Virus record (IMG/VR): IMGVR_UViG_2897059268_000002
Location: 1 to 64,000 of that record
Length of the DNA: 64,000 nucleotides
Strand: one strand, 5' to 3'
From: a virus
Lineage: Duplodnaviria > Caudoviricetes
Position numbers and translations under genes: made by a program
Shown here: in pieces, positions 1-64,000 of the stretch
Position numbering within the stretch: the stretch's first letter is position 1
Layout of the letters: each line of letters opens with the position of its first letter
The notes under the pieces: model-generated
What the model saw: only the letters and a program-made list of their open reading frames with translations
The model's database searches: none
What the model was told of the DNA's origin: nothing

Positions 1-1272
1 TTAGCCCCAGATCGCGTCTCCCAGCCGGCCCGGCACCGACTCCCACCGGTCCTGCAGCGACTTCATGATGGCCTGCTCCATCGGAACGGTGACGCTGCTG
101 TAGACGCCCTCGACTCCCGGCACCTCGTGCCCCATGCGCGTCTCCACCGCGAACCGGCTGTGCCCGTCCTCGTCAAGCCACGCCTTCGCGCTGTGCCGCA
201 CAAGGTAGAGCCGCTTCCCGGCGAACGCCGGCACGGCAGGCAACGCCGACCGGTCGCCAGTCGGCCGAGCACCTTCCCCTGCCTTCGTGCCGTCGGCGAT
301 CTGCCGCCAGTACCGGTAGTTGAAGTTCGTCGACCTCAGGTTGCCGCCGGTCGGCGTGCAGAGCACCGTGTCGAAGCTGTGCTCCTTCAGGAGCTTCTCC
401 AGCATGTCCGCCAGGAACGGCGGGATCACCAGCGACCGGTAGGACTCGTACTTGGGAGGAAAGAACTGCAGAACCCGGTTCGCGTACTGGCACTGCCGCT
501 CGACGCGGATCGCGGGCATCAGCCCTTCACCCTTGCCGTACCGCTCTATGTCCTCCGCGTATCGGTCGGACTCCTCCGGGTCCAGCCGCAAGTCCGACCC
601 GGGCCACGTCGGATAGCAGAACTCCCGCGTGAGCCCGAAGAGTTCCGCCGGCCGCATGCCGGTCGTGGCCATCGTCCAGATGAACACGTACCCGGCCGGC
701 CCGATGACGGTGTGAGCGTTGCGGGCGAGCGCTTCGATGATGGTCGGGTCGGTGTCCTTCTTCCGCTCCCGCTTCTTCTTCGTGTACTTGCCGCGGCGGC
801 GGTGGCGTTCGACGGGGGAGGTCTTGCGGAGCTCGGCAGCGACGGCATCGTCCATGGCCATGCTGAAGACGTTGAGGATGGACTTGCGGCTGTTCTCGCT
901 CGGCAGGACGGCCTTGAGGTGCTTCTTCAAGGCCCGGTGGTCCATGATGCCGAGGTCACCGACGGTCCTGTTCTTGAAGAACGGTTTGATGTGCACCCGG
1001 ATCGCGGACTCATACGTGACAAGCGACCGGTGTGCCAGGTCGAGCGAGGCGTACCAAGCGTCCAGCCAGTCGGCGAGGAGCATGGCGCCGTCGCGGTTGG
1101 TGATGTGGGTGCCGTGGCGGACCTCGTACTCCATGTCCTGGCCGTGCTGGAGCGCTGCGTCCTCGTCGGTGAAGCCACCCTTGGACTCGTAGCGCTTCCG
1201 GCCGTTGGCGTGGTGCTCGCCGGTCCACCACTTGACTCGGCACGTTTCTCCGCGCCACTCAACGTGCGGCAT
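1..1272 (-). CDS. int: Tyrosine recombinase / phage integrase
   Basis: TGMRPAEL (catalytic R), YLVRH (HxxR-like box with Y), MGH and VYS (catalytic Y); GGAGG RBS before ATG at 1272. Confidence 0.92.
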   Translation of the reverse strand: MPHVEWRGETCRVKWWTGEHHANGRKRYESKGGFTDEDAALQHGQDMEYEVRHGTHITNRDGAMLLADWLDAWYASLDLAHRSLVTYESAIRVHIKPFFKNRTVGDLGIMDHRALKKHLKAVLPSENSRKSILNVFSMAMDDAVAAELRKTSPVERHRRRGKYTKKKRERKKDTDPTIIEALARNAHTVIGPAGYVFIWTMATTGMRPAELFGLTREFCYPTWPGSDLRLDPEESDRYAEDIERYGKGEGLMPAIRVERQCQYANRVLQFFPPKYESYRSLVIPPFLADMLEKLLKEHSFDTVLCTPTGGNLRSTNFNYRYWRQIADGTKAGEGARPTGDRSALPAVPAFAGKRLYLVRHSAKAWLDEDGHSRFAVETRMGHEVPGVEGVYSSVTVPMEQAIMKSLQDRWESVPGRLGDAIWG

Positions 1273-1339
1273 GGGGCCTCCCATGGTGGGCGTGGTGTCC
1301 GGCTAGCTTCCCCGCTGCCGGACCACCCGCCTGACTGCT

Positions 1340-1546
1340 TCAATCCGGTTTGCCCATTGGGCAGTTACCGCATTCCGAGCAGTCTCCTCCTTCGCGCCGG
1401 ACCAGTTCTCGCATGACGGCCCTGACTGCCGGATCACGCTCGAACCTGGGCGCTGCTACACAGACGATCTTCTCAGATGTACGGCCCACCCAGGCGTAGA
1501 ACTCCGGGCCGTAGTCCCTCAGTATCAGATCACCGTGCATCACCAT
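1340..1546 (-). CDS. Small Cys-rich hypothetical protein between repressor and integrase
   Basis: ATG at 1546 after a G-rich RBS; C-terminal CSECGNCP. Confidence 0.6.
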   Translation of the reverse strand: MVMHGDLILRDYGPEFYAWVGRTSEKIVCVAAPRFERDPAVRAVMRELVRREGGDCSECGNCPMGKPD

Positions 1547-1703
1547 GGTCCCCCCTTCGGGACGGGAGACCCCCCAAGGTGTGGTGTTGACTCTGCCACG
1601 TTCAGGGCCAGTTGGGGCCGGGTCGGAGCGATGTTGACGGCGGAAATTCCGTAACAAAGCACTTACAGGCAAAAGGTTGTAGTCCAAACGGGTGAATCTT
1701 GCG

Positions 1704-2120
1704 TCAAATGATCCCCTTAGCTTCGAGATCTTCGATGATGCGGGCGCTCAGGGCGCGGATCTGCGGCGCGTCCAGGTCTGTCACGCCGATGGATGCACTC
1801 TCGACCACCTGTCGGACTACTGCTGCCCGGTCCACGCCATCGGCGATGACGACGTTCGGGGCGGTGTCGGAATCGCTGGCACGCACCGGGCGCCCGCCCT
1901 CGGCGATGGCGTCGCAGCTGCCGGTGGCCCAGCCCAGGGCGTGGTCGATCTTGGCGTAGTTCAGTGAGCGAACGGGGTTCGCCTCTTCGACGCGCTTCCA
2001 GGTGTCTTTGGCGATACCAGCTTCGGTGGCGGCCTTGGTTCTCGCGAGACCGAGTTGGTGGCGGCGGGCCTTGACGGCTTGCGCTAGGCGTGTGAGGTCG
2101 CGGGGTGGCATGACCCCCAT
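1704..2120 (-). CDS. XRE-family HTH immunity repressor
   Basis: LAQAVKARRHQLGLARTKAATEAGIAKDTWKRVE HTH; divergent from cro-like gene and co-oriented with int. Confidence 0.8.
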   Translation of the reverse strand: MGVMPPRDLTRLAQAVKARRHQLGLARTKAATEAGIAKDTWKRVEEANPVRSLNYAKIDHALGWATGSCDAIAEGGRPVRASDSDTAPNVVIADGVDRAAVVRQVVESASIGVTDLDAPQIRALSARIIEDLEAKGII

Positions 2121-2125
2121 CTTGG

Positions 2126-2295
2126 CAGGGCCAGGCGGGGCCAGCTAGGACCGGCCGCCAGTACGGCTTGAACTTTGACAAGCGTCTGACGTGCACGAAT
2201 GCGCCGGGCGTGAACTCGGCGCGCCTTCGAAGGTCATCTAGGGCTAACTGACAGGCAACTGGAGCTAGACAGGAGGGCTAACTAGGGATAGCTTC
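2126..2295. promoter_or_regulatory. Divergent lysis/lysogeny switch region with candidate operators
   Basis: AGGGCTAACT at 2240-2249 and 2274-2283; related GGGGCCAGCTAGG near 2137. Confidence 0.5.
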
Positions 2296-2300
2296 ATGGC

Positions 2301-2546
2301 ATGCGCCAACCCCAACCCACCTTCGAAGTGGACGGGGCGGAAATCCGCCACCGCCGCATGCAGATGGGCCTCGAAATGACCGAGCTGGCCGAACGCGTGG
2401 GCATAAGTCGGCGCTACCTCAGCCACCTCGAAAACGGCACCCGCACCCGCATGAGACCGCGCCGATACGCCGCCCTCTGCAAGCAGCTCGACGCGCACAC
2501 CGAAGACCTCCTCGCCCCACAGGGGACCCAACCACTTAAGGAGTGA
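2301..2546 (+). CDS. Cro-like XRE HTH regulator
   Basis: IRHRRMQMGLEMTELAERVGISRRYLSHLENG. Confidence 0.85.
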   Translation: MRQPQPTFEVDGAEIRHRRMQMGLEMTELAERVGISRRYLSHLENGTRTRMRPRRYAALCKQLDAHTEDLLAPQGTQPLKE

Positions 2547-2547
2547 C

Positions 2548-2856
2548 ATGCCCGGCGACAAGTACGAGAAGTACGGCCGCCCGATTCCCCCCGCCGACCC
2601 GAACCAGGAGTACATGACCGTCCAGGAGACGGCCCACGTCCTGAAGGTGTCCGTGTCCTGGCTCCGTCGGTTCCTGCGGGACCACCCGAAGCTGCACTCC
2701 CGGCTCGGCCGGCGAATCGTCACGGACCGGGCTGACCGGGCTGCGATCTACGGGGCGAAGCGCCTGGGCGGCACGGCTCACCGAGGGAGCAAGCGTCGTC
2801 CGGCTCGCCGGCCGAGCACCTCGGTGCACACGACGCCGCTGAAGTCCGCTGCCTGA
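2548..2856 (+). CDS. Excisionase-like HTH_17 DNA-binding protein
   Basis: YMTVQETAHVLKVSVSWLRR; follows cro. Confidence 0.75.
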   Translation: MPGDKYEKYGRPIPPADPNQEYMTVQETAHVLKVSVSWLRRFLRDHPKLHSRLGRRIVTDRADRAAIYGAKRLGGTAHRGSKRRPARRPSTSVHTTPLKSAA

Positions 2857-2942
2857 GCAGCTGTGAGGCCGCCCCCGTAACGCCAAGTCCGGGAACGGCC
2901 TCGTGATCCACCCACACCTCTCTCCGAAGAGAAGGGCAGACC

Positions 2943-3782
2943 ATGCCTGCATCATCCACTAGCCCGCGTGAGGTCGTACAGCTCGACCTGTCGGCGGGTT
3001 CCATCCAGACCACTCTGATCGACGGGGTTCCGCACATCGTGCTGAAGCCGGCCGTCGAGGAGCTCGGGCTCGCGTACTCGCCTCAGCTCCGCAAGCTCAA
3101 GACTCGCTCGTGGGGAACCGTGACCGAGACGGTCACGGTTGCCGAGGACGGCAAGCCGCGCCTGATGTCCGTCACGACGGTCCGCAGCTTCCTGATGCTC
3201 ATGTCGAACGTCAACGAGAACCGTGTCGCTGACGAGGTCCGCCCGACTCTGATCGCTTTCCAGAACGAGACCGCGGACGCGATCGAGGCGTACTGGACGC
3301 AGGGCGGTGCGATCAACCCGCGGGCGTCGGAGACGCAGCTGGACTCGCTGATCGCTCGGGCGAAGCAGCAGGCCGAGGTGCTGTCCATCCTGTCGGGGAT
3401 CGTCTCGCCGGTGTGGCTGGAGACGAAGGGCCGCCTCGTTGCCGCCCGCGCCCTGGGTGAGGAGCCGGAGGTCGACCCGCTGGATGTCCCGCTGTACGTC
3501 CCGGACTTCCTGAAGGGCCTGGGGTTGAAGCGGAAGCAGATCGAGTCGGTGCAGTCCTGGTTCGGCCGGCGTGCCGTGACCATCTGCGACGAGCTGAACA
3601 TCGACGCCCCGGAGAAGCGGCAGTCGGATCTGCCGAATGGCACGGTGCGTGAGACGAAGGCGTGGACGGAGCGGCACCGGCCGGTGTTCGAGCTGACGTG
3701 GGCCCGCCACTACGCGGCGGACTTCCCGACGCAGACGGTGTTGCCGTCGATCCCGTCGCAGCGTGAGGCAGGTGCCCTGTGA
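2943..3782 (+). CDS. Phage antirepressor (P22 Ant N-terminal-like)
   Basis: IVLKPAVEELGLAYSPQLRKLK...FQNETADAIEAYWTQGGAINPR. Confidence 0.75.
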   Translation: MPASSTSPREVVQLDLSAGSIQTTLIDGVPHIVLKPAVEELGLAYSPQLRKLKTRSWGTVTETVTVAEDGKPRLMSVTTVRSFLMLMSNVNENRVADEVRPTLIAFQNETADAIEAYWTQGGAINPRASETQLDSLIARAKQQAEVLSILSGIVSPVWLETKGRLVAARALGEEPEVDPLDVPLYVPDFLKGLGLKRKQIESVQSWFGRRAVTICDELNIDAPEKRQSDLPNGTVRETKAWTERHRPVFELTWARHYAADFPTQTVLPSIPSQREAGAL

Positions 3783-4330
3783 GCGCCCCGATGACGCACG
3801 CCGGCCCGAAGGCGTGCGGTACGTGCAAGGCCCTCGTTCGGGACGGCAAGCCGATCGAGCACGAGCAGTGCGCCGCCCGCGCGGTGCTGCTCCTGCCGCC
3901 GGACCAGCCGATGTACGAGGACCTCGTCGACCTGACCGACGAGCAGCGCAAGGCGCTCCCGGCCCGGTTCCACACGCCCGTCTTCGACGGCCTTGGCCAG
4001 CCGAACTTGTGGCTGTGCCAGGTGTGCTGGGGCGACGGCTGGGTTTCGCAGTGGCCGTGCGGCCCGGCGCAGGAGAAGGGCGCCATGGTCTTCGTGTCGG
4101 AGGGGGCGGCGGCGGACATTGCCACCGAGCTGGTCCGACTGCGGGCCCGGGTCGCCGAGTTGGAGGCGCGGCCGTCGCCCGCCACGGTGCTGCGGCAGGT
4201 GGCCGACCAGTGGGCTGCCCACTGCCCCGAGCACTCCGACGCCGAAGACGTGTGGATGGACTGCCCGGAGGGCTGGGTGTTCGAGCTCCGCCGCACGGCC
4301 GACAACCGGGCCGAGGGCGGTGCCCTGTGA
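3779..4330 (+). CDS. Hypothetical phage protein (Cys motifs)
   Basis: GTGA-coupled ORF with GC3-rich codons. Confidence 0.7.
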   Translation: MSAPMTHAGPKACGTCKALVRDGKPIEHEQCAARAVLLLPPDQPMYEDLVDLTDEQRKALPARFHTPVFDGLGQPNLWLCQVCWGDGWVSQWPCGPAQEKGAMVFVSEGAAADIATELVRLRARVAELEARPSPATVLRQVADQWAAHCPEHSDAEDVWMDCPEGWVFELRRTADNRAEGGAL

Positions 4331-4746
4331 GCGCCCGCGAGAACCTGCTAGACGCCATCGGTTTCGCCGACGCGATGAACCTGGGAAGCGAGCCCGAGTG
4401 GCTGATCGACGCCTACCGCCTTGCGGTGATCGCTGAGCGGGACGCCCATATCATCGAGTGGCTGACGAAGAAGGCGCATGAGGAGGGCACCTCCAACAAG
4501 GAGCGCCGCACCCGCGCGGATGCCCTCTTCCGCATGGCCGACAAGCTGTCGCGCGGTGCCGTCCGTCCCCCGCTCTCGAAGGGGCCGGCCCCGGTCATCG
4601 AGCTCAGCAAGGCCGAGCAGCAGTTCCTCACGTTCGCTTTGGAGCTGGCCGCCGACCAGATGGCTTCGCGGGGCGACGAGTTCGACGACGCCGACGAGGC
4701 CGCGTTGGAGAGGCTGCGCACGCTCACCGGCGAGGTGACGTCGTGA
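4327..4746 (+). CDS. Hypothetical phage protein
   Basis: GTG at 4327 overlaps upstream stop; C-terminal domain resembles 44200-44493. Confidence 0.7.
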   Translation: MSARENLLDAIGFADAMNLGSEPEWLIDAYRLAVIAERDAHIIEWLTKKAHEEGTSNKERRTRADALFRMADKLSRGAVRPPLSKGPAPVIELSKAEQQFLTFALELAADQMASRGDEFDDADEAALERLRTLTGEVTS

Positions 4747-4991
4747 CTGCCGCCGACCTGTCCCGCGTGGACGTGCCGCTCGCCGACGTGGAGCTCCAGA
4801 CCGCGTGCGAGACGACGCGTAAGGCCCTGGCGAGGACGAACTCCCCGTCGGACCGGATCGCCTACGCGAACGACCTGTTCCTCCTGACCCACCCCGAGGC
4901 GTGCGCCACGGACGCCGACTACCCGCACTGGGTGGCAACCGACCTCGCCGAACAGATCCGCATCAGTGACGACCACCGGAGGACCCGATGA
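4743..4991 (+). CDS. Hypothetical protein
   Basis: Translationally coupled ORF. Confidence 0.65.
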   Translation: MTAADLSRVDVPLADVELQTACETTRKALARTNSPSDRIAYANDLFLLTHPEACATDADYPHWVATDLAEQIRISDDHRRTR

Positions 4992-5251
4992 CCACCATCA
5001 CGCTGTCGTGGGGCGACCGCCCGATCGACCTGGAGACCGCGGACGGCCGGACGTTCCTCCGACTGGGCCAGAACCTGCGGGTCGACGTCACCGACGCATC
5101 GCCCGCCCAGCTCGACCGGCTCGCCGAGGTGGCCGCCGACCTGGCCGACCACCAGCGGGACCGCTACCGCGCCGCCGAGGTGGCCGACGAGGTTGCCGCG
5201 GAGGACGGTCACCGGTTCGTCGGCGTCCCGTTCCAGCGGACTGCGGCATGA
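4988..5251 (+). CDS. Hypothetical protein
   Basis: ATGA overlap with GGAGG RBS. Confidence 0.7.
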   Translation: MTTITLSWGDRPIDLETADGRTFLRLGQNLRVDVTDASPAQLDRLAEVAADLADHQRDRYRAAEVADEVAAEDGHRFVGVPFQRTAA

Positions 5252-5541
5252 CTCCCCGCACGGAAACCGTGGCCGTCTCCCACTACTTGGTCGACTCCCC
5301 GGTCATTACCGGCCCGGTCGCCGACACGCTCGTCCGGTCGCTGCACCTCGACCGGCCCCGGGACCTGAAGGCGGAGCGGGACTACGCGGACAGCGTGACC
5401 GCCGGGTACGTCTCCCTCCCCGCCGGCTGCTCGATCCCCGGGCCGGAGCCGACCGCCCACGAGCTGAACAGCATCTGGGCCGAACTCGCACCCAGCCCGC
5501 TCGACGGGTTCAGCCGGCTCCTCCGCGACACCGCCTCGTGA
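5248..5541 (+). CDS. Hypothetical protein
   Basis: ATGA overlap. Confidence 0.6.
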   Translation: MTPRTETVAVSHYLVDSPVITGPVADTLVRSLHLDRPRDLKAERDYADSVTAGYVSLPAGCSIPGPEPTAHELNSIWAELAPSPLDGFSRLLRDTAS

Positions 5542-5617
5542 ACGTCACCGCCACCGTCATCGGCGTCATCTTCTGCGTGATGGCGGTGGCCCCCAGCCTC
5601 ACCCGGAAGGCCAAGCA

Positions 5618-6052
5618 ATGAGCAACGTCATATCCCGCCTGCACCGTGACCACCGGCCGAAGCACCGGGCGGCCGACAAGTGCAAGGTGCTCGCCGCCCA
5701 GGCGGGCCGGCTGACGGAGAAGCTGCAGCACGCGGACGCCATGATCCGGCGGCTGATCAACCAGACGTCGGATGCGAACCGGGCCCGCCAGGCGGCGGAA
5801 ACCCGGCTCAAGTTCGCGGAGGACGTCATCACGATCCGCGACGGTCAGATCCGCGACCTGCAAGCCATGATCCGGGACCTCGAAGCGGCCCGAGGCGAGG
5901 CGCCCACGGTCACCGGTTCAACAGCCGACCGGTTCGAAGCGGGCCCCGTGATCCGTCTCGGCGCCCGCACCCCGGATCACGTGCCGCCGGTGGACTCCGA
6001 AACCACCCAGCGCATCCCGCTCGACCAGCTGCCGACCACCGCAGCCGCCTGA
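5618..6052 (+). CDS. Hypothetical coiled-coil protein
   Basis: Heptad-like helical region; operon context. Confidence 0.65.
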   Translation: MSNVISRLHRDHRPKHRAADKCKVLAAQAGRLTEKLQHADAMIRRLINQTSDANRARQAAETRLKFAEDVITIRDGQIRDLQAMIRDLEAARGEAPTVTGSTADRFEAGPVIRLGARTPDHVPPVDSETTQRIPLDQLPTTAAA

Positions 6053-6127
6053 GACCCGCCGGGCCGGCGGATGCCACCGGCCCTCGGCCCGGCGCACCAG
6101 ATCCCAACAACGAGAAGGGAGTGAACG

Positions 6128-6874
6128 ATGGCCATGCGATGCGCCGAATGCAACAAGGAAGTCCAGAAGTGCAGGCGGGATCGTTGCGACAGCTGCTACC
6201 GCCGCCACGTCAAAGCCCTCAAACAGGCCGGTGAATTCACCCCACTGAGCTCCGGGCATCAGGCCCGGCCCGCGATCGAACGACTGCTTTCCAAGGTTGA
6301 CGTGGCACCTAGCGGGTGCTGGCTGTACTCGGGACACCTAGACCCTCAGGGATACGGGCGGATCACCGACGACAACGGGAAGACCTCCTCGGTCCACCGG
6401 ATGTCCTACGTCCACCACAGCGGCCCAATACCTCCCGGCCTCCAGGTTGATCACGAGTGCCACAACTTGGACATCGAGTGCGTGGCTGGCCCGAGATGCG
6501 TTCATCGGCGTTGCATCAACCCCGAGCACCTGAGGCTCGCCACGCCTCGGGACAACATCCTCCGGGGGCGAACTGTGGCTGCAGGCAATCGGGCCAAGAC
6601 CCGTTGCCGTCAGGGCCACGAGTACACGCCGGAGAACACCCGGGTCCTGCCGAGCGGTCGGCGAATCTGCCGGGCCTGTCAGCAGATCTGGTCCAAGTCG
6701 CGACCAGCGAAGGGCCTGACTCCGAGGATGACGCACGGCAAGCGCAGCACCTACACGCAGGGACAGTGCCGCTGCGAGCCCTGCAAGGCGGCGGAGCGAG
6801 CCCATTGGGCCGCCAGGTGTACCCCGGTCCGATCGCCCCGTGCGCCAGCCGACGACGTACCTGACACCCCTTGA
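6128..6874 (+). CDS. HNH endonuclease, possibly homing type
   Basis: GCWLYSGHLDPQGYG, VHRMSY, VDHEC...CINPEHL...DN, KTRCRQGHEYTPENT. Confidence 0.85.
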   Translation: MAMRCAECNKEVQKCRRDRCDSCYRRHVKALKQAGEFTPLSSGHQARPAIERLLSKVDVAPSGCWLYSGHLDPQGYGRITDDNGKTSSVHRMSYVHHSGPIPPGLQVDHECHNLDIECVAGPRCVHRRCINPEHLRLATPRDNILRGRTVAAGNRAKTRCRQGHEYTPENTRVLPSGRRICRACQQIWSKSRPAKGLTPRMTHGKRSTYTQGQCRCEPCKAAERAHWAARCTPVRSPRAPADDVPDTP

Positions 6875-6949
6875 TTCCTCAGAGCATGCGCCCCCGCCGA
6901 GGCGAATTCGGCAGGGGCGTCCACCACCAGCATCCCAGAGAAGGACGCC

Positions 6950-7447
6950 ATGGACCTCAGCACCCTCGACCAGGCCACCGAGCCCGCACCCGGCCTCGTC
7001 GTCTTCCGTCTCGACCCCAACCACCAGCCGCACAACCCGCAGCGGTGGCGCATCGGCCACAAGGCCAGCGGGCTCGCTATCGCCGACAGCATGCAGCACG
7101 AGAACGCCATCAAGGGCGCGGAACTCCTCGGCGCCCTGACCGACTGGACGCAGGACGCCGACACCGTCAAGGCCGCCATCGACCCGACGGACATGTTCAT
7201 CAAGCTCAGCTTCGTGTGGTGCATCGAGCCCGGCACCGATCCGCTGGCCCCTGGGGCGGACGCGAGCCGCAACGGCACGTACACCGACGCGGACATCGAG
7301 TCGGAGGCCGCCGAGTTCAAGGCGGACGGCTACAACGCCCACGAGATCTTGCTCGCGATGTCGCACCGGGTGCCGTGGATGGGCCTCGACACCGAGGACT
7401 TCAACGAGGCGCACAACCGCATTGCGACCCTCGCCGACGCCAACTAG
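6950..7447 (+). CDS. Hypothetical protein
   Basis: AAGGA RBS, GC3-rich, followed by a hairpin. Confidence 0.7.
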   Translation: MDLSTLDQATEPAPGLVVFRLDPNHQPHNPQRWRIGHKASGLAIADSMQHENAIKGAELLGALTDWTQDADTVKAAIDPTDMFIKLSFVWCIEPGTDPLAPGADASRNGTYTDADIESEAAEFKADGYNAHEILLAMSHRVPWMGLDTEDFNEAHNRIATLADAN

Positions 7448-7521
7448 CCCGCCTCACACGGACGCCCCCGCCGAGGCAAGCGGGCGGGGGCACCCAACCC
7501 CATCATCCCAGGAGGACCCCC

Positions 7522-8316
7522 GTGACCCAGATCAGCTTCCCCCTCAACAAGGCCGATGAGGCCCTCGACCAGTTCCTCAACGACGGCGACCGGGAGCGCA
7601 ACGGGCGGCGCGTGACCCGCATCGTTCTCGACGGCGACGACCAGGACTGCCTCGCAGTCATCCTCGACCCGGCCGAGCACCAAGAACTCGTGGAGGCCCA
7701 CGCTGCGTTCCAGCGTTCGCAGGAGCCGCAGCACGCCGCCGACCTCCCCGCCGGGTTCCGCCCGTACATCCACTCCCCGAATGCCACCGGCGACCGGCTG
7801 CTCCCCACCGAGCCCCTCCGCGAGCCCCTCGCCCACGCCATGTACGGCAAGCCGCACAGCAAGCTCACCGAGGACGAGAAGGCGACCATCATCGGCGTCT
7901 CCATCAACATCCTGCTCCGCGTCACCCTCGACGAGGACACCCAGGGAGCCGTCCCGATCCTGATGGTCTCGCACGCCAAGGACGACCCGGAGCCCCGCCA
8001 GTTCTGGCAGCTCGCCTACAAGACCGACACCGACGGCCTGTTCCTCCGCGCGGACGGCAACGGGTTCTTCGGTGCGGAGTGGCAGATCGTCACCGGGTCC
8101 GGGCTGAAGCTCCTGTCCGGTTGGTTCACCCGCGAGGACGCCGGGCTGGCTGCTGCTGCGATCGGCCGGGTGCTGCCGTACATCGACTGGATGTCGGCCA
8201 CGTCGGAAGACTTCACCGACGCGTCGAAGAAGGCGCTGGCCGCCACGGTCCGCCGCTACCACTTCGCCGGGCTCCGCGAGGACCAGTCCGAGCCCGAGCC
8301 GCTCGCGACCACCTGA
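7522..8316 (+). CDS. Hypothetical protein
   Basis: AGGAGG RBS, GTG at 7522. Confidence 0.7.
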   Translation: MTQISFPLNKADEALDQFLNDGDRERNGRRVTRIVLDGDDQDCLAVILDPAEHQELVEAHAAFQRSQEPQHAADLPAGFRPYIHSPNATGDRLLPTEPLREPLAHAMYGKPHSKLTEDEKATIIGVSINILLRVTLDEDTQGAVPILMVSHAKDDPEPRQFWQLAYKTDTDGLFLRADGNGFFGAEWQIVTGSGLKLLSGWFTREDAGLAAAAIGRVLPYIDWMSATSEDFTDASKKALAATVRRYHFAGLREDQSEPEPLATT

Positions 8317-8409
8317 CCCACCCCCGGCAGGCGTCTGAGCCCGGCTCCGTCTGCCCGCTGCGGGCCGCCACCACCGGGCGGCCCGCAGCAACCCACCCAG
8401 GAGAACCAC

Positions 8410-9072
8410 ATGAGCATGACCTTCACGCCCGGAAAGCAGCCCCTCCCCCTGGCCGCAGTCGACCTGGAGACGACAGGGCTCGACCCTGATCGTCACGACG
8501 CCTGGGAGATCGCCATCGTCCGCCGCGGAGCCGACGGGATGGTCAATGAGCACCTGTGGCAGAAGCGGCCCAGCGAGCAGGCGCTCCTGGAAGCGCAGCC
8601 CGAGGCCCTCAACATCAACCGGTACCACGAGCGCATGGTCGTACCTGAGGGCGCTTTCGCGCTCGATATGACTGGCGCCGACGGCACCACGCCGATCACC
8701 CTTGGTGAGCTGGTCAAGCAAGTTCACGGACTGCTCGACGGGGCGATCTTCATCGGGTCGAATCCCGGCTTCGACGCCGGGTTCCTCCGCAAGATGCTGG
8801 CCGCCGCACCGTGGCACTACCGGCCGATCTGCGTCGCAACTCTGGCCGCCGGCTTCCTCTACTCGGCCGAGCCGACTGAGATGCCCGACTTTGGCCACCC
8901 GTTCTCCACCGGGCATGTCTCCCGCCACATGGGCGTGCGCCAGCCCGGCCCGGGAGAAGCCCACACGGCCCTAGCTGACGCCCGCTGGGCTTTCGACCTG
9001 TACAACACGGTCCTCTCCAGCCCGGGAGACCGGGAGCGCTACCGGGTCAACCTCACGGACGGCGCCCGGTGA
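8410..9072 (+). CDS. DEDDh 3'-5' exonuclease (DnaQ-like)
   Basis: VDLETTG (ExoI), GSNPGFD (ExoII), HTALADA (ExoIII). Confidence 0.88.
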   Translation: MSMTFTPGKQPLPLAAVDLETTGLDPDRHDAWEIAIVRRGADGMVNEHLWQKRPSEQALLEAQPEALNINRYHERMVVPEGAFALDMTGADGTTPITLGELVKQVHGLLDGAIFIGSNPGFDAGFLRKMLAAAPWHYRPICVATLAAGFLYSAEPTEMPDFGHPFSTGHVSRHMGVRQPGPGEAHTALADARWAFDLYNTVLSSPGDRERYRVNLTDGAR

Positions 9073-9896
9073 CCGCCACCGTCGAGGAGGCCGAGGTCAT
9101 CCCCGGGGTCTACGACATCCCCACCGAGCAGTACCACGGCGACCCGATCCCCGGCGGCAGCCTCTCGTCGACCGGCGCCCGCACCCTCGTGAAGGCGCCG
9201 GCGAAATTCCGCTACGACCTGGACCACCCGGAGCCGTACAAAAAGGTCTTCGACTTCGGCACTGCTGCTCACAAGCTGGTCCTCGGAGATGGTCCCGAGC
9301 TGGTCCTCGTGGACGCGGCCCGCTGGGACACCAAGGAGATCAAGGCCCGAATCGTCAAGATCCGCGAGGCCGGGAACATCCCGCTCAAGAAGCCCGACCT
9401 GCAGCGCGTCCAGGACATGGCCACCGTCCTTAGCGAGGACCCCGAGGCCGCGGACCTGCTGCACCCCGACAGTGGCATCGCCGAGCAGTCCATGTTCTGG
9501 CGGACCGGCAACGTGTGGTGTCGCAGCCGCATCGACTGGCTCCGCGAGGACGGAATCGTCGACTACAAGACAGCCCGCTCCGCCCACCCTGACGCCATCG
9601 AGAAGGCGGTCGCGGAGCACGGCTACCACGTCCAGGACGACTGGTACCGGCGTGGTGCCGCTGCCCTCGGAGTCCTCCCGCGGGACACCCCGTTCCACTT
9701 CATCTTCCAGGAGAAGGAACCGCCGTACCTCGTCACGGTGGCCCGCCTCGACCTCTGGCGGCACATCGGTCACCAGGTCAGCGAACAGGCCCTGTTCCTC
9801 TACGACCACTGCCGCACCACCGGCCACTGGCCCGGCTACACCACCGACGTCGCATACATCTCACCGCCCGCCTGGCTCGACCGCCAGTACGCCTAG
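9069..9896 (+). CDS. RecE/exonuclease VIII-like PD-(D/E)XK nuclease
   Basis: YHGDP...LSSTGAR, FDFGTAAH, RSRIDWL, IVDYKT, YHVQ. Confidence 0.85.
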   Translation: MTATVEEAEVIPGVYDIPTEQYHGDPIPGGSLSSTGARTLVKAPAKFRYDLDHPEPYKKVFDFGTAAHKLVLGDGPELVLVDAARWDTKEIKARIVKIREAGNIPLKKPDLQRVQDMATVLSEDPEAADLLHPDSGIAEQSMFWRTGNVWCRSRIDWLREDGIVDYKTARSAHPDAIEKAVAEHGYHVQDDWYRRGAAALGVLPRDTPFHFIFQEKEPPYLVTVARLDLWRHIGHQVSEQALFLYDHCRTTGHWPGYTTDVAYISPPAWLDRQYA

Positions 9897-9905
9897 GAGC
9901 ACACC

Positions 9906-10862
9906 ATGACTCTCCCCGCACCCAGCCGCATCGGCCGCCAGCAGGCCACCTCCGACGAATACGACGACGGCCCGTTCACCTTCCGGCCCGCTACGAAGGA
10001 CGGCTTCACCGCCACCGTCGCCATCCAGGGTCCGTCTGGCTCCGGGAAGACGTGGACCGGGCTGTCCATCGCCAGCGGCCTCGCCGAAGGGGAGCGCTTC
10101 GCGGTCATCGACACCGAGCGCGGGGCCGCAGCCCTCTACGTCAACGACCTGGGCGTCGCCTTCGACACCCTGCCCATGCACCGGTACGACCCGCGGGACC
10201 TCCAGAAGGCCCTCGCCGCAGCAGCCCAAGCCGGCTACCGGGTCGTGATGGTCGACTCCCTGTCCCACTTCTGGAAGGGCACCGACGGAACCCTCGACCA
10301 GGTCGAGAAGGCCAAGTCGAAGTACGGCGGCAACAAGTTCGCCGGCTGGAAGGACGGCACCCCGCTCCAGAACGACATGATTGAAGCGCTCATGTCGTAC
10401 CCGGGGCACGTCGTCGTCACCATGCGGTCCTACGTGCACTGGGTCCTGGAGAACGGGTCGCCCGTCAACAAGGGCATGCGCGCCGAGCAGCGCAAGGGCA
10501 TCGAGTTCGAGTTCGGTGTCGCCGCCGAGATGGACGAGAACAACCGGCTGCGGTTCATCAAGTCCCGCTGCCCGTCCTTCCGTGGCCTCGTCCTCAACCA
10601 GCCGCACGGCGCGAAGGACATCGCCAAGCCGTACCTCGACTGGCTGCGCGACGGTGGCAAGGAGGCCGACCCGAGCGTCTGGATCGACGCCGCGAACGCA
10701 CCTGACGCCACGCCGGACGGGCTGCTCGCCCTGTACCGGGAGGTCGAAGCGGCCAGGGCTCTCGCCACCCCGCTGCTGCACCCGGACACGGGGGCGCCGA
10801 TCAGCCTCGGCGAACTCATCAAGGAGCGCGGTACCGCGCTCAAGGCGGCGTCCGCCGCCTAA
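9906..10862 (+). CDS. Sak4-like AAA ATPase (single-strand annealing recombinase)
   Basis: Walker A GPSGSGKT, IDTERG, VMVDSLSHFW; next to RecE-like gene. Confidence 0.82.
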   Translation: MTLPAPSRIGRQQATSDEYDDGPFTFRPATKDGFTATVAIQGPSGSGKTWTGLSIASGLAEGERFAVIDTERGAAALYVNDLGVAFDTLPMHRYDPRDLQKALAAAAQAGYRVVMVDSLSHFWKGTDGTLDQVEKAKSKYGGNKFAGWKDGTPLQNDMIEALMSYPGHVVVTMRSYVHWVLENGSPVNKGMRAEQRKGIEFEFGVAAEMDENNRLRFIKSRCPSFRGLVLNQPHGAKDIAKPYLDWLRDGGKEADPSVWIDAANAPDATPDGLLALYREVEAARALATPLLHPDTGAPISLGELIKERGTALKAASAA

Positions 10863-10945
10863 CTCACAGCCTCGGGGCCGTCCCGCCCGCCGCAAACAGG
10901 CGGGGCGGCCCCACCTTCCAGCACACCACACGCCAGGAGGAACCC

Positions 10946-11647
10946 GTGAAGCCGTTCAACGACCGAGCTGCACTCCAGCTGTTCAACGTCTCCGGTATGG
11001 ATATCCGCTTCGGCATAACGGAGGACAACCGTCCTTACGCAGTCGCCGCTGACTACGCCAAGGCTCTCGGATACCGAGACGCGGAGAAGGCCACGCGCCT
11101 CTTGGACGAGGAGGAGAAGGGTACCCAGATTGTGGGTACTTCGGAGAGTAGTGGGCGTATTACACAACGTCCCGTATCGGTGATCTATGAGGACGGACTT
11201 TGGGAGCTGATCTTCCGCAGCACCCTCCCCGGCGCCAAGGCGATCAAGAAGCAGGTCAAGCAAATCCTCAAGGAGATCCGCGAGACCGGCCAGTACGTAG
11301 CCGTTGCACCGCCGCTGATGGGCGGCGGAACCGTGCCATGGGAGCACGCCGCAGCCGTCGCCCGTAGCCACGGTCTCAAGGTCGATGCTCACGGCTTCAA
11401 GGCCCTGCTCATCTCTGGCGGAGTGCTGACCACCCGCAACGGCGCCCCGCGCCGGAAGTGGGAGTACCTGTTCTGGCCCGTTCCAGACTCCCCGCGGTGG
11501 GAGGTGCGCACAGTTGTGCTGCCCCAACTCGTGTACTTCGCAGCTCAAGTTCGCCGTGAGCTCGCGCTGGCTGAACGCGCCCTGCAGATGTCGCTGCCGT
11601 TCCCCGTCGCTGGCCCGACCCGCGACGAGCTTGGTGGTGCCTCATGA
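10946..11647 (+). CDS. BRO-N domain antirepressor-like protein
   Basis: PYAVAADYAKALGY...LDEEEKG...IYEDGLWELIFRSTLPGAK. Confidence 0.85.
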   Translation: MKPFNDRAALQLFNVSGMDIRFGITEDNRPYAVAADYAKALGYRDAEKATRLLDEEEKGTQIVGTSESSGRITQRPVSVIYEDGLWELIFRSTLPGAKAIKKQVKQILKEIRETGQYVAVAPPLMGGGTVPWEHAAAVARSHGLKVDAHGFKALLISGGVLTTRNGAPRRKWEYLFWPVPDSPRWEVRTVVLPQLVYFAAQVRRELALAERALQMSLPFPVAGPTRDELGGAS

Positions 11648-12012
11648 CCCGCCGCCTGTCCGTCGCTGAACGCCACGCCGCCGCCGAGAAGGACCTCCTG
11701 CTGGAGGACATAGCCGACCAGTCCGCCTGGGACCAGTTCCTCGTCGAGCAGGCCGTGTTGACCTTCGGCCGGCTCCACAACGACTTCTCGTGCAACGACC
11801 TCCGGGACGTCCTCCCGGAGATGGGGCACGGCTTCCTCGGCGCAGCCATCAACTCACTGCGCCAGGGCGGCATCATCCGCCACACCGGCCGGTCCGTGCC
11901 CTCCACCTCCCCGGCCACCCACGGACACCGGCTGGCCGTCTGGGAGCTCACCGACAAGGGCAGCCGCCTCGCCGCCGAGCGCACCGCCCGAGCCCGGGGG
12001 AGTGCGGCATGA
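11644..12012 (+). CDS. Hypothetical protein, possibly winged helix
   Basis: Coupled ORF. Confidence 0.65.
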   Translation: MTRRLSVAERHAAAEKDLLLEDIADQSAWDQFLVEQAVLTFGRLHNDFSCNDLRDVLPEMGHGFLGAAINSLRQGGIIRHTGRSVPSTSPATHGHRLAVWELTDKGSRLAAERTARARGSAA

Positions 12013-12350
12013 CCGACCTCGACACGATCCTCGCCGCCGGCCAGGCCCTCGCCGCGGTCCACGGCGCCGTCGACCAGACCATCAACGCCGCCCTCTACTA
12101 CGGACCTGGAGTCCTCGTCACCGCCGCGGCGTACACCGCCTGGCGCACCGGGCAGTGGACCGTCCGCCGCTACGACCAGCTGGTCCAGGACCGGGCCGAC
12201 CGGCGCGAGTACACCGCCCGCGCATACCGGTTGTGCCGCGTCGCCGACAGTGCCGACGCCGTCATCGCCCTCGGCGACAACACCGTCATCGAGTACCTCG
12301 ACAACAAGTACGACACCACCCCAGACCTCGCCCCGGAGGAGGGCCGATGA
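12009..12350 (+). CDS. Hypothetical protein
   Basis: ATGA overlap. Confidence 0.6.
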   Translation: MTDLDTILAAGQALAAVHGAVDQTINAALYYGPGVLVTAAAYTAWRTGQWTVRRYDQLVQDRADRREYTARAYRLCRVADSADAVIALGDNTVIEYLDNKYDTTPDLAPEEGR

Positions 12351-13324
12351 CCACCACAGCCCGCCGCAGCCGACCCCTCGCCCCCCACGGCACCTACTCC
12401 CGAGCCAACGGGCAGCACGGCATCCGGCCGCCCTGCCACTGCGAGCCCTGCCGCACCACCCGCAGCCGCGTCAAGAAGCAGCAGCGACTCAACCGGCACC
12501 GCGGCATCCGGCCGCTCGTCGACGCCGCGCCCACGGCCAAACGCCTCCACGAGCTCCACGAATCATCCGGCTGGGAGGACATTGCCCGCGCCGCGAAGAC
12601 TTCCGCTTCCCACCTCAGGGAGATTGCGTCGGGGCGCCTTACGCAGATCTCTCCGAAGACCCAGGCGAAGATCATGGCGATCCGTCCGGCCGTAACCGGC
12701 GGGCAGTACATCGACTCCACCGGTACCGTCCGCCGCGTGCGGGCGCTCATCGCCCTCGGCTACACCCTCATCGACATCGCCGAGTCGGCGAACGTCGCCG
12801 TCGCCCGTGTCCAGACCCTGGCCGCCGGCTACCCCTCGCTCCGCCGAACCGTCGCCGAACGCATCACGAACGCCTACCAGGAGCTGTCGGAGACATCCGG
12901 CAACAACACCAGGGCCAAGAACCGGGCCCGCACCAACGGGTGGGCGCCCCCCGCCACGTGGGATGACGACACCATCGATGACCCGCAGGGCCACCCCGAG
13001 TGGACCGGGTACTGCGGCACCGACCGCGGGTGGTGGACCCACCGCCAGCAGAACATCCCCGTGTGCGACGCGTGCGACCAGGCGCACATCCAGTGGAAAC
13101 GCGACCACCAGCACCTGCCGCGGACCGAGCTCATGGCCAGCCTCAACGCGTCCCGGGCCTCCGCCTCCCAGCGCGGTGAAGCCATCGCCCACGACGGGCG
13201 CGAACTGCTCGCGCAGGGCCACACCCCAGAGCAAGCGGCGGCCCGGCTCGGCATCAGCACCGACTACCTCCACCAAGAACTCCGCCGGCACCCCCTCGAC
13301 GAGCGGCAGGAGATGGCGGCATGA
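12347..13324 (+). CDS. Multi-HTH / Zn-binding phage DNA-binding protein
   Basis: HGTY..CHCEPC, RRVRALIALGYTLIDIAE, CGT...CDAC, C-terminal AAARLGIS. Confidence 0.72.
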   Translation: MTTTARRSRPLAPHGTYSRANGQHGIRPPCHCEPCRTTRSRVKKQQRLNRHRGIRPLVDAAPTAKRLHELHESSGWEDIARAAKTSASHLREIASGRLTQISPKTQAKIMAIRPAVTGGQYIDSTGTVRRVRALIALGYTLIDIAESANVAVARVQTLAAGYPSLRRTVAERITNAYQELSETSGNNTRAKNRARTNGWAPPATWDDDTIDDPQGHPEWTGYCGTDRGWWTHRQQNIPVCDACDQAHIQWKRDHQHLPRTELMASLNASRASASQRGEAIAHDGRELLAQGHTPEQAAARLGISTDYLHQELRRHPLDERQEMAA

Positions 13325-13548
13325 GGGACCTCGACACGTCGTGGCACGAGGAAGGCATCTGCCAGACCACGGATCCGGAGCTGTTCTTCCCGGAGTCAGG
13401 CCCCAGCGGCGACGCCATCAAGGTCTGCGCGGGCTGCCCGGTCCGCCGCCGCTGCCTGGAGCACGCGCTCACCGCACCCGAGGACCACGGCATCTGGGGC
13501 GGCACCACCCGCAACGAACGCCGGCGCATGAACCAGCAGGCGGCATGA
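13321..13548 (+). CDS. whiB: WhiB-family Fe-S transcription regulator
   Basis: C-x21-CxxC-x5-C, DPELFFP and GIWGG motifs. Confidence 0.93.
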   Translation: MRDLDTSWHEEGICQTTDPELFFPESGPSGDAIKVCAGCPVRRRCLEHALTAPEDHGIWGGTTRNERRRMNQQAA

Positions 13549-13630
13549 CAAGGGCGGGCCACGTGTGGTGGCCCGCCCACACGCACAGCAAAACCCCGCC
13601 GCGGCGGGGGAGGGAGGAGGGGAAGTGACG

Positions 13631-13870
13631 TCAGTCCGAGTCGGTGCCGCGGGCCCGGTCGAGCGTGCCCTTCGGGGCCTTCACGGTGCGCTTCTTCGGT
13701 GCGGGCGGCTCGATGCCGTTGGCCTTGCGCCAGGCGTTGACCTCGCGGACGACGTGCATGCGCATGTCGGCGGCGCGCGCGATGCCCTTTTCGGCGCACA
13801 GCTGGCCGTATGCGTCCCACGTTTCGTCGTCGATCCGGACCACTCGGCCGGGCTGCCCCTTCGTCGTCAT
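13631..13870 (-). CDS. Small ribbon-helix-helix-like regulator
   Basis: RVVRIDDETWDAYGQLCAEKG strand-helix pattern; divergent from methyltransferase. Confidence 0.6.
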   Translation of the reverse strand: MTTKGQPGRVVRIDDETWDAYGQLCAEKGIARAADMRMHVVREVNAWRKANGIEPPAPKKRTVKAPKGTLDRARGTDSD

Positions 13871-13893
13871 GTCGACAGCGTAGCTGACTGCCG

Positions 13894-13952
13894 GGTGACC
13901 GTGCACCCCTCAGTAGGTGACCGGTCAAAAGGCCTACTGGTGACCGGTCACC
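13894..13952. promoter_or_regulatory. Three palindromic operators, consensus GGTGACCGGTCACC
   Basis: Copies at 13894-13907, 13916-13929 and 13939-13952. Confidence 0.7.
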
Positions 13953-14041
13953 TTGCGCTAGAGTCGAAGCACGCCGAGAGGCCCGCCGACGAGAAATCCG
14001 GCAGCCACAAGGGCCTGGTTCCGTGCGCCCACTCGGCCCCC

Positions 14042-15061
14042 ATGACCACCTCCAACCAGGGGGACACCTTGACCACCGACACAGCCGTCGAGCTGTTCGC
14101 CGGCCCCGGCGGAATGACCCTCGGCCTCCACGCCGCAGACATCCACGGCACCGGCATCGAATGGGACCCCAACGCCGTCGCCACCCGACGCGCCGCCGGG
14201 CTCCCCACCATCCACGGGGACGTCCGAAACCACGGACCCCGCGACTTCCCCAACGCCGCCGTCCTCGCCGGAGGACCCCCCTGCCAGACGTTCACCGTCG
14301 CCGGGAACGGCACCGGGCGCCTGGCCCTCGCCGGGATCCTCGCCGCGATCAAACGCATGGCCGCCCGCGACACCACCCCCTACTCGTTCGAAGACGACCG
14401 CACCGCCCTCGTCCTCGAACCCCTCCGCTGGGCCCTCGAAGCCATCGACACCGGCCGCCCCTACCAACTGATCGTGCTGGAGCAGGTGCAGCAGGTGCAG
14501 CAGGTGTGGAACGGGTACGCCGAAGCACTCGCCGCCGAGGGCTACCACGTCGCCACCGGGGTCCTCGCCACCGAGCAGTACGGCATCCCGCAAACCCGCC
14601 GGCGGGCCGTCCTCATCGCCAACCTCAACGGCCCCATCGAACTCCCCGCACCCACGCATCGCCCGTACCGCAAGGGCGTCCCCCAGCGCGAAGGCGACGC
14701 CCGGCTCCTCCCGTGGGTGTCCATGGGTGACGCCCTCGACCGGCCGCAGCCGTTCACCGTCGTCTCCAACTACGGCACCGGCGGCGACCCCAAGAACCGC
14801 GGGCGCCGCACGTCCGCCGAACCGGCGTTCACCGTCACCGGGAAGATCAGCCGCAACCGGATCGTCGACGCATCCGGGGCCGAGCTCCCGCGGTTCACCG
14901 CAGCCGAAGCCGGAGTCCTCCAAGGCTTCCCCGGCGACTGGCCGTGGTCCGGCAACGACATCCCGCAGCAGATCGGGAACGCCTGCCCGCCAGCACTCGC
15001 CGCGGCGCTCGCCCACGCAAGCCGATCTACTTCGCCGGCCATCGTGGAAGCCGCCGCGTGA
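14042..15061 (+). CDS. DNA (cytosine-5) methyltransferase
   Basis: ELFAGPGG (I), GGPPCQ (IV), LEQV (VI), PQTRRR (VIII), QIGNA (X). Confidence 0.92.
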   Translation: MTTSNQGDTLTTDTAVELFAGPGGMTLGLHAADIHGTGIEWDPNAVATRRAAGLPTIHGDVRNHGPRDFPNAAVLAGGPPCQTFTVAGNGTGRLALAGILAAIKRMAARDTTPYSFEDDRTALVLEPLRWALEAIDTGRPYQLIVLEQVQQVQQVWNGYAEALAAEGYHVATGVLATEQYGIPQTRRRAVLIANLNGPIELPAPTHRPYRKGVPQREGDARLLPWVSMGDALDRPQPFTVVSNYGTGGDPKNRGRRTSAEPAFTVTGKISRNRIVDASGAELPRFTAAEAGVLQGFPGDWPWSGNDIPQQIGNACPPALAAALAHASRSTSPAIVEAAA

Positions 15062-15153
15062 CCGACCGCCCGGACCCCGCCCCCACCTGACCCGGCCGCG
15101 GGCCCCACACCGCAGCCGCCCGAACCTATCCGTACCGCTTGAAGGAGGTTCCC

Positions 15154-15753
15154 ATGAGCGCCGAGGCTATATCCCTTGCCGACCGCGTAGGCGGTGACGT
15201 TGGCAGGTCTATCGCGGCCAGCCTCCACCACGTTGAACTGCTGCGCGAGAAGGAAGTCAAGCTCGAAGCCGCACGTCACGAGGCTGAGACCCAGGTCATG
15301 CACAGGGTCGGCACCGCTTTCCGCCTCGGAGAGATCGACCACTACCAGCTCGTCGCGATCTACGAGCACTACAAGGCGATGGGTCTCGCGGGCCGGATGC
15401 ACCGATGGGACGAGCACGTCGGCATCTCGTGGAAGGTCATGACCTACCTGTCCCGGCAGCTGCCGAACGGCCCCGAAGGCAGCTGGATCGGCGAGTACCC
15501 CTTCCATGAGACGACCTCGGCTCCGGCCAGGGGGATCGCCGTCGTCTACGTCCTGTTCGACGACCTCAACACCCCCTGCTACGTGGGCTCGACGGACCAG
15601 TTCCGCACCCGCATGGCGTACCACCGGCGCCACGGCAAGCAGTTCGTCTCCTGGCAGGCCCATCCCTGCCGTGACCGCGAACACGCCTACGAACTGGAAG
15701 ACCGCCTACTGCGCCGGCACAAGCCGCGACTGAACCAGAAGGCATCCAGATGA
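15154..15753 (+). CDS. Protein with C-terminal GIY-YIG nuclease domain
   Basis: VVYVLF...YVGST...R..H, LE, PRLN. Confidence 0.75.
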   Translation: MSAEAISLADRVGGDVGRSIAASLHHVELLREKEVKLEAARHEAETQVMHRVGTAFRLGEIDHYQLVAIYEHYKAMGLAGRMHRWDEHVGISWKVMTYLSRQLPNGPEGSWIGEYPFHETTSAPARGIAVVYVLFDDLNTPCYVGSTDQFRTRMAYHRRHGKQFVSWQAHPCRDREHAYELEDRLLRRHKPRLNQKASR

Positions 15754-15812
15754 CCTAGTCGGCACACCCGCCCCACCTGAGACCTATCCGCACCGCCAGG
15801 AAGAAGACCGCC

Positions 15813-16703
15813 GTGACGCTGGATGCCATGGACTGGGTTTGGAAGCACTCCCGGTCGAAGGGCAACACCCGGATCGCCCTGCTGTTTGTGGCGGACCAGG
15901 TGCGCACCTCGGCGGCCGAGGTGCGGCTGGGACACCGCGCCTTGATGGCGGCTATGAACGCCACGTCGAAGGGCACCGTGGAGGCCGCTCTGAAGAAGGC
16001 CATGGACCTTGGCGAGTTGGAGGTCAAGGAGGTCGCTTCTGGGCGTCGAGCGGCTGTCTACCGGCTCCCGAAGGCCGTCGGCTACGCCCGGGAAGCTTCC
16101 GGTAGTGCCCCGATTTCCGGGGCGCAAGATTCTGGTAGTGCCCCGGAAACTGGGGCGCAAGACGTCAAGACGGCTTCGGATAGTGCCCCGAAAACCGGGG
16201 CACAAAGTTCAGCTTGTGCCCCGGTTTTTGACGCTAGTGCCCCGAAAAACGGGGCACCTCCCCATACCCAAACTACGCAGGCTAGTGAGCCCGCCCCGGA
16301 GCCCGACGCCTTCACCCGGTGCCAGCCCCTCGTACAGGCGATGACCGAAGCCGGCATCACCGTCAGCTGGAGCATGAAGCCCTCCGACTGGCTCGACATC
16401 GCGGCCATCATCCAGCGAGCCGGAGTCCCGGCCATGGTCGCCTTCGCCCGCGATACGAAAGCCACCGCCCGGCAGCCGGTCCGCTACGCAACGTTCTTCC
16501 TCCGCGGCGGCTGGCGCGGCCTCCCACCCGCCTCCGCAGTACCCCCGCCGCGGCCCGCCTCCGCCGCCGGGAAGCGCCCGCACTGCGGCCACCCGGACTG
16601 TGACCCGATCACCCGGACCCGCGAGATCGAAAACGACCGCGGACTCCGCAACCTCCACCCCTGCCCCGACTGCCACCCCACTGCGAAAGGCCAAGCCGCA
16701 TGA
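15813..16703 (+). CDS. Phage replication initiator (lambda O-like organisation)
   Basis: N-terminal wHTH-like region, internal iterons, coupled to DnaB. Confidence 0.75.
   Translation: MTLDAMDWVWKHSRSKGNTRIALLFVADQVRTSAAEVRLGHRALMAAMNATSKGTVEAALKKAMDLGELEVKEVASGRRAAVYRLPKAVGYAREASGSAPISGAQDSGSAPETGAQDVKTASDSAPKTGAQSSACAPVFDASAPKNGAPPHTQTTQASEPAPEPDAFTRCQPLVQAMTEAGITVSWSMKPSDWLDIAAIIQRAGVPAMVAFARDTKATARQPVRYATFFLRGGWRGLPPASAVPPPRPASAAGKRPHCGHPDCDPITRTREIENDRGLRNLHPCPDCHPTAKGQAA
16103..16257. repeat. Iteron array, probable phage origin
   Basis: T(A/T)GTGCCCCG at 16103, 16136, 16181, 16214 and 16235; four are followed by the inverted arm GGGGC(G/A)C. Confidence 0.8.
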
Positions 16704-18067
16704 CCGAGCCCTACTGGGAGCCCGACGTCGACAACCTCGACACCAGCGCCCCGCCGCACGACCGCGACGCCGAAGCCGCCGCACTCGGCTCCATGCTCCT
16801 CAGCCTCAACGTCATCGACCCCATCGCCGCGGTCCTGTCCTCCGCCGAAGACTTCTACGTCCCCCAGCACCAGATCATCTACCGGGCCATCACCGACCTC
16901 TACAGCCGCACCCGCGACCCGAAGATCGACCCCATCACCGTCGGTGCGGAACTCCTCGCCACCGGCGAACTCGGAAAGATCGGCGGCGCCCCCTACCTCC
17001 ACACCCTCGTTGCTGCCGTCCCCACCGCGGCAAACGCCACCTACTACGCCGAGATCATCCGCGAACGCGCACAGCTCCGAACCGTCCTCGAAGCAACCCG
17101 CCGCGCCACCCAGCGCGCCCTCACCGCCGCCCTCACCGCCCGAGAAATCCTCGACGCCGCCATGGCCGACCTCCAGGCCGCCGCCACCGGCACCGCCACC
17201 ACCAACGTGCGGCTCGCCGTCGCCGACCGGTGGATGGGCTTCGTCGACGAACTCGAAGCCGGCACCGACCCGCGTGCCCTCGACACCCCCTGGACAGACC
17301 TCAACGACGTCATCGAGCTCAAGCCCGGCCAGCTCATCACCGTCGGCGCCGCCACCGGAGGCGGCAAGTCACTCCTCGGCATGAACCTCGCCGCACACGT
17401 CGCCCTCACCCGCAGCAAGCCCGCCCTCGTCGCCTCCATGGAAATGGGCGGCAGTGAACTCATGGCCCGCCTCACAGCCGCCGAAGCCGGAGTCGTCCTC
17501 GACCGGCTCGTCCGCCGCCAGCTCGAACCCGGCGACTGGGACCGCGTATTCAAAGCCGCGCCCCGGCTCCAGAACGCCCACAACTTCATCCTCGACGACT
17601 CTCCGAACCTCACTGTCGGGAAGATCCGGGCCCGCATGCGGTGGATGGCCTCCACCGGGAACCCGCCCGCGATCGTCGTCGCCGACTACCTCCAGCTAAT
17701 GACGCCCGAAAACAGCAAGCCCAACGCCAACCGGGCCAACGAAGTCGCCGAACTCTCCCGCGGCTTGAAGCTCCTCGCCATGGAGTTCGAGATCCCCGTC
17801 GTCGCCCTCGCCCAGTTCAACCGCGGCGCCGTCGGCCGCACCCCCCAGGTGTCCGACTTCAAAGACTCCTCCGCGATCGAGCAGGACTCCAACGTCATCG
17901 TCCTCATGCACCGCCCCCTCAACGACGACGGCACCCCCGACGACGACCGGGCCGGCGAAATCGACCTCATCGTCGCGAAGAACCGCAACGGCGCCTCCGG
18001 GCGCATCGTCCCCCTCGTCTTCCAAGGCCACTACGCCCGACTCCGGTCCATGGGTCGCGGCATCTAA
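16700..18067 (+). CDS. dnaB: Replicative DNA helicase, DnaB family
   Basis: PPHDRDAEAAALG, Walker A GAATGGGKS, SMEM, VADYLQL, AQFNR, IEQDS, AKNRNG. Confidence 0.95.
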   Translation: MTEPYWEPDVDNLDTSAPPHDRDAEAAALGSMLLSLNVIDPIAAVLSSAEDFYVPQHQIIYRAITDLYSRTRDPKIDPITVGAELLATGELGKIGGAPYLHTLVAAVPTAANATYYAEIIRERAQLRTVLEATRRATQRALTAALTAREILDAAMADLQAAATGTATTNVRLAVADRWMGFVDELEAGTDPRALDTPWTDLNDVIELKPGQLITVGAATGGGKSLLGMNLAAHVALTRSKPALVASMEMGGSELMARLTAAEAGVVLDRLVRRQLEPGDWDRVFKAAPRLQNAHNFILDDSPNLTVGKIRARMRWMASTGNPPAIVVADYLQLMTPENSKPNANRANEVAELSRGLKLLAMEFEIPVVALAQFNRGAVGRTPQVSDFKDSSAIEQDSNVIVLMHRPLNDDGTPDDDRAGEIDLIVAKNRNGASGRIVPLVFQGHYARLRSMGRGI

Positions 18068-18076
18068 GGAGCTGAC

Positions 18077-18823
18077 ATGCAGATTCAGGACGACTGGCGC
18101 AGCCACCCCATCGGCGAAGAGATCGTCACCGCCACCCACCAGCAGATCACCCGGGCCGGCCACATCCCCGGCCAGCCCGGCGCGCTCGACGGCGACATGA
18201 CCATCGAGGCACTCCCCACCTGGTACGGCGGCACCACGTTCAGGTCCGCCCTCGAAGCGTCCTGGGCCGCGACCCTCGACACTCTTCGCATCGCCTGGGA
18301 GTACGAGCCCGAGACCATCACCCTCCCGTCCGGCGCCACCTACATCCCCGACTTCAAGCTCCCCGAGATCGGGGTCTGGCTGGAGGTCAAGGGCACCGGC
18401 GTACCCCGAGTCGAAAAGCCCGTCGAGTTCGGCAAGTCGCTCTCCTGCGACTGCGGCATCTACGACTGCACCTGCCAGTGGCCCGGCGGCGAACTCGTCA
18501 TCATCGGCCACCCGCCCCGGCCCTACGACCCCTGGGCCGACCCGCAGTTCGCCGACCTGGAGAACCTCAACTACCGGGCCATGGCGAATACCCGCCGGCG
18601 TCACGGCGGGCACCCCAACTGGACATCCACCCGCGGCCGGACCGCCTGGCTCACCCGGTGCGCCGACTGCAACCGCGGCACCTGGTTCGACTCCGCCCAG
18701 TGCCGTGCCTGCCGCGGCTCTCTCGCCGAGTGCCACGGCTACCAGGCCGGCGACCCGGGCATCGAGTTCCGGCGGATCACCGGGCCGAAGCCCGCAGGTG
18801 ACGATGAACCGGAGGTGGCGTGA
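18077..18823 (+). CDS. PD-(D/E)XK nuclease-like protein with C-terminal Cys motifs
   Basis: FRSALEASWA...WEYEP...YIPDF...WLEVKG. Confidence 0.75.
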   Translation: MQIQDDWRSHPIGEEIVTATHQQITRAGHIPGQPGALDGDMTIEALPTWYGGTTFRSALEASWAATLDTLRIAWEYEPETITLPSGATYIPDFKLPEIGVWLEVKGTGVPRVEKPVEFGKSLSCDCGIYDCTCQWPGGELVIIGHPPRPYDPWADPQFADLENLNYRAMANTRRRHGGHPNWTSTRGRTAWLTRCADCNRGTWFDSAQCRACRGSLAECHGYQAGDPGIEFRRITGPKPAGDDEPEVA

Positions 18824-19060
18824 TGCGCACGTTGAACCCCGACAGGGGGACCGGTCTTGGGGTGGGGTGCGGGCGCGAGGCCCCTTCGCGGGGCAGAGCG
18901 GGGCCTCTCGCGGCCGAACAGGCGTCCAGCGCCCCGGAGCCCCGCCGGGGCGGAGAACGCCAGCGAGGCGCCCAGTGGGCCGCCCGACCGTAAAGAAGCC
19001 CAGAAAGCCGACCAAACCGCTCAAATCTCATCACCCATCGACCCGAAAGGAGTGACCCCG

Positions 19061-20152
19061 ATGAGTTCCCGTAACCGCCGGACCGCCAACGCCGAGGACA
19101 TGTTCCCCGGAATGCCGGACCTGCTCCCGAAGGCCCCGCCAAAGGCTGAGGAGGGCGAGCACGTGGCTCGGACCCTTGATGAGGCGATCGCCCGCTCGCA
19201 CGAGATCCTCACCGAGGCGCTCGCCACCCACCCCATCGTCGGCACGTACTGGCTCTCGTCCGGGGGGAACGATTCGGCGATCGTCGGGCACCTGCTGCGT
19301 GACCGGTACGACGCGGTGCTGCACGTGAACACGGGCACCGGCATCCCCGCAACCACCCAGTACGTGACAGATGTTGCTGCCGCTTGGGGCGACACCCTGC
19401 ACGAGCTGCACCCGAAGAACCGGTACGAGGATCTCGTCCTCGGGAAGGTCATCGCCGGTTCGGGGCCGAACGCCGGGTGGCGCCCGATCTGGAAGGGGTT
19501 CCCCGGGCCGGCTGGCCACAAGGTGATGTACCGGCAGTTGAAGAACGAGCCGCTGATGCGGTTCCGCCGGGAAACCCTGGGTGACCAGACGCGGCTGCCG
19601 CGCGCCGACCGGAAGAAGATCGTCTACCTGGGCGGAATGCGGTGGGGTGAGTCGGAGAAGCGGTTCCGGAACGCCGAGGCGATCGACCCGGACGGCAGCA
19701 TTGTGTGGGTGTCGCCGCTGGTCCACTGGACCGACGCTCACATGCGGGAGTACCGGGCCAGGCATCGCTGCCAGCAGGATCACGAGCACGCCGAGCACCG
19801 CCTGTGCTTCGACGGGGCGTTGCCGCTGAACGAGGTCACCGAGCACATCCACATGTCCGGTGAGTGCCTGTGCGGGGCTTACGCGAAGCCGGGTGAGCTC
19901 GACGAGATCGAGTTCTTCTACCCGGAGGTCGCCGCCCGCTTGAAGGCGCTGGAGGCTGAGGCGGATCAGGCTGGGGTGAAGTACTGCCGGTGGGGCCAGA
20001 AGAACGGCGGCCCTGATGCCGCGGCGCCCGCTGGTCGCCTCTGCTCCTCGTGCGTGGAGATCCCGGGGCAGGACGATCTGATCGACCAGTGGCGTGACAC
20101 CGGGCTGATCACCCCGGAGCAGCATGCCGCGTTCACCAGGCCCGCCGCGTGA
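19061..20152 (+). CDS. PAPS reductase-family (PP-loop) protein
   Basis: SSGGNDS PP-loop, NTG, GMRWGES..R, SPLVHW, SGECLC; AAAGGAG RBS. Confidence 0.8.
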   Translation: MSSRNRRTANAEDMFPGMPDLLPKAPPKAEEGEHVARTLDEAIARSHEILTEALATHPIVGTYWLSSGGNDSAIVGHLLRDRYDAVLHVNTGTGIPATTQYVTDVAAAWGDTLHELHPKNRYEDLVLGKVIAGSGPNAGWRPIWKGFPGPAGHKVMYRQLKNEPLMRFRRETLGDQTRLPRADRKKIVYLGGMRWGESEKRFRNAEAIDPDGSIVWVSPLVHWTDAHMREYRARHRCQQDHEHAEHRLCFDGALPLNEVTEHIHMSGECLCGAYAKPGELDEIEFFYPEVAARLKALEAEADQAGVKYCRWGQKNGGPDAAAPAGRLCSSCVEIPGQDDLIDQWRDTGLITPEQHAAFTRPAA

Positions 20153-20262
20153 CCGCCGACGACCGGCCTCCGCGGATCCCGCCGGACGCCCTGGCTGATC
20201 TCGATGACCTGCTCCCGCGCCGGCTTCCGCCGGACGTCCTCACGGATCTCGACGACCTGTGA
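20149..20262 (+). CDS. 37-aa peptide with an internal tandem repeat
   Basis: GTGA-coupled; RIPPDALADLDDL / RLPPDVLTDLDDL. Confidence 0.4.
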   Translation: MTADDRPPRIPPDALADLDDLLPRRLPPDVLTDLDDL

Positions 20263-20342
20263 CCCACGCAGTACCGGCTGCCCCCGTTCGACCCGGGGGC
20301 AGCCGGCCCGCCCACCGTACCTGCACTCACCTGGAGCCGTTG

Positions 20343-20495
20343 ATGCCCACCTCACCCACCCCCGCCCCGGTCGCCCCTTCCGAGCTGGACATGTCGCGGG
20401 CCGTCATCGAGCACGCCCTGACCGTCTACGGCTACAGCACCGACACCGCCCGCGGCCTCGTCGACCGGCTGATCGCCGAAGCGAGGGCCGAGTGA
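20343..20495 (+). CDS. Hypothetical protein
   Basis: GGAG RBS; coupled to next gene. Confidence 0.55.
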   Translation: MPTSPTPAPVAPSELDMSRAVIEHALTVYGYSTDTARGLVDRLIAEARAE

Positions 20496-20947
20496 TGCCG
20501 ATCTACCTCCCGGCTCCGGCGCACCGCAACGGCGCCTCCGACGGGCAGGGGTGGAACCGGTTGTCCGTTGCGTCCATGGGTGGCCTGGCGGGTGACGAGT
20601 GCGCGCTGCGGCCCCGGGACTACAGCCACCTGCGGGAGTCGCAGGACACCCGACGTGCCCGCTACGGCGGCTACGGGCCGTGCGTCACCGCCGGGAACTG
20701 CGAGGTCTGCCCGATCTTCCGGGCGACCCCTCGCACCCTGCCCTCCCTCGACGACCGAGTCCTCGTCCGCGTGCATCCCGTAGACCGCCGCCCGTACCTG
20801 ATGAACCGCCCGGACGACGGGTGGGCGTCGCTGGCGCTCCGGTGGACGTGGCAGGACCTGGCCCGCCTGGACGGGTGGGAGATCGGCCGCCGCCATGTCG
20901 ACGAGCACGGCGACGGGTTCTGGCTCAACCGCTGCACCACCCCGTGA
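20495..20947 (+). CDS. Hypothetical protein
   Basis: TGATG coupling. Confidence 0.65.
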   Translation: MPIYLPAPAHRNGASDGQGWNRLSVASMGGLAGDECALRPRDYSHLRESQDTRRARYGGYGPCVTAGNCEVCPIFRATPRTLPSLDDRVLVRVHPVDRRPYLMNRPDDGWASLALRWTWQDLARLDGWEIGRRHVDEHGDGFWLNRCTTP

Positions 20948-21024
20948 CCAGCAAGACGCCCGCCCCGGGAGATAGCCGGGGCGGGCGCCCACCGCACACC
21001 GTACCGACCACCAAGGAGCACCCG

Positions 21025-22005
21025 ATGCCCGACACCACCCCTGACCGCCCCGCCGACCAGCTGCGCGCCGCCGCCGGCCACGCCCCGAGCCCCGAACTCG
21101 CCCGCCTGCTGGAGACGCTGGCCGACGCGTCCGACCACCACACCACCGGGGAGGGCGGTTTCGTGGCGACCGTGGTGCACCCGGCCCTGGCGGTGGCCCG
21201 GCAGCTCCTCGGCACCACGACCGAGCCCGAGTCCGGGTGCGCGCACTGCGGCAGTCCCGACCACTCGTGGGACGACTGCGCGGCCTACACGGCGCTGGTC
21301 CGCGACGATGCCGCCGCCGCCCCGCCCGCGCCTGCCGACCGGGCCGCGACCCGGGACCGGATCCGCCGGGCGATCTGCGAAGCGTCCGGGTTCGACTGGC
21401 TCCCCGACGAGCTGATGGAGCCCGACGAGTACGGGGAGCACGCCGACGCGGTCCTCGCCGTGCTGGGCGCGCCTGCCGACCGGGCCGCCGTGCTCCGCGA
21501 GGCCGCCACCGCCCTGGAGAAGCGCGCCGCCGAACTCGCCGATCACGCCGACGAGCAGGCCTCTGACGCGCTGGAGGACCGCGCGCAGGAGTGGGTGTGG
21601 GCCGCCGACCACCTCCGTCGTCTGGCTGGTGAGGCTGCCGCCGGGGCACACCAGACCGAGCAGGCCTTGCGGGTCCGGATCCGTGAACTCGCCGGGAGTT
21701 GGCGCCTCGGAGCCGACGAGGGAGATCTCGGCCCCGGGTGGGCATCTGCGGCAGCCGCACTTTTCGCTGTCGTCGACAACCCGTACATCACCCACACGGA
21801 GGTCGGGCTCGACCACCCCGCCACGACGGGGCGTGTCCCCGCTGTCCCTGCCGCGCCCGAGGAGACCACCCCCGCCCCGCAGTGCAGCGCGGGCCTCCTC
21901 CCTCCGACGGACGAGGCCGTCGACCGCTGCGTCCGGCACGGAGCCCACGACACCCACGTCACCGCCGCCGGAGTCCGCTGGCCCAACGAGGACCCGGAGC
22001 TGTGA
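21025..22005 (+). CDS. Mosaic hypothetical protein with APADRAA linkers
   Basis: AAGGAG RBS; CAHCGS..H..DDC zinc-knuckle-like motif. Confidence 0.7.
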   Translation: MPDTTPDRPADQLRAAAGHAPSPELARLLETLADASDHHTTGEGGFVATVVHPALAVARQLLGTTTEPESGCAHCGSPDHSWDDCAAYTALVRDDAAAAPPAPADRAATRDRIRRAICEASGFDWLPDELMEPDEYGEHADAVLAVLGAPADRAAVLREAATALEKRAAELADHADEQASDALEDRAQEWVWAADHLRRLAGEAAAGAHQTEQALRVRIRELAGSWRLGADEGDLGPGWASAAAALFAVVDNPYITHTEVGLDHPATTGRVPAVPAAPEETTPAPQCSAGLLPPTDEAVDRCVRHGAHDTHVTAAGVRWPNEDPEL

Positions 22006-22295
22006 CCGCCCTCGCAGCCGTGCTGGCCGCGCTCACCGCCGGGTACGGGCTCGGCCGCTACCAGCCCCTCCACCGCGTCTCCGACTGGGCGAACTGGCAC
22101 CGGTACGGGAACCGCCCCACCGGGCCCCGCCGCTGGGCCGTGTACACCGTCCTGTCCGCCGAGAACATCGGCTGGCTGATCGCCCACCCGGTGCAGGGCT
22201 GGGACGCGTGGAAGCACCGCCACGACCCGCCCCCGGCACGCGGCCCCGCCCTCACGTTCACCACCCGCACCCGAGCGCCCGAGGAGACCCGGTGA
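22002..22295 (+). CDS. Small hypothetical protein, hydrophobic N-terminus
   Basis: GTGA coupling. Confidence 0.6.
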   Translation: MTALAAVLAALTAGYGLGRYQPLHRVSDWANWHRYGNRPTGPRRWAVYTVLSAENIGWLIAHPVQGWDAWKHRHDPPPARGPALTFTTRTRAPEETR

Positions 22296-22792
22296 CCACG
22301 CCTCTGCCCGACGGACTCGTTGACTACCTCATCGCGCGGGACGCCGAACGAGCCGACGCCGTCACCCAGTTCCTCGGCCGCCTCACCGACCGCGAGCACA
22401 CCCTCATGCGCGAAGCCGCCGTCATGGGCTACGTCCAAGGCCGCCGCCACCCGCAGGACGAGGACCAGCCGAAGGACACCGTCACCCTCCGCCTCGTCAT
22501 CGACGCCGCCCTCGACCTCCCCGACCTCTACCCGGCCGTCGCCGCCGTCGAGGAGCAGGTGACGACCACGACCTTGGAGCACTTCGTCGTGGTCCGGCAG
22601 CCCGACGGAACGTGGGAGCAGGCCAGCAGCTCCAGCACGGACACCGCGTACATCCAGCGGCAGCTCGCCCGGATGCAGGCCACCCACCCCGACTGGGAGT
22701 GCCGCATCAACTGGCTGGCCACCACCCGCACCACCGGGCCGATCCCGAGGATCGTCCCGGCCGCCACCACCCCCGCCCCTGCTGCCGGGTGA
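22292..22792 (+). CDS. Hypothetical protein
   Basis: GAGGAG RBS, GTGA coupling. Confidence 0.65.
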   Translation: MTTPLPDGLVDYLIARDAERADAVTQFLGRLTDREHTLMREAAVMGYVQGRRHPQDEDQPKDTVTLRLVIDAALDLPDLYPAVAAVEEQVTTTTLEHFVVVRQPDGTWEQASSSSTDTAYIQRQLARMQATHPDWECRINWLATTRTTGPIPRIVPAATTPAPAAG

Positions 22793-22817
22793 TCCCGGCC
22801 CAACCACGGAGACGACC

Positions 22818-23510
22818 ATGACCGACCGCGACGCGATGGTTCGGTACGACCAACTCGCCTCCCGTGTCTACGAGGAGCGGCGCATGCCATCCGGGACTCG
22901 GGACCTCCTCCTTGCCCTCGGCTGGGTCACACTCCGGGATCCTCGCCGCCACGACCCCGCCCTCACCATCTGGGCCCGCACCCGAGACGTGCTGAACGCC
23001 GACAACAAGCGCATGTGGCAGCTCATCACCGAGGACGTCCCCCGCTACGACTCCGACCTCCACGACGACTCACCCGGCGGCTGCCAGGCCCCGATGATCC
23101 GGGCGCAGCGCCTGTGCGGTCGGTCGACCATGCATGGGTTCTCCGAGTGCGACCCGGCCACGGGCTGGTCCCGGTACTGGGGGTTCTGCAACCGGCCGCG
23201 CTGCCGCGAGTACATGGCCCCGATCTGGGAGCGGTCGCGCGGCAGCCACAAGCGGGCACCCGAGCCCATCCCGAATGCCGGGGGCCTCCTGCCGCTGTTC
23301 TTCTCCTGGAACTGGGAGTCGAAGTACCGCAAGGCCATGGAGCTGATCAAGTACCACTCCTCCTGGGAGCCCCCGGGCTACGGCCTCTCCGCCGACGAAT
23401 GGCCCACCGTCCCCGGCTCCGAGCCCGTCAAGGCGTTCCCCAAGCTTCGGCTCGTCGCCTCAGGCGGCGAGATCGTCACCCCGCCCGCGCCCCGACTCAC
23501 CCCCGCCTGA
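22818..23510 (+). CDS. Hypothetical Cys-containing protein
   Basis: GGAG RBS, GC3-rich. Confidence 0.7.
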   Translation: MTDRDAMVRYDQLASRVYEERRMPSGTRDLLLALGWVTLRDPRRHDPALTIWARTRDVLNADNKRMWQLITEDVPRYDSDLHDDSPGGCQAPMIRAQRLCGRSTMHGFSECDPATGWSRYWGFCNRPRCREYMAPIWERSRGSHKRAPEPIPNAGGLLPLFFSWNWESKYRKAMELIKYHSSWEPPGYGLSADEWPTVPGSEPVKAFPKLRLVASGGEIVTPPAPRLTPA

Positions 23511-23578
23511 CCACCCCTGCTGTGTGGCCGCCCCACCACAGGCGGCCACCCTGACCCCGAACCCCGGAAGGACCACCT

Positions 23579-23800
23579 GTGATCGCCTCCCTCACCTGGC
23601 AGCCCGATGACACCGACCAGCCCGAGACCGTCACCATCGACATGCCCGCCCACCTGGTCGCCGACCTCCAGCACCTCATCGACGCCCGGCATGACTTCGG
23701 GGACGCCGTGGCCTGGATCCCCACCCGCGACGACGCCGGGGCATACATTCCGCGCCTCTTCCGCCTGGCCCGCATCACCGCCACCGAGGGGGCCCGGTGA
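23579..23800 (+). CDS. Hypothetical protein
   Basis: AAGGA RBS. Confidence 0.6.
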   Translation: MIASLTWQPDDTDQPETVTIDMPAHLVADLQHLIDARHDFGDAVAWIPTRDDAGAYIPRLFRLARITATEGAR

Positions 23801-23931
23801 CCACCCAGCCCGCGCCTATCTGCCAGTGGTGCCAGCAGCCCGCCCAACCACCCGTCACCTTGTGGGACGGGCGCCCCCAGTGCGACGACCCGCACGCCTG
23901 CGCCAAGCGCATCCCGAAGGAGGAGCAGTGA
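23797..23931 (+). CDS. 44-aa Cys-rich peptide
   Basis: Coupled on both sides; CQWC...CDDPHAC. Confidence 0.5.
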   Translation: MTTQPAPICQWCQQPAQPPVTLWDGRPQCDDPHACAKRIPKEEQ

Positions 23932-24464
23932 CCACCCAGCCCGAGGCCGAGAACCTGGCCGCAGTCCGCGAGGCAGTCACCGACAGCATCAGCTTCTCCG
24001 AGGCCGCGAACCTGTCCGAGACCCCCAACACCCTCACCGACGCCCTCCACGCGCAGGCCCTCCTCCAAGCCGCCCGCATCGTCACCGCCACAGCTACACC
24101 GGGCAGCTCGCTGACCGAAGCCGTCGAAGGGGTCGTGCGCGCGCTTCACCGGGAGGCTGCCCGCCTGATCGCACCTGAGGCCACTGGCACCGCAGAACCG
24201 AACCTCGCCGCCATAGACAAGGCGTCCCGGGAACTGTCCCCGGCGCTCCGGCAGTCACGCGCGCAGCTGGCCGACGAGGCCGAACGGTGCCCAGAGTGCA
24301 CCACCAGCCTGGCCATCTACCCCGACGACGAGCTCGTCTACTGGCGCCAGGACCCGCGCCCGTTCTGCTCCGGCGAATGCGCCATCGAGTTCGATGCCCG
24401 CCGCAACGCCGCCGACGTTTACCGCCGAGCCTGGGACGCCGTCCGCAAGGGAGACCGCCCATGA
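23928..24464 (+). CDS. Hypothetical protein with C-terminal Zn finger
   Basis: CPEC...FCSGEC; AGGAGG RBS. Confidence 0.65.
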   Translation: MTTQPEAENLAAVREAVTDSISFSEAANLSETPNTLTDALHAQALLQAARIVTATATPGSSLTEAVEGVVRALHREAARLIAPEATGTAEPNLAAIDKASRELSPALRQSRAQLADEAERCPECTTSLAIYPDDELVYWRQDPRPFCSGECAIEFDARRNAADVYRRAWDAVRKGDRP

Positions 24465-24868
24465 CCACCAGGCGAATCCCCCTCGACGATCACACCAGCG
24501 ACACCCTCGACGCCCTCTACGACGAACGCGACGAGGCCAGGCTCAAGGCCGCCAACCTTGAACGGGACCTGCGCACCGAACGCTGGTACGCCGAAGACCG
24601 AAAGCGCGGGCTGCGCCTGCAACGGCAGCGTGCTGAGAAAGCCGAGGCCCGTGTCCGCGGGCTGGAGGGCATCGTCGCCCGCGTCAACCGGGCCGTCGAC
24701 ACCGGGCCGGTCGGTGCCTGCTGTGCCCACATCATCCGCGCCGCCCTCACCCCGCCCGCCGGCCTGTGCGGGTGCGGGCGCCCCGACCCCGGGCCCTGCA
24801 CCCCCTGCCCCCACCGGAGCACCAGCCTCCACTGCGCCTGCGTCTGCACACCCCAGGCCGCCCCGTGA
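24461..24868 (+). CDS. Hypothetical coiled-coil/Cys-rich protein
   Basis: ATGA coupling; RIPLDDHTSDTLDALY N-terminus. Confidence 0.65.
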   Translation: MTTRRIPLDDHTSDTLDALYDERDEARLKAANLERDLRTERWYAEDRKRGLRLQRQRAEKAEARVRGLEGIVARVNRAVDTGPVGACCAHIIRAALTPPAGLCGCGRPDPGPCTPCPHRSTSLHCACVCTPQAAP

Positions 24869-25020
24869 CCGGGCCACCCCCGTGCGCCTACGGGTACCCC
24901 TGCCACTACGACGACGAGGCAGGGGCCTGCCCCTGCGACACCCCGCCCCCGCCCCCGCATCTCGGCGTCAGAACCGCCTCGCCAGGCAACACCGCTCACG
25001 CATGGGTCATGCTCCGCACC

Positions 25021-25305
25021 TCACGCATAGCGGATGGCTGTGCCATAGCCCTGGCAAACCGTCCGGGTCTCGATCCTCTCGCCCGACATGAAGCCCACCC
25101 TCGTGCTCGTGTCCGACACAGTGACAAAACGCACCCCAATGACCGCGTCAGCCCTATGACTCGCGGCCGTCGACTCCAGACTGGAGTGCGCCTCGCTCAA
25201 ATTCGGGGCCTCCGCCCCCCAGATCAACCAACTCTGGCCAATGGCAAGCCCCGTCAACGGCGAATCGGTAGTAGTCATCGGTATTTGCTGTCCCTGTTTC
25301 CCCAT
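25021..25305 (-). CDS. YbjQ-like (heavy-metal-binding fold) small protein, moron
   Basis: MTTTD...ADAVIGVRF...YGTAIR; opposite strand, lower GC. Confidence 0.6.
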   Translation of the reverse strand: MGKQGQQIPMTTTDSPLTGLAIGQSWLIWGAEAPNLSEAHSSLESTAASHRADAVIGVRFVTVSDTSTRVGFMSGERIETRTVCQGYGTAIRYA

Positions 25306-25507
25306 CACGTCAGTGTGGCGGATCTGGCGTGCCACGTCACCGGACGGGGCCTAGCCTCGTCTCGCCGTCAGAACCGCATCGCCGGGTGGCACCGCTGACA
25401 CAGCGTCGTCGTCGGCAGCCCGTCACGGCCGGTCGTATCCCGCCGACCTGGACGCCTCCACCGGATCCGGTGGACGCCTCGCTCCGCGCCCGGCATCGTC
25501 TTGACCC

Positions 25508-26392
25508 ATGCCGACCAGCAACCAGCCCCACCTCGCCAGCGAGTCTCCACGCCAAGACAAGAGGCTTACCGGACTCCACATCCTGGCCATCGTGGTGCTC
25601 CCTCCCGTCCTCTTCGCACAGATCGTTCTCGCTGTTGAATTTGGCGATGACCTAGCTAACGCTATCCGGGACGGCAGTCCCATCGCGCAGGCCCTTGTGT
25701 TCGGCGGCGGGCTATCAGTCATGTGGCTAGCAAGCTTGCTAGCCGACAGCACTGACCCCGAAGAAGGCGAGAGCAGGCAACGTCTCACTCAAGCAGAGTC
25801 CGCTCTCACTGACGCTCTCCGCGGGAGCTTGGCCCACCAGCCGCACGACTCCCTCCCTGACCTGCAACGGTCAGAGGGCAGCGAAGCCTCAGATGGCAAC
25901 CGACCCCTCAGGCAAAGGCTCCTCGGGCTAGCAGAGTTATGGGAAGCTACCCACGCCCGCCTCGACCTTTACCACCACATCGCAACCGGCCAGGCCAAGA
26001 CGTCTTTCCGGAACGCCCAGGTCGCCATGGCCGCCGGCTTCTTCCTCCTGGTCGTCTTCGCTGGCATCGCCGTCTGGGCCAGCACCACCGCAGTCGCCAT
26101 CGTGGCCGGCGGGCTCGGCGCCGTATCCGCGGCCCTCGCCGGCTACGTCGCCAGAACGTTCATCCGCTCCCAGGAGTCCGCCGCCACCCACCTCCGGTCC
26201 TACTTCGACCAACCGCTCGAACTCTCCCGCTACCTTGCCGCGGAACGGTTGGTTGCCGACGGAGACCTCACCCAAGAACAGCGTGGGGAAATCCTCTCCG
26301 CCCTCGTCCAAGCCATGGTCGCCGGACCACAACCGCCAGCCCCAGCCCAGCCCGTCGTCCTCGCCTCCGTCCCAGGGCAACCAGGGGCGTGA
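25508..26392 (+). CDS. Membrane protein with TRADD-N-associated 2TM-like domain
   Basis: Four hydrophobic segments; LDLYHHIATGQAKTSFRNAQ-TM-TM-TFIRSQ. Confidence 0.65.
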   Translation: MPTSNQPHLASESPRQDKRLTGLHILAIVVLPPVLFAQIVLAVEFGDDLANAIRDGSPIAQALVFGGGLSVMWLASLLADSTDPEEGESRQRLTQAESALTDALRGSLAHQPHDSLPDLQRSEGSEASDGNRPLRQRLLGLAELWEATHARLDLYHHIATGQAKTSFRNAQVAMAAGFFLLVVFAGIAVWASTTAVAIVAGGLGAVSAALAGYVARTFIRSQESAATHLRSYFDQPLELSRYLAAERLVADGDLTQEQRGEILSALVQAMVAGPQPPAPAQPVVLASVPGQPGA

Positions 26393-26515
26393 GCGCCGAA
26401 GCAGGAGACCTGAGCACATCCCCCAGCCCAGCGAAGAGAACCCCTGCGAGTGACGCTCGGAGACACGCCGCCTGGCGTTCGCGGCGCTCCTGCCGAGAGC
26501 CACTAAGAAGCCAGC

Positions 26516-26905
26516 ATGAGCGAACCCTACGACTTCGACTTCGAGCTCCACGTTGCACTGCGTGAAGGCCTTGGGCGGCGATCCGAACGTAGCCACGGCG
26601 CCGTGGTCTTCGGTCAACTGGCCAAAGTCATCTACCAGCAGTTGGGGAGAGAGGACTCGCTCAGGTTCTTCCGGTGCGCCATCGCGGAAACTACAGCACC
26701 CGGAGAGCACGGCCGGTATCTGCTGCTCAGTGACCGGCTTTCCAGGGCGCTCTGGACCGAGTTCGGCGATGGCGAAGACGAGCGCGTAAACGCAGCTTGG
26801 CACATCTTCATCACCGCCCACAGAGTCGCAGGGGACCAGGAGGCTATCCGCGTGTCCCGATGCATCCTCGAAGCGCTGAGCGCCGAACACGTACACGCCG
26901 CGTGA
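26516..26905 (+). CDS. Hypothetical protein
   Basis: 129-aa ORF with protein-like composition. Confidence 0.5.
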   Translation: MSEPYDFDFELHVALREGLGRRSERSHGAVVFGQLAKVIYQQLGREDSLRFFRCAIAETTAPGEHGRYLLLSDRLSRALWTEFGDGEDERVNAAWHIFITAHRVAGDQEAIRVSRCILEALSAEHVHAA

Positions 26906-27039
26906 TGCAGAAGCCCTGCGGGTGGCCAGCAGAAAGGGCCGGCGGGGAACCACCTCGCCGACGCCTCCTGGACGGGTAGTGGGCAGGACCGGATACGGCC
27001 GGGCAGCACCAGCTGCCCGGCCGTAAGAATCCGCAGAGG

Positions 27040-27519
27040 TCAGGCGCCCGCCGAGGACTGAACCCCCGCAAGGGCCTCCTCGATCACACCCAAGAACTCG
27101 CCCGCCGCATCCTGCCGCCACGCCGTCGCATGCAGAAACGCCTCCGCCAGCTCGGCGAACCCGTTCCGCTCACCCGCCGCCCGTTCCAACGCCCTCGCCA
27201 CAGCAAACACTCGCCGCGACACCCGCTGCCGCTCCACCACCAGCTCCGCGAACGCCAACACCTCGGTCAGGGCGTGATCCGGCGACGCCTCCAGCACCAG
27301 ACCACCACGCTTGTCCCGGAAGAACGACAACGTCGACTCCCCGCCCGAGGAACTGTTCAGGCGCAGACTGATGCTGTGCTCCGCGGCGAACGCCCACAGC
27401 CTCGCGCCGACGTCCGCAGGCGAGGCCTGGGCCGGCGGCGGAGGGGGAACCGGGGCCGACAAGACCGAGGCGGAGGCGGGGGAGGACAGCACCGACGACT
27501 TGTTTCTTGTTACGCTCAC
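27040..27519 (-). CDS. Hypothetical protein
   Basis: GAAGAAGG RBS upstream on minus strand. Confidence 0.6.
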   Translation of the reverse strand: MSVTRNKSSVLSSPASASVLSAPVPPPPPAQASPADVGARLWAFAAEHSISLRLNSSSGGESTLSFFRDKRGGLVLEASPDHALTEVLAFAELVVERQRVSRRVFAVARALERAAGERNGFAELAEAFLHATAWRQDAAGEFLGVIEEALAGVQSSAGA

Positions 27520-27772
27520 GGATAGACCTTCTTCCTGAGACGGAGCGGGTTGAAGACCAGCTGGTGATGCGGCTGGTCCCGGCCCAGGCGCCTGATACGC
27601 GCCTGGGCCTCTTGCATGACCGGGGTGATAGCCCGGGGTACTGCGAGCGCCAGGTGATGAGCCCGACGTGGGATGAGACTAGATCGCGCCAAGAGACACC
27701 TAGCGCACGATGATCCGAAAATAGCTACCTCTCTCCTTGCAACTTTGACGGTTCCGACATGTTGGAAACCGC

Positions 27773-28397
27773 AGGTCAGAGATCAGATTGACCCTTTCAG
27801 GAAGTCGCTGACCTCCTAGCTTTTCACTTTGCTGGTGCCCGGATGATTGCCTAACTGGATTTCGGCAAGTACCTTCATCAGCCCGCAAAGCTGACCGAAA
27901 CCCGACCACGGCCACCGGCCAGCATGCGCACGGTCCCCGACTCGCGATGCCACGTGGAAGGAACTTAGTTCAGGACAGCCAGTGCGAGACGCTGGACCGG
28001 CCATCTCTCTCTGTAGTTTCCTGCATGTCTTAATAGACAGAACGCGCAGGTCAGAGGACTCATTATCCCCCTCGGTGGACCGCTGACCTCCGACTTCCTT
28101 CACCTTCCGTTGCGTATTCGCGTTTCGGTGTGGTCCCTTTTAGTGCAGTTTTGGCGTAAATCTGGAACCTGGAAGATGTGTCCGGAAAATGGTCCTGCTC
28201 CCAGTCGCGCGCCACCCAAACGGAGCGCCTTGAAGTTCGGTACGAGGGAGAGGCTAGACCCGGCCACCCCAACTCCCTTCTGAACCAAAGGTGAAGTAGA
28301 CACCCCGACCTCCACCCAACCCGCTCATCCGAGCGCGAGTCGAAGGATGCTTCGCAGGTCAGGGCATGATCCCTCCGGACCGGCGCGCCCCTGACCT
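27773..28397. repeat. Three AGGTCAG-N28-CTGACCT inverted pairs in non-coding DNA
   Basis: 27773-27814, 28048-28089 and 28356-28397; each preceded by CGC. Confidence 0.8.
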
Positions 28398-28624
28398 CGC
28401 ACAACCCCTCAACACGAGGCTCATTTGTCGCCAGAAACGTTGCTTGCGCCTCCGCAAAACACCACAACCCAGGCGCGACCGGGTTGGCCGTAAACCCTCA
28501 CTACAACCCCCATCCGTTCCGAGTGAGCCGACCATCAGGCAGCCGCAACCCCGTGCGGAGGAGGTGTGTATGAGGCGGCCACACCCAGACCAACGTGTCG
28601 GGCAGGTGCCGGGTTATGGACGAG

Positions 28625-29113
28625 TCAGGCAGCGGGGCGGAGGTCGGAGTTGTGGACGATGTTGTGCAGCGGGCGCTCTGACTTGATCGCGAGAGCTTCC
28701 GCAGCGAACGCCTCCGGCCGACTCCCGAACCACTCAATCGAGAAGTTCGCCACGTCCTGCCACCATGACTTGTCCTTCGCGTGCTCCGGCCAGCGGCGCA
28801 GCGGGTCGTCACTGATGCCGACGTAGAGGAGTTGCTGCGTGGTATCGCGAAGGCGGTAGACGGCCGTGGGAGCCGAGGGGAGGATCTTTCGTCGCCTGAC
28901 CGTGAGCACGTAGTTCAACGGGGAGTCGTAGTCCTCTGCAGGCTCATAGAAGATGCCGGGCCCTGCTGACTTGCAATGCTCCCTACCGGTGCCCAGGTAC
29001 TGCCAGTAGCGGAGGTACTCGGGGTAGAGCTCACGGAGGAACGGGTGAACACCTCCGGGGCGGATGGTGTCGTACAGGTCGTCGAGCGTGATGGGCTCGG
29101 ATAGTTCGGTCAC
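28625..29113 (-). CDS. GIY-YIG domain protein
   Basis: AVYRL...LLYVGIS...RRWPEH...E..AI...PLHN; AAAGGAG RBS. Confidence 0.78.
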   Translation of the reverse strand: MTELSEPITLDDLYDTIRPGGVHPFLRELYPEYLRYWQYLGTGREHCKSAGPGIFYEPAEDYDSPLNYVLTVRRRKILPSAPTAVYRLRDTTQQLLYVGISDDPLRRWPEHAKDKSWWQDVANFSIEWFGSRPEAFAAEALAIKSERPLHNIVHNSDLRPAA

Positions 29114-29187
29114 ACGAAGCTCCTTTCGGGCGCGGCAAAGGGTGGCGCCGAATGCGGACGGTGCCGCTTCGACTACTAGGAAGCGTA

Positions 29188-29211
29188 GCTCTATAGAGCA
29201 ATTGAAAGCTA
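29188..29211. promoter_or_regulatory. Candidate GntR operator 1 (GCTCTATAGAGC)
   Basis: Perfect palindrome; about 23 nt similar to the copy at 30137. Confidence 0.65.
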
Positions 29212-29281
29212 GTGGTTCTCGCGAGATCGGCTAGCCCGGTCGTTGACCAGGGGTGATGCGTAGCGGGTAGCGTTGCTCTAG

Positions 29282-30070
29282 ATGAATCCACCTATAGGAG
29301 CGCCCGTGGAACGCAAGGCCGGCGAACGCAAGTACAGAGAGGTCGCCGATGACCTGCGTCGGCGCATCGCTGAGGGGGAGTTCAGCGAGGGGCGCCGCAA
29401 GCTTCCCTCGGAGCGCGACCTCGTTGAGCAGTACAAGGCGATCACCACTTCGGCGATGACCATCCGCCAGGCCTTGTCTGTTCTGCGGGATGAAGGTCTT
29501 GTCGAGTCGCGCGTGGGCTCGGGGTGGTACGTCGCGGAGTGGAAGCCCATCGTCAGGAACGCCCTGGACCGGCTCTTTCCGGATCGGTGGGGCGAGGCGG
29601 AGTCCATGTGGGACGTCGACATCGAAGGTCGCCGGCTCGACGTAGAAGACCTGCGCGTTCAGTTCGCTCCGGCTCCACCTGAAGCCGCCCGCGTCCTCGG
29701 CGTTGGATCCAAGGTCAAGGTGTGGCACCGGGATCGCCGATACGTGGTGGACGGCGTGCCGGTCATGAGGGCCGCCTCCTACATCCCTGACGAGTTCGCT
29801 CGCGGCACCCAGATCACCGAGAGCGACACGGGGAAGGGTGGCGTCTACGCGAGGCTCCGCGAAGCAGGGCACGGACCTGTCAGCTTCCGTGAGCAGATGC
29901 GGGGCAGGCCTGCTACCGCAGCCGAGGTCGACGATCTCCGCCTGGCTAAGGGTGCGACCGTGATCGAGCAGCACAGGATCGCGAGACGTGAAGACGGCCG
30001 TGTCGTGGAGTGCAGCCGAATGATTCTGGACGCTTCTCGATACCTTCTTGTCTACGACTTCGAGGCCTGA
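29282..30070 (+). CDS. GntR/HutC-family regulator with UTRA domain (KorSA-like)
   Basis: KYREVADDLRRRI...KLPSERDL...TIRQALSVLRDEGLVESRVGSGWYV; UTRA-like C-terminus; precedes tra operon. Confidence 0.9.
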   Translation: MNPPIGAPVERKAGERKYREVADDLRRRIAEGEFSEGRRKLPSERDLVEQYKAITTSAMTIRQALSVLRDEGLVESRVGSGWYVAEWKPIVRNALDRLFPDRWGEAESMWDVDIEGRRLDVEDLRVQFAPAPPEAARVLGVGSKVKVWHRDRRYVVDGVPVMRAASYIPDEFARGTQITESDTGKGGVYARLREAGHGPVSFREQMRGRPATAAEVDDLRLAKGATVIEQHRIARREDGRVVECSRMILDASRYLLVYDFEA

Positions 30071-30081
30071 CCTGCGCTTTT

Positions 30082-30112
30082 GGGCCCTCACCCTGCCGGG
30101 TGGGGGCCCTTT
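30082..30112 (+). terminator. Hairpin terminator after GntR gene
   Basis: GGGCCCTCACCC-TGCC-GGGTGGGGGCCC followed by TTT. Confidence 0.6.
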
Positions 30113-30136
30113 CTGCTGCCTCCGATGACTCATTCT

Positions 30137-30159
30137 CTCTATAGAGGCATTGATTGCTA
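30137..30159. promoter_or_regulatory. Candidate GntR operator 2 / transfer operon promoter
   Basis: CTCTATAGAGGCATTGATTGCTA versus CTCTATAGAGCAATTGAAAGCTA at 29189. Confidence 0.65.
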
Positions 30160-30215
30160 CATAGCAGTGTGGTTACCTATGGGTGTCACCCCAGCCGAGC
30201 AAATGGGAGCACTCA

Positions 30216-30449
30216 ATGACGCCCACCCCTGCCGCTCCCATGAGCGGCTACCTGACCACCGGCCAGGCGGCAGCCCGGATCGGATCCACCCCCCAGTACG
30301 TCCGCGAGCTCATCCATGCCGGGCACTTCGACGCCATCGACATCGGCACCGGCGAGCGCGCCCGGTTCCGGGTCACCGCTGAGTCCGTCGAGAAGTTCCT
30401 CACCGCCCGCGCCGTCCGCCCCGCCTCCCCGTCGGAGGTGGCGGCATGA
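30216..30449 (+). CDS. Excisionase-like HTH_17 protein
   Basis: YLTTGQAAARIGSTPQYVRELIHAG...RFRVTAESVEKFL. Confidence 0.8.
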   Translation: MTPTPAAPMSGYLTTGQAAARIGSTPQYVRELIHAGHFDAIDIGTGERARFRVTAESVEKFLTARAVRPASPSEVAA

Positions 30450-30613
30450 CCCCGCCGATCACCCCGCCGTCCGCCCCGCTCTCTCCGACGGACATCGCCG
30501 CCCACGAGGCTGGCTCGTATGTCCGCCGCACGGTGACCCCGACCCGCGAGTCGGTCACCCTCCCCGCCGAGTCTCCGGCCCGCCGCCGGCTGATTTCCCT
30601 GCGACGTCTCTGA
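30446..30613 (+). CDS. Small hypothetical protein
   Basis: GGAGG RBS; coupled on both sides. Confidence 0.5.
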   Translation: MTPPITPPSAPLSPTDIAAHEAGSYVRRTVTPTRESVTLPAESPARRRLISLRRL

Positions 30614-30747
30614 TGGCCGCGGCCGAGCAGCCCCGCGAGAACACGATCGTCGCGGAGCCCGCCACCCCCGACGCCTGCAAGCGCGACTACCAGGCGGCTG
30701 CTGATGTTCGGGCGCAGTTGGCCCGGCAGGAAGCCCGCCGCCGGTAG
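30613..30747 (+). CDS. Small hypothetical protein
   Basis: TGATG coupling. Confidence 0.5.
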   Translation: MAAAEQPRENTIVAEPATPDACKRDYQAAADVRAQLARQEARRR

Positions 30748-30834
30748 CACCCCCAGTCCGCCGCTCCTGCCCGGTGTCCGACCCCCGTCCCGGGCGGGAG
30801 CGGTACTCCACCCCCACCCTTTGGAAGGACAGTC

Positions 30835-31077
30835 ATGCCCGCGAATCTCGACATTCCTGATGTGCACGTGCTGTTGGCCGCCGAGGGCACCCTGCACCTC
30901 GACAGCCCGCAGAGCGAGGCCGACGTGGCCGCCGCGGTCACCCAGGCGGTTGTGGCCGCCACCCAGGCGTACCGGGTCGCTTACGCCCACGCCGGTGGTG
31001 ACGACGAGAACGAGACCGTTGACGGCCTCGACATGGCGTTCCATCTGCTCCGCGGCATCGCCAACGACCTGAAGTAA
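30835..31077 (+). CDS. Hypothetical protein
   Basis: GGAAGGA RBS. Confidence 0.6.
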   Translation: MPANLDIPDVHVLLAAEGTLHLDSPQSEADVAAAVTQAVVAATQAYRVAYAHAGGDDENETVDGLDMAFHLLRGIANDLK

Positions 31078-31120
31078 CCCCCACCCCAAACACTCCATCA
31101 CCCAACCGAAGGGCACCCCC

Positions 31121-31405
31121 ATGTCTCTGGAACTGATCCACTCTGCTTTCGACGCCCACGAGGCCGAGAAGGCCACTGAGCTGGCCGCCGAATTGGCCAG
31201 CCAGGTAGACGCCTACGAGGCGGAGGAGGCGACCCGCCTGGACCTCGCCGCCCGATACGAGATCGCCCTCGGGAACGGCGACCTGCTCGGCATCCGGCGG
31301 ATTGAGGCGCTCGCTGCCAGCTTCGAGCTCCTCCACCCTGGGGCACCTCGGGTCCTTGCGGACTGGCACGACGGCATCCGCTACGACGCCCCGGTCGCAG
31401 CCTGA
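31121..31405 (+). CDS. Hypothetical protein
   Basis: RBS and GC3 bias. Confidence 0.6.
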   Translation: MSLELIHSAFDAHEAEKATELAAELASQVDAYEAEEATRLDLAARYEIALGNGDLLGIRRIEALAASFELLHPGAPRVLADWHDGIRYDAPVAA

Positions 31406-31587
31406 TGGCCGCCTACAGCGCAGGCGACCAGGTCGACATGCACGACCTGCCCGAGCACTGCGGTGCACCGATGGAGCTCTACCGGGCTTACGCCACCGAC
31501 TACGAGGTGGTCTGCCGGGGCCGGGACTACGGATTCGGAGTCGACCACGACGGCGTCATCCGCACCTCGCCCACCAACACCCCCTGA
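31405..31587 (+). CDS. Small hypothetical protein, possible Zn ribbon
   Basis: HCGAPM...C; coupled. Confidence 0.55.
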   Translation: MAAYSAGDQVDMHDLPEHCGAPMELYRAYATDYEVVCRGRDYGFGVDHDGVIRTSPTNTP

Positions 31588-31679
31588 CCCCCCGGGCTGC
31601 CCTGTCGTCCCCAGCCCCACGGCTGGTGGCGGCGGAGTGGTCCGGGACCACCCGGACCCAACACCCAAGGAGAGCCCCC

Positions 31680-31892
31680 ATGGCCAGCGCCCGTCACTTC
31701 TTCAAGAGCCAGTCCGCCGAGCAGACCCGCGCCGACATCACCGCCGACATCAAGAACAGCCGCAAGGCGCAGCGTGAGGCTGCCGCGAACGGCCAGCACC
31801 GTGTCGCCGAGATGATGCGGCAGGGCGCCGACGAGGCCCTCGACGAGCTGAACCGGCTGAACGACGGCACGTGGAAGCCCAACCACGCATGA
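31680..31892 (+). CDS. Hypothetical protein
   Basis: AAGGAG RBS. Confidence 0.6.
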   Translation: MASARHFFKSQSAEQTRADITADIKNSRKAQREAAANGQHRVAEMMRQGADEALDELNRLNDGTWKPNHA

Positions 31893-32269
31893 GCATCGTC
31901 GGCATCATCTCGTTCGGCTTCCTGCACGGTGAGCCCCCGGCCGCGCATCTGACGCTCGACCTGCGGCAGCACTTCCGGGACCCGCACGTGTCTCCGGAGC
32001 TGCGGTACATGACCGCGGCCGACGAACCGGTGCAGCGGGCGGTCCTCGGAACCCCGGGCATCACCGGCCTGGTTGGGGCTGTGGCGGACGCGGTCTCCGC
32101 GTTCGCCGCGGGCCCCAGCGCCGGGCCCGTGACCGTTGCCGACGGGTGCGCGGGCGGCCGGCACCGGGCCCCCGTCTTCGCCCAGGCCCTCGCCGACCGG
32201 CTGACCGCCGACGGGCACACCGTCACCGTCCAGCACCGCGACCTGCACCGCCCCGTCGTCAACCGCTGA
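31889..32269 (+). CDS. Stand-alone RapZ C-terminal-like domain protein
   Basis: ISFGFLHG, DLR.HFRDPH, GCAGGRHR, V.HRD. Confidence 0.8.
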   Translation: MSIVGIISFGFLHGEPPAAHLTLDLRQHFRDPHVSPELRYMTAADEPVQRAVLGTPGITGLVGAVADAVSAFAAGPSAGPVTVADGCAGGRHRAPVFAQALADRLTADGHTVTVQHRDLHRPVVNR

Positions 32270-32280
32270 AGGAGCACCCC

Positions 32281-32526
32281 ATGACCGCCATGACCGCCAT
32301 GACCGAGACCCGTTCGCAGGAGATCGCCGCCGAGGCCCTGGCCAAGGCCGTGGAGTACGCCGACAGGGCTGGCCGGCTCGCCGCCCACGACACCGCGTGC
32401 AGCCTCCGGGACAACGGCCCGGCGATCACCGCCTACAGCGGCCTCGCCACCGTCTACGCCGAGATCGCCAAGGCCGCCGCCGTCGTCGCCGCCGAGACCG
32501 GCCGCGCCATCTCTAAGCCCGCCTGA
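32281..32526 (+). CDS. Hypothetical protein
   Basis: AAGGAG RBS. Confidence 0.6.
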   Translation: MTAMTAMTETRSQEIAAEALAKAVEYADRAGRLAAHDTACSLRDNGPAITAYSGLATVYAEIAKAAAVVAAETGRAISKPA

Positions 32527-32561
32527 ATCGCTCCGCCCCACCAGGAAGGAACTGAACCGCC

Positions 32562-33953
32562 GTGACGACCAGCCCGCCTCAGGTGAACGGCCACCCCCGC
32601 ACCCTGCCCGTCCTGGGGGAATGGCAGGCCATCACCAAAGCCATAGAGCAGCCCGTGGCCGCCGAAACGGCGAACGGGCCCACCGAACCCAAGCTCGACC
32701 TGATCGCCGAAGCTGAAGCCGAAGCGATCCGGGCCCGCGCCGCCGCCGAGTCCGAAGCGCGCCGCAAAGCCGCCGAAGCCGAAGCCGAAGCCGTTCGTAT
32801 CAAGGCCGAAGCCGAAGCCGAGAAGCAGCGCCTCGCGAATGAGCGAGCCGCCATGAAGCTGGAAGCCGACAAAGCAACCCACGCCAAGCGTCTCGCCGAG
32901 CTCGACGCACAGAAGGCTGCCGCCGAAGCCGCCGCGCTCAAGGCCCGCAAGGTATCCGAGGTCGAGGCTGGCCGGGCCGCCGCACGTGAAGCGGAGCAGA
33001 AGCGCACCGAGCACATTTGGAAGTGGGGTGCCCGCGCCATCTACGCAGTGGGACTGATCATCGCTTCCCCCATCCAGTTCCTCGCGTTCTGGGACAAGGA
33101 GCGCCCCTTCCTCGTCGCGGCTCCGGCTCTCCTAGAGGGGCTCGCCCTCGTTCTCGCCTTCGGTGCGGCGTGGGCTGTTGCTCACCGCCGAGACGTTCTG
33201 CCCTACCGCGTCGGCATCATGGTCGGTGCCTTGATCGCAGCAGGCATCAATTTGTGGCACGGACTCGACGACCCCGAGATCGGCCTCAACGCCGGAATCA
33301 TCGGAGCCATCGCCTCCGTCGGCGGCCCGATTGTCCTCATGGCCTACGAGCACGGCATTGCGCAGAAGGCCGACGGGGTCCCGTCATGGCGCGAGCAGCG
33401 AGCCGCCGACAAGGCCCGCGAAGCAGAAGAAGCAGTCAAGTCGCAGGCGAAAGCCGAGAAGGAAGCAGCCGAAGGGAAGGCCGCCGCCGACAAGGCTGAG
33501 CAGCAGGCCCGGCTCGAAGCCGAACAGCAGCGCAAGGACGCCGACAGGCGGGACCAGCACAAGGACGTCTGGGACGTCGCCGAAGCCTTCCGTTCCGCCC
33601 GTGGCGCGCAGGTGGTGACCGAGCAGATCTGGGCTGATGCCTGGTATCGGGTGACGGGCACCAAGCTCATCGGGATCCGGCCCGAGATCGAGGCTCAGAG
33701 CAGGCTCGCTGCGGCCCGCATGAAGGACGCCTCGGAGTGCCCGGTTGGCGACGCTGCGTCGCAGGTCGAATCCCAAATGCCCCCCAGGCAGAAGAAGGAC
33801 CAGGACGCCCCCGACGGGCGCCGCCACAACGGCGGCATCCCGCCCATCCGGCAGCCCGGCGACACGACCCCCTACCACCGTGCTGCCGCCGTGTCGGCAG
33901 CCGACACCGCACGCCGTTCCGTGACCGCCCGAATCACAGCTGAGGAGAACTGA
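32562..33953 (+). CDS. Coiled-coil / 4-TM membrane protein (Spd-like spread protein candidate)
   Basis: EAEA coiled coil, four hydrophobic helices, second coiled coil; directly upstream of traA/traB. Confidence 0.65.
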   Translation: MTTSPPQVNGHPRTLPVLGEWQAITKAIEQPVAAETANGPTEPKLDLIAEAEAEAIRARAAAESEARRKAAEAEAEAVRIKAEAEAEKQRLANERAAMKLEADKATHAKRLAELDAQKAAAEAAALKARKVSEVEAGRAAAREAEQKRTEHIWKWGARAIYAVGLIIASPIQFLAFWDKERPFLVAAPALLEGLALVLAFGAAWAVAHRRDVLPYRVGIMVGALIAAGINLWHGLDDPEIGLNAGIIGAIASVGGPIVLMAYEHGIAQKADGVPSWREQRAADKAREAEEAVKSQAKAEKEAAEGKAAADKAEQQARLEAEQQRKDADRRDQHKDVWDVAEAFRSARGAQVVTEQIWADAWYRVTGTKLIGIRPEIEAQSRLAAARMKDASECPVGDAASQVESQMPPRQKKDQDAPDGRRHNGGIPPIRQPGDTTPYHRAAAVSAADTARRSVTARITAEEN

Positions 33954-33954
33954 T

Positions 33955-34533
33955 ATGAGCACTGCCGCCGACCAGGGATGGCCCTGGGCAGGGCCCCAGC
34001 CTTCCGTCCCGCCCCGCCCGCGTACTGAACCCACCAATGGCACCCGGCCGACCAGCGTGGACAACTCGAAGACGCGCACCGGCGGCGGGTTCAACCCGTC
34101 GATCGGGCTCGCCGTGAACAAGACCGTCGTGAACGGCAAGGGTGCCCCCGCGGCCCCCGGTGCCGGCGCCGCAGGCGGTACCGGGGGGAAGGTTCCCGGC
34201 TCCGACTTCATGTCCAACGAGGACATCCGCGCGTTCTGCGAGTACCTCCGCAAGGAGTCCCGGAACCGGGCCACCGAGCGGGCCATGGACGCCGACCACC
34301 TCGAAGCGGTCCTCCGCACCATCCCCGACGGGGGAGGCAGCCTCCACGGAGCCCGCGCCCGGGCCCGCCGGGTGTCCCGGTGGCTGCGGAAGGTCGCCGC
34401 CGCGGAGAAGAACATCCAGAAGTACAGCGCCATGATCTACGGCACGTTCGAGCGGGAGTACGAGTCCGACCTGCGGAAGGTCGGCAAGGGCCGCACCCAG
34501 CCGCCCCGCCCCACCAAGTTCGGCTGGCGCTAA
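33955..34533 (+). CDS. traA: Streptomyces plasmid transfer protein TraA-like
   Basis: DFMSNEDIRAFCE...ARARARRVSRWL; immediately upstream of traB. Confidence 0.65.
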   Translation: MSTAADQGWPWAGPQPSVPPRPRTEPTNGTRPTSVDNSKTRTGGGFNPSIGLAVNKTVVNGKGAPAAPGAGAAGGTGGKVPGSDFMSNEDIRAFCEYLRKESRNRATERAMDADHLEAVLRTIPDGGGSLHGARARARRVSRWLRKVAAAEKNIQKYSAMIYGTFEREYESDLRKVGKGRTQPPRPTKFGWR

Positions 34534-34568
34534 CCACCCCCGACCACCACCTGATCAGGAGTACACCC

Positions 34569-36566
34569 GTGGCTGACAGCCAGAAGGCCGACCTGTGGAA
34601 GGCCATCAAGCACCCCCGCATGAGGCCCTGGCTGACCGTTGCCGCCGAGGTCCCCGCCACCTTCGCCTCCCACCACTACTGGGGGAACTCCGTACCCGCC
34701 GCGATCGGCCTCACCGTCGCCGCAGGGGTACTCACCGCTGCCACCTGGTGGGCAGGCGAAGGAACCCGGCCCGGGCGGCGTATCCACGCCACCCTGTCCA
34801 CCGGCCTCGGCACCTCCTACCTCGTCGTCGGTACCGCCGTCGGCCCGTTCGACCCGGCGCTCGCCTCCACCCTCGTCATCGGCGGTGCCGTCGCCGCCGG
34901 GTCGTGGAACATCCGCCAGGCCCTCCGCGTCAACGTCGACCCGCAGAAGGCTGGCGGCAACGCCGAGACCGGGGTCCTCGTCAAGGCCATCGGCGAAGCC
35001 AAGGTCGCCCTCCGCGGCAAGCCGAAGATCGAACCCAACAAGGTCACCGCACCCCTCCAGCTGTCCGCCGGGCAGGTCACCTCCGACGACCTCGGGAACC
35101 GCATCAAGCACATCGCCGGTGAACTCGGCGTCTCCCCGACCAGCATCCGCGTCATCCCCGACCCCGACGACGCCGCCCGCGCCACCCTCGTTGTCGTACC
35201 CAAGGACGAACTGAAGCAGCCCACTCCCTGGCCCGGCCCATCCGCTCCGGGCGGCAGCATCACCGACCCCATCGTCATCGGCATCTACGAAGACGGCGAG
35301 GAAACCCGACTGTGGTTCCCCGCCGGCCCGGGGCGGAACGCCACCCACTTCCTCACTGCGGGCATGAACGGCTCCGGGAAGTCCGCTGGCCAGTCCGTTG
35401 CAATCGCCGAGGCCCTGACCCGCCGCGATGTCATCGTCTGGGCCGTTGACCCGTCCAAGGGCATGCAGACGTTCGCCCCGTTCCTGCCCCACCTCGACTG
35501 GGTCGAGATGACCGAGGCCGGCGGCAACGAGATGATCGACGCCCTCACTCAGGTCATCACCGCCCGCGCCAACACCCTCGGGCAGCACGGCTACAAGAAC
35601 TGGACCCCGCAGGCCCACGACCAGCTCGGCATGCCCTACCTGATCGTGTGGATCGAGGAGGCGGCCAAGTTCTTCCGCAACGGCACAGAGATGGAAGGCC
35701 TCGTCATGGAGGCCCGGTCCGCCGGGATCAGCGTCATCATCAGCCTCCAGCGGCCCTCCGCCACCAGCATGCCCACCGACGTCCGCGAGCAGCTCGGCGG
35801 TGCCATCTGCTTCGGCGTCAAGGGCTCCACCACCGCCGACATGGCGCTCCCCGACGACGTTCGCGACGCCGGCGCCCGCCCCGAAGCGTGGGAGAACCGC
35901 AAGCCCGGCTACGCCTACCTCGTCGCCCCCGGCGTCGACGAAGACCGGTACGCCACCCCGCTGCGTACCTACCTCATCGACGACGACCAGATCACCGGGG
36001 CGCTCTCGATCCTGCCCCGCACCCCCATCGACCCTGTTACCGCTGCCGCAGCCGGTGACGCCTACACCAACCGCACCCGATACGACGCTGACACCCCCCT
36101 GGCCAGCAACGACACTGACAGGCAGGAGAACGTCCTCATGAGCAAGGACGACAACGAGCAGGCCGAGAAGGCGCTGCTGGAGAAGCAGGTCGACCGGGAG
36201 ATCGACGCCATGGTCGGCGACGACCCCGACGACGACGGGTTCGTTCCCGACGTTGACGCCGAGCAGGAGATCGCCCCGGTGAGCGAGGTGTGGTCGTTCG
36301 GGCAGGCCAAGGCCCCCGTCGAGGAGAAGACGCCGGAGGCCGGCATGGAGGCCCTGATGGCGATGCTGGCCGAGTTCCGGGCGGAGGAGCGGGAGTTCAT
36401 CGGCCCGAAGGACTTCGGCCCGTTCGGGAAGGGGCAGCGCATCGGGAGGGCCCGTTCCTGGGTGTCAGGAACCCTCGGAGACCTGTCAGACGCCGGGATT
36501 CACCTGTCAGAAACGGACAAGCCGGGGGTGTACAGGCTGCTGTACCCGGAGCTGGCGGAGGTCTGA
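34569..36566 (+). CDS. traB: Conjugative DNA translocase TraB (FtsK/SpoIIIE family)
   Basis: N-terminal TM helices; Walker A AGMNGSGKS; DPSKG; Walker B LIVWIEEA; ARSAGISVIISLQRP; C-terminal wHTH. Confidence 0.88.
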   Translation: MADSQKADLWKAIKHPRMRPWLTVAAEVPATFASHHYWGNSVPAAIGLTVAAGVLTAATWWAGEGTRPGRRIHATLSTGLGTSYLVVGTAVGPFDPALASTLVIGGAVAAGSWNIRQALRVNVDPQKAGGNAETGVLVKAIGEAKVALRGKPKIEPNKVTAPLQLSAGQVTSDDLGNRIKHIAGELGVSPTSIRVIPDPDDAARATLVVVPKDELKQPTPWPGPSAPGGSITDPIVIGIYEDGEETRLWFPAGPGRNATHFLTAGMNGSGKSAGQSVAIAEALTRRDVIVWAVDPSKGMQTFAPFLPHLDWVEMTEAGGNEMIDALTQVITARANTLGQHGYKNWTPQAHDQLGMPYLIVWIEEAAKFFRNGTEMEGLVMEARSAGISVIISLQRPSATSMPTDVREQLGGAICFGVKGSTTADMALPDDVRDAGARPEAWENRKPGYAYLVAPGVDEDRYATPLRTYLIDDDQITGALSILPRTPIDPVTAAAAGDAYTNRTRYDADTPLASNDTDRQENVLMSKDDNEQAEKALLEKQVDREIDAMVGDDPDDDGFVPDVDAEQEIAPVSEVWSFGQAKAPVEEKTPEAGMEALMAMLAEFRAEEREFIGPKDFGPFGKGQRIGRARSWVSGTLGDLSDAGIHLSETDKPGVYRLLYPELAEV

Positions 36567-36743
36567 CACCTCGGGGTGTCAGCGCTGACACCCCCTCTGA
36601 CCTGCGGTGACACCGTTCTGACACGGTTCTGACACTCCGAAGGTGTCAGAACCGGTGTCAGAAGCCCTCCGGAGGGCTGATTCCTATAGGTCATGCGCGT
36701 GCGCGCGCGTGGCCGCCCCCGCGATGACACCCCAACCTGACAC
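36462..36743. repeat. clt-like locus: cluster of (T)CTGACAC / GTGTCAG(A) repeats
   Basis: About 12 copies; TTCTGACAC at 36616 and 36627; GTGTCAGAA at 36643 and 36655; palindrome at 36573-36594. Confidence 0.78.
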
Positions 36744-36756
36744 AGGAGACAAAACC

Positions 36757-37188
36757 GTGAAAAGCCCCGAAACGGACGGAGGTTGGGCCAAGGTACTCGC
36801 CGCCGCACTCCGCACCTGGACCACCGTCGACAACGACCCCGAACCCCCCGTCGCACGCCTCGAAATCCGCTACCCGCCCCACTGGGCGTTCACCTCCACC
36901 AACAACATCACCGCCCGCCAGCAAGCCCGGCTCCTCGCGTTCCTCCGCGACGACCTCGCCGAAAACCGGCCCGGACACTCCACCCCCGAACGCGCCGCCG
37001 CAGTCATCCACGGCCTCATCACCGAACACGCCGCCGCCGGCCACACCCGCATCACCACCGCAGACCTCGCCGAAGCCGCACCCCGCATCGGCCGGTCCCG
37101 AACCTGGATCGCCGCCCACATCACCGACCTCATCGACGACGGCGTCCTCCACGAAACCAGGCGCCCCGACACCTTCCGCATCAACTAG
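36757..37188 (+). CDS. Protein with TraB-like C-terminal winged helix
   Basis: IGRSRTWIAAHITDLIDDGVLHETRRPDTFRI aligns with the TraB C-terminus; AGGAG RBS. Confidence 0.7.
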   Translation: MKSPETDGGWAKVLAAALRTWTTVDNDPEPPVARLEIRYPPHWAFTSTNNITARQQARLLAFLRDDLAENRPGHSTPERAAAVIHGLITEHAAAGHTRITTADLAEAAPRIGRSRTWIAAHITDLIDDGVLHETRRPDTFRIN

Positions 37189-37196
37189 GAGGCCCC

Positions 37197-37391
37197 GTGT
37201 TCACCGGAACCCCCGCCGAACTCCGGCGCCGCGAACAGCAGGCAGCCGAGTACGCCGCACAGGTCGCCGACCTCCTCAACGCCATCCACCAGCTGGGCAT
37301 CGGCGTCGTCATATCCACCTCGAACCGGGTCGCTGGACCCGGCTTCGCCATCCGCCCCGTAAACGGCCGCTGGGCCGTCGACCATCACTAG
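37197..37391 (+). CDS. Hypothetical protein
   Basis: AGGAGG RBS. Confidence 0.6.
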   Translation: MFTGTPAELRRREQQAAEYAAQVADLLNAIHQLGIGVVISTSNRVAGPGFAIRPVNGRWAVDHH

Positions 37392-37400
37392 GAGCCCACC

Positions 37401-37880
37401 GTGCAGCTGCCCGAGCAGCCCGTCGCCGGGCAGCCCGACACCACCATCCGCCGCAACGCCGACCAGCTCATGGCCGCCATCAACAAGATCCAGGTCGAGA
37501 CGCCAACCTCGTACCGCGACAACACCCCGCTCCCCGCGGTCGGCCTCACCCCGCCCGTCCAGCAGCCCGGCCCGCCCCCGATGTCGCAGTGGGCGATCGA
37601 CGCGAGCGGGGTCCTGAAGGCCGTGTCCGTGGCGTCCCTGCCGATCGGCGGCGCCCTGTGGATCGTCGGCCAGATCGAACCGTGGGCCCTCGGCATCATC
37701 CTCGGCTCGCCAGCCGTCGCAGCCCTCGCCGTCGCCCGGCTGGTCGCGAAGGTCAAGGACGCCAACCAGGCCGCCCCGCAGCCGGTTGTGCAGCACTTCC
37801 ACGGCACCGTCCACCACGACGAGCGCACCGTCACCAGCACCACCCGCGGCGTCATCGCAAAGACCCAGAACCGGCACTGA
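37401..37880 (+). CDS. 2-TM membrane protein (Spd-like candidate)
   Basis: Pro-rich region then two hydrophobic helices; downstream of traB. Confidence 0.6.
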   Translation: MQLPEQPVAGQPDTTIRRNADQLMAAINKIQVETPTSYRDNTPLPAVGLTPPVQQPGPPPMSQWAIDASGVLKAVSVASLPIGGALWIVGQIEPWALGIILGSPAVAALAVARLVAKVKDANQAAPQPVVQHFHGTVHHDERTVTSTTRGVIAKTQNRH

Positions 37881-37958
37881 CCCAATCTGATCACTTCCCC
37901 CGCAACGGGGCCCACCCGCCGATAACCTCCGATCTCACACACAATCCCTGGGGGGACC

Positions 37959-38477
37959 ATGAGTACCGAAACGCCGCCACCAGTCGAACCACCCGACGCC
38001 CCCGCAGCGCCGCCCATGCCCACCGAACCCCCGGCCGTGGCACCGAAGAAGCAGCCCTCCCCGCTCCTTGCCGGGCTCCTCGGCCTGGCCATCGGGGCCG
38101 GCGCCGTCGGCGGAGTCTGGGCGTACACCGCACGCGACACCGCGCCGCCCAAGCCCGACACCTTCACGCTCAAGGGCACCTTCACTCTCATGGAAAACGC
38201 CACTGAAGACGAGGAGACCGGCTGCTACGGCACTGGCGGATACGACGACATCAAGGAAGGTGCGTCCGTCACCGTTTACGACGGCGCCGGGGGCATTGCC
38301 GCCACTGGCTCTCTCGGCCACTCCGAGTACATCGCAGGGCTCTGCATGTACGACATAGCCGTCAAGGACGTGCCGGCGGACCAGAAGTTCTACCAAGTCG
38401 AGGTGTCCCACCGGGGGAAGGTCCACCTCACCGTGAAGCAGGCCAAGGCTGGCGAGCTCACCGCGTCCCTCGGCTGA
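37959..38477 (+). CDS. Single-TM membrane protein with beta-rich domain
   Basis: Pro-rich N-terminus, LLAGLLGLAIGAGAVGGVW, two Cys. Confidence 0.7.
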   Translation: MSTETPPPVEPPDAPAAPPMPTEPPAVAPKKQPSPLLAGLLGLAIGAGAVGGVWAYTARDTAPPKPDTFTLKGTFTLMENATEDEETGCYGTGGYDDIKEGASVTVYDGAGGIAATGSLGHSEYIAGLCMYDIAVKDVPADQKFYQVEVSHRGKVHLTVKQAKAGELTASLG

Positions 38478-38490
38478 CTAGATCAACGCA

Positions 38491-38530
38491 CAACGAGGCC
38501 CCCGGACCAGACCGGCCCGGGGCCTCGTTG
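38491..38530. terminator. Strong hairpin closing the transfer operon
   Basis: CAACGAGGCCCC...GGGGCCTCGTTG. Confidence 0.7.
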
Positions 38531-39071
38531 CGTGGCAGAGCCGCCGCACGGTTGCCACATCAACCGCTTGGCATATGACGTAGGCATAGTTACAGCGTGT
38601 GGGGCCGTGACTAGACCCACAACGCCACATCCTCCAAACGGGTGACGCCGTCACAGATTCAAGAACCGGAATTCGCTATGGACGTTGACTTAGCGTGTAC
38701 AAGTGAAACGCCCCAGCACGCCAGCGAACAACTGGCGAGCCGGGGCGCAGCAACGGGAGGAGGTCAGGAACGGATGAACCGAAGCACCTTGTCCCGCAAC
38801 AACCCGACACCAGCCGGGGCGTACACCGCGAACTTCAAGCACGCAACCAGCGTCACAGCCGGCCCGATTGCCAACCAGGGGTCCACCCCCTCCACGGCGA
38901 CCAACTCGGTGAACGACACGCCGCCCACCAACACCAACACCGAGTCGGTGGCCGGATGAGAACTGCGACCAGGCGCCGCCAGGTCGCGGCCAGAGGCATT
39001 AACTGATCGTTTCAGAATGAGTTGAGCCGTGGGTCTTGCGCTCGACGATCTTGGTCGGCAGGGTGTCCGGC

Positions 39072-39880
39072 GTGCGTGCTGATCTTGTTCCGGATGACCT
39101 GTGGGAGCGGGTGGCCCCGCTGCTGCCGCCCGCCCCCGAACGGCGCCATCGCCACCCGGGGCGGCTGCGTGTTCCCGATCGAGTGGCGCTCGCCGGCGTC
39201 TTGTATGTGCTGCGGACCGGTGTCGCGTGGCGTGACGTCCCCGCGGAGGCGGTGGGCTGTTCCGGAGTGACGGCCTGGCGCCGACTGCGGGACTGGACCG
39301 AGGCTGGTGTCTGGCCGCGCCTGCACGCGGCCCTGTTGACCGAGCTTCGCCGCGCCGGCCTGCTGGACCTGGACGACTGCTCCGTGGACGGATCGCACGT
39401 CCGGGCGCTCAAAGGGGGGACCACGTCGGACCCTCGCCCGTCGATCGGGCCCGCTCCGGCTCGAAGCACCACCTGATCGTCGACCGTCACGGAACCCCGC
39501 TCGCCGTCACGCTCACCGGCGGTAACCGGCACGACGTCACCCAGCTCCTTCCTCTGCTCGACGCCGTTCCGTCGATCCGGGGTCTGCGGGGGCGTCCCCG
39601 TCGCAAGCCCCGGCGTCTGTATGCCGACCGGGGCTACGACTTCGACAAGTACCGCCGCCTGCTGTGGAAGCGGGGCATCAAGCCGATGATCGCCCGGCGC
39701 GGCGTCGCCCACGGCTCCGGACTGGGCAAGGTGCGCTGGGTGGTCGAGCGCGCCTTCGCCTGGCTGCACCAGTTCAAACGACTCCGCACCCGCTACGAAC
39801 GACGCGCCGATCTCCACCAGGGCCTGCTCGAACTGGCCTGCAGCCTCATATGCCTGCGCCGCCTCCGAACTTCATTCTGA
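39072..39880 (+). CDS. IS5-family transposase in two frames joined by a -1 frameshift near 39411-39420
   Basis: DDLWERVAPLLP...YVLRTGVAWRDVP; AAAGGGGGGA slippery site; GSKHHLIVD, ADRGYD, RWVVERAFAWL. Confidence 0.9.
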
Positions 39881-39961
39881 AAGATCAGTAATCAGTAAGG
39901 GGCGATGCTCCGAAGTTGGTGCAGGGTAGCGAAGTCGGGTTCCTGCCCTTGCGAGCTGAAC

Positions 39962-40288
39962 TCAGGTGAGGTCGAAGGTGACGCTCACGGAGCCGTCCCA
40001 GTCCGGTGCCTCCACGAGCGTGAGGGCCCCATCCTCGGCCTCGACGACTCGCACCGTGATCTCGCCGCAGTCCTCACCTGGAAACGCAATGGAAAAGTGG
40101 GGATCCATCTCCATGAGGAAGTCCCAGCCCTCGCGTTGGGTCGCGTCAAGGGCGTTGGCATGCTGACCGGTAGCCCGCCACTTGCCGTCCGCGTCGACAG
40201 TGGCAGTGATGTTGATGTCGTACGTCTCTAGGCAAATCGACTGATTAGCCCACCATTCGAGGCGGCCCTGACCCACGAATCGATCCAT
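39962..40288 (-). CDS. Hypothetical protein, IS passenger
   Basis: MDRFVGQGRLEWWAN... ORF between the two right IRs. Confidence 0.6.
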   Translation of the reverse strand: MDRFVGQGRLEWWANQSICLETYDINITATVDADGKWRATGQHANALDATQREGWDFLMEMDPHFSIAFPGEDCGEITVRVVEAEDGALTLVEAPDWDGSVSVTFDLT

Positions 40289-40692
40289 GAGCACACTATG
40301 CAGCCGTGCATGCCGACCGGGCGAGCCTGCACGACTGCCGGCCGTCGTGGGACAGGTCGCGACACAGAATTGCATGGGCAGACCGGACGGGCCCTCGCCT
40401 CATCCGGCGGTACCCCATACGCCTCCGCCGCCTCGCGACCTCATTCTGAAACCATCAGTAAGCCCCTGGCCCGCAGGGGATTGATCCATAGCTAATTCCT
40501 CTGTGAGGCGTCACCCCTCGCCTGCTCTGCTTTGCCGGCTACGAGGGTGAGGGGTGACGCGGTCCGTAGGCGCAATAGCGCTTCAGATGACACAACGACA
40601 CCCGTAAGCGTTTGAGGACCCATATCCAGGTCGACCACCCCATGGTGTGAACGCCCGAAACCTCGCGCTACCCGCGGGCGTTTACCTACGGC

Positions 40693-40875
40693 TCACCGAA
40701 CGGCTAGGCCCCGGACCTCTTGGTCCGGGGCCTTGCGTGTGGCACGGGCGATCCATGCCCCGCCGAGCCGGTCCGTGGGCGGCAGGGTCACCTCGACGTG
40801 CAGCAGCCGGCGCAGGTCATCCAACGCCTGCTGGCACTCCGCCTGGGTGCGACCGTGGACCGTGTACCTCGCCAT
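40693..40875 (-). CDS. Small hypothetical protein
   Basis: MARYTVHGRTQAECQQALDDL. Confidence 0.5.
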   Translation of the reverse strand: MARYTVHGRTQAECQQALDDLRRLLHVEVTLPPTDRLGGAWIARATRKAPDQEVRGLAVR

Positions 40876-40973
40876 GGGGGCATTCTGCCGGGGGAGCGGG
40901 GGCGGTGAGGTCGGAACCAGATATGACGCCCCATCCACAGATACCCTGACCCCGTCGACACCAAGGGGGGCAC

Positions 40974-41426
40974 GTGGACTACAGGGTGCGCTGCTACGTC
41001 CCAGGGAAGCCGCCCCGCGAGTGGCACTACCCGACACGCCGCCAAGCCGACAAGCAGTGCGACGGCATCCTCCGAACCGCCCGGCAAGAAGGCGCCCCCG
41101 TCACCGTCATTCTCCGCCCCCCAAGCGGCAAATCGGAGCGCACCGTCCTCGAAGCCGGCCAACCCAAGCTTCAACTCTCACCCTCGATCGTCGCTAGACG
41201 CGAAGCAGGGGCAGTCGCGCGGCGGCAGCAGCAACGGGAGGCCGAAGCCGCTGCCGCTGCGGTGCCGCCACCCGAGCCGACCATCCCCGGGTGGCAGATC
41301 GCGTTGTTCTTCCTTATGGCGTTGATCGGGGCGCTGCCGCGACGAAGCCACCGCGGCACCGCGCGCATCTTCACCGGGAACACGTGGGGGAGTGGCGGAG
41401 GCGGCGACTTCGGCGGCGACCTGTAG
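40974..41426 (+). CDS. Hypothetical membrane-anchored protein
   Basis: AAGGGG RBS, C-terminal TM, Gly-rich tail. Confidence 0.55.
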   Translation: MDYRVRCYVPGKPPREWHYPTRRQADKQCDGILRTARQEGAPVTVILRPPSGKSERTVLEAGQPKLQLSPSIVARREAGAVARRQQQREAEAAAAAVPPPEPTIPGWQIALFFLMALIGALPRRSHRGTARIFTGNTWGSGGGGDFGGDL

Positions 41427-41465
41427 CCGAGGTCGCCGCACCGGCATGGACGCGGTGGCCGCCGG

Positions 41466-41759
41466 CTAGTCGTGCGGGTAGTCGTTGTGTTCGACGTAGG
41501 GGGCGGCGAGGAGCCGCAGCTGGTACTCGGCGGTCTGGCCGGCCTCCCCGCCCGCACCCAGGTACGGGATCACGGTGTCCTCCAGCAGCGTGAGATGCAC
41601 CTCCGCCGCGGCAACGGAGAACCTGGCGTGCCGGGCGGCGTCCTCGGGGGCGACACCGAACCGCTCGGGATCCTGGGTGACCGTGCTGCTCGCGAACCGG
41701 GCCTTCTCCAGCTCCTCGGCGAACCGGGCCGTGAGGAAGGCCGCCAAGGCGTCGGTCAT
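41466..41759 (-). CDS. Hypothetical protein (DUF6221-like)
   Basis: DALAAFLTARFAEE...LRLLAAPYVEHNDY. Confidence 0.6.
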   Translation of the reverse strand: MTDALAAFLTARFAEELEKARFASSTVTQDPERFGVAPEDAARHARFSVAAAEVHLTLLEDTVIPYLGAGGEAGQTAEYQLRLLAAPYVEHNDYPHD

Positions 41760-42028
41760 GAGGGCTCTCCTTCGGGCTTGAGCTTGCCGACGGTCGGCGG
41801 GCGGAGGCGCTCGACTCCCTCGGCGCGGGCGATGCGCCGGAAGTATTCCGGGGTGAGTCCGGTGAGCTTCGCCAGCTGGCTGACCGTTGCCCCAGCTTTG
41901 AGGTCGGCTGCCGCTTGCTCCCGGACTGGGTCTTTGAGCTCTGCTTCGGCTTCGCGGGCGCGCTTGTAGCGGGCGTAGAGCCGGGTGGCTTCTTCGTCGG
42001 GGGCGTAGTCGGTGGCCATAGGGGTCAT
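41756..42028 (-). CDS. Small HTH regulator
   Basis: GATVSQLAKLTGLTPEYFRRIAR. Confidence 0.7.
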   Translation of the reverse strand: MTPMATDYAPDEEATRLYARYKRAREAEAELKDPVREQAAADLKAGATVSQLAKLTGLTPEYFRRIARAEGVERLRPPTVGKLKPEGEPS

Positions 42029-42043
42029 GGTCCCACATTTGTT

Positions 42044-42129
42044 GGCCACCGATAAGGCCACCGGGTTGCCCTAGCTAAAGAATCATGATGGCCAATGCGT
42101 TGGCCTCTTGCGTGGGCAACGCGTTGGCC
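42044..42129. promoter_or_regulatory. Divergent control region with GGCCAA-N4-TTGGCC-type operators
   Basis: 42090-42105 and 42114-42129; degenerate copies at 42044 and 42056. Confidence 0.6.
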
Positions 42130-42179
42130 TATATGTTGGAGTCATCGCCAAGCCGCACAGCACCACCCGAGGGGGACCC

Positions 42180-42581
42180 GTGATCGCCAGCAACCGCACC
42201 CGCCGGACACTCCGCACCATCGCCGCCACCCACCGCGCCGCCCGCCACACGGCGAAGGCCCTCAAGTACCGGTGCCTCTCCGGCCTCATCGCCATCGCCG
42301 TCGACGCAGGCACTCTCATCAAGACCGGCGACATGCTCGACCGGCTCGGCGCCGACGACCTCAAAGACGGCTTCAAGTCCTGGTACGGCCGACACGTCAA
42401 GAAGGCGTACATCGCCGCCAACGGGCAGCCCCCGGTCATGGTGTGGGCGCAGCACCGCACCACCGGGAAGTGGATTCACGTCGCCGCCTACCAGCCCCTC
42501 GACCGGGCCCTGATCATCGGCCTCGCCACGTACAAGCAGACCCGGCACCTGGTCGCCGACAACTTCGCGGAGTGCGCCTAG
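42180..42581 (+). CDS. Hypothetical protein
   Basis: GAGGGGG RBS, GC3-rich. Confidence 0.65.
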   Translation: MIASNRTRRTLRTIAATHRAARHTAKALKYRCLSGLIAIAVDAGTLIKTGDMLDRLGADDLKDGFKSWYGRHVKKAYIAANGQPPVMVWAQHRTTGKWIHVAAYQPLDRALIIGLATYKQTRHLVADNFAECA

Positions 42582-42638
42582 ACCAACTTCGCGGCGCACC
42601 AGACGATCACCACCGGAAACCCGATCAGGGAGCACCCG

Positions 42639-43136
42639 ATGATCGACACCCTCGGCTTCCACACCGACGACGACCTCCACGCCGAGCTCGCCAACCTCGA
42701 CCGGCGCATCAGCGACCTCGCCACCCAGATCGACCACGGCCGCTTCCACAGCCTCGAAGCCGACCGGAACATTCGCGCCTACCACGCGTCCCTCCTGGGC
42801 GCACGCCCCAAGCTCGCCGCCCAGGTCGCCGAGGCCGACGCCGACACCGACCGGCTCCTCGACGCGGTCAACGCCGTCGGCGACGCCGTCCTCGGGTTCA
42901 TCGCCTACGTCGTGTACGGGCCGGTCGTGCTGCCCGTCCCGCCGCTCCACGAGGTCCGCGTTGTCGAGCGCGACGGCGGCTACACCGTCCCCGGAACCGT
43001 CCGCCGTCGTGTGCCGGCCGACCAGGTCGCCGCCGTGGAGCGGGAACTGCGGACCGCGGTGGCGGCCCCGGGCGGGCACGCCTGGATCTGGGGCCGGACG
43101 ATCCGCGCCTACCGCACCCAGGTCACCGCGTACTGA
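42639..43136 (+). CDS. Hypothetical protein
   Basis: GGGAG RBS. Confidence 0.65.
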   Translation: MIDTLGFHTDDDLHAELANLDRRISDLATQIDHGRFHSLEADRNIRAYHASLLGARPKLAAQVAEADADTDRLLDAVNAVGDAVLGFIAYVVYGPVVLPVPPLHEVRVVERDGGYTVPGTVRRRVPADQVAAVERELRTAVAAPGGHAWIWGRTIRAYRTQVTAY

Positions 43137-43193
43137 CCACCACTGCCCATCCTGCGGCGGACTTCCCCCCGCCCTGCCTCCGGAAGGACCCCG

Positions 43194-43370
43194 ATGACCG
43201 ACAAGAGCAGCGAGGAGCTCCGCTTCGTCGTGGAGCAGCACGGTCGGCGCAGCTTCTACGTCTTCGACCGGACCACCGGCCTGAGCCGCCACCCGAGCTT
43301 CACCCGCCGGGGTGCGCAGAAGATCGCTGACCACAAGAACGCCGAGCACGCCGCTGGAGGCACCCGATGA
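43194..43370 (+). CDS. Small hypothetical protein
   Basis: AAGGA RBS; coupled to next gene. Confidence 0.55.
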   Translation: MTDKSSEELRFVVEQHGRRSFYVFDRTTGLSRHPSFTRRGAQKIADHKNAEHAAGGTR

Positions 43371-43855
43371 CCGACACCCCGATGACCCCGGACGTGGCCC
43401 TGACCCGTCTCCGCCAGTACGGCGAGCGCACCTCGACCTGGTCGACCGCCACGTACAACGACGGCACGGAGAAGGCCCTGCACCAGATCGCGGTGAGCCT
43501 CGCCAGCGAGGTTGAGCGGCTGCGCCTCCGGCCGGTCGAGGCGCACGTCCTGCGCAACGCGGCATCCGCCCTGGAGGACGACCACCCCGGCGCCGCCGCT
43601 GTGGTGCTGGAGATGGCGAACAAGGCCGAGCGCGCTGCGGCTGCCCGCCCGTGGGCCAGCTCAGCCCAGCAGCCGAGCAAGAGCCGCGTCGTGCTGAGCG
43701 ACCACGACCTGTCGCGGGTGGAGTTCGCCCGCACGAAGCACGCCGAGCTGAACGGTCACTCCGGTGACTACGCGGAACGTCTCGGCTCCATGTCCGCCCT
43801 CGCGGAGATCCTGCTTGAGGTCATCGACCGCGCAGAGGTCGGCGGCACCCCGTGA
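43367..43855 (+). CDS. Hypothetical protein
   Basis: GGAGG RBS. Confidence 0.65.
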   Translation: MTDTPMTPDVALTRLRQYGERTSTWSTATYNDGTEKALHQIAVSLASEVERLRLRPVEAHVLRNAASALEDDHPGAAAVVLEMANKAERAAAARPWASSAQQPSKSRVVLSDHDLSRVEFARTKHAELNGHSGDYAERLGSMSALAEILLEVIDRAEVGGTP

Positions 43856-43966
43856 CCCCGCCGCCGGCCCCGGCCCCGTTGCCACCGTGGGAAGAAACCC
43901 TGGCCGAGACCATCGCCTGGGACCGATCGTGGGACCGATACGACCAAGACGACGAGGACTAGACCG

Positions 43967-44143
43967 ATGAATGCCAAGATCAGCGCACGGGGGAAGTGCC
44001 GCGTCTGCGGCAGGGAGTACAAGCTCACCCGGGCTGGATTCCTGCCCCGGCACTGGGCGCGAGACGAAGGTGGGCAGGCCGCCATCGGTCTCCCGAACTG
44101 TCGCGGCGCTGGGATGACCCCGACCTCGTCACCCACCACCTGA
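43967..44143 (+). CDS. Small Zn-ribbon-like protein
   Basis: CRVCG...H...C; GAGGA RBS. Confidence 0.5.
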   Translation: MNAKISARGKCRVCGREYKLTRAGFLPRHWARDEGGQAAIGLPNCRGAGMTPTSSPTT

Positions 44144-44199
44144 CCGCCCCTGGTCTGCTGTGTACGGCACGGCAGCCCCCAACCCGAAGGAGCACCGAG

Positions 44200-44493
44200 A
44201 TGTCCGTTTCCCCCTTGCAAGCCGCGGTTGCGTACTTCGAAGGCCAGTACGTGACCCAGTTCTACGGCCATCAGGTCGCCGCCCGGCTGCGCGCCCTCGC
44301 CGCTGAGGCACCCGCTCCTGCCGACCGGGCCATGCTGACCGAGATCGAGCGGCAGCTCCTCGGCTTCGCGCTGGAACTGGCCGAAGAGGAGATCCACGCC
44401 CGGGGCCTGGAGATCCCCGACAAGGACCGGGCCGCGCTCACCTCGCTCCGCCGCCTCGCAGACGACACCACCACCCAGGAGCCCCCGCGATGA
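44200..44493 (+). CDS. Hypothetical protein
   Basis: AAGGAG RBS; shares a domain with 4327-4746. Confidence 0.6.
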   Translation: MSVSPLQAAVAYFEGQYVTQFYGHQVAARLRALAAEAPAPADRAMLTEIERQLLGFALELAEEEIHARGLEIPDKDRAALTSLRRLADDTTTQEPPR

Positions 44494-44754
44494 TCCAGCC
44501 CGGACAGACCCGCGACTGGGCGCACTGGCGCACCGGATACGTCCTGGAGGAAGTGGGAGAGCTTGCGGCCAAGCCCGACCATTCACCCGCGGAGCCCCAA
44601 TAGGGCAGATTAAGACGGCATGAATGGCATGATCTCAACGCCCTAAATCCTGCTAGACGAACCAAGCGCGGCCTGCGTAGCCTCACCTACTCGGGACAGC
44701 TGATCATGAACGCTGCGCCCGTCTCGTAATTTCCAATTCGAGGAAGAGTGAACT

Positions 44755-45243
44755 ATGCGCACTTCGATCCGCCTTGCAGCCCTGGCCGTCAGCGCCACCG
44801 CCGCCATCACTCTCAACGCTGGCACTGCCGCCGCCGCCACCGTGAACTGGAAGGAAGTGGACACGAACTCCAACTGGCACTGTAGCGCTTGGGAGCAGCA
44901 CTGGGCCGCCTCCGGCCCCGATGAAGGCAACTACAACTTCAAGCCCTGCATAGTCGTCAACTCCAGCGGCGGTGCACAGGGTGTCCTGGTGATACAGAAC
45001 GCATCGATCTACCAAAAGATGCTCGTCAAGGGGGCAGTCAGATTCCCGAGTAGCGACGCCGCCGGTCAGACGCTTTGCGCCGAGAGCGTGATCAATAACC
45101 CATTCACTCGCGGATGCTTCGCCCCCACGAAGAACGTCGGCTGCGGAAATACTCCCGGCATCGAGGTGCTTGTCTACGTGAAGGTTGACGGCGAATGGAA
45201 AGAAGACACGTACTCTATAGCTGGCGTGTCAATGCCCTGCTAG
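44755..45243 (+). CDS. Secreted Cys-containing protein (moron)
   Basis: Sec signal peptide ending AGTAAAA; six Cys; lower GC; own terminator. Confidence 0.75.
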   Translation: MRTSIRLAALAVSATAAITLNAGTAAAATVNWKEVDTNSNWHCSAWEQHWAASGPDEGNYNFKPCIVVNSSGGAQGVLVIQNASIYQKMLVKGAVRFPSSDAAGQTLCAESVINNPFTRGCFAPTKNVGCGNTPGIEVLVYVKVDGEWKEDTYSIAGVSMPC

Positions 45244-45306
45244 GCCAGGGCGTGGCTTCTGCCTACTGTAGGAGCTGAAGCTCGCTCATCCGGAAGCATC
45301 TCGTCA

Positions 45307-45343
45307 CCTCGGGCCCGTCCTGAACCATCAGGCGGGCCCGAGG
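45307..45343. terminator. Hairpin after secreted protein gene
   Basis: CCTCGGGCCCG...CGGGCCCGAGG. Confidence 0.6.
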
Positions 45344-45439
45344 CGCGCCGAGAGCATCATCAGCCCAGGGTTGTCATCACGTCAGCGCACAATTGGCCTA
45401 CAAGCCACTTGCTTCCCGCACCCACCACGAGGAGCCGCT

Positions 45440-46147
45440 GTGCACGACAACCCCGCCCAGGACGACTACCAGTGGCCCGTGTGCGTAACCCCCCGATGCA
45501 ACCGGCAGCTCTGGGTCGCCGAAGCCGGCCGGTACGCGTGCAGGCCCTGCGAAGAACAGACCGCCAAGCAGCTCACCGAACTCGGGCAGCTGTTCCGCAG
45601 GCTTAACGAAACCTCCACGCTCATGCGCGGCGCCCGCCGGGCCGGCGGTGCCACCTCAGGCAGCCGCACCCCGCCGATACCCCCGCGCCTCGAAGTGCTC
45701 GCCCTCACCGCCGCTGGGGGAGTGGCGACCAGGTTGCGTGACATCGAGGACTCGTGGCGGAAGGCTCTCGGCTGGACCGTCGCACCGTGGCGCGGCAGCC
45801 CCACCCAAGCCGTGCCGGAGCACCTCAAGTTCCTGACCAACAACCTGCCGTGGGCCGTGTCGAGCTACGAGTCGGTCGGGCAAGACATCGACGACCTCCG
45901 CAAGCTCCACGCCGAATGCGTCGCCGTCGCCGCCAACGAACACCGGCCCGGACGGGTCAACATCGGCCGCTGCCCCACCCGAGGAGACGACGGCAGCCTG
46001 TGCCGGGCTGATCTCACCGCCACTGCCACCAGCCACCGCGTCCACTGCGGGGCCTGCGGGGCCAGGTGGGAAACGCTCGGGGAGTGGAAGCATCTGCGGG
46101 AACAGCAAGACGCAGTGCTGCGGGAAGACGCGGGGTTGGCGGCATGA
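45440..46147 (+). CDS. Zn-binding phage protein, possible late regulator
   Basis: N- and C-terminal Cys pairs; lies before the late region. Confidence 0.65.
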   Translation: MHDNPAQDDYQWPVCVTPRCNRQLWVAEAGRYACRPCEEQTAKQLTELGQLFRRLNETSTLMRGARRAGGATSGSRTPPIPPRLEVLALTAAGGVATRLRDIEDSWRKALGWTVAPWRGSPTQAVPEHLKFLTNNLPWAVSSYESVGQDIDDLRKLHAECVAVAANEHRPGRVNIGRCPTRGDDGSLCRADLTATATSHRVHCGACGARWETLGEWKHLREQQDAVLREDAGLAA

Positions 46148-46386
46148 ACGAAACGGTGATGGTCATCAGCGCTGGCCTTGGCGGAATCGGCCTTGGGATA
46201 GCTGTGCTCCTGTTCGTGTTCAGGGACGCCCCCTTCGGTCTGCGCGATGATGGGCCCCCTTGCGACCGGTGCCAGAGGGTGACCCGCCGCCCGCACCTAC
46301 GTTGGACACTCGGCATCCACTGGCACTGTGCGGACTGCGAAAAGGAAGTCGACGCCCTGATCTTCAGGGCGCGGCCGACGCTCTGA
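46144..46386 (+). CDS. Small membrane protein with CxxC pairs
   Basis: N-terminal TM, CDRC...CADC. Confidence 0.55.
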   Translation: MNETVMVISAGLGGIGLGIAVLLFVFRDAPFGLRDDGPPCDRCQRVTRRPHLRWTLGIHWHCADCEKEVDALIFRARPTL

Positions 46387-46399
46387 ACTAGTCAACTAT

Positions 46400-46428
46400 T
46401 TGACAACCCCCAAAACCGAAGGCAAGAT
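46400..46428 (+). promoter_or_regulatory. Candidate sigma70-type promoter for late region
   Basis: TTGACA-N17-CAAGAT; hairpin near 46455-46478. Confidence 0.5.
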
Positions 46429-46499
46429 CTGCTCAGATATCAGAACTTCGCGCTGAGGCCACCCGACCGGGTGGCCTCTCGTCGTTCCAGGAGGTGAAC

Positions 46500-46739
46500 A
46501 TGCCCTCCATCGCCCTCGGCACCGCCGCCGACATGGCCTACTGGACCGGCCGCCCCATCGGCACCATCTGGCGCTGGGCATCCGAAGGACGTCTCACCGT
46601 CTACGGAACTGGTAGGCAGGCCCGTTACGACCTCATGGAAGTCGAGCCCGCCGAACGAGACCCAGACACTCGCGAACTTCTGACCCCCACGCCCGCGCCC
46701 GCCCTCAAAAGGCCCGCGCCGGTCGCAGCAGCCGCCTGA
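46500..46739 (+). CDS. Small HTH-like protein
   Basis: AADMAYWTGRPIGTIWRWASEGRL; AGGAGG RBS. Confidence 0.65.
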   Translation: MPSIALGTAADMAYWTGRPIGTIWRWASEGRLTVYGTGRQARYDLMEVEPAERDPDTRELLTPTPAPALKRPAPVAAAA

Positions 46740-46925
46740 CCCCTGATCCCCTGCGCTGGTGGGCGCAGGCCGGGCCTCGACGCGCCACTGCGCTCGGCCC
46801 ACTCTGTCCGCCCGGTCGAGGGTCCGGGCGGACACAGACCCGGGACCCCCAGTCCCGACGTGACCCCGCCGTCGACACCTCCCCCGTTCGACGGCGGGGC
46901 CACACCCCAGACGAGGGAGGCCGCC

Positions 46926-48134
46926 ATGGCACTGCCCGACGACCTCCCCACCGTCACCATCACCGGCCAGCGAACCCACGCCGACGGAACCCCCATCCGC
47001 GGCAGCATCCGAGCCGTCCCCACCGCCGGCCGATTCGTCCACGCAGAATCCGGGCTCGACGTCCAAGGCGCCGCAGAGAAGCCATACGACAAGGACACCG
47101 GCAACTACAGCATCACCCTCGTCGCCTCCGATGCCGACGGCATCAACCCGCACAACGGCACCTACGAGATCACCCTCACCGCGTTCGACGCACCCACCGT
47201 GACCCGCACCGTTCTGCTGCCCAAAGCCAACCCCGTGGTCAAGTTCGCAGCCATCACCCCCGTCGACCCCGAAGAAGGCGACTACGTCATCGTCGCCGGT
47301 CCCGAAGGACCCCAAGGCGAACCAGGACCCGCGGGACCCATTGGCGCGACGGGGCCACAGGGCGCAACCGGGCCCGCAGGCGCGCAGGGGCCTGCAGGAC
47401 CCAAAGGCGACACTGGTTCCCAAGGGCCTCAAGGCCCGGCCGGTGCAACCGGAGCCCAAGGCCCCAAGGGCGACACCGGGGAAACCGGACCAACGGGAGC
47501 CGCAGGGCCTGCAGGCGCGACAGGAGCAACCGGGCCCAAAGGCGACCAGGGTGAACAAGGGCCAGCCGGACCGACGGGAGCCACCGGTGCAACCGGGCCG
47601 AAGGGTGACACCGGAAGTCAGGGACCCAAGGGCGACACCGGTGCCACTGGCCCCCAAGGGCCCGCAGGAACACCCCCAACCGGTGACCAGGTCGGCGTGA
47701 CCCGCACCGTCGACAAGCCCACCGACGAGGCAGTCACCTCATCGACGGCCCTCCAAGCCGACGACCACCTCAGCCTCTCGGTCACCGCAGGTGGCCGGTA
47801 CGCCCTCGACGCGTGCTTCATCGTTACCGGCGACCCAGCCGGCGACCTCCTGCTCACCCTGGCAGCCCCGGGCGGATCCACCGGGCACTGGACGCCCGGA
47901 GCCATCACCCTGGGCGTGTCCGACGGCACCGGCAGCATCCGCCTCACCCGCTACGACCTCGGCACATCAGTCGGCGTCGGCGTGATCGCAGCCGGGCTGA
48001 TCGTCGCCCCTCTCGGCACGTTCACCGCAGGAACCGACGGGGCGCTGACGCTTCAGTGGGCGCAGGCGGCCAGCTCGGCTACCCCCACCGTCCTGAAGGC
48101 CGGGTCTTGGCTGCGGCTGACCCGCATCGCCTGA
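46926..48134 (+). CDS. Collagen-like protein, probable virion fibre/decoration
   Basis: About 40 Gly-X-Y triplets between beta-rich N- and C-domains. Confidence 0.85.
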
Positions 48135-48169
48135 ACCGGAAACCACCCAGCTGTAGAAGGGCCCGCGCC

Positions 48170-48601
48170 ATGGATCTCCACACCTGGATCACCCAGCAAG
48201 TCGACGAGACCGAGCGGCTCATCGAGGAGAGCGAGTTCCCGCCCAGCCAGGACGACGGTGTCCGACGCCGCTGCGAGGCGGACCGCCGAATCCTCGCCCG
48301 GCACCGGCTCGCCGCTGAGTGGACGTGGCAGCGTGATCCCGCCTGCCACGGCTGCGGCACCGAAGGCCACTGCGACGACCCGGTCACCGACAACCTCAAC
48401 GACTGCCCGGAGCTGCTCGACCTCGCGCACGCCCACGGCATCACACCCGACATCCTCGCCGGACTCGACCAACCCCAGCTGCCCCAACCGGCCCCGCGCA
48501 GCGAACGCCGCCTCGGCCTCGGCGACATCCTCACCGCCACCAACCCCATCACCACCAGCGACGTGCCCGAAGCGCTACGCGGACCCCGCTGGAAGCCCTG
48601 A
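48170..48601 (+). CDS. DUF6221-like hypothetical protein
   Basis: RRCEADRRILARH...CPELLDLA. Confidence 0.65.
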   Translation: MDLHTWITQQVDETERLIEESEFPPSQDDGVRRRCEADRRILARHRLAAEWTWQRDPACHGCGTEGHCDDPVTDNLNDCPELLDLAHAHGITPDILAGLDQPQLPQPAPRSERRLGLGDILTATNPITTSDVPEALRGPRWKP

Positions 48602-48626
48602 CCCACCACACCCTGGAGCCCGCGCC

Positions 48627-48999
48627 ATGGACGTTCCCGGTCTGCCCGACAACGAACCGATGGCTGCCGACAGCCTCTGCGAGCACGCGTGGCAGTACAA
48701 CAAGCCCGCCCACGCATCCGCCTCCGTCCGCATCTGCTCCCTCTGCCACACCATCGACGGCGAAGACCTCATGCGCACCCTCAAACGAGTACGCCGCCGC
48801 CTTCAAGCAGAAGCCAACCACGCTCGTCTACGCGTGGTCCGACGGGCAAACGCTCAGCGTCGTCGACCAGTCCGGTGGCATCCCAGACAACCGCCGCGAA
48901 CGCTCCATCCTCCGAGGGCTCCTCACCCACACCCTCGCCACCCTCGACGAACACGAGATCGCTGGCCCACTAGGCATCGCCACCATGGAGCCGTCATGA
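48627..48999 (+). pseudogene. Hypothetical gene with +1 frameshift near 48783
   Basis: Removing one A from CTCAAACGAG restores a GC3-rich frame ending in ATGA overlap with the next gene. Confidence 0.65.
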
Positions 49000-49235
49000 G
49001 CACGACCGCCGACAGTACCCGGCACATCAAGACCATCTGGCGCGGCGAGAAGCCATGGCACTGGAAGGCCCTCAAGGTCGGACACGCCCAACCGCGCGGC
49101 TACCGCACCTACTGGCGCAGCCGTTGGCTCTGGCAGCTCCACCTCACGCCGATCCACATCGCCCGCGACAACAGCCAGTGGGAGATCGGCCTCTGCTTCG
49201 GCAAGCGAACCGTCTTCCTGCTCACCCACCGCTGA
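48996..49235 (+). CDS. Trp-rich hypothetical protein
   Basis: GGAG RBS. Confidence 0.55.
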   Translation: MSTTADSTRHIKTIWRGEKPWHWKALKVGHAQPRGYRTYWRSRWLWQLHLTPIHIARDNSQWEIGLCFGKRTVFLLTHR

Positions 49236-49253
49236 CCTGTCGGGGGCATACGC

Positions 49254-49505
49254 ATGGACCAGCAGGAGATCGGGACTGGGCCTGAAGGGACAGTGCAGAC
49301 GGACCTCAGCCTCTGCGGCTGGGAGAACTGCACGGAAACGGCCAGCACAGCGCTCCGCTTCCGCGCACAACCAGGCCATGTCCACAACTGCGATGCGCAC
49401 GCGGCGATCAACCGCGAGTGGTCTGACGTGATCGAGTCAGCGCCCATGCCGAACTGCCCCTTCATGCACGGCGGGATGTGGATAGACATGCCCCGCGACC
49501 TCTAG
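49254..49505 (+). CDS. Hypothetical Cys/His protein
   Basis: CGWENC...HNCDAH. Confidence 0.5.
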   Translation: MDQQEIGTGPEGTVQTDLSLCGWENCTETASTALRFRAQPGHVHNCDAHAAINREWSDVIESAPMPNCPFMHGGMWIDMPRDL

Positions 49506-49527
49506 CCGACTTACAGGAGCCCGCGCC

Positions 49528-49707
49528 ATGGCCCGATACGAGATCAACTACCTCGACGGCAGCTTCGACGTCGTCACCAACGCCCCCGGCCACGAATGGA
49601 CCGACAACCTCTTCATCGTCCTGGACGCCAACAAGCGGACGACCTACCTCGCCCCCACCGCGAACATCCGCAGCATCCTCATCCACGACGAGACGGTGAC
49701 CGACTGA
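49528..49707 (+). CDS. Small hypothetical protein
   Basis: AGGAG RBS, MARYEINYLDGS. Confidence 0.6.
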   Translation: MARYEINYLDGSFDVVTNAPGHEWTDNLFIVLDANKRTTYLAPTANIRSILIHDETVTD

Positions 49708-49988
49708 TGGCCGCCGTCGAGCTCCACATCGCCAACGAGATGCTCGACCACTTCGAGACCATCCGCCCCCACCTTGACGGCCGCGAAACCGGACGCCGAC
49801 CCAGCACCACAGCCATGGGCGTCACCATCCTCGACATGCAGATGGAACGTGCGCCCGAACAGGCAACGACGATGGAAGTCGTGCTGCATCTCATCGACGG
49901 CCAGCCCAAGATCAACGCCATCCACTACTGGGACAAGCACGGCATCTTCCTCGCGCCCGTCGTCCCCTTCCCTCGGAAGGTGAACTGA
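49707..49988 (+). CDS. Hypothetical protein
   Basis: TGATG coupling. Confidence 0.6.
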   Translation: MAAVELHIANEMLDHFETIRPHLDGRETGRRPSTTAMGVTILDMQMERAPEQATTMEVVLHLIDGQPKINAIHYWDKHGIFLAPVVPFPRKVN

Positions 49989-50356
49989 TGGCCCGCTTGC
50001 AGATCCTCGAACTCCCCGAAGGTGCAGGCGACAACCGGCCGCCATTCATCCTCGTCATCGACCAAGCCGACGAGGCCACGACCGCCTCCCTCGGGCCCAT
50101 CCCGCCCCACGACGCCCTCTCCCCGCTCGAAGGGGCGCAGCGGGCCCTCGGCGTCTCCCTTGCCGAGCAGATCGGCGCCCGCGCCGTCCTCGTCTTCGAA
50201 GAGACCATCGACATCCCCGCCAACGACACCAGTGCCTACGCGCAACCGCTGACCACCGCGCTCCACCTCGGCGAGCGCGAAGCATGGGGCGACCTTTCCG
50301 CAGCCGCCAAGAACCAAGCCGAAGCGCTCGACGACCTTCGAGGAGAGCGGCGATGA
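49988..50356 (+). CDS. Hypothetical protein
   Basis: TGATG coupling. Confidence 0.65.
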   Translation: MARLQILELPEGAGDNRPPFILVIDQADEATTASLGPIPPHDALSPLEGAQRALGVSLAEQIGARAVLVFEETIDIPANDTSAYAQPLTTALHLGEREAWGDLSAAAKNQAEALDDLRGERR

Positions 50357-50670
50357 GCGGAGGAAGCTACAACTACCTCTACGCCGCCGCGGACCTCGAA
50401 GACCTCCAAGCCCGACGCTTCGACCTCGAAGAGATGGCTCAGCGGCTCGCAGGACTCGGCTACGCCCAAGACGCCGCACGCGAAACCGAAGAACTCCTCG
50501 TGCTCTACCGGCAGTGGGAAACCCGCGCCACCGTCCGCATGCGCCGCCTCACAGGCATCTGGCACGCCGTCGAATGGTGGGACTCCAACGACAGCAGCGA
50601 AACCGCCGTCCACGAAGCACTCGCCAAATACCGAGGCGATCACGACGACGCCGGGACGCCCCATGGCTGA
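50353..50670 (+). CDS. Hypothetical protein (MSGGSYNYLY start)
   Basis: GAGGAG RBS. Confidence 0.65.
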   Translation: MSGGSYNYLYAAADLEDLQARRFDLEEMAQRLAGLGYAQDAARETEELLVLYRQWETRATVRMRRLTGIWHAVEWWDSNDSSETAVHEALAKYRGDHDDAGTPHG

Positions 50671-50902
50671 CCAGCAGATCGGGCAACTCCTCGACACCCT
50701 CGGCGTCACCGCCGACCTCGACGATGGAGACCTCGTCACCGACGCCCACATCGTCCTCAAAGTCGTCAAAGCCGACGGCGGCACCACCCTCATCAAAGCC
50801 ACCAGCGAAGCGCTCGACTGGGTCACCAGCATCGGCATGCTCACCGCCGTCCTCGCCATCGAAAACGGGCGCTACGTGAACATCGCCGAAGACGACGACT
50901 AG
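50663..50902 (+). CDS. Hypothetical protein
   Basis: Overlapping ORF, GC3-rich. Confidence 0.65.
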   Translation: MADQQIGQLLDTLGVTADLDDGDLVTDAHIVLKVVKADGGTTLIKATSEALDWVTSIGMLTAVLAIENGRYVNIAEDDD

Positions 50903-50911
50903 GAGGCAGGC

Positions 50912-51205
50912 GTGAGCGGAGGGTGGGCAAACTCGGACCGCAAGAGCCGTCTGCCCAGCGGGTGGGCCAAGAAGCGGGCGCGGATTCTCGAACGGGACAG
51001 GATCTGCGTCTTGTGTGGAGTCAGGCCCAGCCGGTTCTGCGACCACATCGTGGCCAAGGCCGACCTCCATGGAGATTCGGACCTCCAGGGCGTGTGTGGA
51101 CCATGCCATGACCAGAAGAGTGCGCGCGAAGGAGCAGCCGCCGCCAAAGCCAAAGGCCGCCCCAGCCGCACCAGGCCGCCGGAACAACACCCCGGCCTCC
51201 TCTGA
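50912..51205 (+). CDS. Terminase-associated HNH endonuclease
   Basis: W...R.RILERD..CVLC...DH....DLQGVCGPCHDQKS. Confidence 0.85.
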   Translation: MSGGWANSDRKSRLPSGWAKKRARILERDRICVLCGVRPSRFCDHIVAKADLHGDSDLQGVCGPCHDQKSAREGAAAAKAKGRPSRTRPPEQHPGLL

Positions 51206-51211
51206 CAGGCG

Positions 51212-51430
51212 GTGACCATGCCCGCCTACCTCATCCGCCACCCCGGCAAGGCCAACGAAGACATCCTCATTGAGGACGACCCGCTCACCCTCACCTTCCA
51301 CGGGAACTGGGCCGTCTTCACCGACACCAACGGCTCCTGCCTCGCCATCCCAGCCGAAGCCGGCGCCCACATCGAACGCGTCGACCAACCCCAACCCCAA
51401 GACCACGAGCCCGCGCCGCAGAAGGAGTGA
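51212..51430 (+). CDS. Hypothetical protein
   Basis: Operon context. Confidence 0.6.
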   Translation: MTMPAYLIRHPGKANEDILIEDDPLTLTFHGNWAVFTDTNGSCLAIPAEAGAHIERVDQPQPQDHEPAPQKE

Positions 51431-51675
51431 GACCTGTGGCAACCAAGGGACGAAGCCGACGAGGCAACGCCGAAACCCTCCGCCGCTACTGGACCACCGG
51501 ACCAGGCGCGGCCAAGATCCGATGGGGAACACCCGGCGACTGGACCAGGTGCAACAAGCAGCTGTCCCGCTACATGGGCGCCAGAGCCAAGGGCTACTGC
51601 CAGCTCATGCACCGACGGGCAACCGGGGTCTACACCGGATCTCGCGCTAACACAGGGCGGCGACGCCGTGGCTGA
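51427..51675 (+). CDS. Small basic phage protein
   Basis: NAETLRRYWTTGPGAAKIRWGTPGDWTRC. Confidence 0.65.
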   Translation: MRPVATKGRSRRGNAETLRRYWTTGPGAAKIRWGTPGDWTRCNKQLSRYMGARAKGYCQLMHRRATGVYTGSRANTGRRRRG

Positions 51676-51970
51676 CTACACCATCCAGCCCGGCGAATGG
51701 GGGATCCACGGCGTCACCCTTACAGCCGCCACAGTTACCACCATCCGCTTCCCCGACGACGTCGACGAAATCGAAGTCCTCAGCCACGACGGAGCAGCGG
51801 CCATCTACTTCACCGTCGACGGATCGACCCCCGCAGTCGAAGGCCGCGGCAGCCGCGTCATCCCCGCCGCCATCAGCAGCGCCCAAGTTGAGCCGCCCAC
51901 CGCCGGCCCGACCATCGTCAAGCTCATCTCCGCAGGAACACCGCGGATCTCCGTGATGAGGACGTCATGA
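51668..51970 (+). CDS. Beta-rich hypothetical protein, possible virion component
   Basis: IYFTVDGSTP motif. Confidence 0.65.
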   Translation: MADYTIQPGEWGIHGVTLTAATVTTIRFPDDVDEIEVLSHDGAAAIYFTVDGSTPAVEGRGSRVIPAAISSAQVEPPTAGPTIVKLISAGTPRISVMRTS

Positions 51971-53001
51971 GGCGACACGTCTACACCCCCAAAGTCCCCG
52001 ACGCCGAGACCGACGCCATGGTCAAAACCCTGGCATCGTCCGCCCTCGCAGGGAACGAAGAAGTGGCCGCCGCGCTCGCCGCCCAGAAGGTGCAGCAGGA
52101 CGCACGGGACGCCGAGATGGCCACCCGCATCGCCACACTCGCCGACATCGCCAGCCAGCTCGCGCCGCTCCAGCAGAGCGCCAGCGTCGAGCACGCCCGG
52201 CTCCAGGGACTCATCGACGACGGAGTAGCGGAACTCCAGTCCCTCCGGTCCCTCATCGCCGACGCGCAAGCCGACGCCGACAGTGCCGGAGTCCAAGCCC
52301 AGGCCGCCCTCAACAAAGCCAGCACAGCCCTCGGCGCCGCCCAGGACGCGGGCAGCATGGCCGTCGAAGCCGGCGCCAACGCCACAGCCGCCAAGAACGA
52401 GGCCGCCGGCGCGAAGACTGCGGCCCTCTCCGCGCAGGCCGAAGCCACCGCGGCACAAACCGCGGCCGGACTTGCAACAGCAGACGCCGCCACAGCCAAG
52501 ACCGCAGCGGCCACCGCACAGACCGCGGCGCAAGACGCCGCCAGCAAAGCCACCACAGCCACAACCACCGCGGCCAGCGCCAAGACCACCGCCGACACCG
52601 CAGCAGCCACCGCGACCGCGGCACAAGCGGCAGCCACCACAGCCGGCACCAAGGCCGACCAAGCACAGGCAGCGACCACAGCAGCAGCGACCAGGACGAC
52701 AACCCTGGAAGCCGGCGTCGCAGCCCTCCAAGGCAAGACGCTTACCCTGCGGCGAGCCGTCCCCACACTGCCCCTCATCGCCCTCGGAGCCACCTACGAC
52801 CAGACCATCACCTGGTCCACCCCCATGCCATCCACCACCTACGACGTCGACATCGCCCAATCAGCAGGACTCATCGGCAAGGCCACAGCGAAGATCAAAG
52901 CAGGAACCCAGACCGCAGCCGGCCTCACCATCACCGTCACCGCGAGCCTCCTCGTCGCGGCAGGGCAGACCCTCGACGTCACCGCCTACCGGTACGGGTA
53001 G
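51967..53001 (+). CDS. Ala/Thr-rich coiled-coil fibre-like protein
   Basis: Long heptad A/T/K/Q stalk and C-terminal beta domain. Confidence 0.75.
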   Translation: MRRHVYTPKVPDAETDAMVKTLASSALAGNEEVAAALAAQKVQQDARDAEMATRIATLADIASQLAPLQQSASVEHARLQGLIDDGVAELQSLRSLIADAQADADSAGVQAQAALNKASTALGAAQDAGSMAVEAGANATAAKNEAAGAKTAALSAQAEATAAQTAAGLATADAATAKTAAATAQTAAQDAASKATTATTTAASAKTTADTAAATATAAQAAATTAGTKADQAQAATTAAATRTTTLEAGVAALQGKTLTLRRAVPTLPLIALGATYDQTITWSTPMPSTTYDVDIAQSAGLIGKATAKIKAGTQTAAGLTITVTASLLVAAGQTLDVTAYRYG

Positions 53002-53085
53002 GGCGCTGGCCGGCCAGGCAGGCAGCAGGGCGAGGTCGCAGTGGTCACGTGCGAGGTGATCATGCGATTGGTGATCAAGGTTCGA

Positions 53086-53245
53086 CGAAGAAGATCGAAT
53101 CTGAATCGAAGATCAAGAAGCGAAGATCAAACACAAGCCGACCGAGACAACGCCCTCGCCCGCATCGGCCGACCCCAGGGCAAACCTCAAGACCCCAAGG
53201 CAGCCAGCCGGCCCCGGGGGGTGACCCCCTCCCGGCGATCTTCAG
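53086..53245. other. Candidate cos/packaging initiation region
   Basis: Non-coding, upstream of terS; GAAGATC at 53090, 53108, 53122 and inverted at 53237; GGGGG..CCCCC dyad at 53216-53229. Confidence 0.5.
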
Positions 53246-53403
53246 GGATCGGGGCCGTATAGCACCTGACCCTGCCTACGGGTTTCCTAGGCCCCACCTG
53301 CCCTTTCTCCGAGCCTCCCTCGGCTGCCCTGGTGGCGGCTGCTGGCTGGCTCATGTCATCTGCCCGCGCGTCCTGGTGGCGCCGCTAGACCCTGGAGGTC
53401 GTC

Positions 53404-53841
53404 ATGGGCACTCGTGGACCCATTCCCAAGAGGAGCGAGGAGCGCCGGCGCGCCAACAAGGACGACGGTCCCGCTCTGATTCAGGCCCCTTCTGGCGGGC
53501 CGGCCGATGTGCCGGATCTTCCTGAGCCGGATGCACTGTGGCATCCGATTGCAGCGGACTGGTACCTGTCTCTGCGTGAGTCGGGGCAGGCGGCGTTCTA
53601 TGAGCCGTCGGACTGGGCGGTTGCCCGGTATGCGGCGCACGTGATGTCGCAGGTGCTGCTGTCGGAGCGCGGGCCGAACGGTCAGCTGGTCGCGGCGCTC
53701 AACTCGGTGATGTCGTCGCTGCTGACGACCGAGGGGGACCGGCGGCGGGCCCGGATGGAGCTGGAGCGCAAGAAGCCTGACGGCCCCATGTTGGCGTCGG
53801 TGAGCCCGCTGGATTCGTACCGTGACATCGCGGGGGGCTGA
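53404..53841 (+). CDS. terS: Terminase small subunit
   Basis: GPIPKRSEERRR, WHPIAADWY.SLRESGQ, LLTTEGDRRRARMEL. Confidence 0.85.
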   Translation: MGTRGPIPKRSEERRRANKDDGPALIQAPSGGPADVPDLPEPDALWHPIAADWYLSLRESGQAAFYEPSDWAVARYAAHVMSQVLLSERGPNGQLVAALNSVMSSLLTTEGDRRRARMELERKKPDGPMLASVSPLDSYRDIAGG

Positions 53842-53842
53842 C

Positions 53843-54094
53843 GTGGTCAAGTACGTGGTCTGTGCGGGGAGCCAAGGTGAGGCGCAGGCGTGGGCCCGGG
53901 TTCACGGCATCCCGCAGCAGCAGTGCCTGTATGCCAGTTCGCTGCGAACGATCGAGGGACTCCGAGACTTTGCCGTGGTCCGGTTGCGCGGCTTCTTTGA
54001 CCGGAAGGACCGTGACGACATCGAGGCGTGCCTGCTCCGTAATGAGCTGAAGCGCCGATCGCCGCTGCGCGACAGTTGCGGCGATGGAGACTGA
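53843..54094 (+). CDS. Hypothetical protein between terminase subunits
   Basis: GTG at 53843 fills the gap. Confidence 0.55.
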   Translation: MVKYVVCAGSQGEAQAWARVHGIPQQQCLYASSLRTIEGLRDFAVVRLRGFFDRKDRDDIEACLLRNELKRRSPLRDSCGDGD

Positions 54095-55829
54095 GGAGCA
54101 GGTCCCCGACGTTGTCGAACCCTTCATTCTCGGCCCGACGTGGAAGCGCGGCCCGGATGGCAGGTTCGTGCTGCCGGAGTACACGCTGGGCTGGCATGCG
54201 CTGGCATGGACGCGGACGTATCTGCAGCACTATGTCGGCAGGCCGTGGCAGTACACCCCGGAGCAGGCGCGTTTGACCTTGTGGTGGTACGCGATGGACC
54301 CGGTGACGAACCGGTTCCTGTGGCGTGACGGGGTGCTCCAGAGGTTGAAGGGCTGGGGCAAGGACCCGGTCAAGGCGACGTGGGCCGGTTTCGAGTTCGT
54401 TGGGCCGTGCCGGTTCGACAGGGTGGCGGATGAGGGCAATGAGTGGGGTGTCCCGCCGGGGCAGCCGCTTGGCGTGCAGCATCCGGCGGCGTGGGTTCAG
54501 ATCGCGGCGGTGTCGCAGGATCAGACCCGGAACACGATGACCTTGTTCCCATCGATCTTCACGAAGCGGGCGATCGAGGAGTACCGGATCGACCTCGGCA
54601 AGGAGATCATCTACGCCGACAAGGGCCGGGCCCGCATGGAGGCCGTGACCAGTTCCCCGCGAGCCCTGGAGGGCGGCCGGCCGACGTTCACGTCTATGGG
54701 GGAGACGCACCACTGGCTGGAGTCGAACTCCGGCCACGAGATGGCCGCGGTCATCGAGCGCAACGCGACGAAGTCGGCGGACGGGCAGTCCCGGACGCTG
54801 GCGGACACGAACGCTTTCGAGCCCGGCGAGGACTCGGTGGCCGAGCGGACCCGGGACGCCTACGAGGCCGTCGAGGCGGGCCGGGCGGCAGACACTGGCC
54901 TGTTCTACGACTCGCTGGAGGCTCCGCCTGAGGCGAAGTTGACGGAGGCGTGGATCGAGCCGACACTGCGGGCTGTCCGCGGCGACTCGACGTGGCTGGA
55001 CATCGCGCGGTTGAAGTCGTCAATCCTCGACACTCGTAACCCGCCGAGCCGCAGCCGGCGCTTCTGGTACAACCAGATCGCCGCGGCTGAGGACGCGTGG
55101 ATGGCCCGCTACGAGTGGGATGCCTGCAAGCGTGAGGATCTGGGACTGTCGGATGGCGACGAGGTCGTCATGTTCTTCGACGGGTCCAAGAGCGACGACG
55201 CGACCGGGCTGTGCGCTTGCCGCATGTCGGATGGTCTGGTGTCGACGCTGGGTGTGTGGCAGAGGCCGCCGAACTGGCCCTCGCCGGAGACGCCCGGCTA
55301 CGTGCCGTGGCAGGTGCCGCGTGAGGGCGTCGACGGTGCTGTGCAGAACGCTTTCAATCGGTTCAAGGTGTTGGCGTTCTTCGCTGACCCGGGGTCGGGG
55401 CAGGACGAGGACGGCGAGATGTACTGGGATGCCTTCCTAGACCGCTGGGGGCAGTCCTACGGCAAGAAGCTGCTCCTGCGGGCGGTGGTGTCGGGTCCAA
55501 AGGCCCACGCGGTCCGCTGGGACATGCGTGACCGCCGGAATCAGGAGACGTTCACCGACGCGGTGAAGCGAACCCGCGAGGACATCTTGCAGCGACAGCT
55601 GTTCCATGACGGCCACAAGGTGATGCGCACCCACGTGATCAACGCCCGTCGGCGGACGAATGCGTGGGGGGTCACCATCGGTAAGGAGCACCGCGAGTCG
55701 GCCCGGAAGATCGACCTTGCGATCTGCATGATCGGGGCCCGGATGCTGCGACGCACTGTCCTGAACAGCCCGAAGAACCAGAAGCGCACCACTGCGCGCG
55801 GCAAGGGACGGGTGGTGGTGCTGCGATGA
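54084..55829 (+). CDS. terL: Terminase large subunit
   Basis: RLKGWGKD Walker A variant, AAVSQDQT, FFDGSKSDDAT nuclease motif, KIDLA. Confidence 0.93.
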   Translation: METEEQVPDVVEPFILGPTWKRGPDGRFVLPEYTLGWHALAWTRTYLQHYVGRPWQYTPEQARLTLWWYAMDPVTNRFLWRDGVLQRLKGWGKDPVKATWAGFEFVGPCRFDRVADEGNEWGVPPGQPLGVQHPAAWVQIAAVSQDQTRNTMTLFPSIFTKRAIEEYRIDLGKEIIYADKGRARMEAVTSSPRALEGGRPTFTSMGETHHWLESNSGHEMAAVIERNATKSADGQSRTLADTNAFEPGEDSVAERTRDAYEAVEAGRAADTGLFYDSLEAPPEAKLTEAWIEPTLRAVRGDSTWLDIARLKSSILDTRNPPSRSRRFWYNQIAAAEDAWMARYEWDACKREDLGLSDGDEVVMFFDGSKSDDATGLCACRMSDGLVSTLGVWQRPPNWPSPETPGYVPWQVPREGVDGAVQNAFNRFKVLAFFADPGSGQDEDGEMYWDAFLDRWGQSYGKKLLLRAVVSGPKAHAVRWDMRDRRNQETFTDAVKRTREDILQRQLFHDGHKVMRTHVINARRRTNAWGVTIGKEHRESARKIDLAICMIGARMLRRTVLNSPKNQKRTTARGKGRVVVLR

Positions 55830-57268
55830 CCGTTTCCATCCCCGAGCTGCCGCTACTGCATCTGTCGGATGACGAGATGGCCCTGATCCAGGTGCTGCGC
55901 GCGGACATGATGCGTGACCGGTGGGCGTTGCAGTTGCGGGACGCCTACTTCAACGGCGAGCAACTCGTGCGCGACCTGGGCATCAGCATCCCGCCGCAGC
56001 TCAAGGGCCTGCACACGGTCATCGGCTGGCCGCGGGTGGGTGTGGAGTCGCTGGAGGAGCGCCTGGACCTGGAGGCGTTTCGGTGGGCGGACGGCAGGGA
56101 TTCGTCGGAGCTGTCGGAGATCGCCGAGGCGAACGACCTGTTCGACGAGTCGTCGCTGGCCCACCTGGATGCGCTGGTGTACGGCCGGGAGTACCTCGCG
56201 GTCGGTTCGGGCACAGATGACTACCCGCCGCTGATCACTGCCGAGTCTCCGTTGGACATGACGCTGATGTGGGATGCCCGTCTCCGGATGGGCACGGCTG
56301 CTCTGCGCGAGTGCGCGGCCGACGCCTTCGTCGAGTCGGGCCCCGAGGAGCGGATGCTGGTCTTGTACCTGCCGGATCAGACGGTGATGTGCCTGCCGTC
56401 GCAGTCGGGCGGGTGGGAGGTCATCAACCGGGACCGTCACAGGCTGGGTGTGGTGCCGGTTGTACGGATGGCGAACCGCCAGCGCACCGCGGACCGGGTC
56501 GGCAAGAGCGAGATCACCCCTGAGGTCATGTCGATCACGGATGCGGCTTGCCGCCGGCTGATGGGTATGGAAGTGGCTGCCGAGTTCTTCGGGGCTCCGC
56601 AGCGCTACATCCTTGGCGCGTCCGAGTCGGCGTTCCAGGACGCCGAGGGCAACCCCCTGGACGCGTGGGCGACCTACATCGGCCGTGTGCTGGGTCTGGA
56701 ACGGGACGAGGACGGCAACGTCCCGACGGTCGGACAGTTCGCCGCCCACGACCCGACGGGCATGACCCGGATCATCGACTTGTACGCCCGGATCATGTCG
56801 TCGCAGTTCGGCCTGCCACCGCACATGCTCGGCTACACCACGGACAACCCGGCGTCGGCGGACGCGATCCGGTCGACTGAGGCGAAGCTCGTGAAGCGGT
56901 CCGAGCGCCGCATTCGGCGGTTCGGCCGGGCGTGGCAGGACGCAATGCGGCTGGCCCTGTGGGTTCGGGACGGAGAGCCCCCGGAGGCGTCACGCCGTAT
57001 CGAGACGGTGTGGCGGAACCCGGCGACGCCGACGGTTGCCGCGCAGGCGGACGCCACGGTCAAACTCGTCTCAGCGGGAATCCTGCCGGCGGACTCGGAC
57101 GTCACACTGGAGATGGCTGGCCTGTCCGAGGGGCAGCGGCAGAGGGTCCGCGCGGACCGCCTGCGGGCTCGTGGCGCGGCGGTTATGGACCGTCTGGCCG
57201 CCCTGGGCCAGGCTGAGGACGGGGCGCAGTCTCCGGAGGTCGTCGATGGCGACGTCAGTCTCGGATGA
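55826..57268 (+). CDS. Portal protein (SPP1 gp6-like)
   Basis: YFNGEQ, GWPRVGVESLEERL, NPASADAI; follows terL. Confidence 0.9.
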   Translation: MTVSIPELPLLHLSDDEMALIQVLRADMMRDRWALQLRDAYFNGEQLVRDLGISIPPQLKGLHTVIGWPRVGVESLEERLDLEAFRWADGRDSSELSEIAEANDLFDESSLAHLDALVYGREYLAVGSGTDDYPPLITAESPLDMTLMWDARLRMGTAALRECAADAFVESGPEERMLVLYLPDQTVMCLPSQSGGWEVINRDRHRLGVVPVVRMANRQRTADRVGKSEITPEVMSITDAACRRLMGMEVAAEFFGAPQRYILGASESAFQDAEGNPLDAWATYIGRVLGLERDEDGNVPTVGQFAAHDPTGMTRIIDLYARIMSSQFGLPPHMLGYTTDNPASADAIRSTEAKLVKRSERRIRRFGRAWQDAMRLALWVRDGEPPEASRRIETVWRNPATPTVAAQADATVKLVSAGILPADSDVTLEMAGLSEGQRQRVRADRLRARGAAVMDRLAALGQAEDGAQSPEVVDGDVSLG

Positions 57269-58001
57269 CAATGCGGGCGCCCGGCGGCAGCGGCAGGTGC
57301 AGCGCGGGCTGTCGCGCCTGCTGGTGCGGGATGTGCGCAAGCTCCGGCGCCTGATCATTCCGTCGAAGTTGCAGGAGACGGTTCCGGACTGGATCGAGGC
57401 TGTGCGCACCGTGGTTGGCGAGTACGGGAACGCCTCGGCTGCGGCTGCCGCTGACTTCTACGAGGCGGAGCGGGTCGCTGCCGAGGTGACGGGCCGGTTC
57501 ACGGTTCCGCTGCTCGACCCGCCGCCGGATGAGCAGGTCAACAACAGCCTCCGATGGGCCACGAAGGACCTGTGGCCGCGTGACCCGAACGACCCCAAGA
57601 CCACCGTCGCCCAACGCGCCCCGCTGGAGGCCCGGCTGGATGCGGCGGAGAAGAAGGCCGAGGGGGTTGCACAGAAGCTGGTCACGGACCAGGGGAGGGG
57701 CACCGTGCAGGCCGCGGTCCGGCAGGACCGTATGGCCGTCGGCTACGCCCGCGCCGCGGCCCTGGGCGCTTGCGCGTTCTGCAAGCTCCTCGCAGCCCGC
57801 GGCATGGTCTTCAAGCGGGACACCGCCGACTTCCGGGCTCACGACGGCTGCAACTGCGGCGTGATCCCGGTGTTTCGCGGGCAGCGGTTCGAGCTGTCCG
57901 CCCATGCGCAGGAGTGGGACCGGTTGTACCGCGAGTACGCCGCCCCGTTTCCGGGTGATCAGTTGCGCCGGTTTCGGCGTGCGATTGCCGAGCACGGCTG
58001 A
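57246..58001 (+). CDS. Minor capsid / MuF-like head morphogenesis protein
   Basis: ACAFCKLLAARG...AHDGCNC. Confidence 0.78.
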   Translation: MATSVSDDNAGARRQRQVQRGLSRLLVRDVRKLRRLIIPSKLQETVPDWIEAVRTVVGEYGNASAAAAADFYEAERVAAEVTGRFTVPLLDPPPDEQVNNSLRWATKDLWPRDPNDPKTTVAQRAPLEARLDAAEKKAEGVAQKLVTDQGRGTVQAAVRQDRMAVGYARAAALGACAFCKLLAARGMVFKRDTADFRAHDGCNCGVIPVFRGQRFELSAHAQEWDRLYREYAAPFPGDQLRRFRRAIAEHG

Positions 58002-58080
58002 GGCCGCTGCTCACTGATTGACGTGGTCGCCCTGGTGGCGGCCTTTCTCATTTCGACAGCCCCTGGAGGGCCGATTCGTC

Positions 58081-58734
58081 ATGCCTGAAGAGACCGTAAG
58101 CACCGAGCAGCAGCAGGCCGAGACCGGCACCGAGGAGACCGTCGAGGATACGGCGCCCGAGGAGAGCGGTGCGGAGTCCACGGAGGACGCCCAGGAGGCG
58201 ACAGCCGAGGACGAGAAGCCGTTCGACCGGAAGGTGGCCGAGGCGAAGATCCGGAAGGCGAACTCGGAGGCAAAGAACCTTCGCGAGCGCCTGAAGAAGC
58301 TGGAGCCGGCCGCAGCCGAGCTGCAGCGGATCAAGGACGCCGAGAAGACAGAGTCCGAGCGCCTCAACGACCAGCTGGCCCGTGCCAACGAGCAGATCAC
58401 CAAGACGCGCGAGCGGCTGGCGAAGGCTCGCGTGCAGGCCTTGGCCGGTGTCGCGGCCGATGAGCGGCCAGCATTCACGGATCCCGAGGACGCGGTCGGT
58501 GCGCTCGACCTCAACTCGTACATCGACAGCGATGGCGACATCGACGAAGCGGCCATCGAGGCCGACCTCCAGGCGCTGCTACAGCGCAAGCCGCACTGGG
58601 CGCGAGTCCAGCCCCAGGAGGGCCCGCGGCGCCCCGCGCCGGACCGCACACAGGCGTCCGGCGCCAACAAGACCAGGCCCCCCGCCCCTGGCGACGAGTT
58701 CGCCGGGTGGCTCACACCGCAGCTCAAGCAGTAG
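58081..58734 (+). CDS. Capsid scaffolding protein
   Basis: Acidic N-terminus, coiled coil, precedes capsid gene. Confidence 0.8.
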   Translation: MPEETVSTEQQQAETGTEETVEDTAPEESGAESTEDAQEATAEDEKPFDRKVAEAKIRKANSEAKNLRERLKKLEPAAAELQRIKDAEKTESERLNDQLARANEQITKTRERLAKARVQALAGVAADERPAFTDPEDAVGALDLNSYIDSDGDIDEAAIEADLQALLQRKPHWARVQPQEGPRRPAPDRTQASGANKTRPPAPGDEFAGWLTPQLKQ

Positions 58735-58755
58735 CTGCGGAGAAGGTAGGACCCC

Positions 58756-59709
58756 ATGGCTACGGCCCCGATCAAGCTCTCTGACGTTCACGCGTCACTC
58801 CTCCCGCGAACGCTGGCGGGACCCATCTTCGAGAAGTCGGTCGAGCAGTCGGCGGTGATGGCGCTGGCACGCCCGGCCCCGCTGGCCATCGACGCAACCA
58901 CGTCTGTTCCGATCCCGATGGACGTCCCGACGGCCGACTGGGTCGGGCAGGCGCAGCGCAAGCCGCTGTCGTCCGGCAGCGTCGGCATCAAGGAGATGAC
59001 CCCGAAGAAGATCGCCGTTCTCATCCCGGTCGCCGAAGAGGTCGCCATGACCAACGCGGGCGGCCTGTGGACGCAGCTCCAGCGCGACCTGCCGACCGCG
59101 TTCGCGAGGGCGTTCGACCACGCAGCGATCCACGGCAAGACGATGCGCGGCGCGACCGGCCCGTTCGCTGAGTACCTGGCGATGACGTCGCAGAGCGTCG
59201 CACTGGGAACTACGTCGCAGGGCCAGGGCGGAATCTGGGGTGACCTGGTCAAGGGCATGGAGCATGTCATTGACGAGGACTGGGACTACACCGGCACCGT
59301 CGCCGACCACCGCCTCAAGCCCAAGCTGCTGCTGGCGACGGACACGACGGGCCGGCCGATCCTGGTCGACACGCAGACCCCGGGCAACGACCAGGCTGCG
59401 GCGGGAACGCTGATCGGGGAGCCGCTCGCGTACTCCCGCAGCGTGTCGGGCAAGCAGCGCCGCCAGTCGGCATCGAGTGACTCGGGCCTGCGGGCGATCG
59501 GCGGCGACTGGTCCCAGGCTGCCTACGGGGTCGGCATGGACATCACCGTGCGGATCTCGAAGGAAGCGACCTACGTCGACGAGGACGACAACGTCGTGTC
59601 GGCGTTCCAGAACAACCTGGTGCTCCTGCTCGCCGAGGCGTACTACGGCTACGTGCAGGGCGACGCGGACGCGTTCGTCAAGTTCACCGGCACCCCGAGC
59701 GGTTCCTGA
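58756..59709 (+). CDS. Major capsid protein (HK97 fold)
   Basis: ADWVGQAQRKP, KKIAVLIPV.EE, AFDHAAIHG, DTTGRPI, FQNNLV. Confidence 0.92.
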   Translation: MATAPIKLSDVHASLLPRTLAGPIFEKSVEQSAVMALARPAPLAIDATTSVPIPMDVPTADWVGQAQRKPLSSGSVGIKEMTPKKIAVLIPVAEEVAMTNAGGLWTQLQRDLPTAFARAFDHAAIHGKTMRGATGPFAEYLAMTSQSVALGTTSQGQGGIWGDLVKGMEHVIDEDWDYTGTVADHRLKPKLLLATDTTGRPILVDTQTPGNDQAAAGTLIGEPLAYSRSVSGKQRRQSASSDSGLRAIGGDWSQAAYGVGMDITVRISKEATYVDEDDNVVSAFQNNLVLLLAEAYYGYVQGDADAFVKFTGTPSGS

Positions 59710-60740
59710 TGGCCGCGGTCCCGGCCTCCGCGCCGGGCGGGACCGCCAAGCCGCTGTCGATCGTGGCCCGCGTCCATGCGATGCCCCCGGAGCACAATGC
59801 GGGCGCCGAGCACATGCTTGTGTCGATGCTCCGGCCGCTGGTCGAGCGTGGGCATGACGTGCAGGTGTGGCTGTCTCGCTATGGCGGGGCCCACAAGGAG
59901 TACGAGTACCGCGGTATTCGGGTCATCCCGCTGGAGTCCCGCCTGGACTTCCCGACCGCGGTCCGCCGGGCGGACGCCTTGGTGGCGCATCTGGAGACGG
60001 TGCCTTCGACGGCGTCGTTGGCCCGCGGGTATGGGGTGCCGTTGGTAGTGGTGTGCCACAACACGCACCGGCCGACGTTCCGGGACATGGCCGCGGGGGG
60101 CACTGCTCTGGCGGTGTACAACTCGCGGTGGATGGAGCGGGAGGCGGAGGTCTTCTTCGCCGAGTTCCCGAAATCCGTGCGCCCTGAGAGCAGCCTGATC
60201 GTGCGTCCGCCGGTGTTCGCCGAGGACTACGCGACGAAGCCCGGTAAGGCGATCACGCTGGTCAACTGCAACCCGGAGAAGGGCGGCAAGGTTCTGAAGG
60301 CCCTCGCCGAGAAGATGCCGGATCAGCAGTTCCTGGCCGTGAAGGGCGCCTACGGGGAGCAGATCCTCCCGGACCTGCCGAACGTGGAGATCGTCGATCA
60401 TGTTCGCGGGGAGGACATGCGGGAGCGGGTCTACGCCCGCACCCGCGTCCTGCTGATGCCGTCCTCCTACGAGTCGTGGGGCCGGGCCGGCGTCGAGGCG
60501 TTGGCAAGCGGTATCCCAGTGGTGGCTCACCCCACGCCGGGGCTCACGGAGTCACTCGGCGAGGCCGGAATTTTCGTGGACCGCGAGGATCTCGACGGAT
60601 ACGAGGCGGTTCTCCGCAAGCTCCTCACCGCACCGGAGTACCGGCTGGCCAGCAAGCGGGCGAAGGCCCGGTCTGTGGAGCTGGATCCGGCCGCCGAGTT
60701 GGCGGAGTGGTGCACTGCGATCGAGGGCCTGGCCCGCTAG
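59709..60740 (+). CDS. GT4-family (GT-B) glycosyltransferase
   Basis: GAEH...LVERGHDV; PSSYESWGRAGVEALASGIPVV (E-x7-E). Confidence 0.9.
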   Translation: MAAVPASAPGGTAKPLSIVARVHAMPPEHNAGAEHMLVSMLRPLVERGHDVQVWLSRYGGAHKEYEYRGIRVIPLESRLDFPTAVRRADALVAHLETVPSTASLARGYGVPLVVVCHNTHRPTFRDMAAGGTALAVYNSRWMEREAEVFFAEFPKSVRPESSLIVRPPVFAEDYATKPGKAITLVNCNPEKGGKVLKALAEKMPDQQFLAVKGAYGEQILPDLPNVEIVDHVRGEDMRERVYARTRVLLMPSSYESWGRAGVEALASGIPVVAHPTPGLTESLGEAGIFVDREDLDGYEAVLRKLLTAPEYRLASKRAKARSVELDPAAELAEWCTAIEGLAR

Positions 60741-60749
60741 GAGGTCATC

Positions 60750-61157
60750 GTGGCGTTCGTGTCCCCGACCGCTGAGCAGCTGGGCATGTACCTGGGCATG
60801 GGGGAGATCGACGGCGACCGGGCTGATCTGCTGATCCAGCAGGCGGTGGCCCTGGCCCAGTCGGTGGTCAGGCCGCTCCCGGATGACGCGTCGGCTGTCG
60901 TCCTGTCGGTGGCTGGCCGGGCCTATGTGAATCCGCAGCAGGTGTCTTACGAGACGATCGGACCGATGTCGGTGCAGCGGCCGACTGGGTCGGGCGGTCT
61001 GTACCTGACGAAGGCCGACAAGGCGGCGCTGAAGAGTCTCGCGGGCCGTGGCGGTGCGTTCACTGTGGATCCGACGCCGGCTTCGGCTGATCCGTCTCCG
61101 ACGTGGCCGCTTGACGAGGCCGTCTTCGGTGACGGGTTTGAGCCGGGGTGGTCGTGA
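60750..61157 (+). CDS. Head-tail adaptor
   Basis: VVLSVAGRAYVNP...ETIGPMS...GGLYLT. Confidence 0.8.
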   Translation: MAFVSPTAEQLGMYLGMGEIDGDRADLLIQQAVALAQSVVRPLPDDASAVVLSVAGRAYVNPQQVSYETIGPMSVQRPTGSGGLYLTKADKAALKSLAGRGGAFTVDPTPASADPSPTWPLDEAVFGDGFEPGWS

Positions 61158-61519
61158 TGCCTGCCCCATATCCGTATGGGGAGACGGTGCGGATCCTGCG
61201 CACTGGGACGTCTCCCGGTCGGGATCCCCGCGGCCAGCCGCTGCCGGGCCCGGACGAGTCGTTCGATCTCGTGGGCTGTGTGGTGGCTCCTCGGGCGGAG
61301 ACTCCGCAGGTGGGCGGGGACCAGCAGCAGGCGCGGGACACGGTGATCGTGGGGTACACCGTGTACGCCCCGCCGGGCAGCGTGGTCCGCACGACGGATC
61401 GGGTTCGGATCCGTGGCGAGACGTGCGAGATCACCGGGTTCCCGGGCGACTGGGGTCGCAGTCCGTTCACCGGGACGGCCGGCCCTGTGCAGTTCGCTGC
61501 GGACCGGGTGACCGGGTGA
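61157..61519 (+). CDS. Head-tail stopper
   Basis: TVYAPPG...DRVRIRGET.EI.G.P..W. Confidence 0.78.
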   Translation: MPAPYPYGETVRILRTGTSPGRDPRGQPLPGPDESFDLVGCVVAPRAETPQVGGDQQQARDTVIVGYTVYAPPGSVVRTTDRVRIRGETCEITGFPGDWGRSPFTGTAGPVQFAADRVTG

Positions 61520-61523
61520 CCGG

Positions 61524-61844
61524 TTAGCTGCGGGCCTGCTCGACGGCTGCCATCAGCATCGCCGCACCGTCGTTGGCGCTGTACCGGATGGAAAGGCTGT
61601 GCGGGTCGGATTGGGGTGGTCGCCCACCTGCCATGAGGCCCCTATCCTCGGTGGCGGGTGCGCTGCCGGGGAGCACGAACTGCATGTAGCCGTGGAACAG
61701 CCTGGTGGCCGGCTTGAGCCGGGTGCCGGTGACGTCGGCTGCGCGGATACGGAACTGGCGCTCCTGCTGGCCGACTTCCTTCTTGGTGATGGTGATCCAT
61801 TCGCCGTCGAAGGTGACGCTGCCCATGACGCCTTTGACGTCCAT
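61524..61844 (-). CDS. DUF4429-like protein inserted antisense in structural operon
   Basis: KGVMGSVTFDGEWITI...LKPATRLFHGYMQF. Confidence 0.7.
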   Translation of the reverse strand: MDVKGVMGSVTFDGEWITITKKEVGQQERQFRIRAADVTGTRLKPATRLFHGYMQFVLPGSAPATEDRGLMAGGRPPQSDPHSLSIRYSANDGAAMLMAAVEQARS

Positions 61845-61872
61845 GCTGCCCCCTGCGTGAGTCGAGGTGGTC

Positions 61873-62205
61873 ATGATGCCCGCGAAGTTCAAGATGTCCA
61901 AGAAGGGCGTCGGGCAGCTCCTCCGGTCTCGGATGATCCAGGCGGACATGCTGGGCCGTGCCGAGGCGATCGAAGATGCGGCCATCGCGATTGCCCCTGT
62001 CGGTGGCCCGTCGGATCCACACCCTGGCCGGTACAAGGCTGCCTTCAAGGTGACGACCACGACTCGTGGTGGCCGCCGCAAGGACCGCGCGACGGCGACG
62101 GTGACGAACTCGGCGTACTACGCCCGGTGGGTGGAGTACGGCACCGAGAAGGTCACAGCGCACCACGTGCTGCTGCGGGCTGCTCAGGCTGGCGGTGGTC
62201 GCTGA
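61873..62205 (+). CDS. Neck/tail completion protein (HK97 gp10-like)
   Basis: YARWVEYGT...VLLRAA. Confidence 0.8.
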   Translation: MMPAKFKMSKKGVGQLLRSRMIQADMLGRAEAIEDAAIAIAPVGGPSDPHPGRYKAAFKVTTTTRGGRRKDRATATVTNSAYYARWVEYGTEKVTAHHVLLRAAQAGGGR

Positions 62206-62606
62206 TGGCCGGCGTTGGATCCGTCGACATTGAGCTCGACCTCATCGAGTGGCTCCAGGCGAAGGCCGGGCCGAACGTGGTCGTTCGCGACGAGGTCGAC
62301 AACAACCTCTTGACGGAGCTGCCGACTATCCAGGTGCAGCGCCTTCCTGCTGGAAGCGACGACGGGTTCCGGGTAGATCGGGCGCTCGTCGATATCGACG
62401 TCTACGCAGCCACCAGGGGCGACGCGATTGCCCTGGCCCTGCTTGTGCGTGGCTGGCTACTGACCCAACTGCGCGGGGCGTCCACTTCGCGTGCCGTATA
62501 CGGGCGGGTCAGCTCGTCGCCACCGCCTGCAATTCGCCCCTACGAGAACACAGGGCTCCGGCGCGCCGGGGCCACCTACGAGATCTACTCGCACCCGGTC
62601 TCCTGA
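62205..62606 (+). CDS. Tail terminator protein
   Basis: LP.IQVQR...DRALVDIDVYA; position before major tail gene. Confidence 0.78.
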   Translation: MAGVGSVDIELDLIEWLQAKAGPNVVVRDEVDNNLLTELPTIQVQRLPAGSDDGFRVDRALVDIDVYAATRGDAIALALLVRGWLLTQLRGASTSRAVYGRVSSSPPPAIRPYENTGLRRAGATYEIYSHPVS

Positions 62607-62679
62607 CCGTCCTTTGGGGCCCGCGCCGCGCCCTTCTGTCCCGCCCATGCGCGGGCTCGTCCATGTCTGGAGACTCATC

Positions 62680-63267
62680 ATGGTCAACATCACCCGCGCC
62701 GCTGACCTGGCGCTCGTCGGAGCGAACGGCGGCGGGTGGGTGTCGCCGGTCGGTACGGCGGCCCCCGCGTCTCCGCTCGCCCAGCCCGCCGCCCCGTGGG
62801 AGCCGCTGGGGGCGATCTCGGATGACGGTCTGACCTACGGGTTCGACGAGGACTCCCAGACGTTCACCCCGTGGGGTCTGACGTCGCCGTTCCGCACGCA
62901 GATCACCCAGTCCATCAGGACGTTCGGGCTGACGGTGTGGGAGACGAACCGGGTCATCGTTCAGTCCCTCCAGTACCGGCTGGACCCGACGGAGCTGGAG
63001 CCGGACGGCGAGGGGCTGACGAAGTACGCGGAGACCGCCAGCCCTGTCCCGGACCGGCGGGCGTTCTGGTTCCTCGTGATCGACGGCGACGCCTTCAAGG
63101 GCTTCTACGTCCCCCAGGGGGAGATCAACGACCGGTCCGATGTGACGTTCAAGCAGGACGAGATGTCCGGCTACGAGTGGACGATCACCACGTACCCCGA
63201 CGAGGCCGGCAACACGGTCTACCACGTCGACAAGCTGCCCGTGACACCTGAGTACACGGGCTCCTGA
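62680..63267 (+). CDS. Major tail protein
   Basis: LGAISDDG, FWFLVIDG, GYEWTITTYPD. Confidence 0.88.
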   Translation: MVNITRAADLALVGANGGGWVSPVGTAAPASPLAQPAAPWEPLGAISDDGLTYGFDEDSQTFTPWGLTSPFRTQITQSIRTFGLTVWETNRVIVQSLQYRLDPTELEPDGEGLTKYAETASPVPDRRAFWFLVIDGDAFKGFYVPQGEINDRSDVTFKQDEMSGYEWTITTYPDEAGNTVYHVDKLPVTPEYTGS

Positions 63268-63359
63268 GCTGGGTGGGCGGGTCACTTCTGCTGGCGCGGG
63301 CCCGGCCCGCCCACCCTTCATTCTTCTGCCCGCGCCACCATTTGAGGAGGCCCGCGCCC

Positions 63360-63770
63360 ATGGCCGCGAACAGCCGCACCACCCGAAAGACCGCAGCAGC
63401 ACGGCCCACACGAACTCCCCGCGAGCTCGCCCCTGACGTCCGCGAACAGGACGACGACGTCACCGCCGCAGAGGCCCAGGAGCTGGAGGCCACCGGCCGT
63501 CACATCACCGTCGACCTGTGCGGCGAACCGGTCCGGGTCGTCCCTGCCGGCGCCTGGCCGGTGTCGGCGCAACGGAAGCTGCGTGAGGGGGACATTGACG
63601 GGTTCATGGCGGCCGTGCTGCACGAGGACGACTATGACCTCTACGTGGAGCTGGATCCTGTCCTCGACGAGTTCAACCAGTTCGTCACGGACGCGCAGGA
63701 GCTGTCCGGGGAACCGCAGGGAAAATCGCGTGGACCCGGCGGGTCGTCGAGGCGCACGCGGAGGCGCTAG
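63360..63770 (+). CDS. Tail assembly chaperone (G-like)
   Basis: Follows major tail gene; slippery G GGA AAA at 63719-63725. Confidence 0.85.
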   Translation: MAANSRTTRKTAAARPTRTPRELAPDVREQDDDVTAAEAQELEATGRHITVDLCGEPVRVVPAGAWPVSAQRKLREGDIDGFMAAVLHEDDYDLYVELDPVLDEFNQFVTDAQELSGEPQGKSRGPGGSSRRTRRR

Positions 63771-64000
63771 AAGGCGATCTCGCCTGGTACTGCAACCCCG
63801 AGGATCAGATCGATGCTTACTGGCGGGGAGAGATGTCACCCCGCCGGCTGCGCGTTCTGATTCAGCGTTTGCCACCGGAGTCGGCCACGATGACCGCCCT
63901 GCGGAATGCCCTGACTCCGGAGGAGTACGAGGAGCAGGCCCGCAACGGGAAGCCCGAAGAGGGGCGCTGGTCCGTACTGGAGCATCTCGTCGCCGGTCTG
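63719..64000 (+). CDS. Tail assembly chaperone -1 frameshift extension (GT-like), truncated by window end
   Basis: -1 frame open: GKIAWTRRVVEAHAEALEGDLAWY...RRLRVLIQRLPPES. Confidence 0.8.

Follow-up and report, generated by a model that had tools for sequence, protein, structure and literature searches.

Three inverted AGGTCAG-N28-CTGACCT pairs as cores of tandem non-coding modules and candidate protein-binding sites in a Streptomyces prophage

A non-coding region of a Streptomyces prophage contains three copies of the sequence CGCAGGTCAG-N28-CTGACCTC, which start at 27770, 28045 and 28353 on the plus strand (coordinates are those of the window, i.e., the whole stretch of 64,000 nucleotides that was analysed). 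Judged by the sequence boxes that surround them, each pair forms the core of one of three tandem non-coding modules of ~300 bp, which arose by ancient duplication. The modules are most likely places where a DNA-binding protein docks to control the region, and the pairs themselves can be read, with a probability of roughly 0.5, as sequence-specific protein-binding half-sites inside duplicated cis-regulatory modules. This estimate is a joint one and includes the proposal that copy number changes by unequal crossing-over of whole modules. Roles as RNA stems, cassette junctions, clt or partition sites are less supported. The three units are:

27770 to 27815, plus strand: unit 1, with the left arm CGCAGGTCAG at 27770-27779, a 28-nt spacer and the right arm CTGACCTC at 27808-27815.
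28045 to 28090, plus strand: unit 2, with the left arm at 28045-28054, a 28-nt spacer and the right arm at 28083-28090.
28353 to 28398, plus strand: unit 3, with the left arm at 28353-28362, a 28-nt spacer and the right arm at 28391-28398.

The shorter pattern AGGTCAG-N28-CTGACCT, which the initial annotation had reported three times, was borne out at 27773-27814, 28048-28089 and 28356-28397 on the plus strand, with unit starts 275 and 308 bp apart. A search for AGGTCAG-N(20-40)-CTGACCT in the 64-kb window returned these three matches only, and any such match was found in 0/100 dinucleotide-preserving shuffles of the window. In the contig of 79,727 bases, each of the arms CGCAGGTCAG and CTGACCTC occurs three times on the plus strand, always inside the units. 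The description of the surroundings as a lower-GC stretch devoid of a convincing ORF holds as well: G+C content is 59.8% in 27520-28620 vs 68.2% in the contig, and coding potential was rejected, as every ~336-bp module has stops in all six frames. Small ORFs whose ends fall at the arms have no conserved counterparts in relatives.

In the initial annotation, the identical spacing of the pairs, with divergent spacers, had pointed to protein-binding geometry rather than to recent duplication. The pairs are no isolated 42-bp sites in unrelated surroundings: alignments reveal A-, B- and F-boxes that are common to the modules on both sides of the arms, and the units are old tandem duplicates of whole modules, which vary in copy number among relatives. 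The protein-binding geometry, in turn, is supported by arms that are kept as sequence, a spacer of near-fixed length and the lack of covarying pairs. The modules are composed as follows:

27640 to 27900 (about 260 bp): module 1, with the A-box CTAGATCGCGCC at 27679 and unit 1.
27750 to 27770: B-box, or near-palindrome, of module 1, GGTTCCGACATGTTGGAAACC.
27847 to 27875: F-box of module 1, TTGCCT-17-TACCTT.
27901 to 28210: module 2, with the A-box-like sequence TTAGTTCAGGAC at about 27965 and unit 2; the whole block is missing from the relative G406.
28026 to 28039: palindrome of module 2, TGTCTTAATAGACA.
From 28110: degenerate F-box of module 2.
28211 to 28460: module 3, with the A-box CTAGACCCGGCC at 28254 and unit 3; it has no recognisable F-box.

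When the window's own units are compared with each other, the arms are 100% identical, the 100-nt flanks 54-61% and the spacers 57-64%. The distance from the right arm to the F-box is either 27/28 or 39 bp, a difference of about one helical turn. In the A-box on the minus strand, TAnnnT is kept in 9/9 aligned units as well as in G074 and G113, while the other letters differ. Calling these boxes promoter-like follows the looser actinobacterial TAnnnT rule; a sigma-70 scan of 26900-29300 yielded no promoter-like site, and both A- and F-boxes fail it. The AdpA-binding consensus 5'-TGGCSNGWWY-3', which has been described as loose (PMC3372375), has an exact match at 27682 on the minus strand, in the unit 1 A-box, which is one of nine such matches in the 79.7-kb contig. 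As read off the alignment, this loose consensus is also matched exactly in the first unit (U1) of G406 and in G404, G405, G407 and G074, and with 1-2 mismatches in the others.

Modules are found at the equivalent place, downstream of a GIY-YIG gene and upstream of a polymorphic cargo gene, in five IMG/VR virus records that are related to this one, plus two Streptomyces genomes (G074 and G113); in the six virus records, the one analysed here included, the module site also adjoins a conjugation-type module with GntR, TraB and Spd. Copy number ranges from 1 to 3. In ten full units from seven genomes, the spacer measures 28 nt in eight cases and 29 nt in two, and the left-arm 9-mer core CGCAGGTCA is unchanged in 13/13 units, including those with a left arm but no right arm (the second module of G407, and G113) and the second module of G405, in which the arms are collapsed together (AGGTC-GCT-GACCT). 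The initial annotation had called for an alignment of homologous regions; it exposes no covariation in the arms but gain and loss of whole modules. In G406, which lacks module 2, the break points lie midway between hairpins in homologous G-blocks (CCGGAA...), a pattern to be expected from unequal homologous exchange.

Beyond this group, the element is lineage-restricted. BLAST of 27520-28620 against plasmids and phages gave no match. Among the 120 matches listed in a prokaryote contig scan for the AGGTCAG/CTGACCT pattern, six have N=28, with neither a peak at this spacing nor a homologue among them. In a metagenome scan, N=28 accounts for 57 of the 119 matches listed, an excess that stems from recurrent unrelated sequences (e.g., nine near-identical copies of one spacer) devoid of BLAST similarity to the window. 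A viral scan found 89 loci with 90 matches, ten of them with N=28, of which three come from two homologous records. Across 401 Streptomyces genomes, AGGTCAG-N15-45-CTGACCT occurs 0-7 times per genome vs 0-8 times for the reversed control, and the matches listed are mostly long perfect terminator hairpins (the set includes the unpublished genome G133, on which alone no claim rests). The expectation that the units would be conserved in homologous prophages was confirmed, whereas the matches listed show no general enrichment of N=28 in prokaryotes or, genus-wide, in Streptomyces. Literature searches found no description of the motif.

The array lies within the sole leftward-transcribed island of this plasmid-phage-like prophage, which comprises the GIY-YIG nuclease gene, a terminator, the modules, a conserved leader and the polymorphic cargo gene, in this order. 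The placement next to a conjugation-type module, as originally proposed, is real: the neighbourhood of the array holds a GntR (Kor-like) gene, a gene for a TraB homologue, a Spd-like gene and an iteron field of the clt type. The relevant neighbours are:

27040 to 27519, minus strand: cargo gene, encoding 159 aa with a Pro-rich N-terminal stretch.
27520 to 27640, minus strand: conserved cargo-gene leader, with the hairpin GGCCCAGGCGC/GCGCCTGGGCC at 27581-27609, which covaries in relatives.
28465 to 28486, minus strand: intrinsic-terminator-like hairpin and T run, 3' of the GIY-YIG gene and facing the array; the region is kept in G406.
28625 to 29113, minus strand: GIY-YIG nuclease gene, which adjoins the array in every relative.
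30067 to 30076, minus strand: extra 10-mer (CTGACCTGCG on the plus strand), which overlaps the gntR stop codon and directly precedes the gntR terminator.
34380 to 36566: traB; the units lie 6.5-7 kb upstream of its start.
36540 to 36760: clt-like iteron field with TGACAC repeats, starting in the traB stop codon.
36559 to 36606, plus strand: within this iteron field, the pair AGGTCTG-N31-CTGACCTGCG, which resembles a unit.

The cargo protein matches no Pfam or PHROG family, but its N-terminal Pro-rich stretch is common to the DUF6907 proteins that occupy the same slot in relatives. A protein-based locus search with the 159-aa family in genome contigs produced 349 pattern matches, none of which was confirmed, and a full-text search retrieved no literature on DUF6907. 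Searches for relevant literature on the plasmid pCQ4, which is related to such TraB/clt/Spd-carrying prophages and the record of which also has terminase and portal genes, or on GntR in Streptomyces prophage lysogeny (the latter judged by title and abstract) found none either.

The arm motif is not confined to the array: further copies of a 10-12-mer, in one orientation or the other, lie at the gntR stop, an arrangement shared by genome G314, and downstream of traB in the clt-like iteron region. The 12-mer ACCGCAGGTCAG is common to U1-type units and the intergenic region after traB in four of six records. G404 and G406 have it on the traB strand, the window and G405 on the other one. The post-traB region of G408 contains a 7-mer pair with N96; arm spacing at the traB-proximal locus is 31, 74 or 96, which implies that the strict 28-bp geometry is not universal. 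The 10-mer occurs outside arrays 11 times in 450 kb, mostly in intergenic positions just past gene ends, compared to a mean of 2.3 for 2000 words of the same composition. With 1.95% of these control words reaching 11 copies, and two of the sites being orthologous, this enrichment is modest.

Taken together, arm invariance against flanks of 54-61% identity, near-fixed spacing and the lack of covariation point to protein sites, as do the homology of the modules, copy-number change by whole modules, the presence of the 10-12-mer, in both orientations, at two more regulatory sites of this gene module, and the GIY-YIG gene that flanks the array in 8/8 genomes. The perfect invariance of 17 bases, however, is stricter than in most operators and counts against this reading. 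In the proposed mechanism, the arms would act as double-stranded DNA, providing two inverted half-sites with the core GCAGGTCAG for a sequence-specific protein, while the 28-bp spacer would be a linker constrained in length but free in sequence. Each module is predicted to carry a cargo promoter (the A-box, TGGC..G...-TAnnnT on the minus strand) and, in divergent orientation, a promoter-like F-box (TTGCCT-17-TAGCTT on the plus strand), and occupancy of the arms might set the expression of both the cargo gene and the opposing transcript. Inward-facing terminators flank the array on both sides, which implies that it has promoters of its own.

The binder might be the neighbouring GIY-YIG protein or a GntR-type wHTH partner, and the GIY-YIG/wHTH protein is the prime suspect. 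The orientation of the GIY-YIG gene relative to the array is constant in all eight genomes (six virus records, G074 and G113), and five of them have a fusion with a GntR-type wHTH. In four of these fusions, both domains have Pfam matches, although one of the four GntR matches falls below the Pfam cut-off; the fusion in G113 was judged by search coverage alone. wHTH domains are encoded beside the array in 6/6 virus records. However, the window and G407 have intact arms but a GIY-YIG protein devoid of wHTH, and of the 17 loci at which the 401 Streptomyces genomes encode GIY-YIG homologues, 15 have no unit within 1.5 kb, both of which count against this candidate. Apart from GIY-YIG, the only near-array protein kept in all six records is the very divergent GntR (27-45% identity). 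A standalone GntR was rejected as arm binder: its candidate operator CTCTATAGAG/CCTATAGG is located elsewhere (29189, 29292, 30137 and 36684, with no copy in the array), and its recognition helices vary from record to record.

Several other explanations have to be weighed against the protein-site reading. The pairs could form stems in a transcript, such as a long cargo-gene leader, small RNAs or processing and termination signals, and be recognised as RNA. Indeed, every unit can fold on either strand (MFE -15 to -29 kcal/mol), the plus-strand spacers of the window's units hold pyrimidine-rich, anti-SD-like cores (CCCTTTC, TCCCCCTC and TCCCTCC), several of the extra 10-mers just 3' of genes open hairpins of varied loop size, and a further perfect hairpin directly follows the right arm in G405 and G408. 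However, five of six unit-strands fold no better than shuffled sequences (z -0.85 to -1.5, at least 18/200 shuffles folding as well), unit 3 on the minus strand being the exception (z -2.38, 3/200). RNAalifold on nine units returned a 7-bp helix only, with compensated changes in 0/7 pairs and two pair-breaking changes; the tenth unit (G074) adds a third uncompensated change, and all three arm changes in ten units break a pair. In contrast, three compensated versions of the neighbouring cargo-gene leader hairpin exist in relatives. Moreover, the two orientations relative to traB alter an RNA sequence but not a DNA site, the C-rich cores are absent from the spacers of G405, G408 and G074, the terminators on both sides shield the array from read-through, and the six matches to Rfam 15 in 26500-29500 (E up to 10) are at chance level, none of them at the units. 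An RNA element is therefore rather unlikely, and the suggestion of repeated stems in the leader of the 27519 gene is weak, given stems without covariation, an unchanged CGCAGGTCA and a real leader hairpin that does covary. That the pairs have no present function, being a decaying tandem duplication whose arms stay similar through gene conversion or by chance, is quite improbable: the family is small (eight genomes), lineage-restricted and partly degenerate, but the arms are kept in the distant relatives G074 and G408 and at two other loci, and gene conversion would have homogenised flanks and spacers, too, instead of leaving them at 54-64% next to arms at 100%.

The constant presence of the GIY-YIG gene would also fit nuclease targets, at which two GIY-YIG(-wHTH) monomers on inverted half-sites nick or cut in the spacer, and would do likewise in the clt region and where gntR ends. 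No change occurs in the catalytic Tyr/Tyr-x-Gly/Arg/His/Glu/Asn columns among the homologues compared, a fold match to the UvrC GIY-YIG domain was obtained (the N-terminal domain of the window's protein has no fold match), and strict sites with a fixed, free spacer are the pattern expected of paired-monomer nucleases. A GGTC/GACC core is typical of GntR-family operators, and the half-sites hold such a core. In GntR-family operators, inverted GT...AC half-sites lie a few bases apart; in the units, 34 bases separate GGT from ACC, and close spacing occurs only in the collapsed unit of G405, which resembles a GntR operator. The missing wHTH in the window and G407, the scarcity of units near GIY-YIG homologues elsewhere and the lack of signs of cleavage make nuclease targets unlikely, and any rationale for a phage to cut its own DNA is pure speculation. 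It is more doubtful still that the GIY-YIG family cuts at the arms, including the clt copy, to produce a processed end for TraB transfer or to exchange cargo genes between co-resident elements. Serine-integrase att sites are similar in size to the 42-bp unit with its outer inverted arms, and copy numbers of 1-3, the unit cut at the left arm (G407) and the collapsed one (G405) are reminiscent of recombination sites or cassette junctions of an integron-like or att-like kind. However, the array contains no GTTRRRY core site, the modules, in contrast to cassettes, share homology with each other, and gain and loss break between modules rather than in the arms, which leaves the cassette junctions originally considered without support. 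No serine recombinase was found among the ORFs scanned, a set that reaches to 57.3 kb and takes in part of the small ORFs; the only recombinase match, at the Pfam cut-off, is a weak one to an integrase N-terminal SAM-like domain (ORF 1-1284). Recombination sites are thus highly improbable. Very improbable, too, are additional clt-like or centromere-like sites for a TraB-type translocase or partition system. A Streptomyces clt locus is needed in cis for transfer and holds several copies of a 7-9-bp repeat to which the translocase binds. A transfer or segregation role would agree with the 10-mer in the iteron field after traB and with the direct and inverted repeats combined in Streptomyces plasmid clt loci (PMC3583192). 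The TraB iteron TGACAC/GTGTCA, however, occurs ten times (seven on plus, three inverted) in 36500-36760 but not once in 27520-28620, the unit spacers show no shared iterons, TraB proteins and iterons differ between records while the arms do not, and no ParA/ParB was found among the scanned ORFs. No link of the units to ParB, Lsr2 or a recombinase emerged.

If the arms serve a dedicated protein, they would represent a compact control element of poorly studied Streptomyces prophages with a plasmid-type TraB/clt/Spd module. The element links the promoter region of the cargo gene, the end of a Kor-like repressor gene and the clt region, always in company of a GIY-YIG gene, and could thus show how phage-plasmid hybrids couple lysogeny, transfer and accessory-gene expression, or bear on DNA processing before TraB-type transfer. 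Should the nuclease reading be true, it would be a natural counterpart of engineered paired-monomer nucleases; a lineage-specific operator only would be of local interest.

Among known systems, the kil/kor operator regions of Streptomyces conjugative plasmids and AICEs, which are controlled by GntR-family KorA/TraR/KorSA repressors, are alike in being non-coding control regions next to a GntR gene and a TraB-type module, with inverted-repeat sites that recur at promoters or gene ends and a GGTC/GACC half-site core. However, kil/kor half-sites are adjacent, whereas those described here are 28 bp apart within ~300-bp tandem modules, and the arms are invariant despite the divergence of the GntR proteins, the likely operator of which is a different palindrome, CTCTATAGAG. 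In Streptomyces plasmids, the same account places the direct and inverted repeats of clt next to or overlapping the tra 3' end (PMC3583192). The field at 36540-36760 resembles such loci, as it contains the TGACACC repeat of pWTY27 and one unit-like pair; this pair (36559-36606) is the only one located at the traB 3' end, in contrast to the three units far upstream, and neither pWTY27 nor pCQ4 has the arms in its clt region. Integron attC arrays likewise consist of tandem units that vary in copy number and have a variable centre between inverted outer arms of 7 bp, but here no integron integrase was found among the ORFs scanned, GTTRRRY cores are lacking, the units are homologous to each other and gain or loss occurs away from the arms. 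I-TevI is a modular GIY-YIG endonuclease with a separate DNA-binding domain, which also acts as an autorepressor at an operator. The likeness lies in the combination of GIY-YIG with a variable DNA-binding module (the GntR wHTH in relatives) and in a gene beside its possible sites; no intron or homing context is evident in the prophage, however, and paired inverted half-sites with a fixed spacer, as proposed here, are not a feature of I-TevI. Finally, dispersed phage operators, such as the mycobacteriophage stoperators and the conserved inverted repeats of phiC31, likewise consist of a short, invariant, phage-specific motif at several intergenic places, but they are spread genome-wide, whereas the motif described here has a very low copy number (six in this contig), is clustered in one regulatory module and has widely spaced arms.

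The pattern AGGTCAG-N(20-40)-CTGACCT occurs only three times in the 64-kb window (27773–27814, 28048–28089 and 28356–28397), each time with a gap of 28 nt, and none of 100 dinucleotide-preserving shuffles contained any match, which bears out the three AGGTCAG-N28-CTGACCT pairs described in the initial annotation. The extended arms, CGCAGGTCAG and CTGACCTC, are confined to these three units on the + strand of the entire 79,727-base contig, and the units are spaced 275 and 308 bp apart. The unit-bearing stretch was also rightly described as poorer in G+C (59.8% vs. 68.2% for the contig) and devoid of a convincing ORF: stops are present in all six frames of every module, i.e., the ~300-bp non-coding repeat around each unit.

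The contig is classed by IMG/VR as a virus record and encodes an antirepressor-like gene as well as nuclease, methylase and DnaB genes. A plasmid-like block is placed between its phage genes, and the array of three units sits in the sole leftward-transcribed island of the region:

1–1284, ORF with a weak Pfam match, at the cut-off, to an integrase N-terminal SAM-like domain
25508–26392, rightward ORF beyond the next hairpin, pointing at the island
26997–27027, hairpin
27040–27519 (−), cargo gene of 159 aa, no family
27520–27640, conserved leader with strong hairpins
28486–28465, minus strand, terminator-like hairpin with T run
28625–29113, GIY-YIG nuclease gene, modelled structure matching the UvrC GIY-YIG domain
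29282–30070, GntR/UTRA regulator gene (gntR)
36540–36760, clt-like field with seven TGACAC and three GTGTCA, starting inside the traB stop codon
53–57 kb, small and large terminase and portal genes

Read from right to left, the island comprises the GIY-YIG gene, the terminator-like hairpin, the three units, the leader, the cargo gene and the hairpin; terminator-like hairpins flank the array on both sides, facing inward. The 159-aa protein is found in strains of the S. griseus clade only (16 matches, 14 of them at 72–96% identity). The plasmid-like block further encodes an HTH_17 protein, a membrane protein with two helices (Spd-like as judged from its sequence, and present in all relatives), and a 728-aa TraB homologue that shares 71–73% identity with the TraB proteins annotated on two Streptomyces plasmids, NC_019307 (pCQ4) and NC_013449, and 37% with TraB of pWTY27. 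Four copies of TGACACC, the repeat footprinted by TraA of pWTY27 in its clt (PMC3583192), lie within the clt-like field. Since the block holds a GntR regulator, a TraB homologue, a TGACAC field and a Spd-like protein, the conjugation module that had been placed beside the units is real. A DUF4096 domain (IS4/IS5-type transposases) is found in ORF 39036–39476 (+), inside the block.

Five related IMG/VR virus records (G404–G408) were retrieved by pattern scans of IMG/VR, and searches of 401 Streptomyces species genomes yielded two further loci (G074 and G113):

Window, three units
G404, one unit
G405, one unit, and a second module whose hairpin has collapsed to CGCAGGTC-G-CTGACCTG
G406, two units of the U1 and U3 types, module 2 missing as a block
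G407, one unit (N29), and a second module that has just the left arm
G408, one unit
G074, one unit (N29)
G113, left arm only

The spacer measures 28 nt in eight of the ten full units and 29 nt in two, and the gene order is constant everywhere: GIY-YIG gene, unit(s), A-box (a block shared by the modules), leader, cargo gene. The leader is common to the cargo genes of all six virus records and G074. The six cargo proteins start with the Pro-rich N-terminus VLSAPVPPxPPAP, and that of G074 has a comparable Pro-rich start, followed by the 159-aa domain in the window, G406 and G407, or by DUF6907 in G404, G405 and G408 (Pfam matches) and in G074 (by sequence reading). With leader and N-terminus shared and one of two domains following, the cargo slot is polymorphic, and its mosaic joint falls inside the coding region. 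Four relatives, G404, G405 (with a match below the Pfam cut-off), G406 and G408, have a GIY-YIG protein fused at its C-terminus to a GntR-type wHTH (PF00392; L375:7605–8159 (+), L376:9210–9845 (−), L377:9757–10779 (−) and L379:9731–10291 (+) in stretches from these relatives). The same seems to be true of G113, whose search match spans residues 1–159 of the fusion query. An unrelated N-terminal extension stands in place of the wHTH in the window and G407, and the G074 gene is short, its match covering the GIY-YIG part only. The fusion may act as a nuclease directed to particular sequences, or as a regulator derived from a nuclease. G074 and G113 have in common a further conserved site, TGCAGGTCAGC beside AACTACTGGACTACGGTCC, a short way upstream of the GIY-YIG gene in each (L432:1340–1380; L440, minus strand, ~1848), which may be another binding site of the same factor. 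In genome G037 (L401:2076–2185), four palindromes GGTGTAGCTACACC, ~30–45 bp apart, adjoin another GIY-YIG homologue and make up an operator-like array of another kind in a similar setting.

Alignment of 260–350 nt around each unit identifies the three window units as paralogues of ~300 bp each, with these shared blocks:

A-box CTAGATCnGGCCA, ~81–99 nt left of the arms
B-box CCTGCAACTTTGAC, then a unit-specific palindrome, then the arms
F-box TTGCCTAATTGGATTTCGGTATGTAGCTTC, 27–39 nt right of the arms

Unit 1 has an intact F-box and unit 2 a degenerate one; unit 3 has none. Among the window's own units, identity amounts to 54–61% in the 100-nt flanks, 57–64% in the spacers and 100% in the arms. 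Modules duplicate and drop out as wholes: the break points of the module lost from G406 are homologous module ends, not arms. The comparison shows invariant inverted half-sites with a near-fixed, sequence-free spacer. The AT-rich 12-mer GTCTTAATAGAC lies just left of unit 2 (28026–28039), and in G405 it falls within the unit's spacer (L376, ~8918).

Across nine aligned units, RNAalifold returned a 7-bp helix and nothing else, with no compensated change in the arm pairs and two pair-breaking ones (CTGACCA in G405, CGCAGGTCAA in G408); G074 holds a third uncompensated arm change, CGCAGGTCAC. Single-unit folds were not better than those of shuffles in five of six cases (z −0.85 to −1.5); for minus-strand unit 3, the remaining case, z was −2.38. 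The leader hairpin at 27581–27609, ~200 nt from the arms, by contrast occurs among relatives in three versions with compensated changes (GGCCCAGGCGC/GCGCCTGGGCC, GGCCGGGCGG/CCGCCCGGCC and GGCCCCAGCC/GGCTGGGGCC), and all 13 units keep CGCAGGTCA, the 9-mer core of the left arm, without a change. For these reasons the arms are conserved as sequence. The core can stand without a right arm, as in G113 and the second module of G407. Only on the + strand does the leader hairpin have a T-rich tail; it looks like a terminator shielding the array from rightward read-through, although it lies in the 5′ UTR of the cargo gene, which runs leftward.

The 9-mer has seven copies in the window (1.2 expected; 0/100 shuffles reach seven). 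Not counting the arrays, the six virus records (450 kb) hold 11 copies of the 10-mer, mostly in intergenic positions just beyond gene ends; same-composition control words (n = 2000) average 2.3 copies, and 1.95% of them reach 11. One copy, at 30067–30076, overlaps the gntR stop codon and is kept in genome G314 despite different last codons. The clearest extra copy is the 12-mer ACCGCAGGTCAG in the clt-like region after traB, where iterons vary among the records (GTGTCAGA, CTGCTCAAC, CCCTGCCCCGA) and the motif is constant. It lies on the same strand as traB in G404 and G406 and on the opposite one in the window and G405. In the latter two its inverted partner follows at N31, in G404 at N74; the corresponding region of G408 holds a 7-mer pair spaced by N96. 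That the motif is found in either orientation with respect to traB argues that it is recognised as duplex DNA. General enrichment of N=28, for which the initial annotation proposed a test, is absent. In a scan of one genome per prokaryote species, N=28 accounted for six among 120 matches listed, with peaks at other spacings and no homologue of the units among them. Among 119 matches listed from metagenome contigs it accounted for 57, the source being recurrent unrelated sequences. In the 401 Streptomyces genomes (including the unpublished G133, counted in the tally only), the 7-mer pair with N15–45 was about as frequent as a reversed control, and the matches listed were mostly long perfect terminator stems. 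The element is lineage-specific.

Which protein might bind the arms? The standalone GntR is unlikely, because its probable operator, CTCTATAGAG/CCTATAGG, is absent from the array and lies elsewhere: the palindrome CTCTATAGAG on both sides of gntR (29189–29198 and 30137–30146), and CCTATAGG before the gntR start (at 29292) and in the traB–spd intergenic region (at 36684). Four of the five contig copies of CTATAG fall at these sites, which are probably the operator set of a Kor-like GntR. Moreover, the GntR proteins of the records are only 27–45% identical and differ in their recognition helices. Apart from gntR, only the GIY-YIG gene is retained next to the array, and the catalytic columns of its product are invariant. 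Rival readings of the arms are RNA stems, nuclease targets, clt or partition sites, recombination sites and a relic devoid of function. The boldest reading compatible with the data makes them paired half-sites of a GIY-YIG(-wHTH) enzyme that cuts in the fixed spacer; this is improbable, since the window's own enzyme has no wHTH and units are missing from 15 of 17 homologue loci elsewhere.

As part of a duplicated regulatory module, the arms would belong to a small divergent control region. The A-box, ~150 nt above the start codon, is the putative cargo promoter: read on the minus strand, it gives TAnnnT in all nine aligned units, G074 and G113 (as TAGTCT, TAGGTT, TAAGTT, TAGCGT, TAGTGT or TAGCCT). 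On the + strand the F-box reads TTGCCT-17-TAGCTT. Both promoter readings rest on the actinobacterial −10 rule, which is loose, and a sigma-70 scan found nothing for these boxes. The right arm lies 27/28 or 39 bp from the F-box, distances about one helical turn apart, as would be expected if a putative arm-bound protein and polymerase made contact on the same face of the helix. The ten-mer preceding TAnnnT fits or nearly fits the loose AdpA consensus TGGCSNGWWY (PMC3372375); the A-box holds an exact match (27682–27691 (−), one of nine in the contig), and the homologous position matches in several relatives too. If this match to a loose consensus is real, cargo expression would be tied to the A-factor/AdpA cascade of the host.

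Taken together, the element is a genuine cis-element, under selection and restricted to one lineage; it is most probably a protein-binding site within tandemly duplicated regulatory modules. No description of it was found in the literature searches made. It sits where an accessory-gene slot meets the Kor/TraB block of a Streptomyces prophage. On pCQ4, ~5 CAGTCCCCCCGTG-type repeats (L398:2700–2860), between a hypothetical gene and an HNH endonuclease gene, occupy a position analogous to the array and may be the iteron field of that plasmid-phage. The motif was not found in the clt regions of pWTY27 and pCQ4. The TraB block of pCQ4 resembles that of the prophage; given the TraB identity, and terminase and portal genes in the stretch of pCQ4 examined, the prophage looks like a phage carrying a plasmid transfer module.

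Follow-up and report, generated by a model that had tools for sequence, protein, structure and literature searches.

pZL12/phiZL12 is a published plasmid-phage of Streptomyces that carries a locus for conjugal transfer, and according to its title and citing papers pZL12 made infectious particles (PMC4487206, PMC3583192, PMC5431353). In PMC4447253, clt regions are described as containing 8-bp repeats recognised by TraB, traB and a GntR-type traR as forming a Kil-Kor pair, and SpdB2 as having an architecture whose layout is shared by the four-TM coiled-coil protein reported here. The 29.2-38.5 kb region of the window (the whole 64-kb stretch that was analysed) is best read as a Streptomyces TraB-type module for the transfer and spread of double-stranded DNA, resident and conserved in an integrating temperate siphovirus-like phage of about 80-86 kb and offering it a capsid-free second route, a reading to which we assign a probability of roughly 0.6. 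Since a TraB pump and likely docking repeats lie in a complete-looking phage, the element may move from hypha to hypha independently of virus particles.

The window is part of an IMG/VR provirus record of 79.7 kb with an estimated completeness of 100% (CheckV), and contains the following phage genes:

1-1284, minus strand: tyrosine integrase, leftmost gene of the provirus record (PHROG phrog_1 'integrase', 99.3 bits, residues 17-413)
1704-2856, both strands: lysogeny switch, a divergent HTH pair with an HTH_17 Xis-like ORF
1704-2120, minus strand: HTH ORF of the switch (weak HTH_31)
2301-2546, plus strand: HTH ORF of the switch (Pfam HTH_31/HTH_3, 47 bits)
2548-2856, plus strand: HTH_17 Xis-like ORF of the switch (28.3 bits at 2611-2730)
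16700-18067, plus strand: replicative helicase of DnaB type, in the early region (Pfam DnaB_C 200.9 bits, DnaB 99.2 bits)
54084-63267, plus strand: packaging, head and tail genes (Pfam; scaffold via PHROGs)
54084-55829, plus strand: TerL
55826-57268, plus strand: SPP1-type portal
58018-58734, plus strand: scaffold-like protein
58756-59709, plus strand: HK97-type capsid
59709-60740, plus strand: GT4 glycosyltransferase
62614-63267, plus strand: tail tube

The integrase scored 22.6 bits against Pfam Phage_int_SAM_3, level with the cut-off of that model, and Pfam Phage_integrase (PF00589) matched nowhere in the record. The HTH proteins of the lysogeny switch, a region also matched by phrog_37057 'transcriptional regulator', are CI/Cro-like. 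Beyond the window the virion module continues with a 1599-aa ORF of tape-measure size, a DUF5047 protein and an Amidase_2 lysin. Comparison of the six named virion genes with the related viral record G001 and with the NBC_01005 plasmid revealed 84-96% and 67-89% aa identity, respectively, and two untyped ORFs within the same interval showed 55-56% and 65%. The phage setting given by the sequence-only reading was recovered, with DnaB on one side and, on the other, TerL, portal, capsid and the tail-tube gene (54-63 kb). Its statement that the module is co-oriented with its neighbours does not hold for all of them, as minus-strand ORFs occur at 27040-29113 and 38764-41759. The att sites of the record itself are not visible because it is trimmed at gene borders, and a search of public sequencing runs returned none containing half of the stretch.

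The core and distal part of the transfer module comprises:

32562-33953, plus strand: SpdB2-like membrane protein, 463 aa, four TM segments between coiled-coil-like Ala/Glu-rich N- and C-terminal parts
34057-34533, plus strand: TraA (NCBIfam NF041213 plasmid_TraA, 100 bits, cut-off 80)
34569-36566, plus strand: TraB, FtsK-like dsDNA translocase (NCBIfam NF041214, 835.2 bits, cut-off 800)
36462-36743, no strand: clt-like locus with 11 repeats (TGACAC/GTGTCA, either orientation), spanning the traB stop and the following intergenic region
36757-37188, plus strand: stand-alone paralogue (wHTH) of the TraB C-terminal DNA-recognition domain (TraB model positions 562-632, 39.7 bits)
37197-37391, plus strand: small ORF, 64 aa (GC3-based call)
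37401-37880, plus strand: two-TM membrane protein (Kyte-Doolittle segments at residues 71-89 and 97-115; phrog_19266, 206.6 bits)
38016-38477, plus strand: one-segment protein, membrane-anchored or secreted (N-terminal Kyte-Doolittle segment, residues 17-35)
38491-38530, plus strand: GC-rich hairpin closing the operon, directly 3' of the last stop

Both TraA and TraB exceed the curated NCBIfam equivalog cut-offs, and TraB aligns to model positions 2-638 of 639, so that the full-length TraB proposed earlier is present. It carries the Walker A motif GMNGSGKS at residues 265-272, is also matched by phrog_24831 (312.7 bits), and its N-terminus has hydrophobic stretches, none of which is a TM segment at the hydropathy threshold used. 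Among the HMM checks suggested from the sequence, that for TraA succeeded, whereas Pfam FtsK_SpoIIIE reached only 20.2 bits against a cut-off of 24. A search of 50,697 deposited phage records gave 120 matching TraB, 118 of them Bacillus phages with FtsK-like genes and none with a TraB covering at least 80% of the query, so that none of the cultured, sequenced phages in this collection is known to encode such a TraB. The SpdB2-like protein, predicted earlier as a four-TM coiled-coil protein, has its hydrophobic segments at residues 159-177, 183-201, 217-235 and 244-262 in a Kyte-Doolittle scan. It has no Pfam match at E<=0.01 and 782 homologues at E<=1e-5; for the 120 of these that were listed, every source name stating an organism is Streptomyces, and a few sources label them 'SpdB2 protein' or 'DUF2637'.

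Of the 26 TGACAC copies on the contig, 11 fall within 321 bp at the 3' end of traB (36440-36760), where about 0.06 would be expected (Poisson P ~1e-21), in agreement with the repeat locus noted there before. Ten copies each occur in G001, G004 and G005, and a variant motif in G002, G003 and pCQ3. The cluster occupies the usual clt position, and by its sequence it is clt-like and likely to serve as TraB docking repeats. The adjacent wHTH paralogue aligns to residues 586-657 of its own TraB (BLASTP, 31% over 72 aa, E=1e-8). The 64-aa ORF has no Pfam match and is 77-78% identical in G001 and G002. As anticipated, two more membrane proteins follow: the two-TM protein, Spd-like by position, is 54-81% identical (aa) to its counterparts in G001-G005 and 45% to that of the NBC_01005 plasmid, and the one-segment protein has no Pfam, NCBIfam or PHROG match and, among the relatives, a homologue in G003 only (64%). 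The proposed terminator is a strong hairpin (fold of 38470-38560, -46.1 kcal/mol, z = -3.84, 0/200 shuffles equally stable), but it lacks a T run and was missed by the consensus terminator scan.

Upstream lies the regulatory end of the module:

29189-29198, no strand: palindrome CTCTATAGAG, first copy, 5' of the GntR gene in the divergent region
29306-30070, plus strand: GntR/HutC-type regulator (Pfam GntR HTH 62.4 bits, UTRA 80.2 bits)
30082-30109, plus strand: terminator-like hairpin 3' of the GntR gene (12-pair stem, 10 GC pairs, T-rich tail)
30137-30146, no strand: palindrome CTCTATAGAG, second copy, 5' of the tra operon
30240-30449, plus strand: small HTH_17 (excisionase-family fold) protein, tra operon gene 1 (Pfam 27.4 bits, cut-off 27)
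30613-32526, plus strand: run of small ORFs (GC3-based caller)
31889-32269, plus strand: stand-alone RapZ C-terminal domain protein (PapZ_C 88.3 bits; phrog_18111, 167.5 bits)

The regulator, described earlier as KorSA-like, has both the GntR and the UTRA domain, matches phrog_10724 over its full length (159.5 bits) and is a candidate Kor/TraR-like repressor. The 10-bp palindrome CTCTATAGAG occurs as two exact copies in 64 kb (shuffle mean 0.24; at least two copies in 3/100 shuffles), which resemble each other in their 3' flanks and are candidate operators. Like the palindromes, the GntR gene is not conserved in G001-G005 (<=29% aa), and it is 65% identical in the metagenomic viral locus L011; the proposed control is putative and particular to the query element. 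The operon of small genes could be followed as plus-strand ORFs across 30240-32526. Its HTH_17 protein was recovered again by a six-frame family search, yet an Xis role is a guess because HTH_17 is a general DNA-binding fold, while the RapZ-C protein shows 83-87% aa identity in G001, G003 and G004. Overall, profile, hydropathy, repeat and fold searches found every component that the sequence-only reading had listed for the module, at or near the place given for it.

Five related IMG/VR viral records (G001-G005; 81-87 kb, CheckV 94-100%) all retain traA, traB and the wHTH gene, the conserved trio among the compared elements, at 61-94% aa identity (54-94% with the two-TM gene included). In all five the cassette holds the same place, although early genes and virion modules differ. 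Only G001 has the virion genes of this window; G002-G005 share a second set with portal, TerL, major head protein, tape measure, Dit and fibres. Identities are 61-89% for TraA in G001-G005 (68% in pCQ3), 88-93% for TraB in G001-G004 (74% in pCQ3) and 87-94% for the wHTH paralogue in G001-G005 (62% in pCQ3). The cassette is under purifying selection, with dN/dS of 0.18-0.22 for traB and 0.17-0.23 for the wHTH paralogue against G001-G004, the traB values being close to the 0.20 of the capsid gene; all are approximate, being derived by NG86 on high-GC genes. It can also decay, as traB is frameshifted in G005 and matches only 380/665 residues, in one piece, at the chromosomal locus L043. At another chromosomal locus, L041, the genes for TerL (78% aa) and portal (73%) follow traB at a distance of no more than about 7 kb.

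Integration as one unit is seen in relatives. The flanks of G007 are adjacent in three related genomes (G014, G017, G020), and these empty sites reveal that its integrase, tra cassette and type-2 virion genes form one insertion, 85.8 kb long with the 14-bp core AACTTCATCTGGAA. G004 encodes an integrase 96% identical to that of the query and has a 14-bp core at each end, the two copies being separated by about 82.9 kb; the G005 contig begins at this att core, and the integrase homologues of both (94-96% aa) lie about 80 bp inside it. The G003 contig is circularly permuted with both ends within the tape-measure gene, which means that a circular or concatemeric form existed in that culture. Near the tra module no integrase, Prim-Pol or partition gene was found, searches for Prim-Pol and ParA/ParB likewise found none, and general family searches detected no Rep of the AICE type. 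The earlier statement that Prim-Pol and a second integrase are missing nearby therefore stands, with a small serine resolvase about 40 kb away (contig 78640-79248). Att-like repeats bounding only the module, for which a search had been proposed, do not exceed chance, the longest exact direct repeat flanking it being 13 bp, a length reached by 66/100 shuffles. The sequence context supports a module that belongs to the phage genome itself over one that is an independent nested element. The interpretation as a conjugative prophage is thereby upheld in part: tra belongs to the phage, is conserved under purifying selection and, in G007, entered within a single insertion.

How the module is used can be read in other ways. 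It might carry phage DNA through the septal cross-walls of a single mycelium, whether after infection or in lysogeny, with no mating between separate mycelia; TraB and Spd proteins would then let the phage fill hyphal compartments beyond the reach of a single injection, a use that the presence of an SpdB2-like gene and of two further membrane proteins beside TraB would suit. We consider this possible but unlikely, given that the cassette is that of plasmid pCQ3 (62-74% aa) and that the title and a citing passage report the pZL12 transfer locus as conjugal; sequence separates neither use from the other, and they are not exclusive. The lack of full-length TraB in the 50,697 deposited phage records, and the fact that the close relatives known apart from predicted proviruses are plasmids (pCQ3, the W75 plasmid and, for virion genes, NBC_01005 unnamed2), could point to a large integrating conjugative element or integrated plasmid with defective or repurposed phage genes, in which TraB is the sole working transfer route and 'phage' a misnomer. 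This is improbable in view of a complete-looking virion gene set that is full length compared with relatives, dN/dS values against G001 of 0.07 for TerL and 0.20 for the capsid, the CheckV completeness of 100%, the lysin and CI/Cro-like genes, and the infectious particles reported for pZL12 in its title and citing papers.

The mosaicism of these genomes, with nucleotide homology to relatives limited to about 33.9-37.9 kb and patches, the broken traB of G005 and the variable GntR gene would also fit an AICE or small-plasmid remnant inserted into or recombined with one prophage, as a passive passenger or in decay. Such an origin is very improbable, since traB is intact in the query element and four of the five viral relatives with dN/dS of about 0.2, the cassette keeps its position across three different virion backbones, neither an AICE-type Rep nor an adjacent integrase was found, flanking repeats stay at chance level, and four elements retain 10-11 copies of the clt repeat.

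For the preferred reading, a resident TraB module serving as a second route, we envisage that relief of the GntR repressor would switch on the operon and that integrase and an Xis-like protein would excise the prophage as a circle. Hexameric TraB would bind the TGACAC repeats by its C-terminal domain and drive the circular dsDNA into an adjacent hypha, onward passage across cross-walls would be assisted by the SpdB2-like protein and the remaining membrane proteins, and the integrase would re-insert the element in the recipient. If true, the phage gains a capsid-free, receptor-independent route beside its ordinary lytic one.

Comparison with known systems shows that the rarity implied earlier was overstated. 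pZL12, as far as its title and citing papers describe it, is a plasmid form of the phage-plus-conjugation design, whereas the query element is an integrated form. On the circular plasmid pCQ3, this traA-traB-wHTH cassette (62-74% aa) adjoins capsid genes, the plasmid's virion genes being a third set unlike those of the query and of G002-G005, while the NBC_01005 unnamed2 plasmid is a relative of the query's virion genes and the W75 plasmid encodes a wHTH paralogue 62% identical to the query's. The combination of phage and TraB is not new in kind; the integrating version is what is new.

The record is a single contig of 79,727 bp, of which the window covers the first 64,000 bases, and it is classed as a provirus in IMG/VR with a CheckV completeness estimate of 100%. 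It starts exactly at the stop codon of the minus-strand integrase gene and likewise ends exactly at a stop codon, and the contig revealed neither a terminal overlap nor inverted terminal repeats, which points to a prophage excised from a larger contig at gene borders. This reading agrees with the recorded occurrence of the window's own 463-aa SpdB2-like protein on a contig of up to 737,560 bp. As the G+C content of 63–74% rendered plain ORF lists useless, genes were called by a crude third-position GC score, which afforded 106 ORFs over the contig with approximate start codons. The gene set is that of a temperate tailed phage, including terminase, portal, major capsid, tail tube, tape measure, lysin, integrase and a repressor-type switch:

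1–1284, minus strand, integrase (PHROG phrog_1, 99.3 bits; Pfam PF00589 without detection)
1704–2856, divergent HTH pair and an HTH_17 ORF
early region, P22-type antirepressor N-terminal domain, RNase T-like exonuclease, PDDEXK protein, AAA_24 ATPase, C5 methyltransferase, DnaB and PAPS-reductase-like protein
right of the module, TerL, SPP1-type portal, scaffold-like protein, HK97-type capsid, GT4 glycosyltransferase and tail tube
beyond the window, 1599-aa tape-measure-sized ORF, DUF5047 protein, Amidase_2 lysin, DUF4352 protein, small serine resolvase and endonuclease VII

The 1599-aa ORF is probably the tape measure, judging from its size, its position and its 56–82% identity to ORFs in relatives. 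The GT4 glycosyltransferase gene (59709–60740) begins where the major capsid gene ends, at its stop codon, and keeps this place in the related viral record G001 (91% aa identity) and in the NBC_01005 plasmid (67%); this conserved placement suggests a virion-associated or late function. Of two GIY-YIG-domain ORFs in the early region (15139–15753 and 28625–29113), one is encoded on the minus strand immediately next to the GntR gene; both may represent homing-type nucleases adding to the mosaicism. Just upstream of a GIY-YIG gene, a lower-GC stretch with no convincing ORF contains three units of AGGTCAG-N28-CTGACCT (27773–28397, starts 275 and 308 bp apart), a number reached in 0 of 100 shuffles; these units, which could be an origin, an operator set or small hairpin RNAs, are absent from the five related viral records G001–G005, from plasmid pCQ3 and from the NBC_01005 plasmid. 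About 3 kb of poor coding potential (38500–41450) separate the tra operon from the next conserved genes and hold three copies of CATTCTGAAA (39010 on the minus strand, 39873 and 40442 on the plus strand) inside 20–39-nt repeats (families D16 and I21), a motif found only in the present element among those compared. An Rfam search of the window returned no family at gathering score. No public sequencing run held half of the sampled words (best share 0.29), and no RNA run was among the holders.

The transfer module that the sequence-only reading had described, comprising a GntR regulator and an operon of small genes upstream of traA, a coiled-coil protein with four transmembrane segments, a TraA-like gene, a full-length TraB ATPase, two more membrane proteins and a terminator, was recovered in all these parts:

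29306–30070, GntR+UTRA regulator, followed by a terminator-like hairpin (30082–30109)
30240–30449, HTH_17 protein heading the tra operon
31889–32269, stand-alone RapZ C-terminal domain, among further small ORFs
32562–33953, SpdB2-like 463-aa protein, four hydrophobic segments between Ala/Glu-rich, heptad-like flanks
34057–34533, TraA (NCBIfam NF041213, 100 bits against a curated cut-off of 80)
34569–36566, TraB (NCBIfam NF041214, 835.2 bits against a curated equivalog cut-off of 800)
36757–37188, winged-helix (wHTH) paralogue of the TraB C-terminal domain (NF041214 positions 562–632, 39.7 bits)
between the wHTH gene and the next gene listed, 64-aa ORF
37401–37880, two-segment membrane protein (phrog_19266, 206.6 bits)
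38016–38477, protein with one N-terminal hydrophobic segment
38491–38530, GC-rich hairpin closing the operon (z = −3.84)

The traA gene lies directly upstream of traB and ends 35 bp before it. Residues 9–664 of TraB align to positions 2–638 of the 639-position NF041214 model, that is, over its full length, and a Walker A motif (GMNGSGKS) was located at residues 265–272. Among the HMM assignments that had been anticipated, TraA held. TraB matched PHROG FtsK/SpoIIIE-like families (1.8e-18) but scored 20.2 bits against Pfam FtsK_SpoIIIE, below the cut-off of 24, and the 463-aa protein matched no Pfam family, DUF2637 included, at E ≤ 0.01. A Kyte–Doolittle analysis (window 19, threshold 1.6) called no transmembrane segment in the TraB N-terminus, where hydrophobic stretches are visible in residues 20–115, and a sequence search of the PDB with TraB returned no solved structure.

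In the absence of a Pfam family the 463-aa protein is called SpdB2-like, not a member, although its architecture of four transmembrane segments and an N-terminal coiled coil, encoded in a tra/spd operon, corresponds to that of SpdB2. Its homologues number 782 at E ≤ 1e-5; wherever the source name of one of the 120 listed gives an organism, it is Streptomyces, and a few are named SpdB2 or DUF2637 by the source. A tblastn search with this protein against plasmids at 1e-10 gave no match, to which the low-complexity filter may have contributed. SpdB2 itself is described, in the accessible text of Thoma et al. (PMC4447253), as a pore-forming spread protein with homologues on some actinophages.

The repeat locus noted at the 3' end of traB proved to be a dense cluster: 11 of the contig's 26 TGACAC/GTGTCA sites fall within 36440–36760, where about 0.06 would be expected (Poisson P ~1e-21), in both orientations and spanning the traB stop codon together with the following intergenic region. 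This cluster is likely the cognate clt of TraB, the cis-acting set of repeats on which the protein would dock. Ten copies are found in each of G001, G004 and G005, while G002, G003 and pCQ3 have variant repeats instead. The TraB C-terminal form SWVSG...HLSETD occurs with 10–11 TGACAC copies in four elements and the form SWVSM...HLQETE with variant repeats in two, a co-variation that amounts to a weak hint, the lineages being too few and too closely related to count as evidence. Directly after the repeats lies the wHTH gene, whose product aligns with residues 586–657 of the element's own TraB (BLASTP, 31% identity over 72 residues, E = 1e-8). A perfect palindrome, CTCTATAGAG, is present in the window in two copies with similar flanks, upstream of the GntR gene and of the HTH_17 gene (two copies were reached in 3 of 100 shuffles).

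A pattern scan of IMG/VR gave six loci with TraB at 64–93% identity, and five records of 81–87 kb (G001–G005; CheckV 94–100%, three classed as provirus and two as linear) were examined whole. All five keep TraA (61–89% aa identity), TraB (88–93%), the wHTH protein (87–94%) and the two-segment membrane protein (54–81%). In contrast, the window's TerL and capsid were found only in G001, whereas G002–G005 share an unrelated second set consisting of portal, TerL, major head protein, a 2018-aa tape measure, Dit, minor tail protein and fibres. In the synteny comparison that the sequence-only reading had proposed, the cassette kept its position in five of five records, although the virion genes around it differ in identity. 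At the nucleotide level, the record shares homology with the relatives essentially only over 33.9–37.9 kb, plus patches. At chromosomal locus L041, window-type TerL (78%) and portal (73%) genes follow traB within ~7 kb. By these comparisons, one tra cassette is kept across at least three virion backbones. Pairwise NG86 dN/dS values against G001–G004 were 0.18–0.22 for traB and 0.17–0.23 for the wHTH gene; against G001, the capsid gene gave 0.20 and TerL 0.07. The wHTH gene is shared by G001–G005, pCQ3 and the W75 plasmid (the last two being the only records with it in the plasmid collection), and its conservation together with its low dN/dS argues for a function.

The G005 traB (~32361–34354) is split over two reading frames, with two HSPs overlapping at query residues 220–227, attributable to a true frameshift or to an error in sequencing. 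At a further chromosomal locus, L043, the TraB match extends in one piece over only 380 residues. Tblastn of TraB against plasmids matched 80 records, 15 of them over at least 80% of the query, and after pCQ3 and W75 the identity was at most 39.5%. Among deposited phage records, none of the 120 that matched covers at least 80% of TraB (118 are Bacillus phages), and megablast of the module against phages gave no match.

Whether the module travels with the phage or as a separate element was addressed through its ends and its neighbourhood. A nested AICE, i.e. an independent integrative element with ends of its own inside the prophage, was rejected. Exact direct repeats with one copy on either side of the module measure at most 13 bp, a length that 66 of 100 triplet shuffles also reach, so that the att-like repeats which the sequence-only reading had proposed to look for around the module alone are at chance level. 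The repeat families of the window turned out to be low-identity, GC-rich coding matches, not att ends. The absence of a second integrase or prim-pol near tra, noted in that reading, was borne out as well: no Prim-Pol was found in the record, and neither an integrase nor a Rep was found among the ORFs scanned in 25–42 kb with a model set that did not include RepSA and RepAM. The phage integrase lies 33 kb from traB, which departs from the clustered Int, Rep and Tra genes that define AICEs (PMC3218068). An autonomous plasmid was first suggested by the single 79.7-kb contig with its pCQ3-like traB, and the element does combine virion genes and a tra locus as phage-plasmids of the pZL12/pCQ3 type do. 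Plasmid maintenance genes are missing, however: a six-frame search of the record for ParB_N, AAA_31 (ParA-type) and Prim-Pol found none, the control genomes being positive, and the ParA, ParB, HTH-Rep-like and DUF721 proteins of pCQ3 have no match in the record or in G001–G005. The provirus class and the contig of up to 737,560 bp that carries the element's SpdB2-like protein likewise speak against a plasmid. Integration at a tRNA gene, the usual AICE target, found no counterpart either, since no tRNA was detected in the window, at the junctions of the related element G007 or at the corresponding empty sites.

Integration of phage and tra genes as one unit was observed in a relative. A scan of species-representative genomes gave five loci, three of which lie on contigs or chromosomes of 1.28–8.7 Mb, and for the related element G007 a 120-kb region was analysed by searching 4.4 kb from each flank in 41 related genomes. 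In three of these (G014, G017 and G020), the two flank queries matched ~1.7–1.8 kb apart, and alignment placed them abutting with an overlap of 8–14 bp. The 85.8-kb insertion in G007 carries the 14-bp direct repeat AACTTCATCTGGAA at its boundaries; an integrase homologue (63% aa identity) starts ~100 bp inside one of its ends, and it contains both the tra cassette (46.5–52.8 kb of the 120-kb region) and virion genes of the second set (59–82 kb). Its junctions (16918–16931 and 102778–102791; loci L044 and L049) lie inside a protein-coding region and not in a tRNA gene, and the interrupted sequence regains a similar reading through the phage end. In G004, the integrase of which is 96% identical to that of the window, a core, TGAACATCCCTTTC, occurs at 520 and again at 83,411, and the G005 contig begins at the same core. 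The core is absent from the present record, as would be expected if the record had been cut at the integrase stop codon; its right end may be too short as well. The 81.3-kb contig of G003 is circularly permuted, with tape-measure residues 1–797 at its end and 1090–2018 at its start, ~290 residues missing between the contig ends and the cargo-to-integrase junction internal. This permutation indicates that the element existed as a circle or concatemer in that culture.

In plasmid pSVH1, according to the accessible text of PMC4447253, TraB hexamers bind 8-bp clt repeats via their C-termini and pump unprocessed double-stranded plasmid DNA, the GntR-type TraR represses the system in the manner of a Kil-Kor pair, and spreading within the recipient mycelium depends on SpdB2 and further Spd proteins. 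Every component of that system has a counterpart in the module, which leads to the proposal that the excised phage circle would be the TraB substrate. Well supported by the comparative data, this conjugative-phage interpretation is plausible. Beyond what gene identities, the repeat cluster and conservation among relatives show, we infer the following scheme. Two HTH_17 genes are present, one after the Cro-like gene and one heading the tra operon, for which GntR control is predicted, and this arrangement suggests two separately controlled excision routes. In its full form, to which we assign a probability of about 0.3, the scheme describes a phage family with two separately wired exits from lysogeny, a lytic one under CI/Cro and a GntR–tra one that transfers a naked circle, with the wHTH protein deciding the fate of that circle. 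The CI/Cro switch with its own Xis-like gene (2548–2856) would lead to replication, packaging and lysis, whereas the Kor-type GntR switch would govern the second Xis-like gene (30240–30449) together with TraA, TraB and the Spd proteins, whereupon the prophage would excise and the naked circle would be pumped into neighbouring hyphae without the donor being killed. The free wHTH protein could compete with TraB at clt or assist it, and in the full scheme it would settle whether TraB docks the circle or the terminase receives it.

Phages are usually set apart from conjugative elements, the host range being limited by receptors in the former and by cell contact in the latter. If the two-exit reading is true, integrating temperate phages of mycelial bacteria would count as phages and ICEs alike, and exit as naked double-stranded DNA via a one-protein pump would escape both receptor-based resistance and lysis-dependent spread. 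In addition, 80 kb of cargo would become movable between Streptomyces strains, which bears on gene flow among antibiotic producers.

Among known systems, the small TraB-clt-Spd plasmids and AICEs (PMC2440964, PMC3218068 and the accessible text of PMC4447253) share the GntR regulator, the SpdB2-type protein, TraB, clt and small membrane proteins with the present element. Unlike it, plasmids such as pSVH1 and AICEs such as pSAM2 measure 9–30 kb, have their own Rep and lack virion genes, the small-plasmid TraB is only 36–39.5% identical, and AICEs usually reside in tRNA genes, whereas the window has none and the relative G007 sits in a protein-coding region. The virion module, in turn, recurs from TerL to lysin (50–89% aa identity, capsid 82%) on plasmid unnamed2 of Streptomyces sp. 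NBC_01005 (NZ_CP108705.1, 88 kb, circular) and on NZ_CP109578.1, and the NBC_01005 plasmid also has homologues of the two-segment membrane protein and of RapZ-C just upstream of the packaging genes; it is, however, a ParA/ParB plasmid without a TraB homologue (tblastn, 1e-5). Beside these two homologues, NZ_CP108705.1 carries unannotated ORFs of 649 and 717 aa before its packaging genes (locus L002, 1517–3670), neither of which matched Pfam. The 717-aa ORF occupies the place of TraB; it contains a Walker A motif, aligns weakly but collinearly with the ATPase region of TraB (24.5% identity over 310 aa, pairwise E = 0.038), and may be a very divergent translocase.

To our knowledge, no TraB-type system is known in Phi1207.3, a 'conjugative prophage' of Streptococcus pyogenes. 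It resembles the present element, by the partial description available (PMC4260502), as a prophage reported to transfer conjugally, but belongs to a different host phylum and was compared by description only. No description of a chromosomally integrated, TraB-carrying Streptomyces prophage was found in the literature searched, whose coverage was incomplete and left most subscription journals outside.

The closest TraBs in the plasmid collection are those of pCQ3 (NC_013449.1, Streptomyces sp. W9, 85.5 kb, circular) and of the W75 plasmid (NC_019307.1, Streptomyces sp. W75, 84.8 kb, circular), with 73.9% and 73.1% aa identity over the full length, accompanied by TraA (68%), the wHTH paralogue (62%), a related repeat cluster after traB and a capsid gene downstream of tra. 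Alongside ParA/ParB, pCQ3 has an integrase as well as major capsid and tail genes; its virion genes are unrelated, its ParA, ParB, HTH Rep-like and DUF721 genes are all absent from the present element, and only 7 of the 106 ORF calls match, including TraA, TraB and the wHTH paralogue.

For pZL12, the transfer locus is reportedly named traA–traC. We may guess that the wHTH gene corresponds to the third gene of that locus. As described in the accessible text of citing papers (PMC4487206, PMC3583192, PMC5431353), pZL12/phiZL12 (Zhong et al. [quoted passage not shown] The combination of full tailed-phage virion genes with a Streptomyces tra locus on one replicon is, by these accounts, already published, and since 2010 pZL12 has indicated that it can work. 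Compared by description only, pZL12 differs as an autonomous 90-kb circular plasmid with ParA/ParB, whereas the present element is an integrated provirus with an integrase. What the present comparison appears to add is the occurrence of a pZL12-type cassette also in chromosomally integrating phages without partition genes, its maintenance under selection while head and tail modules exchange around it, and its association with a dedicated regulator, an Xis-like gene and a free-standing recognition domain. Relative to pZL12, the new trait would be att-bounded chromosomal integration without partition or plasmid Rep genes, the att ends being those seen in the relatives G007 and G004, and on this basis the present element is best described as a putative integrating version of the known conjugative Streptomyces plasmid-phage.
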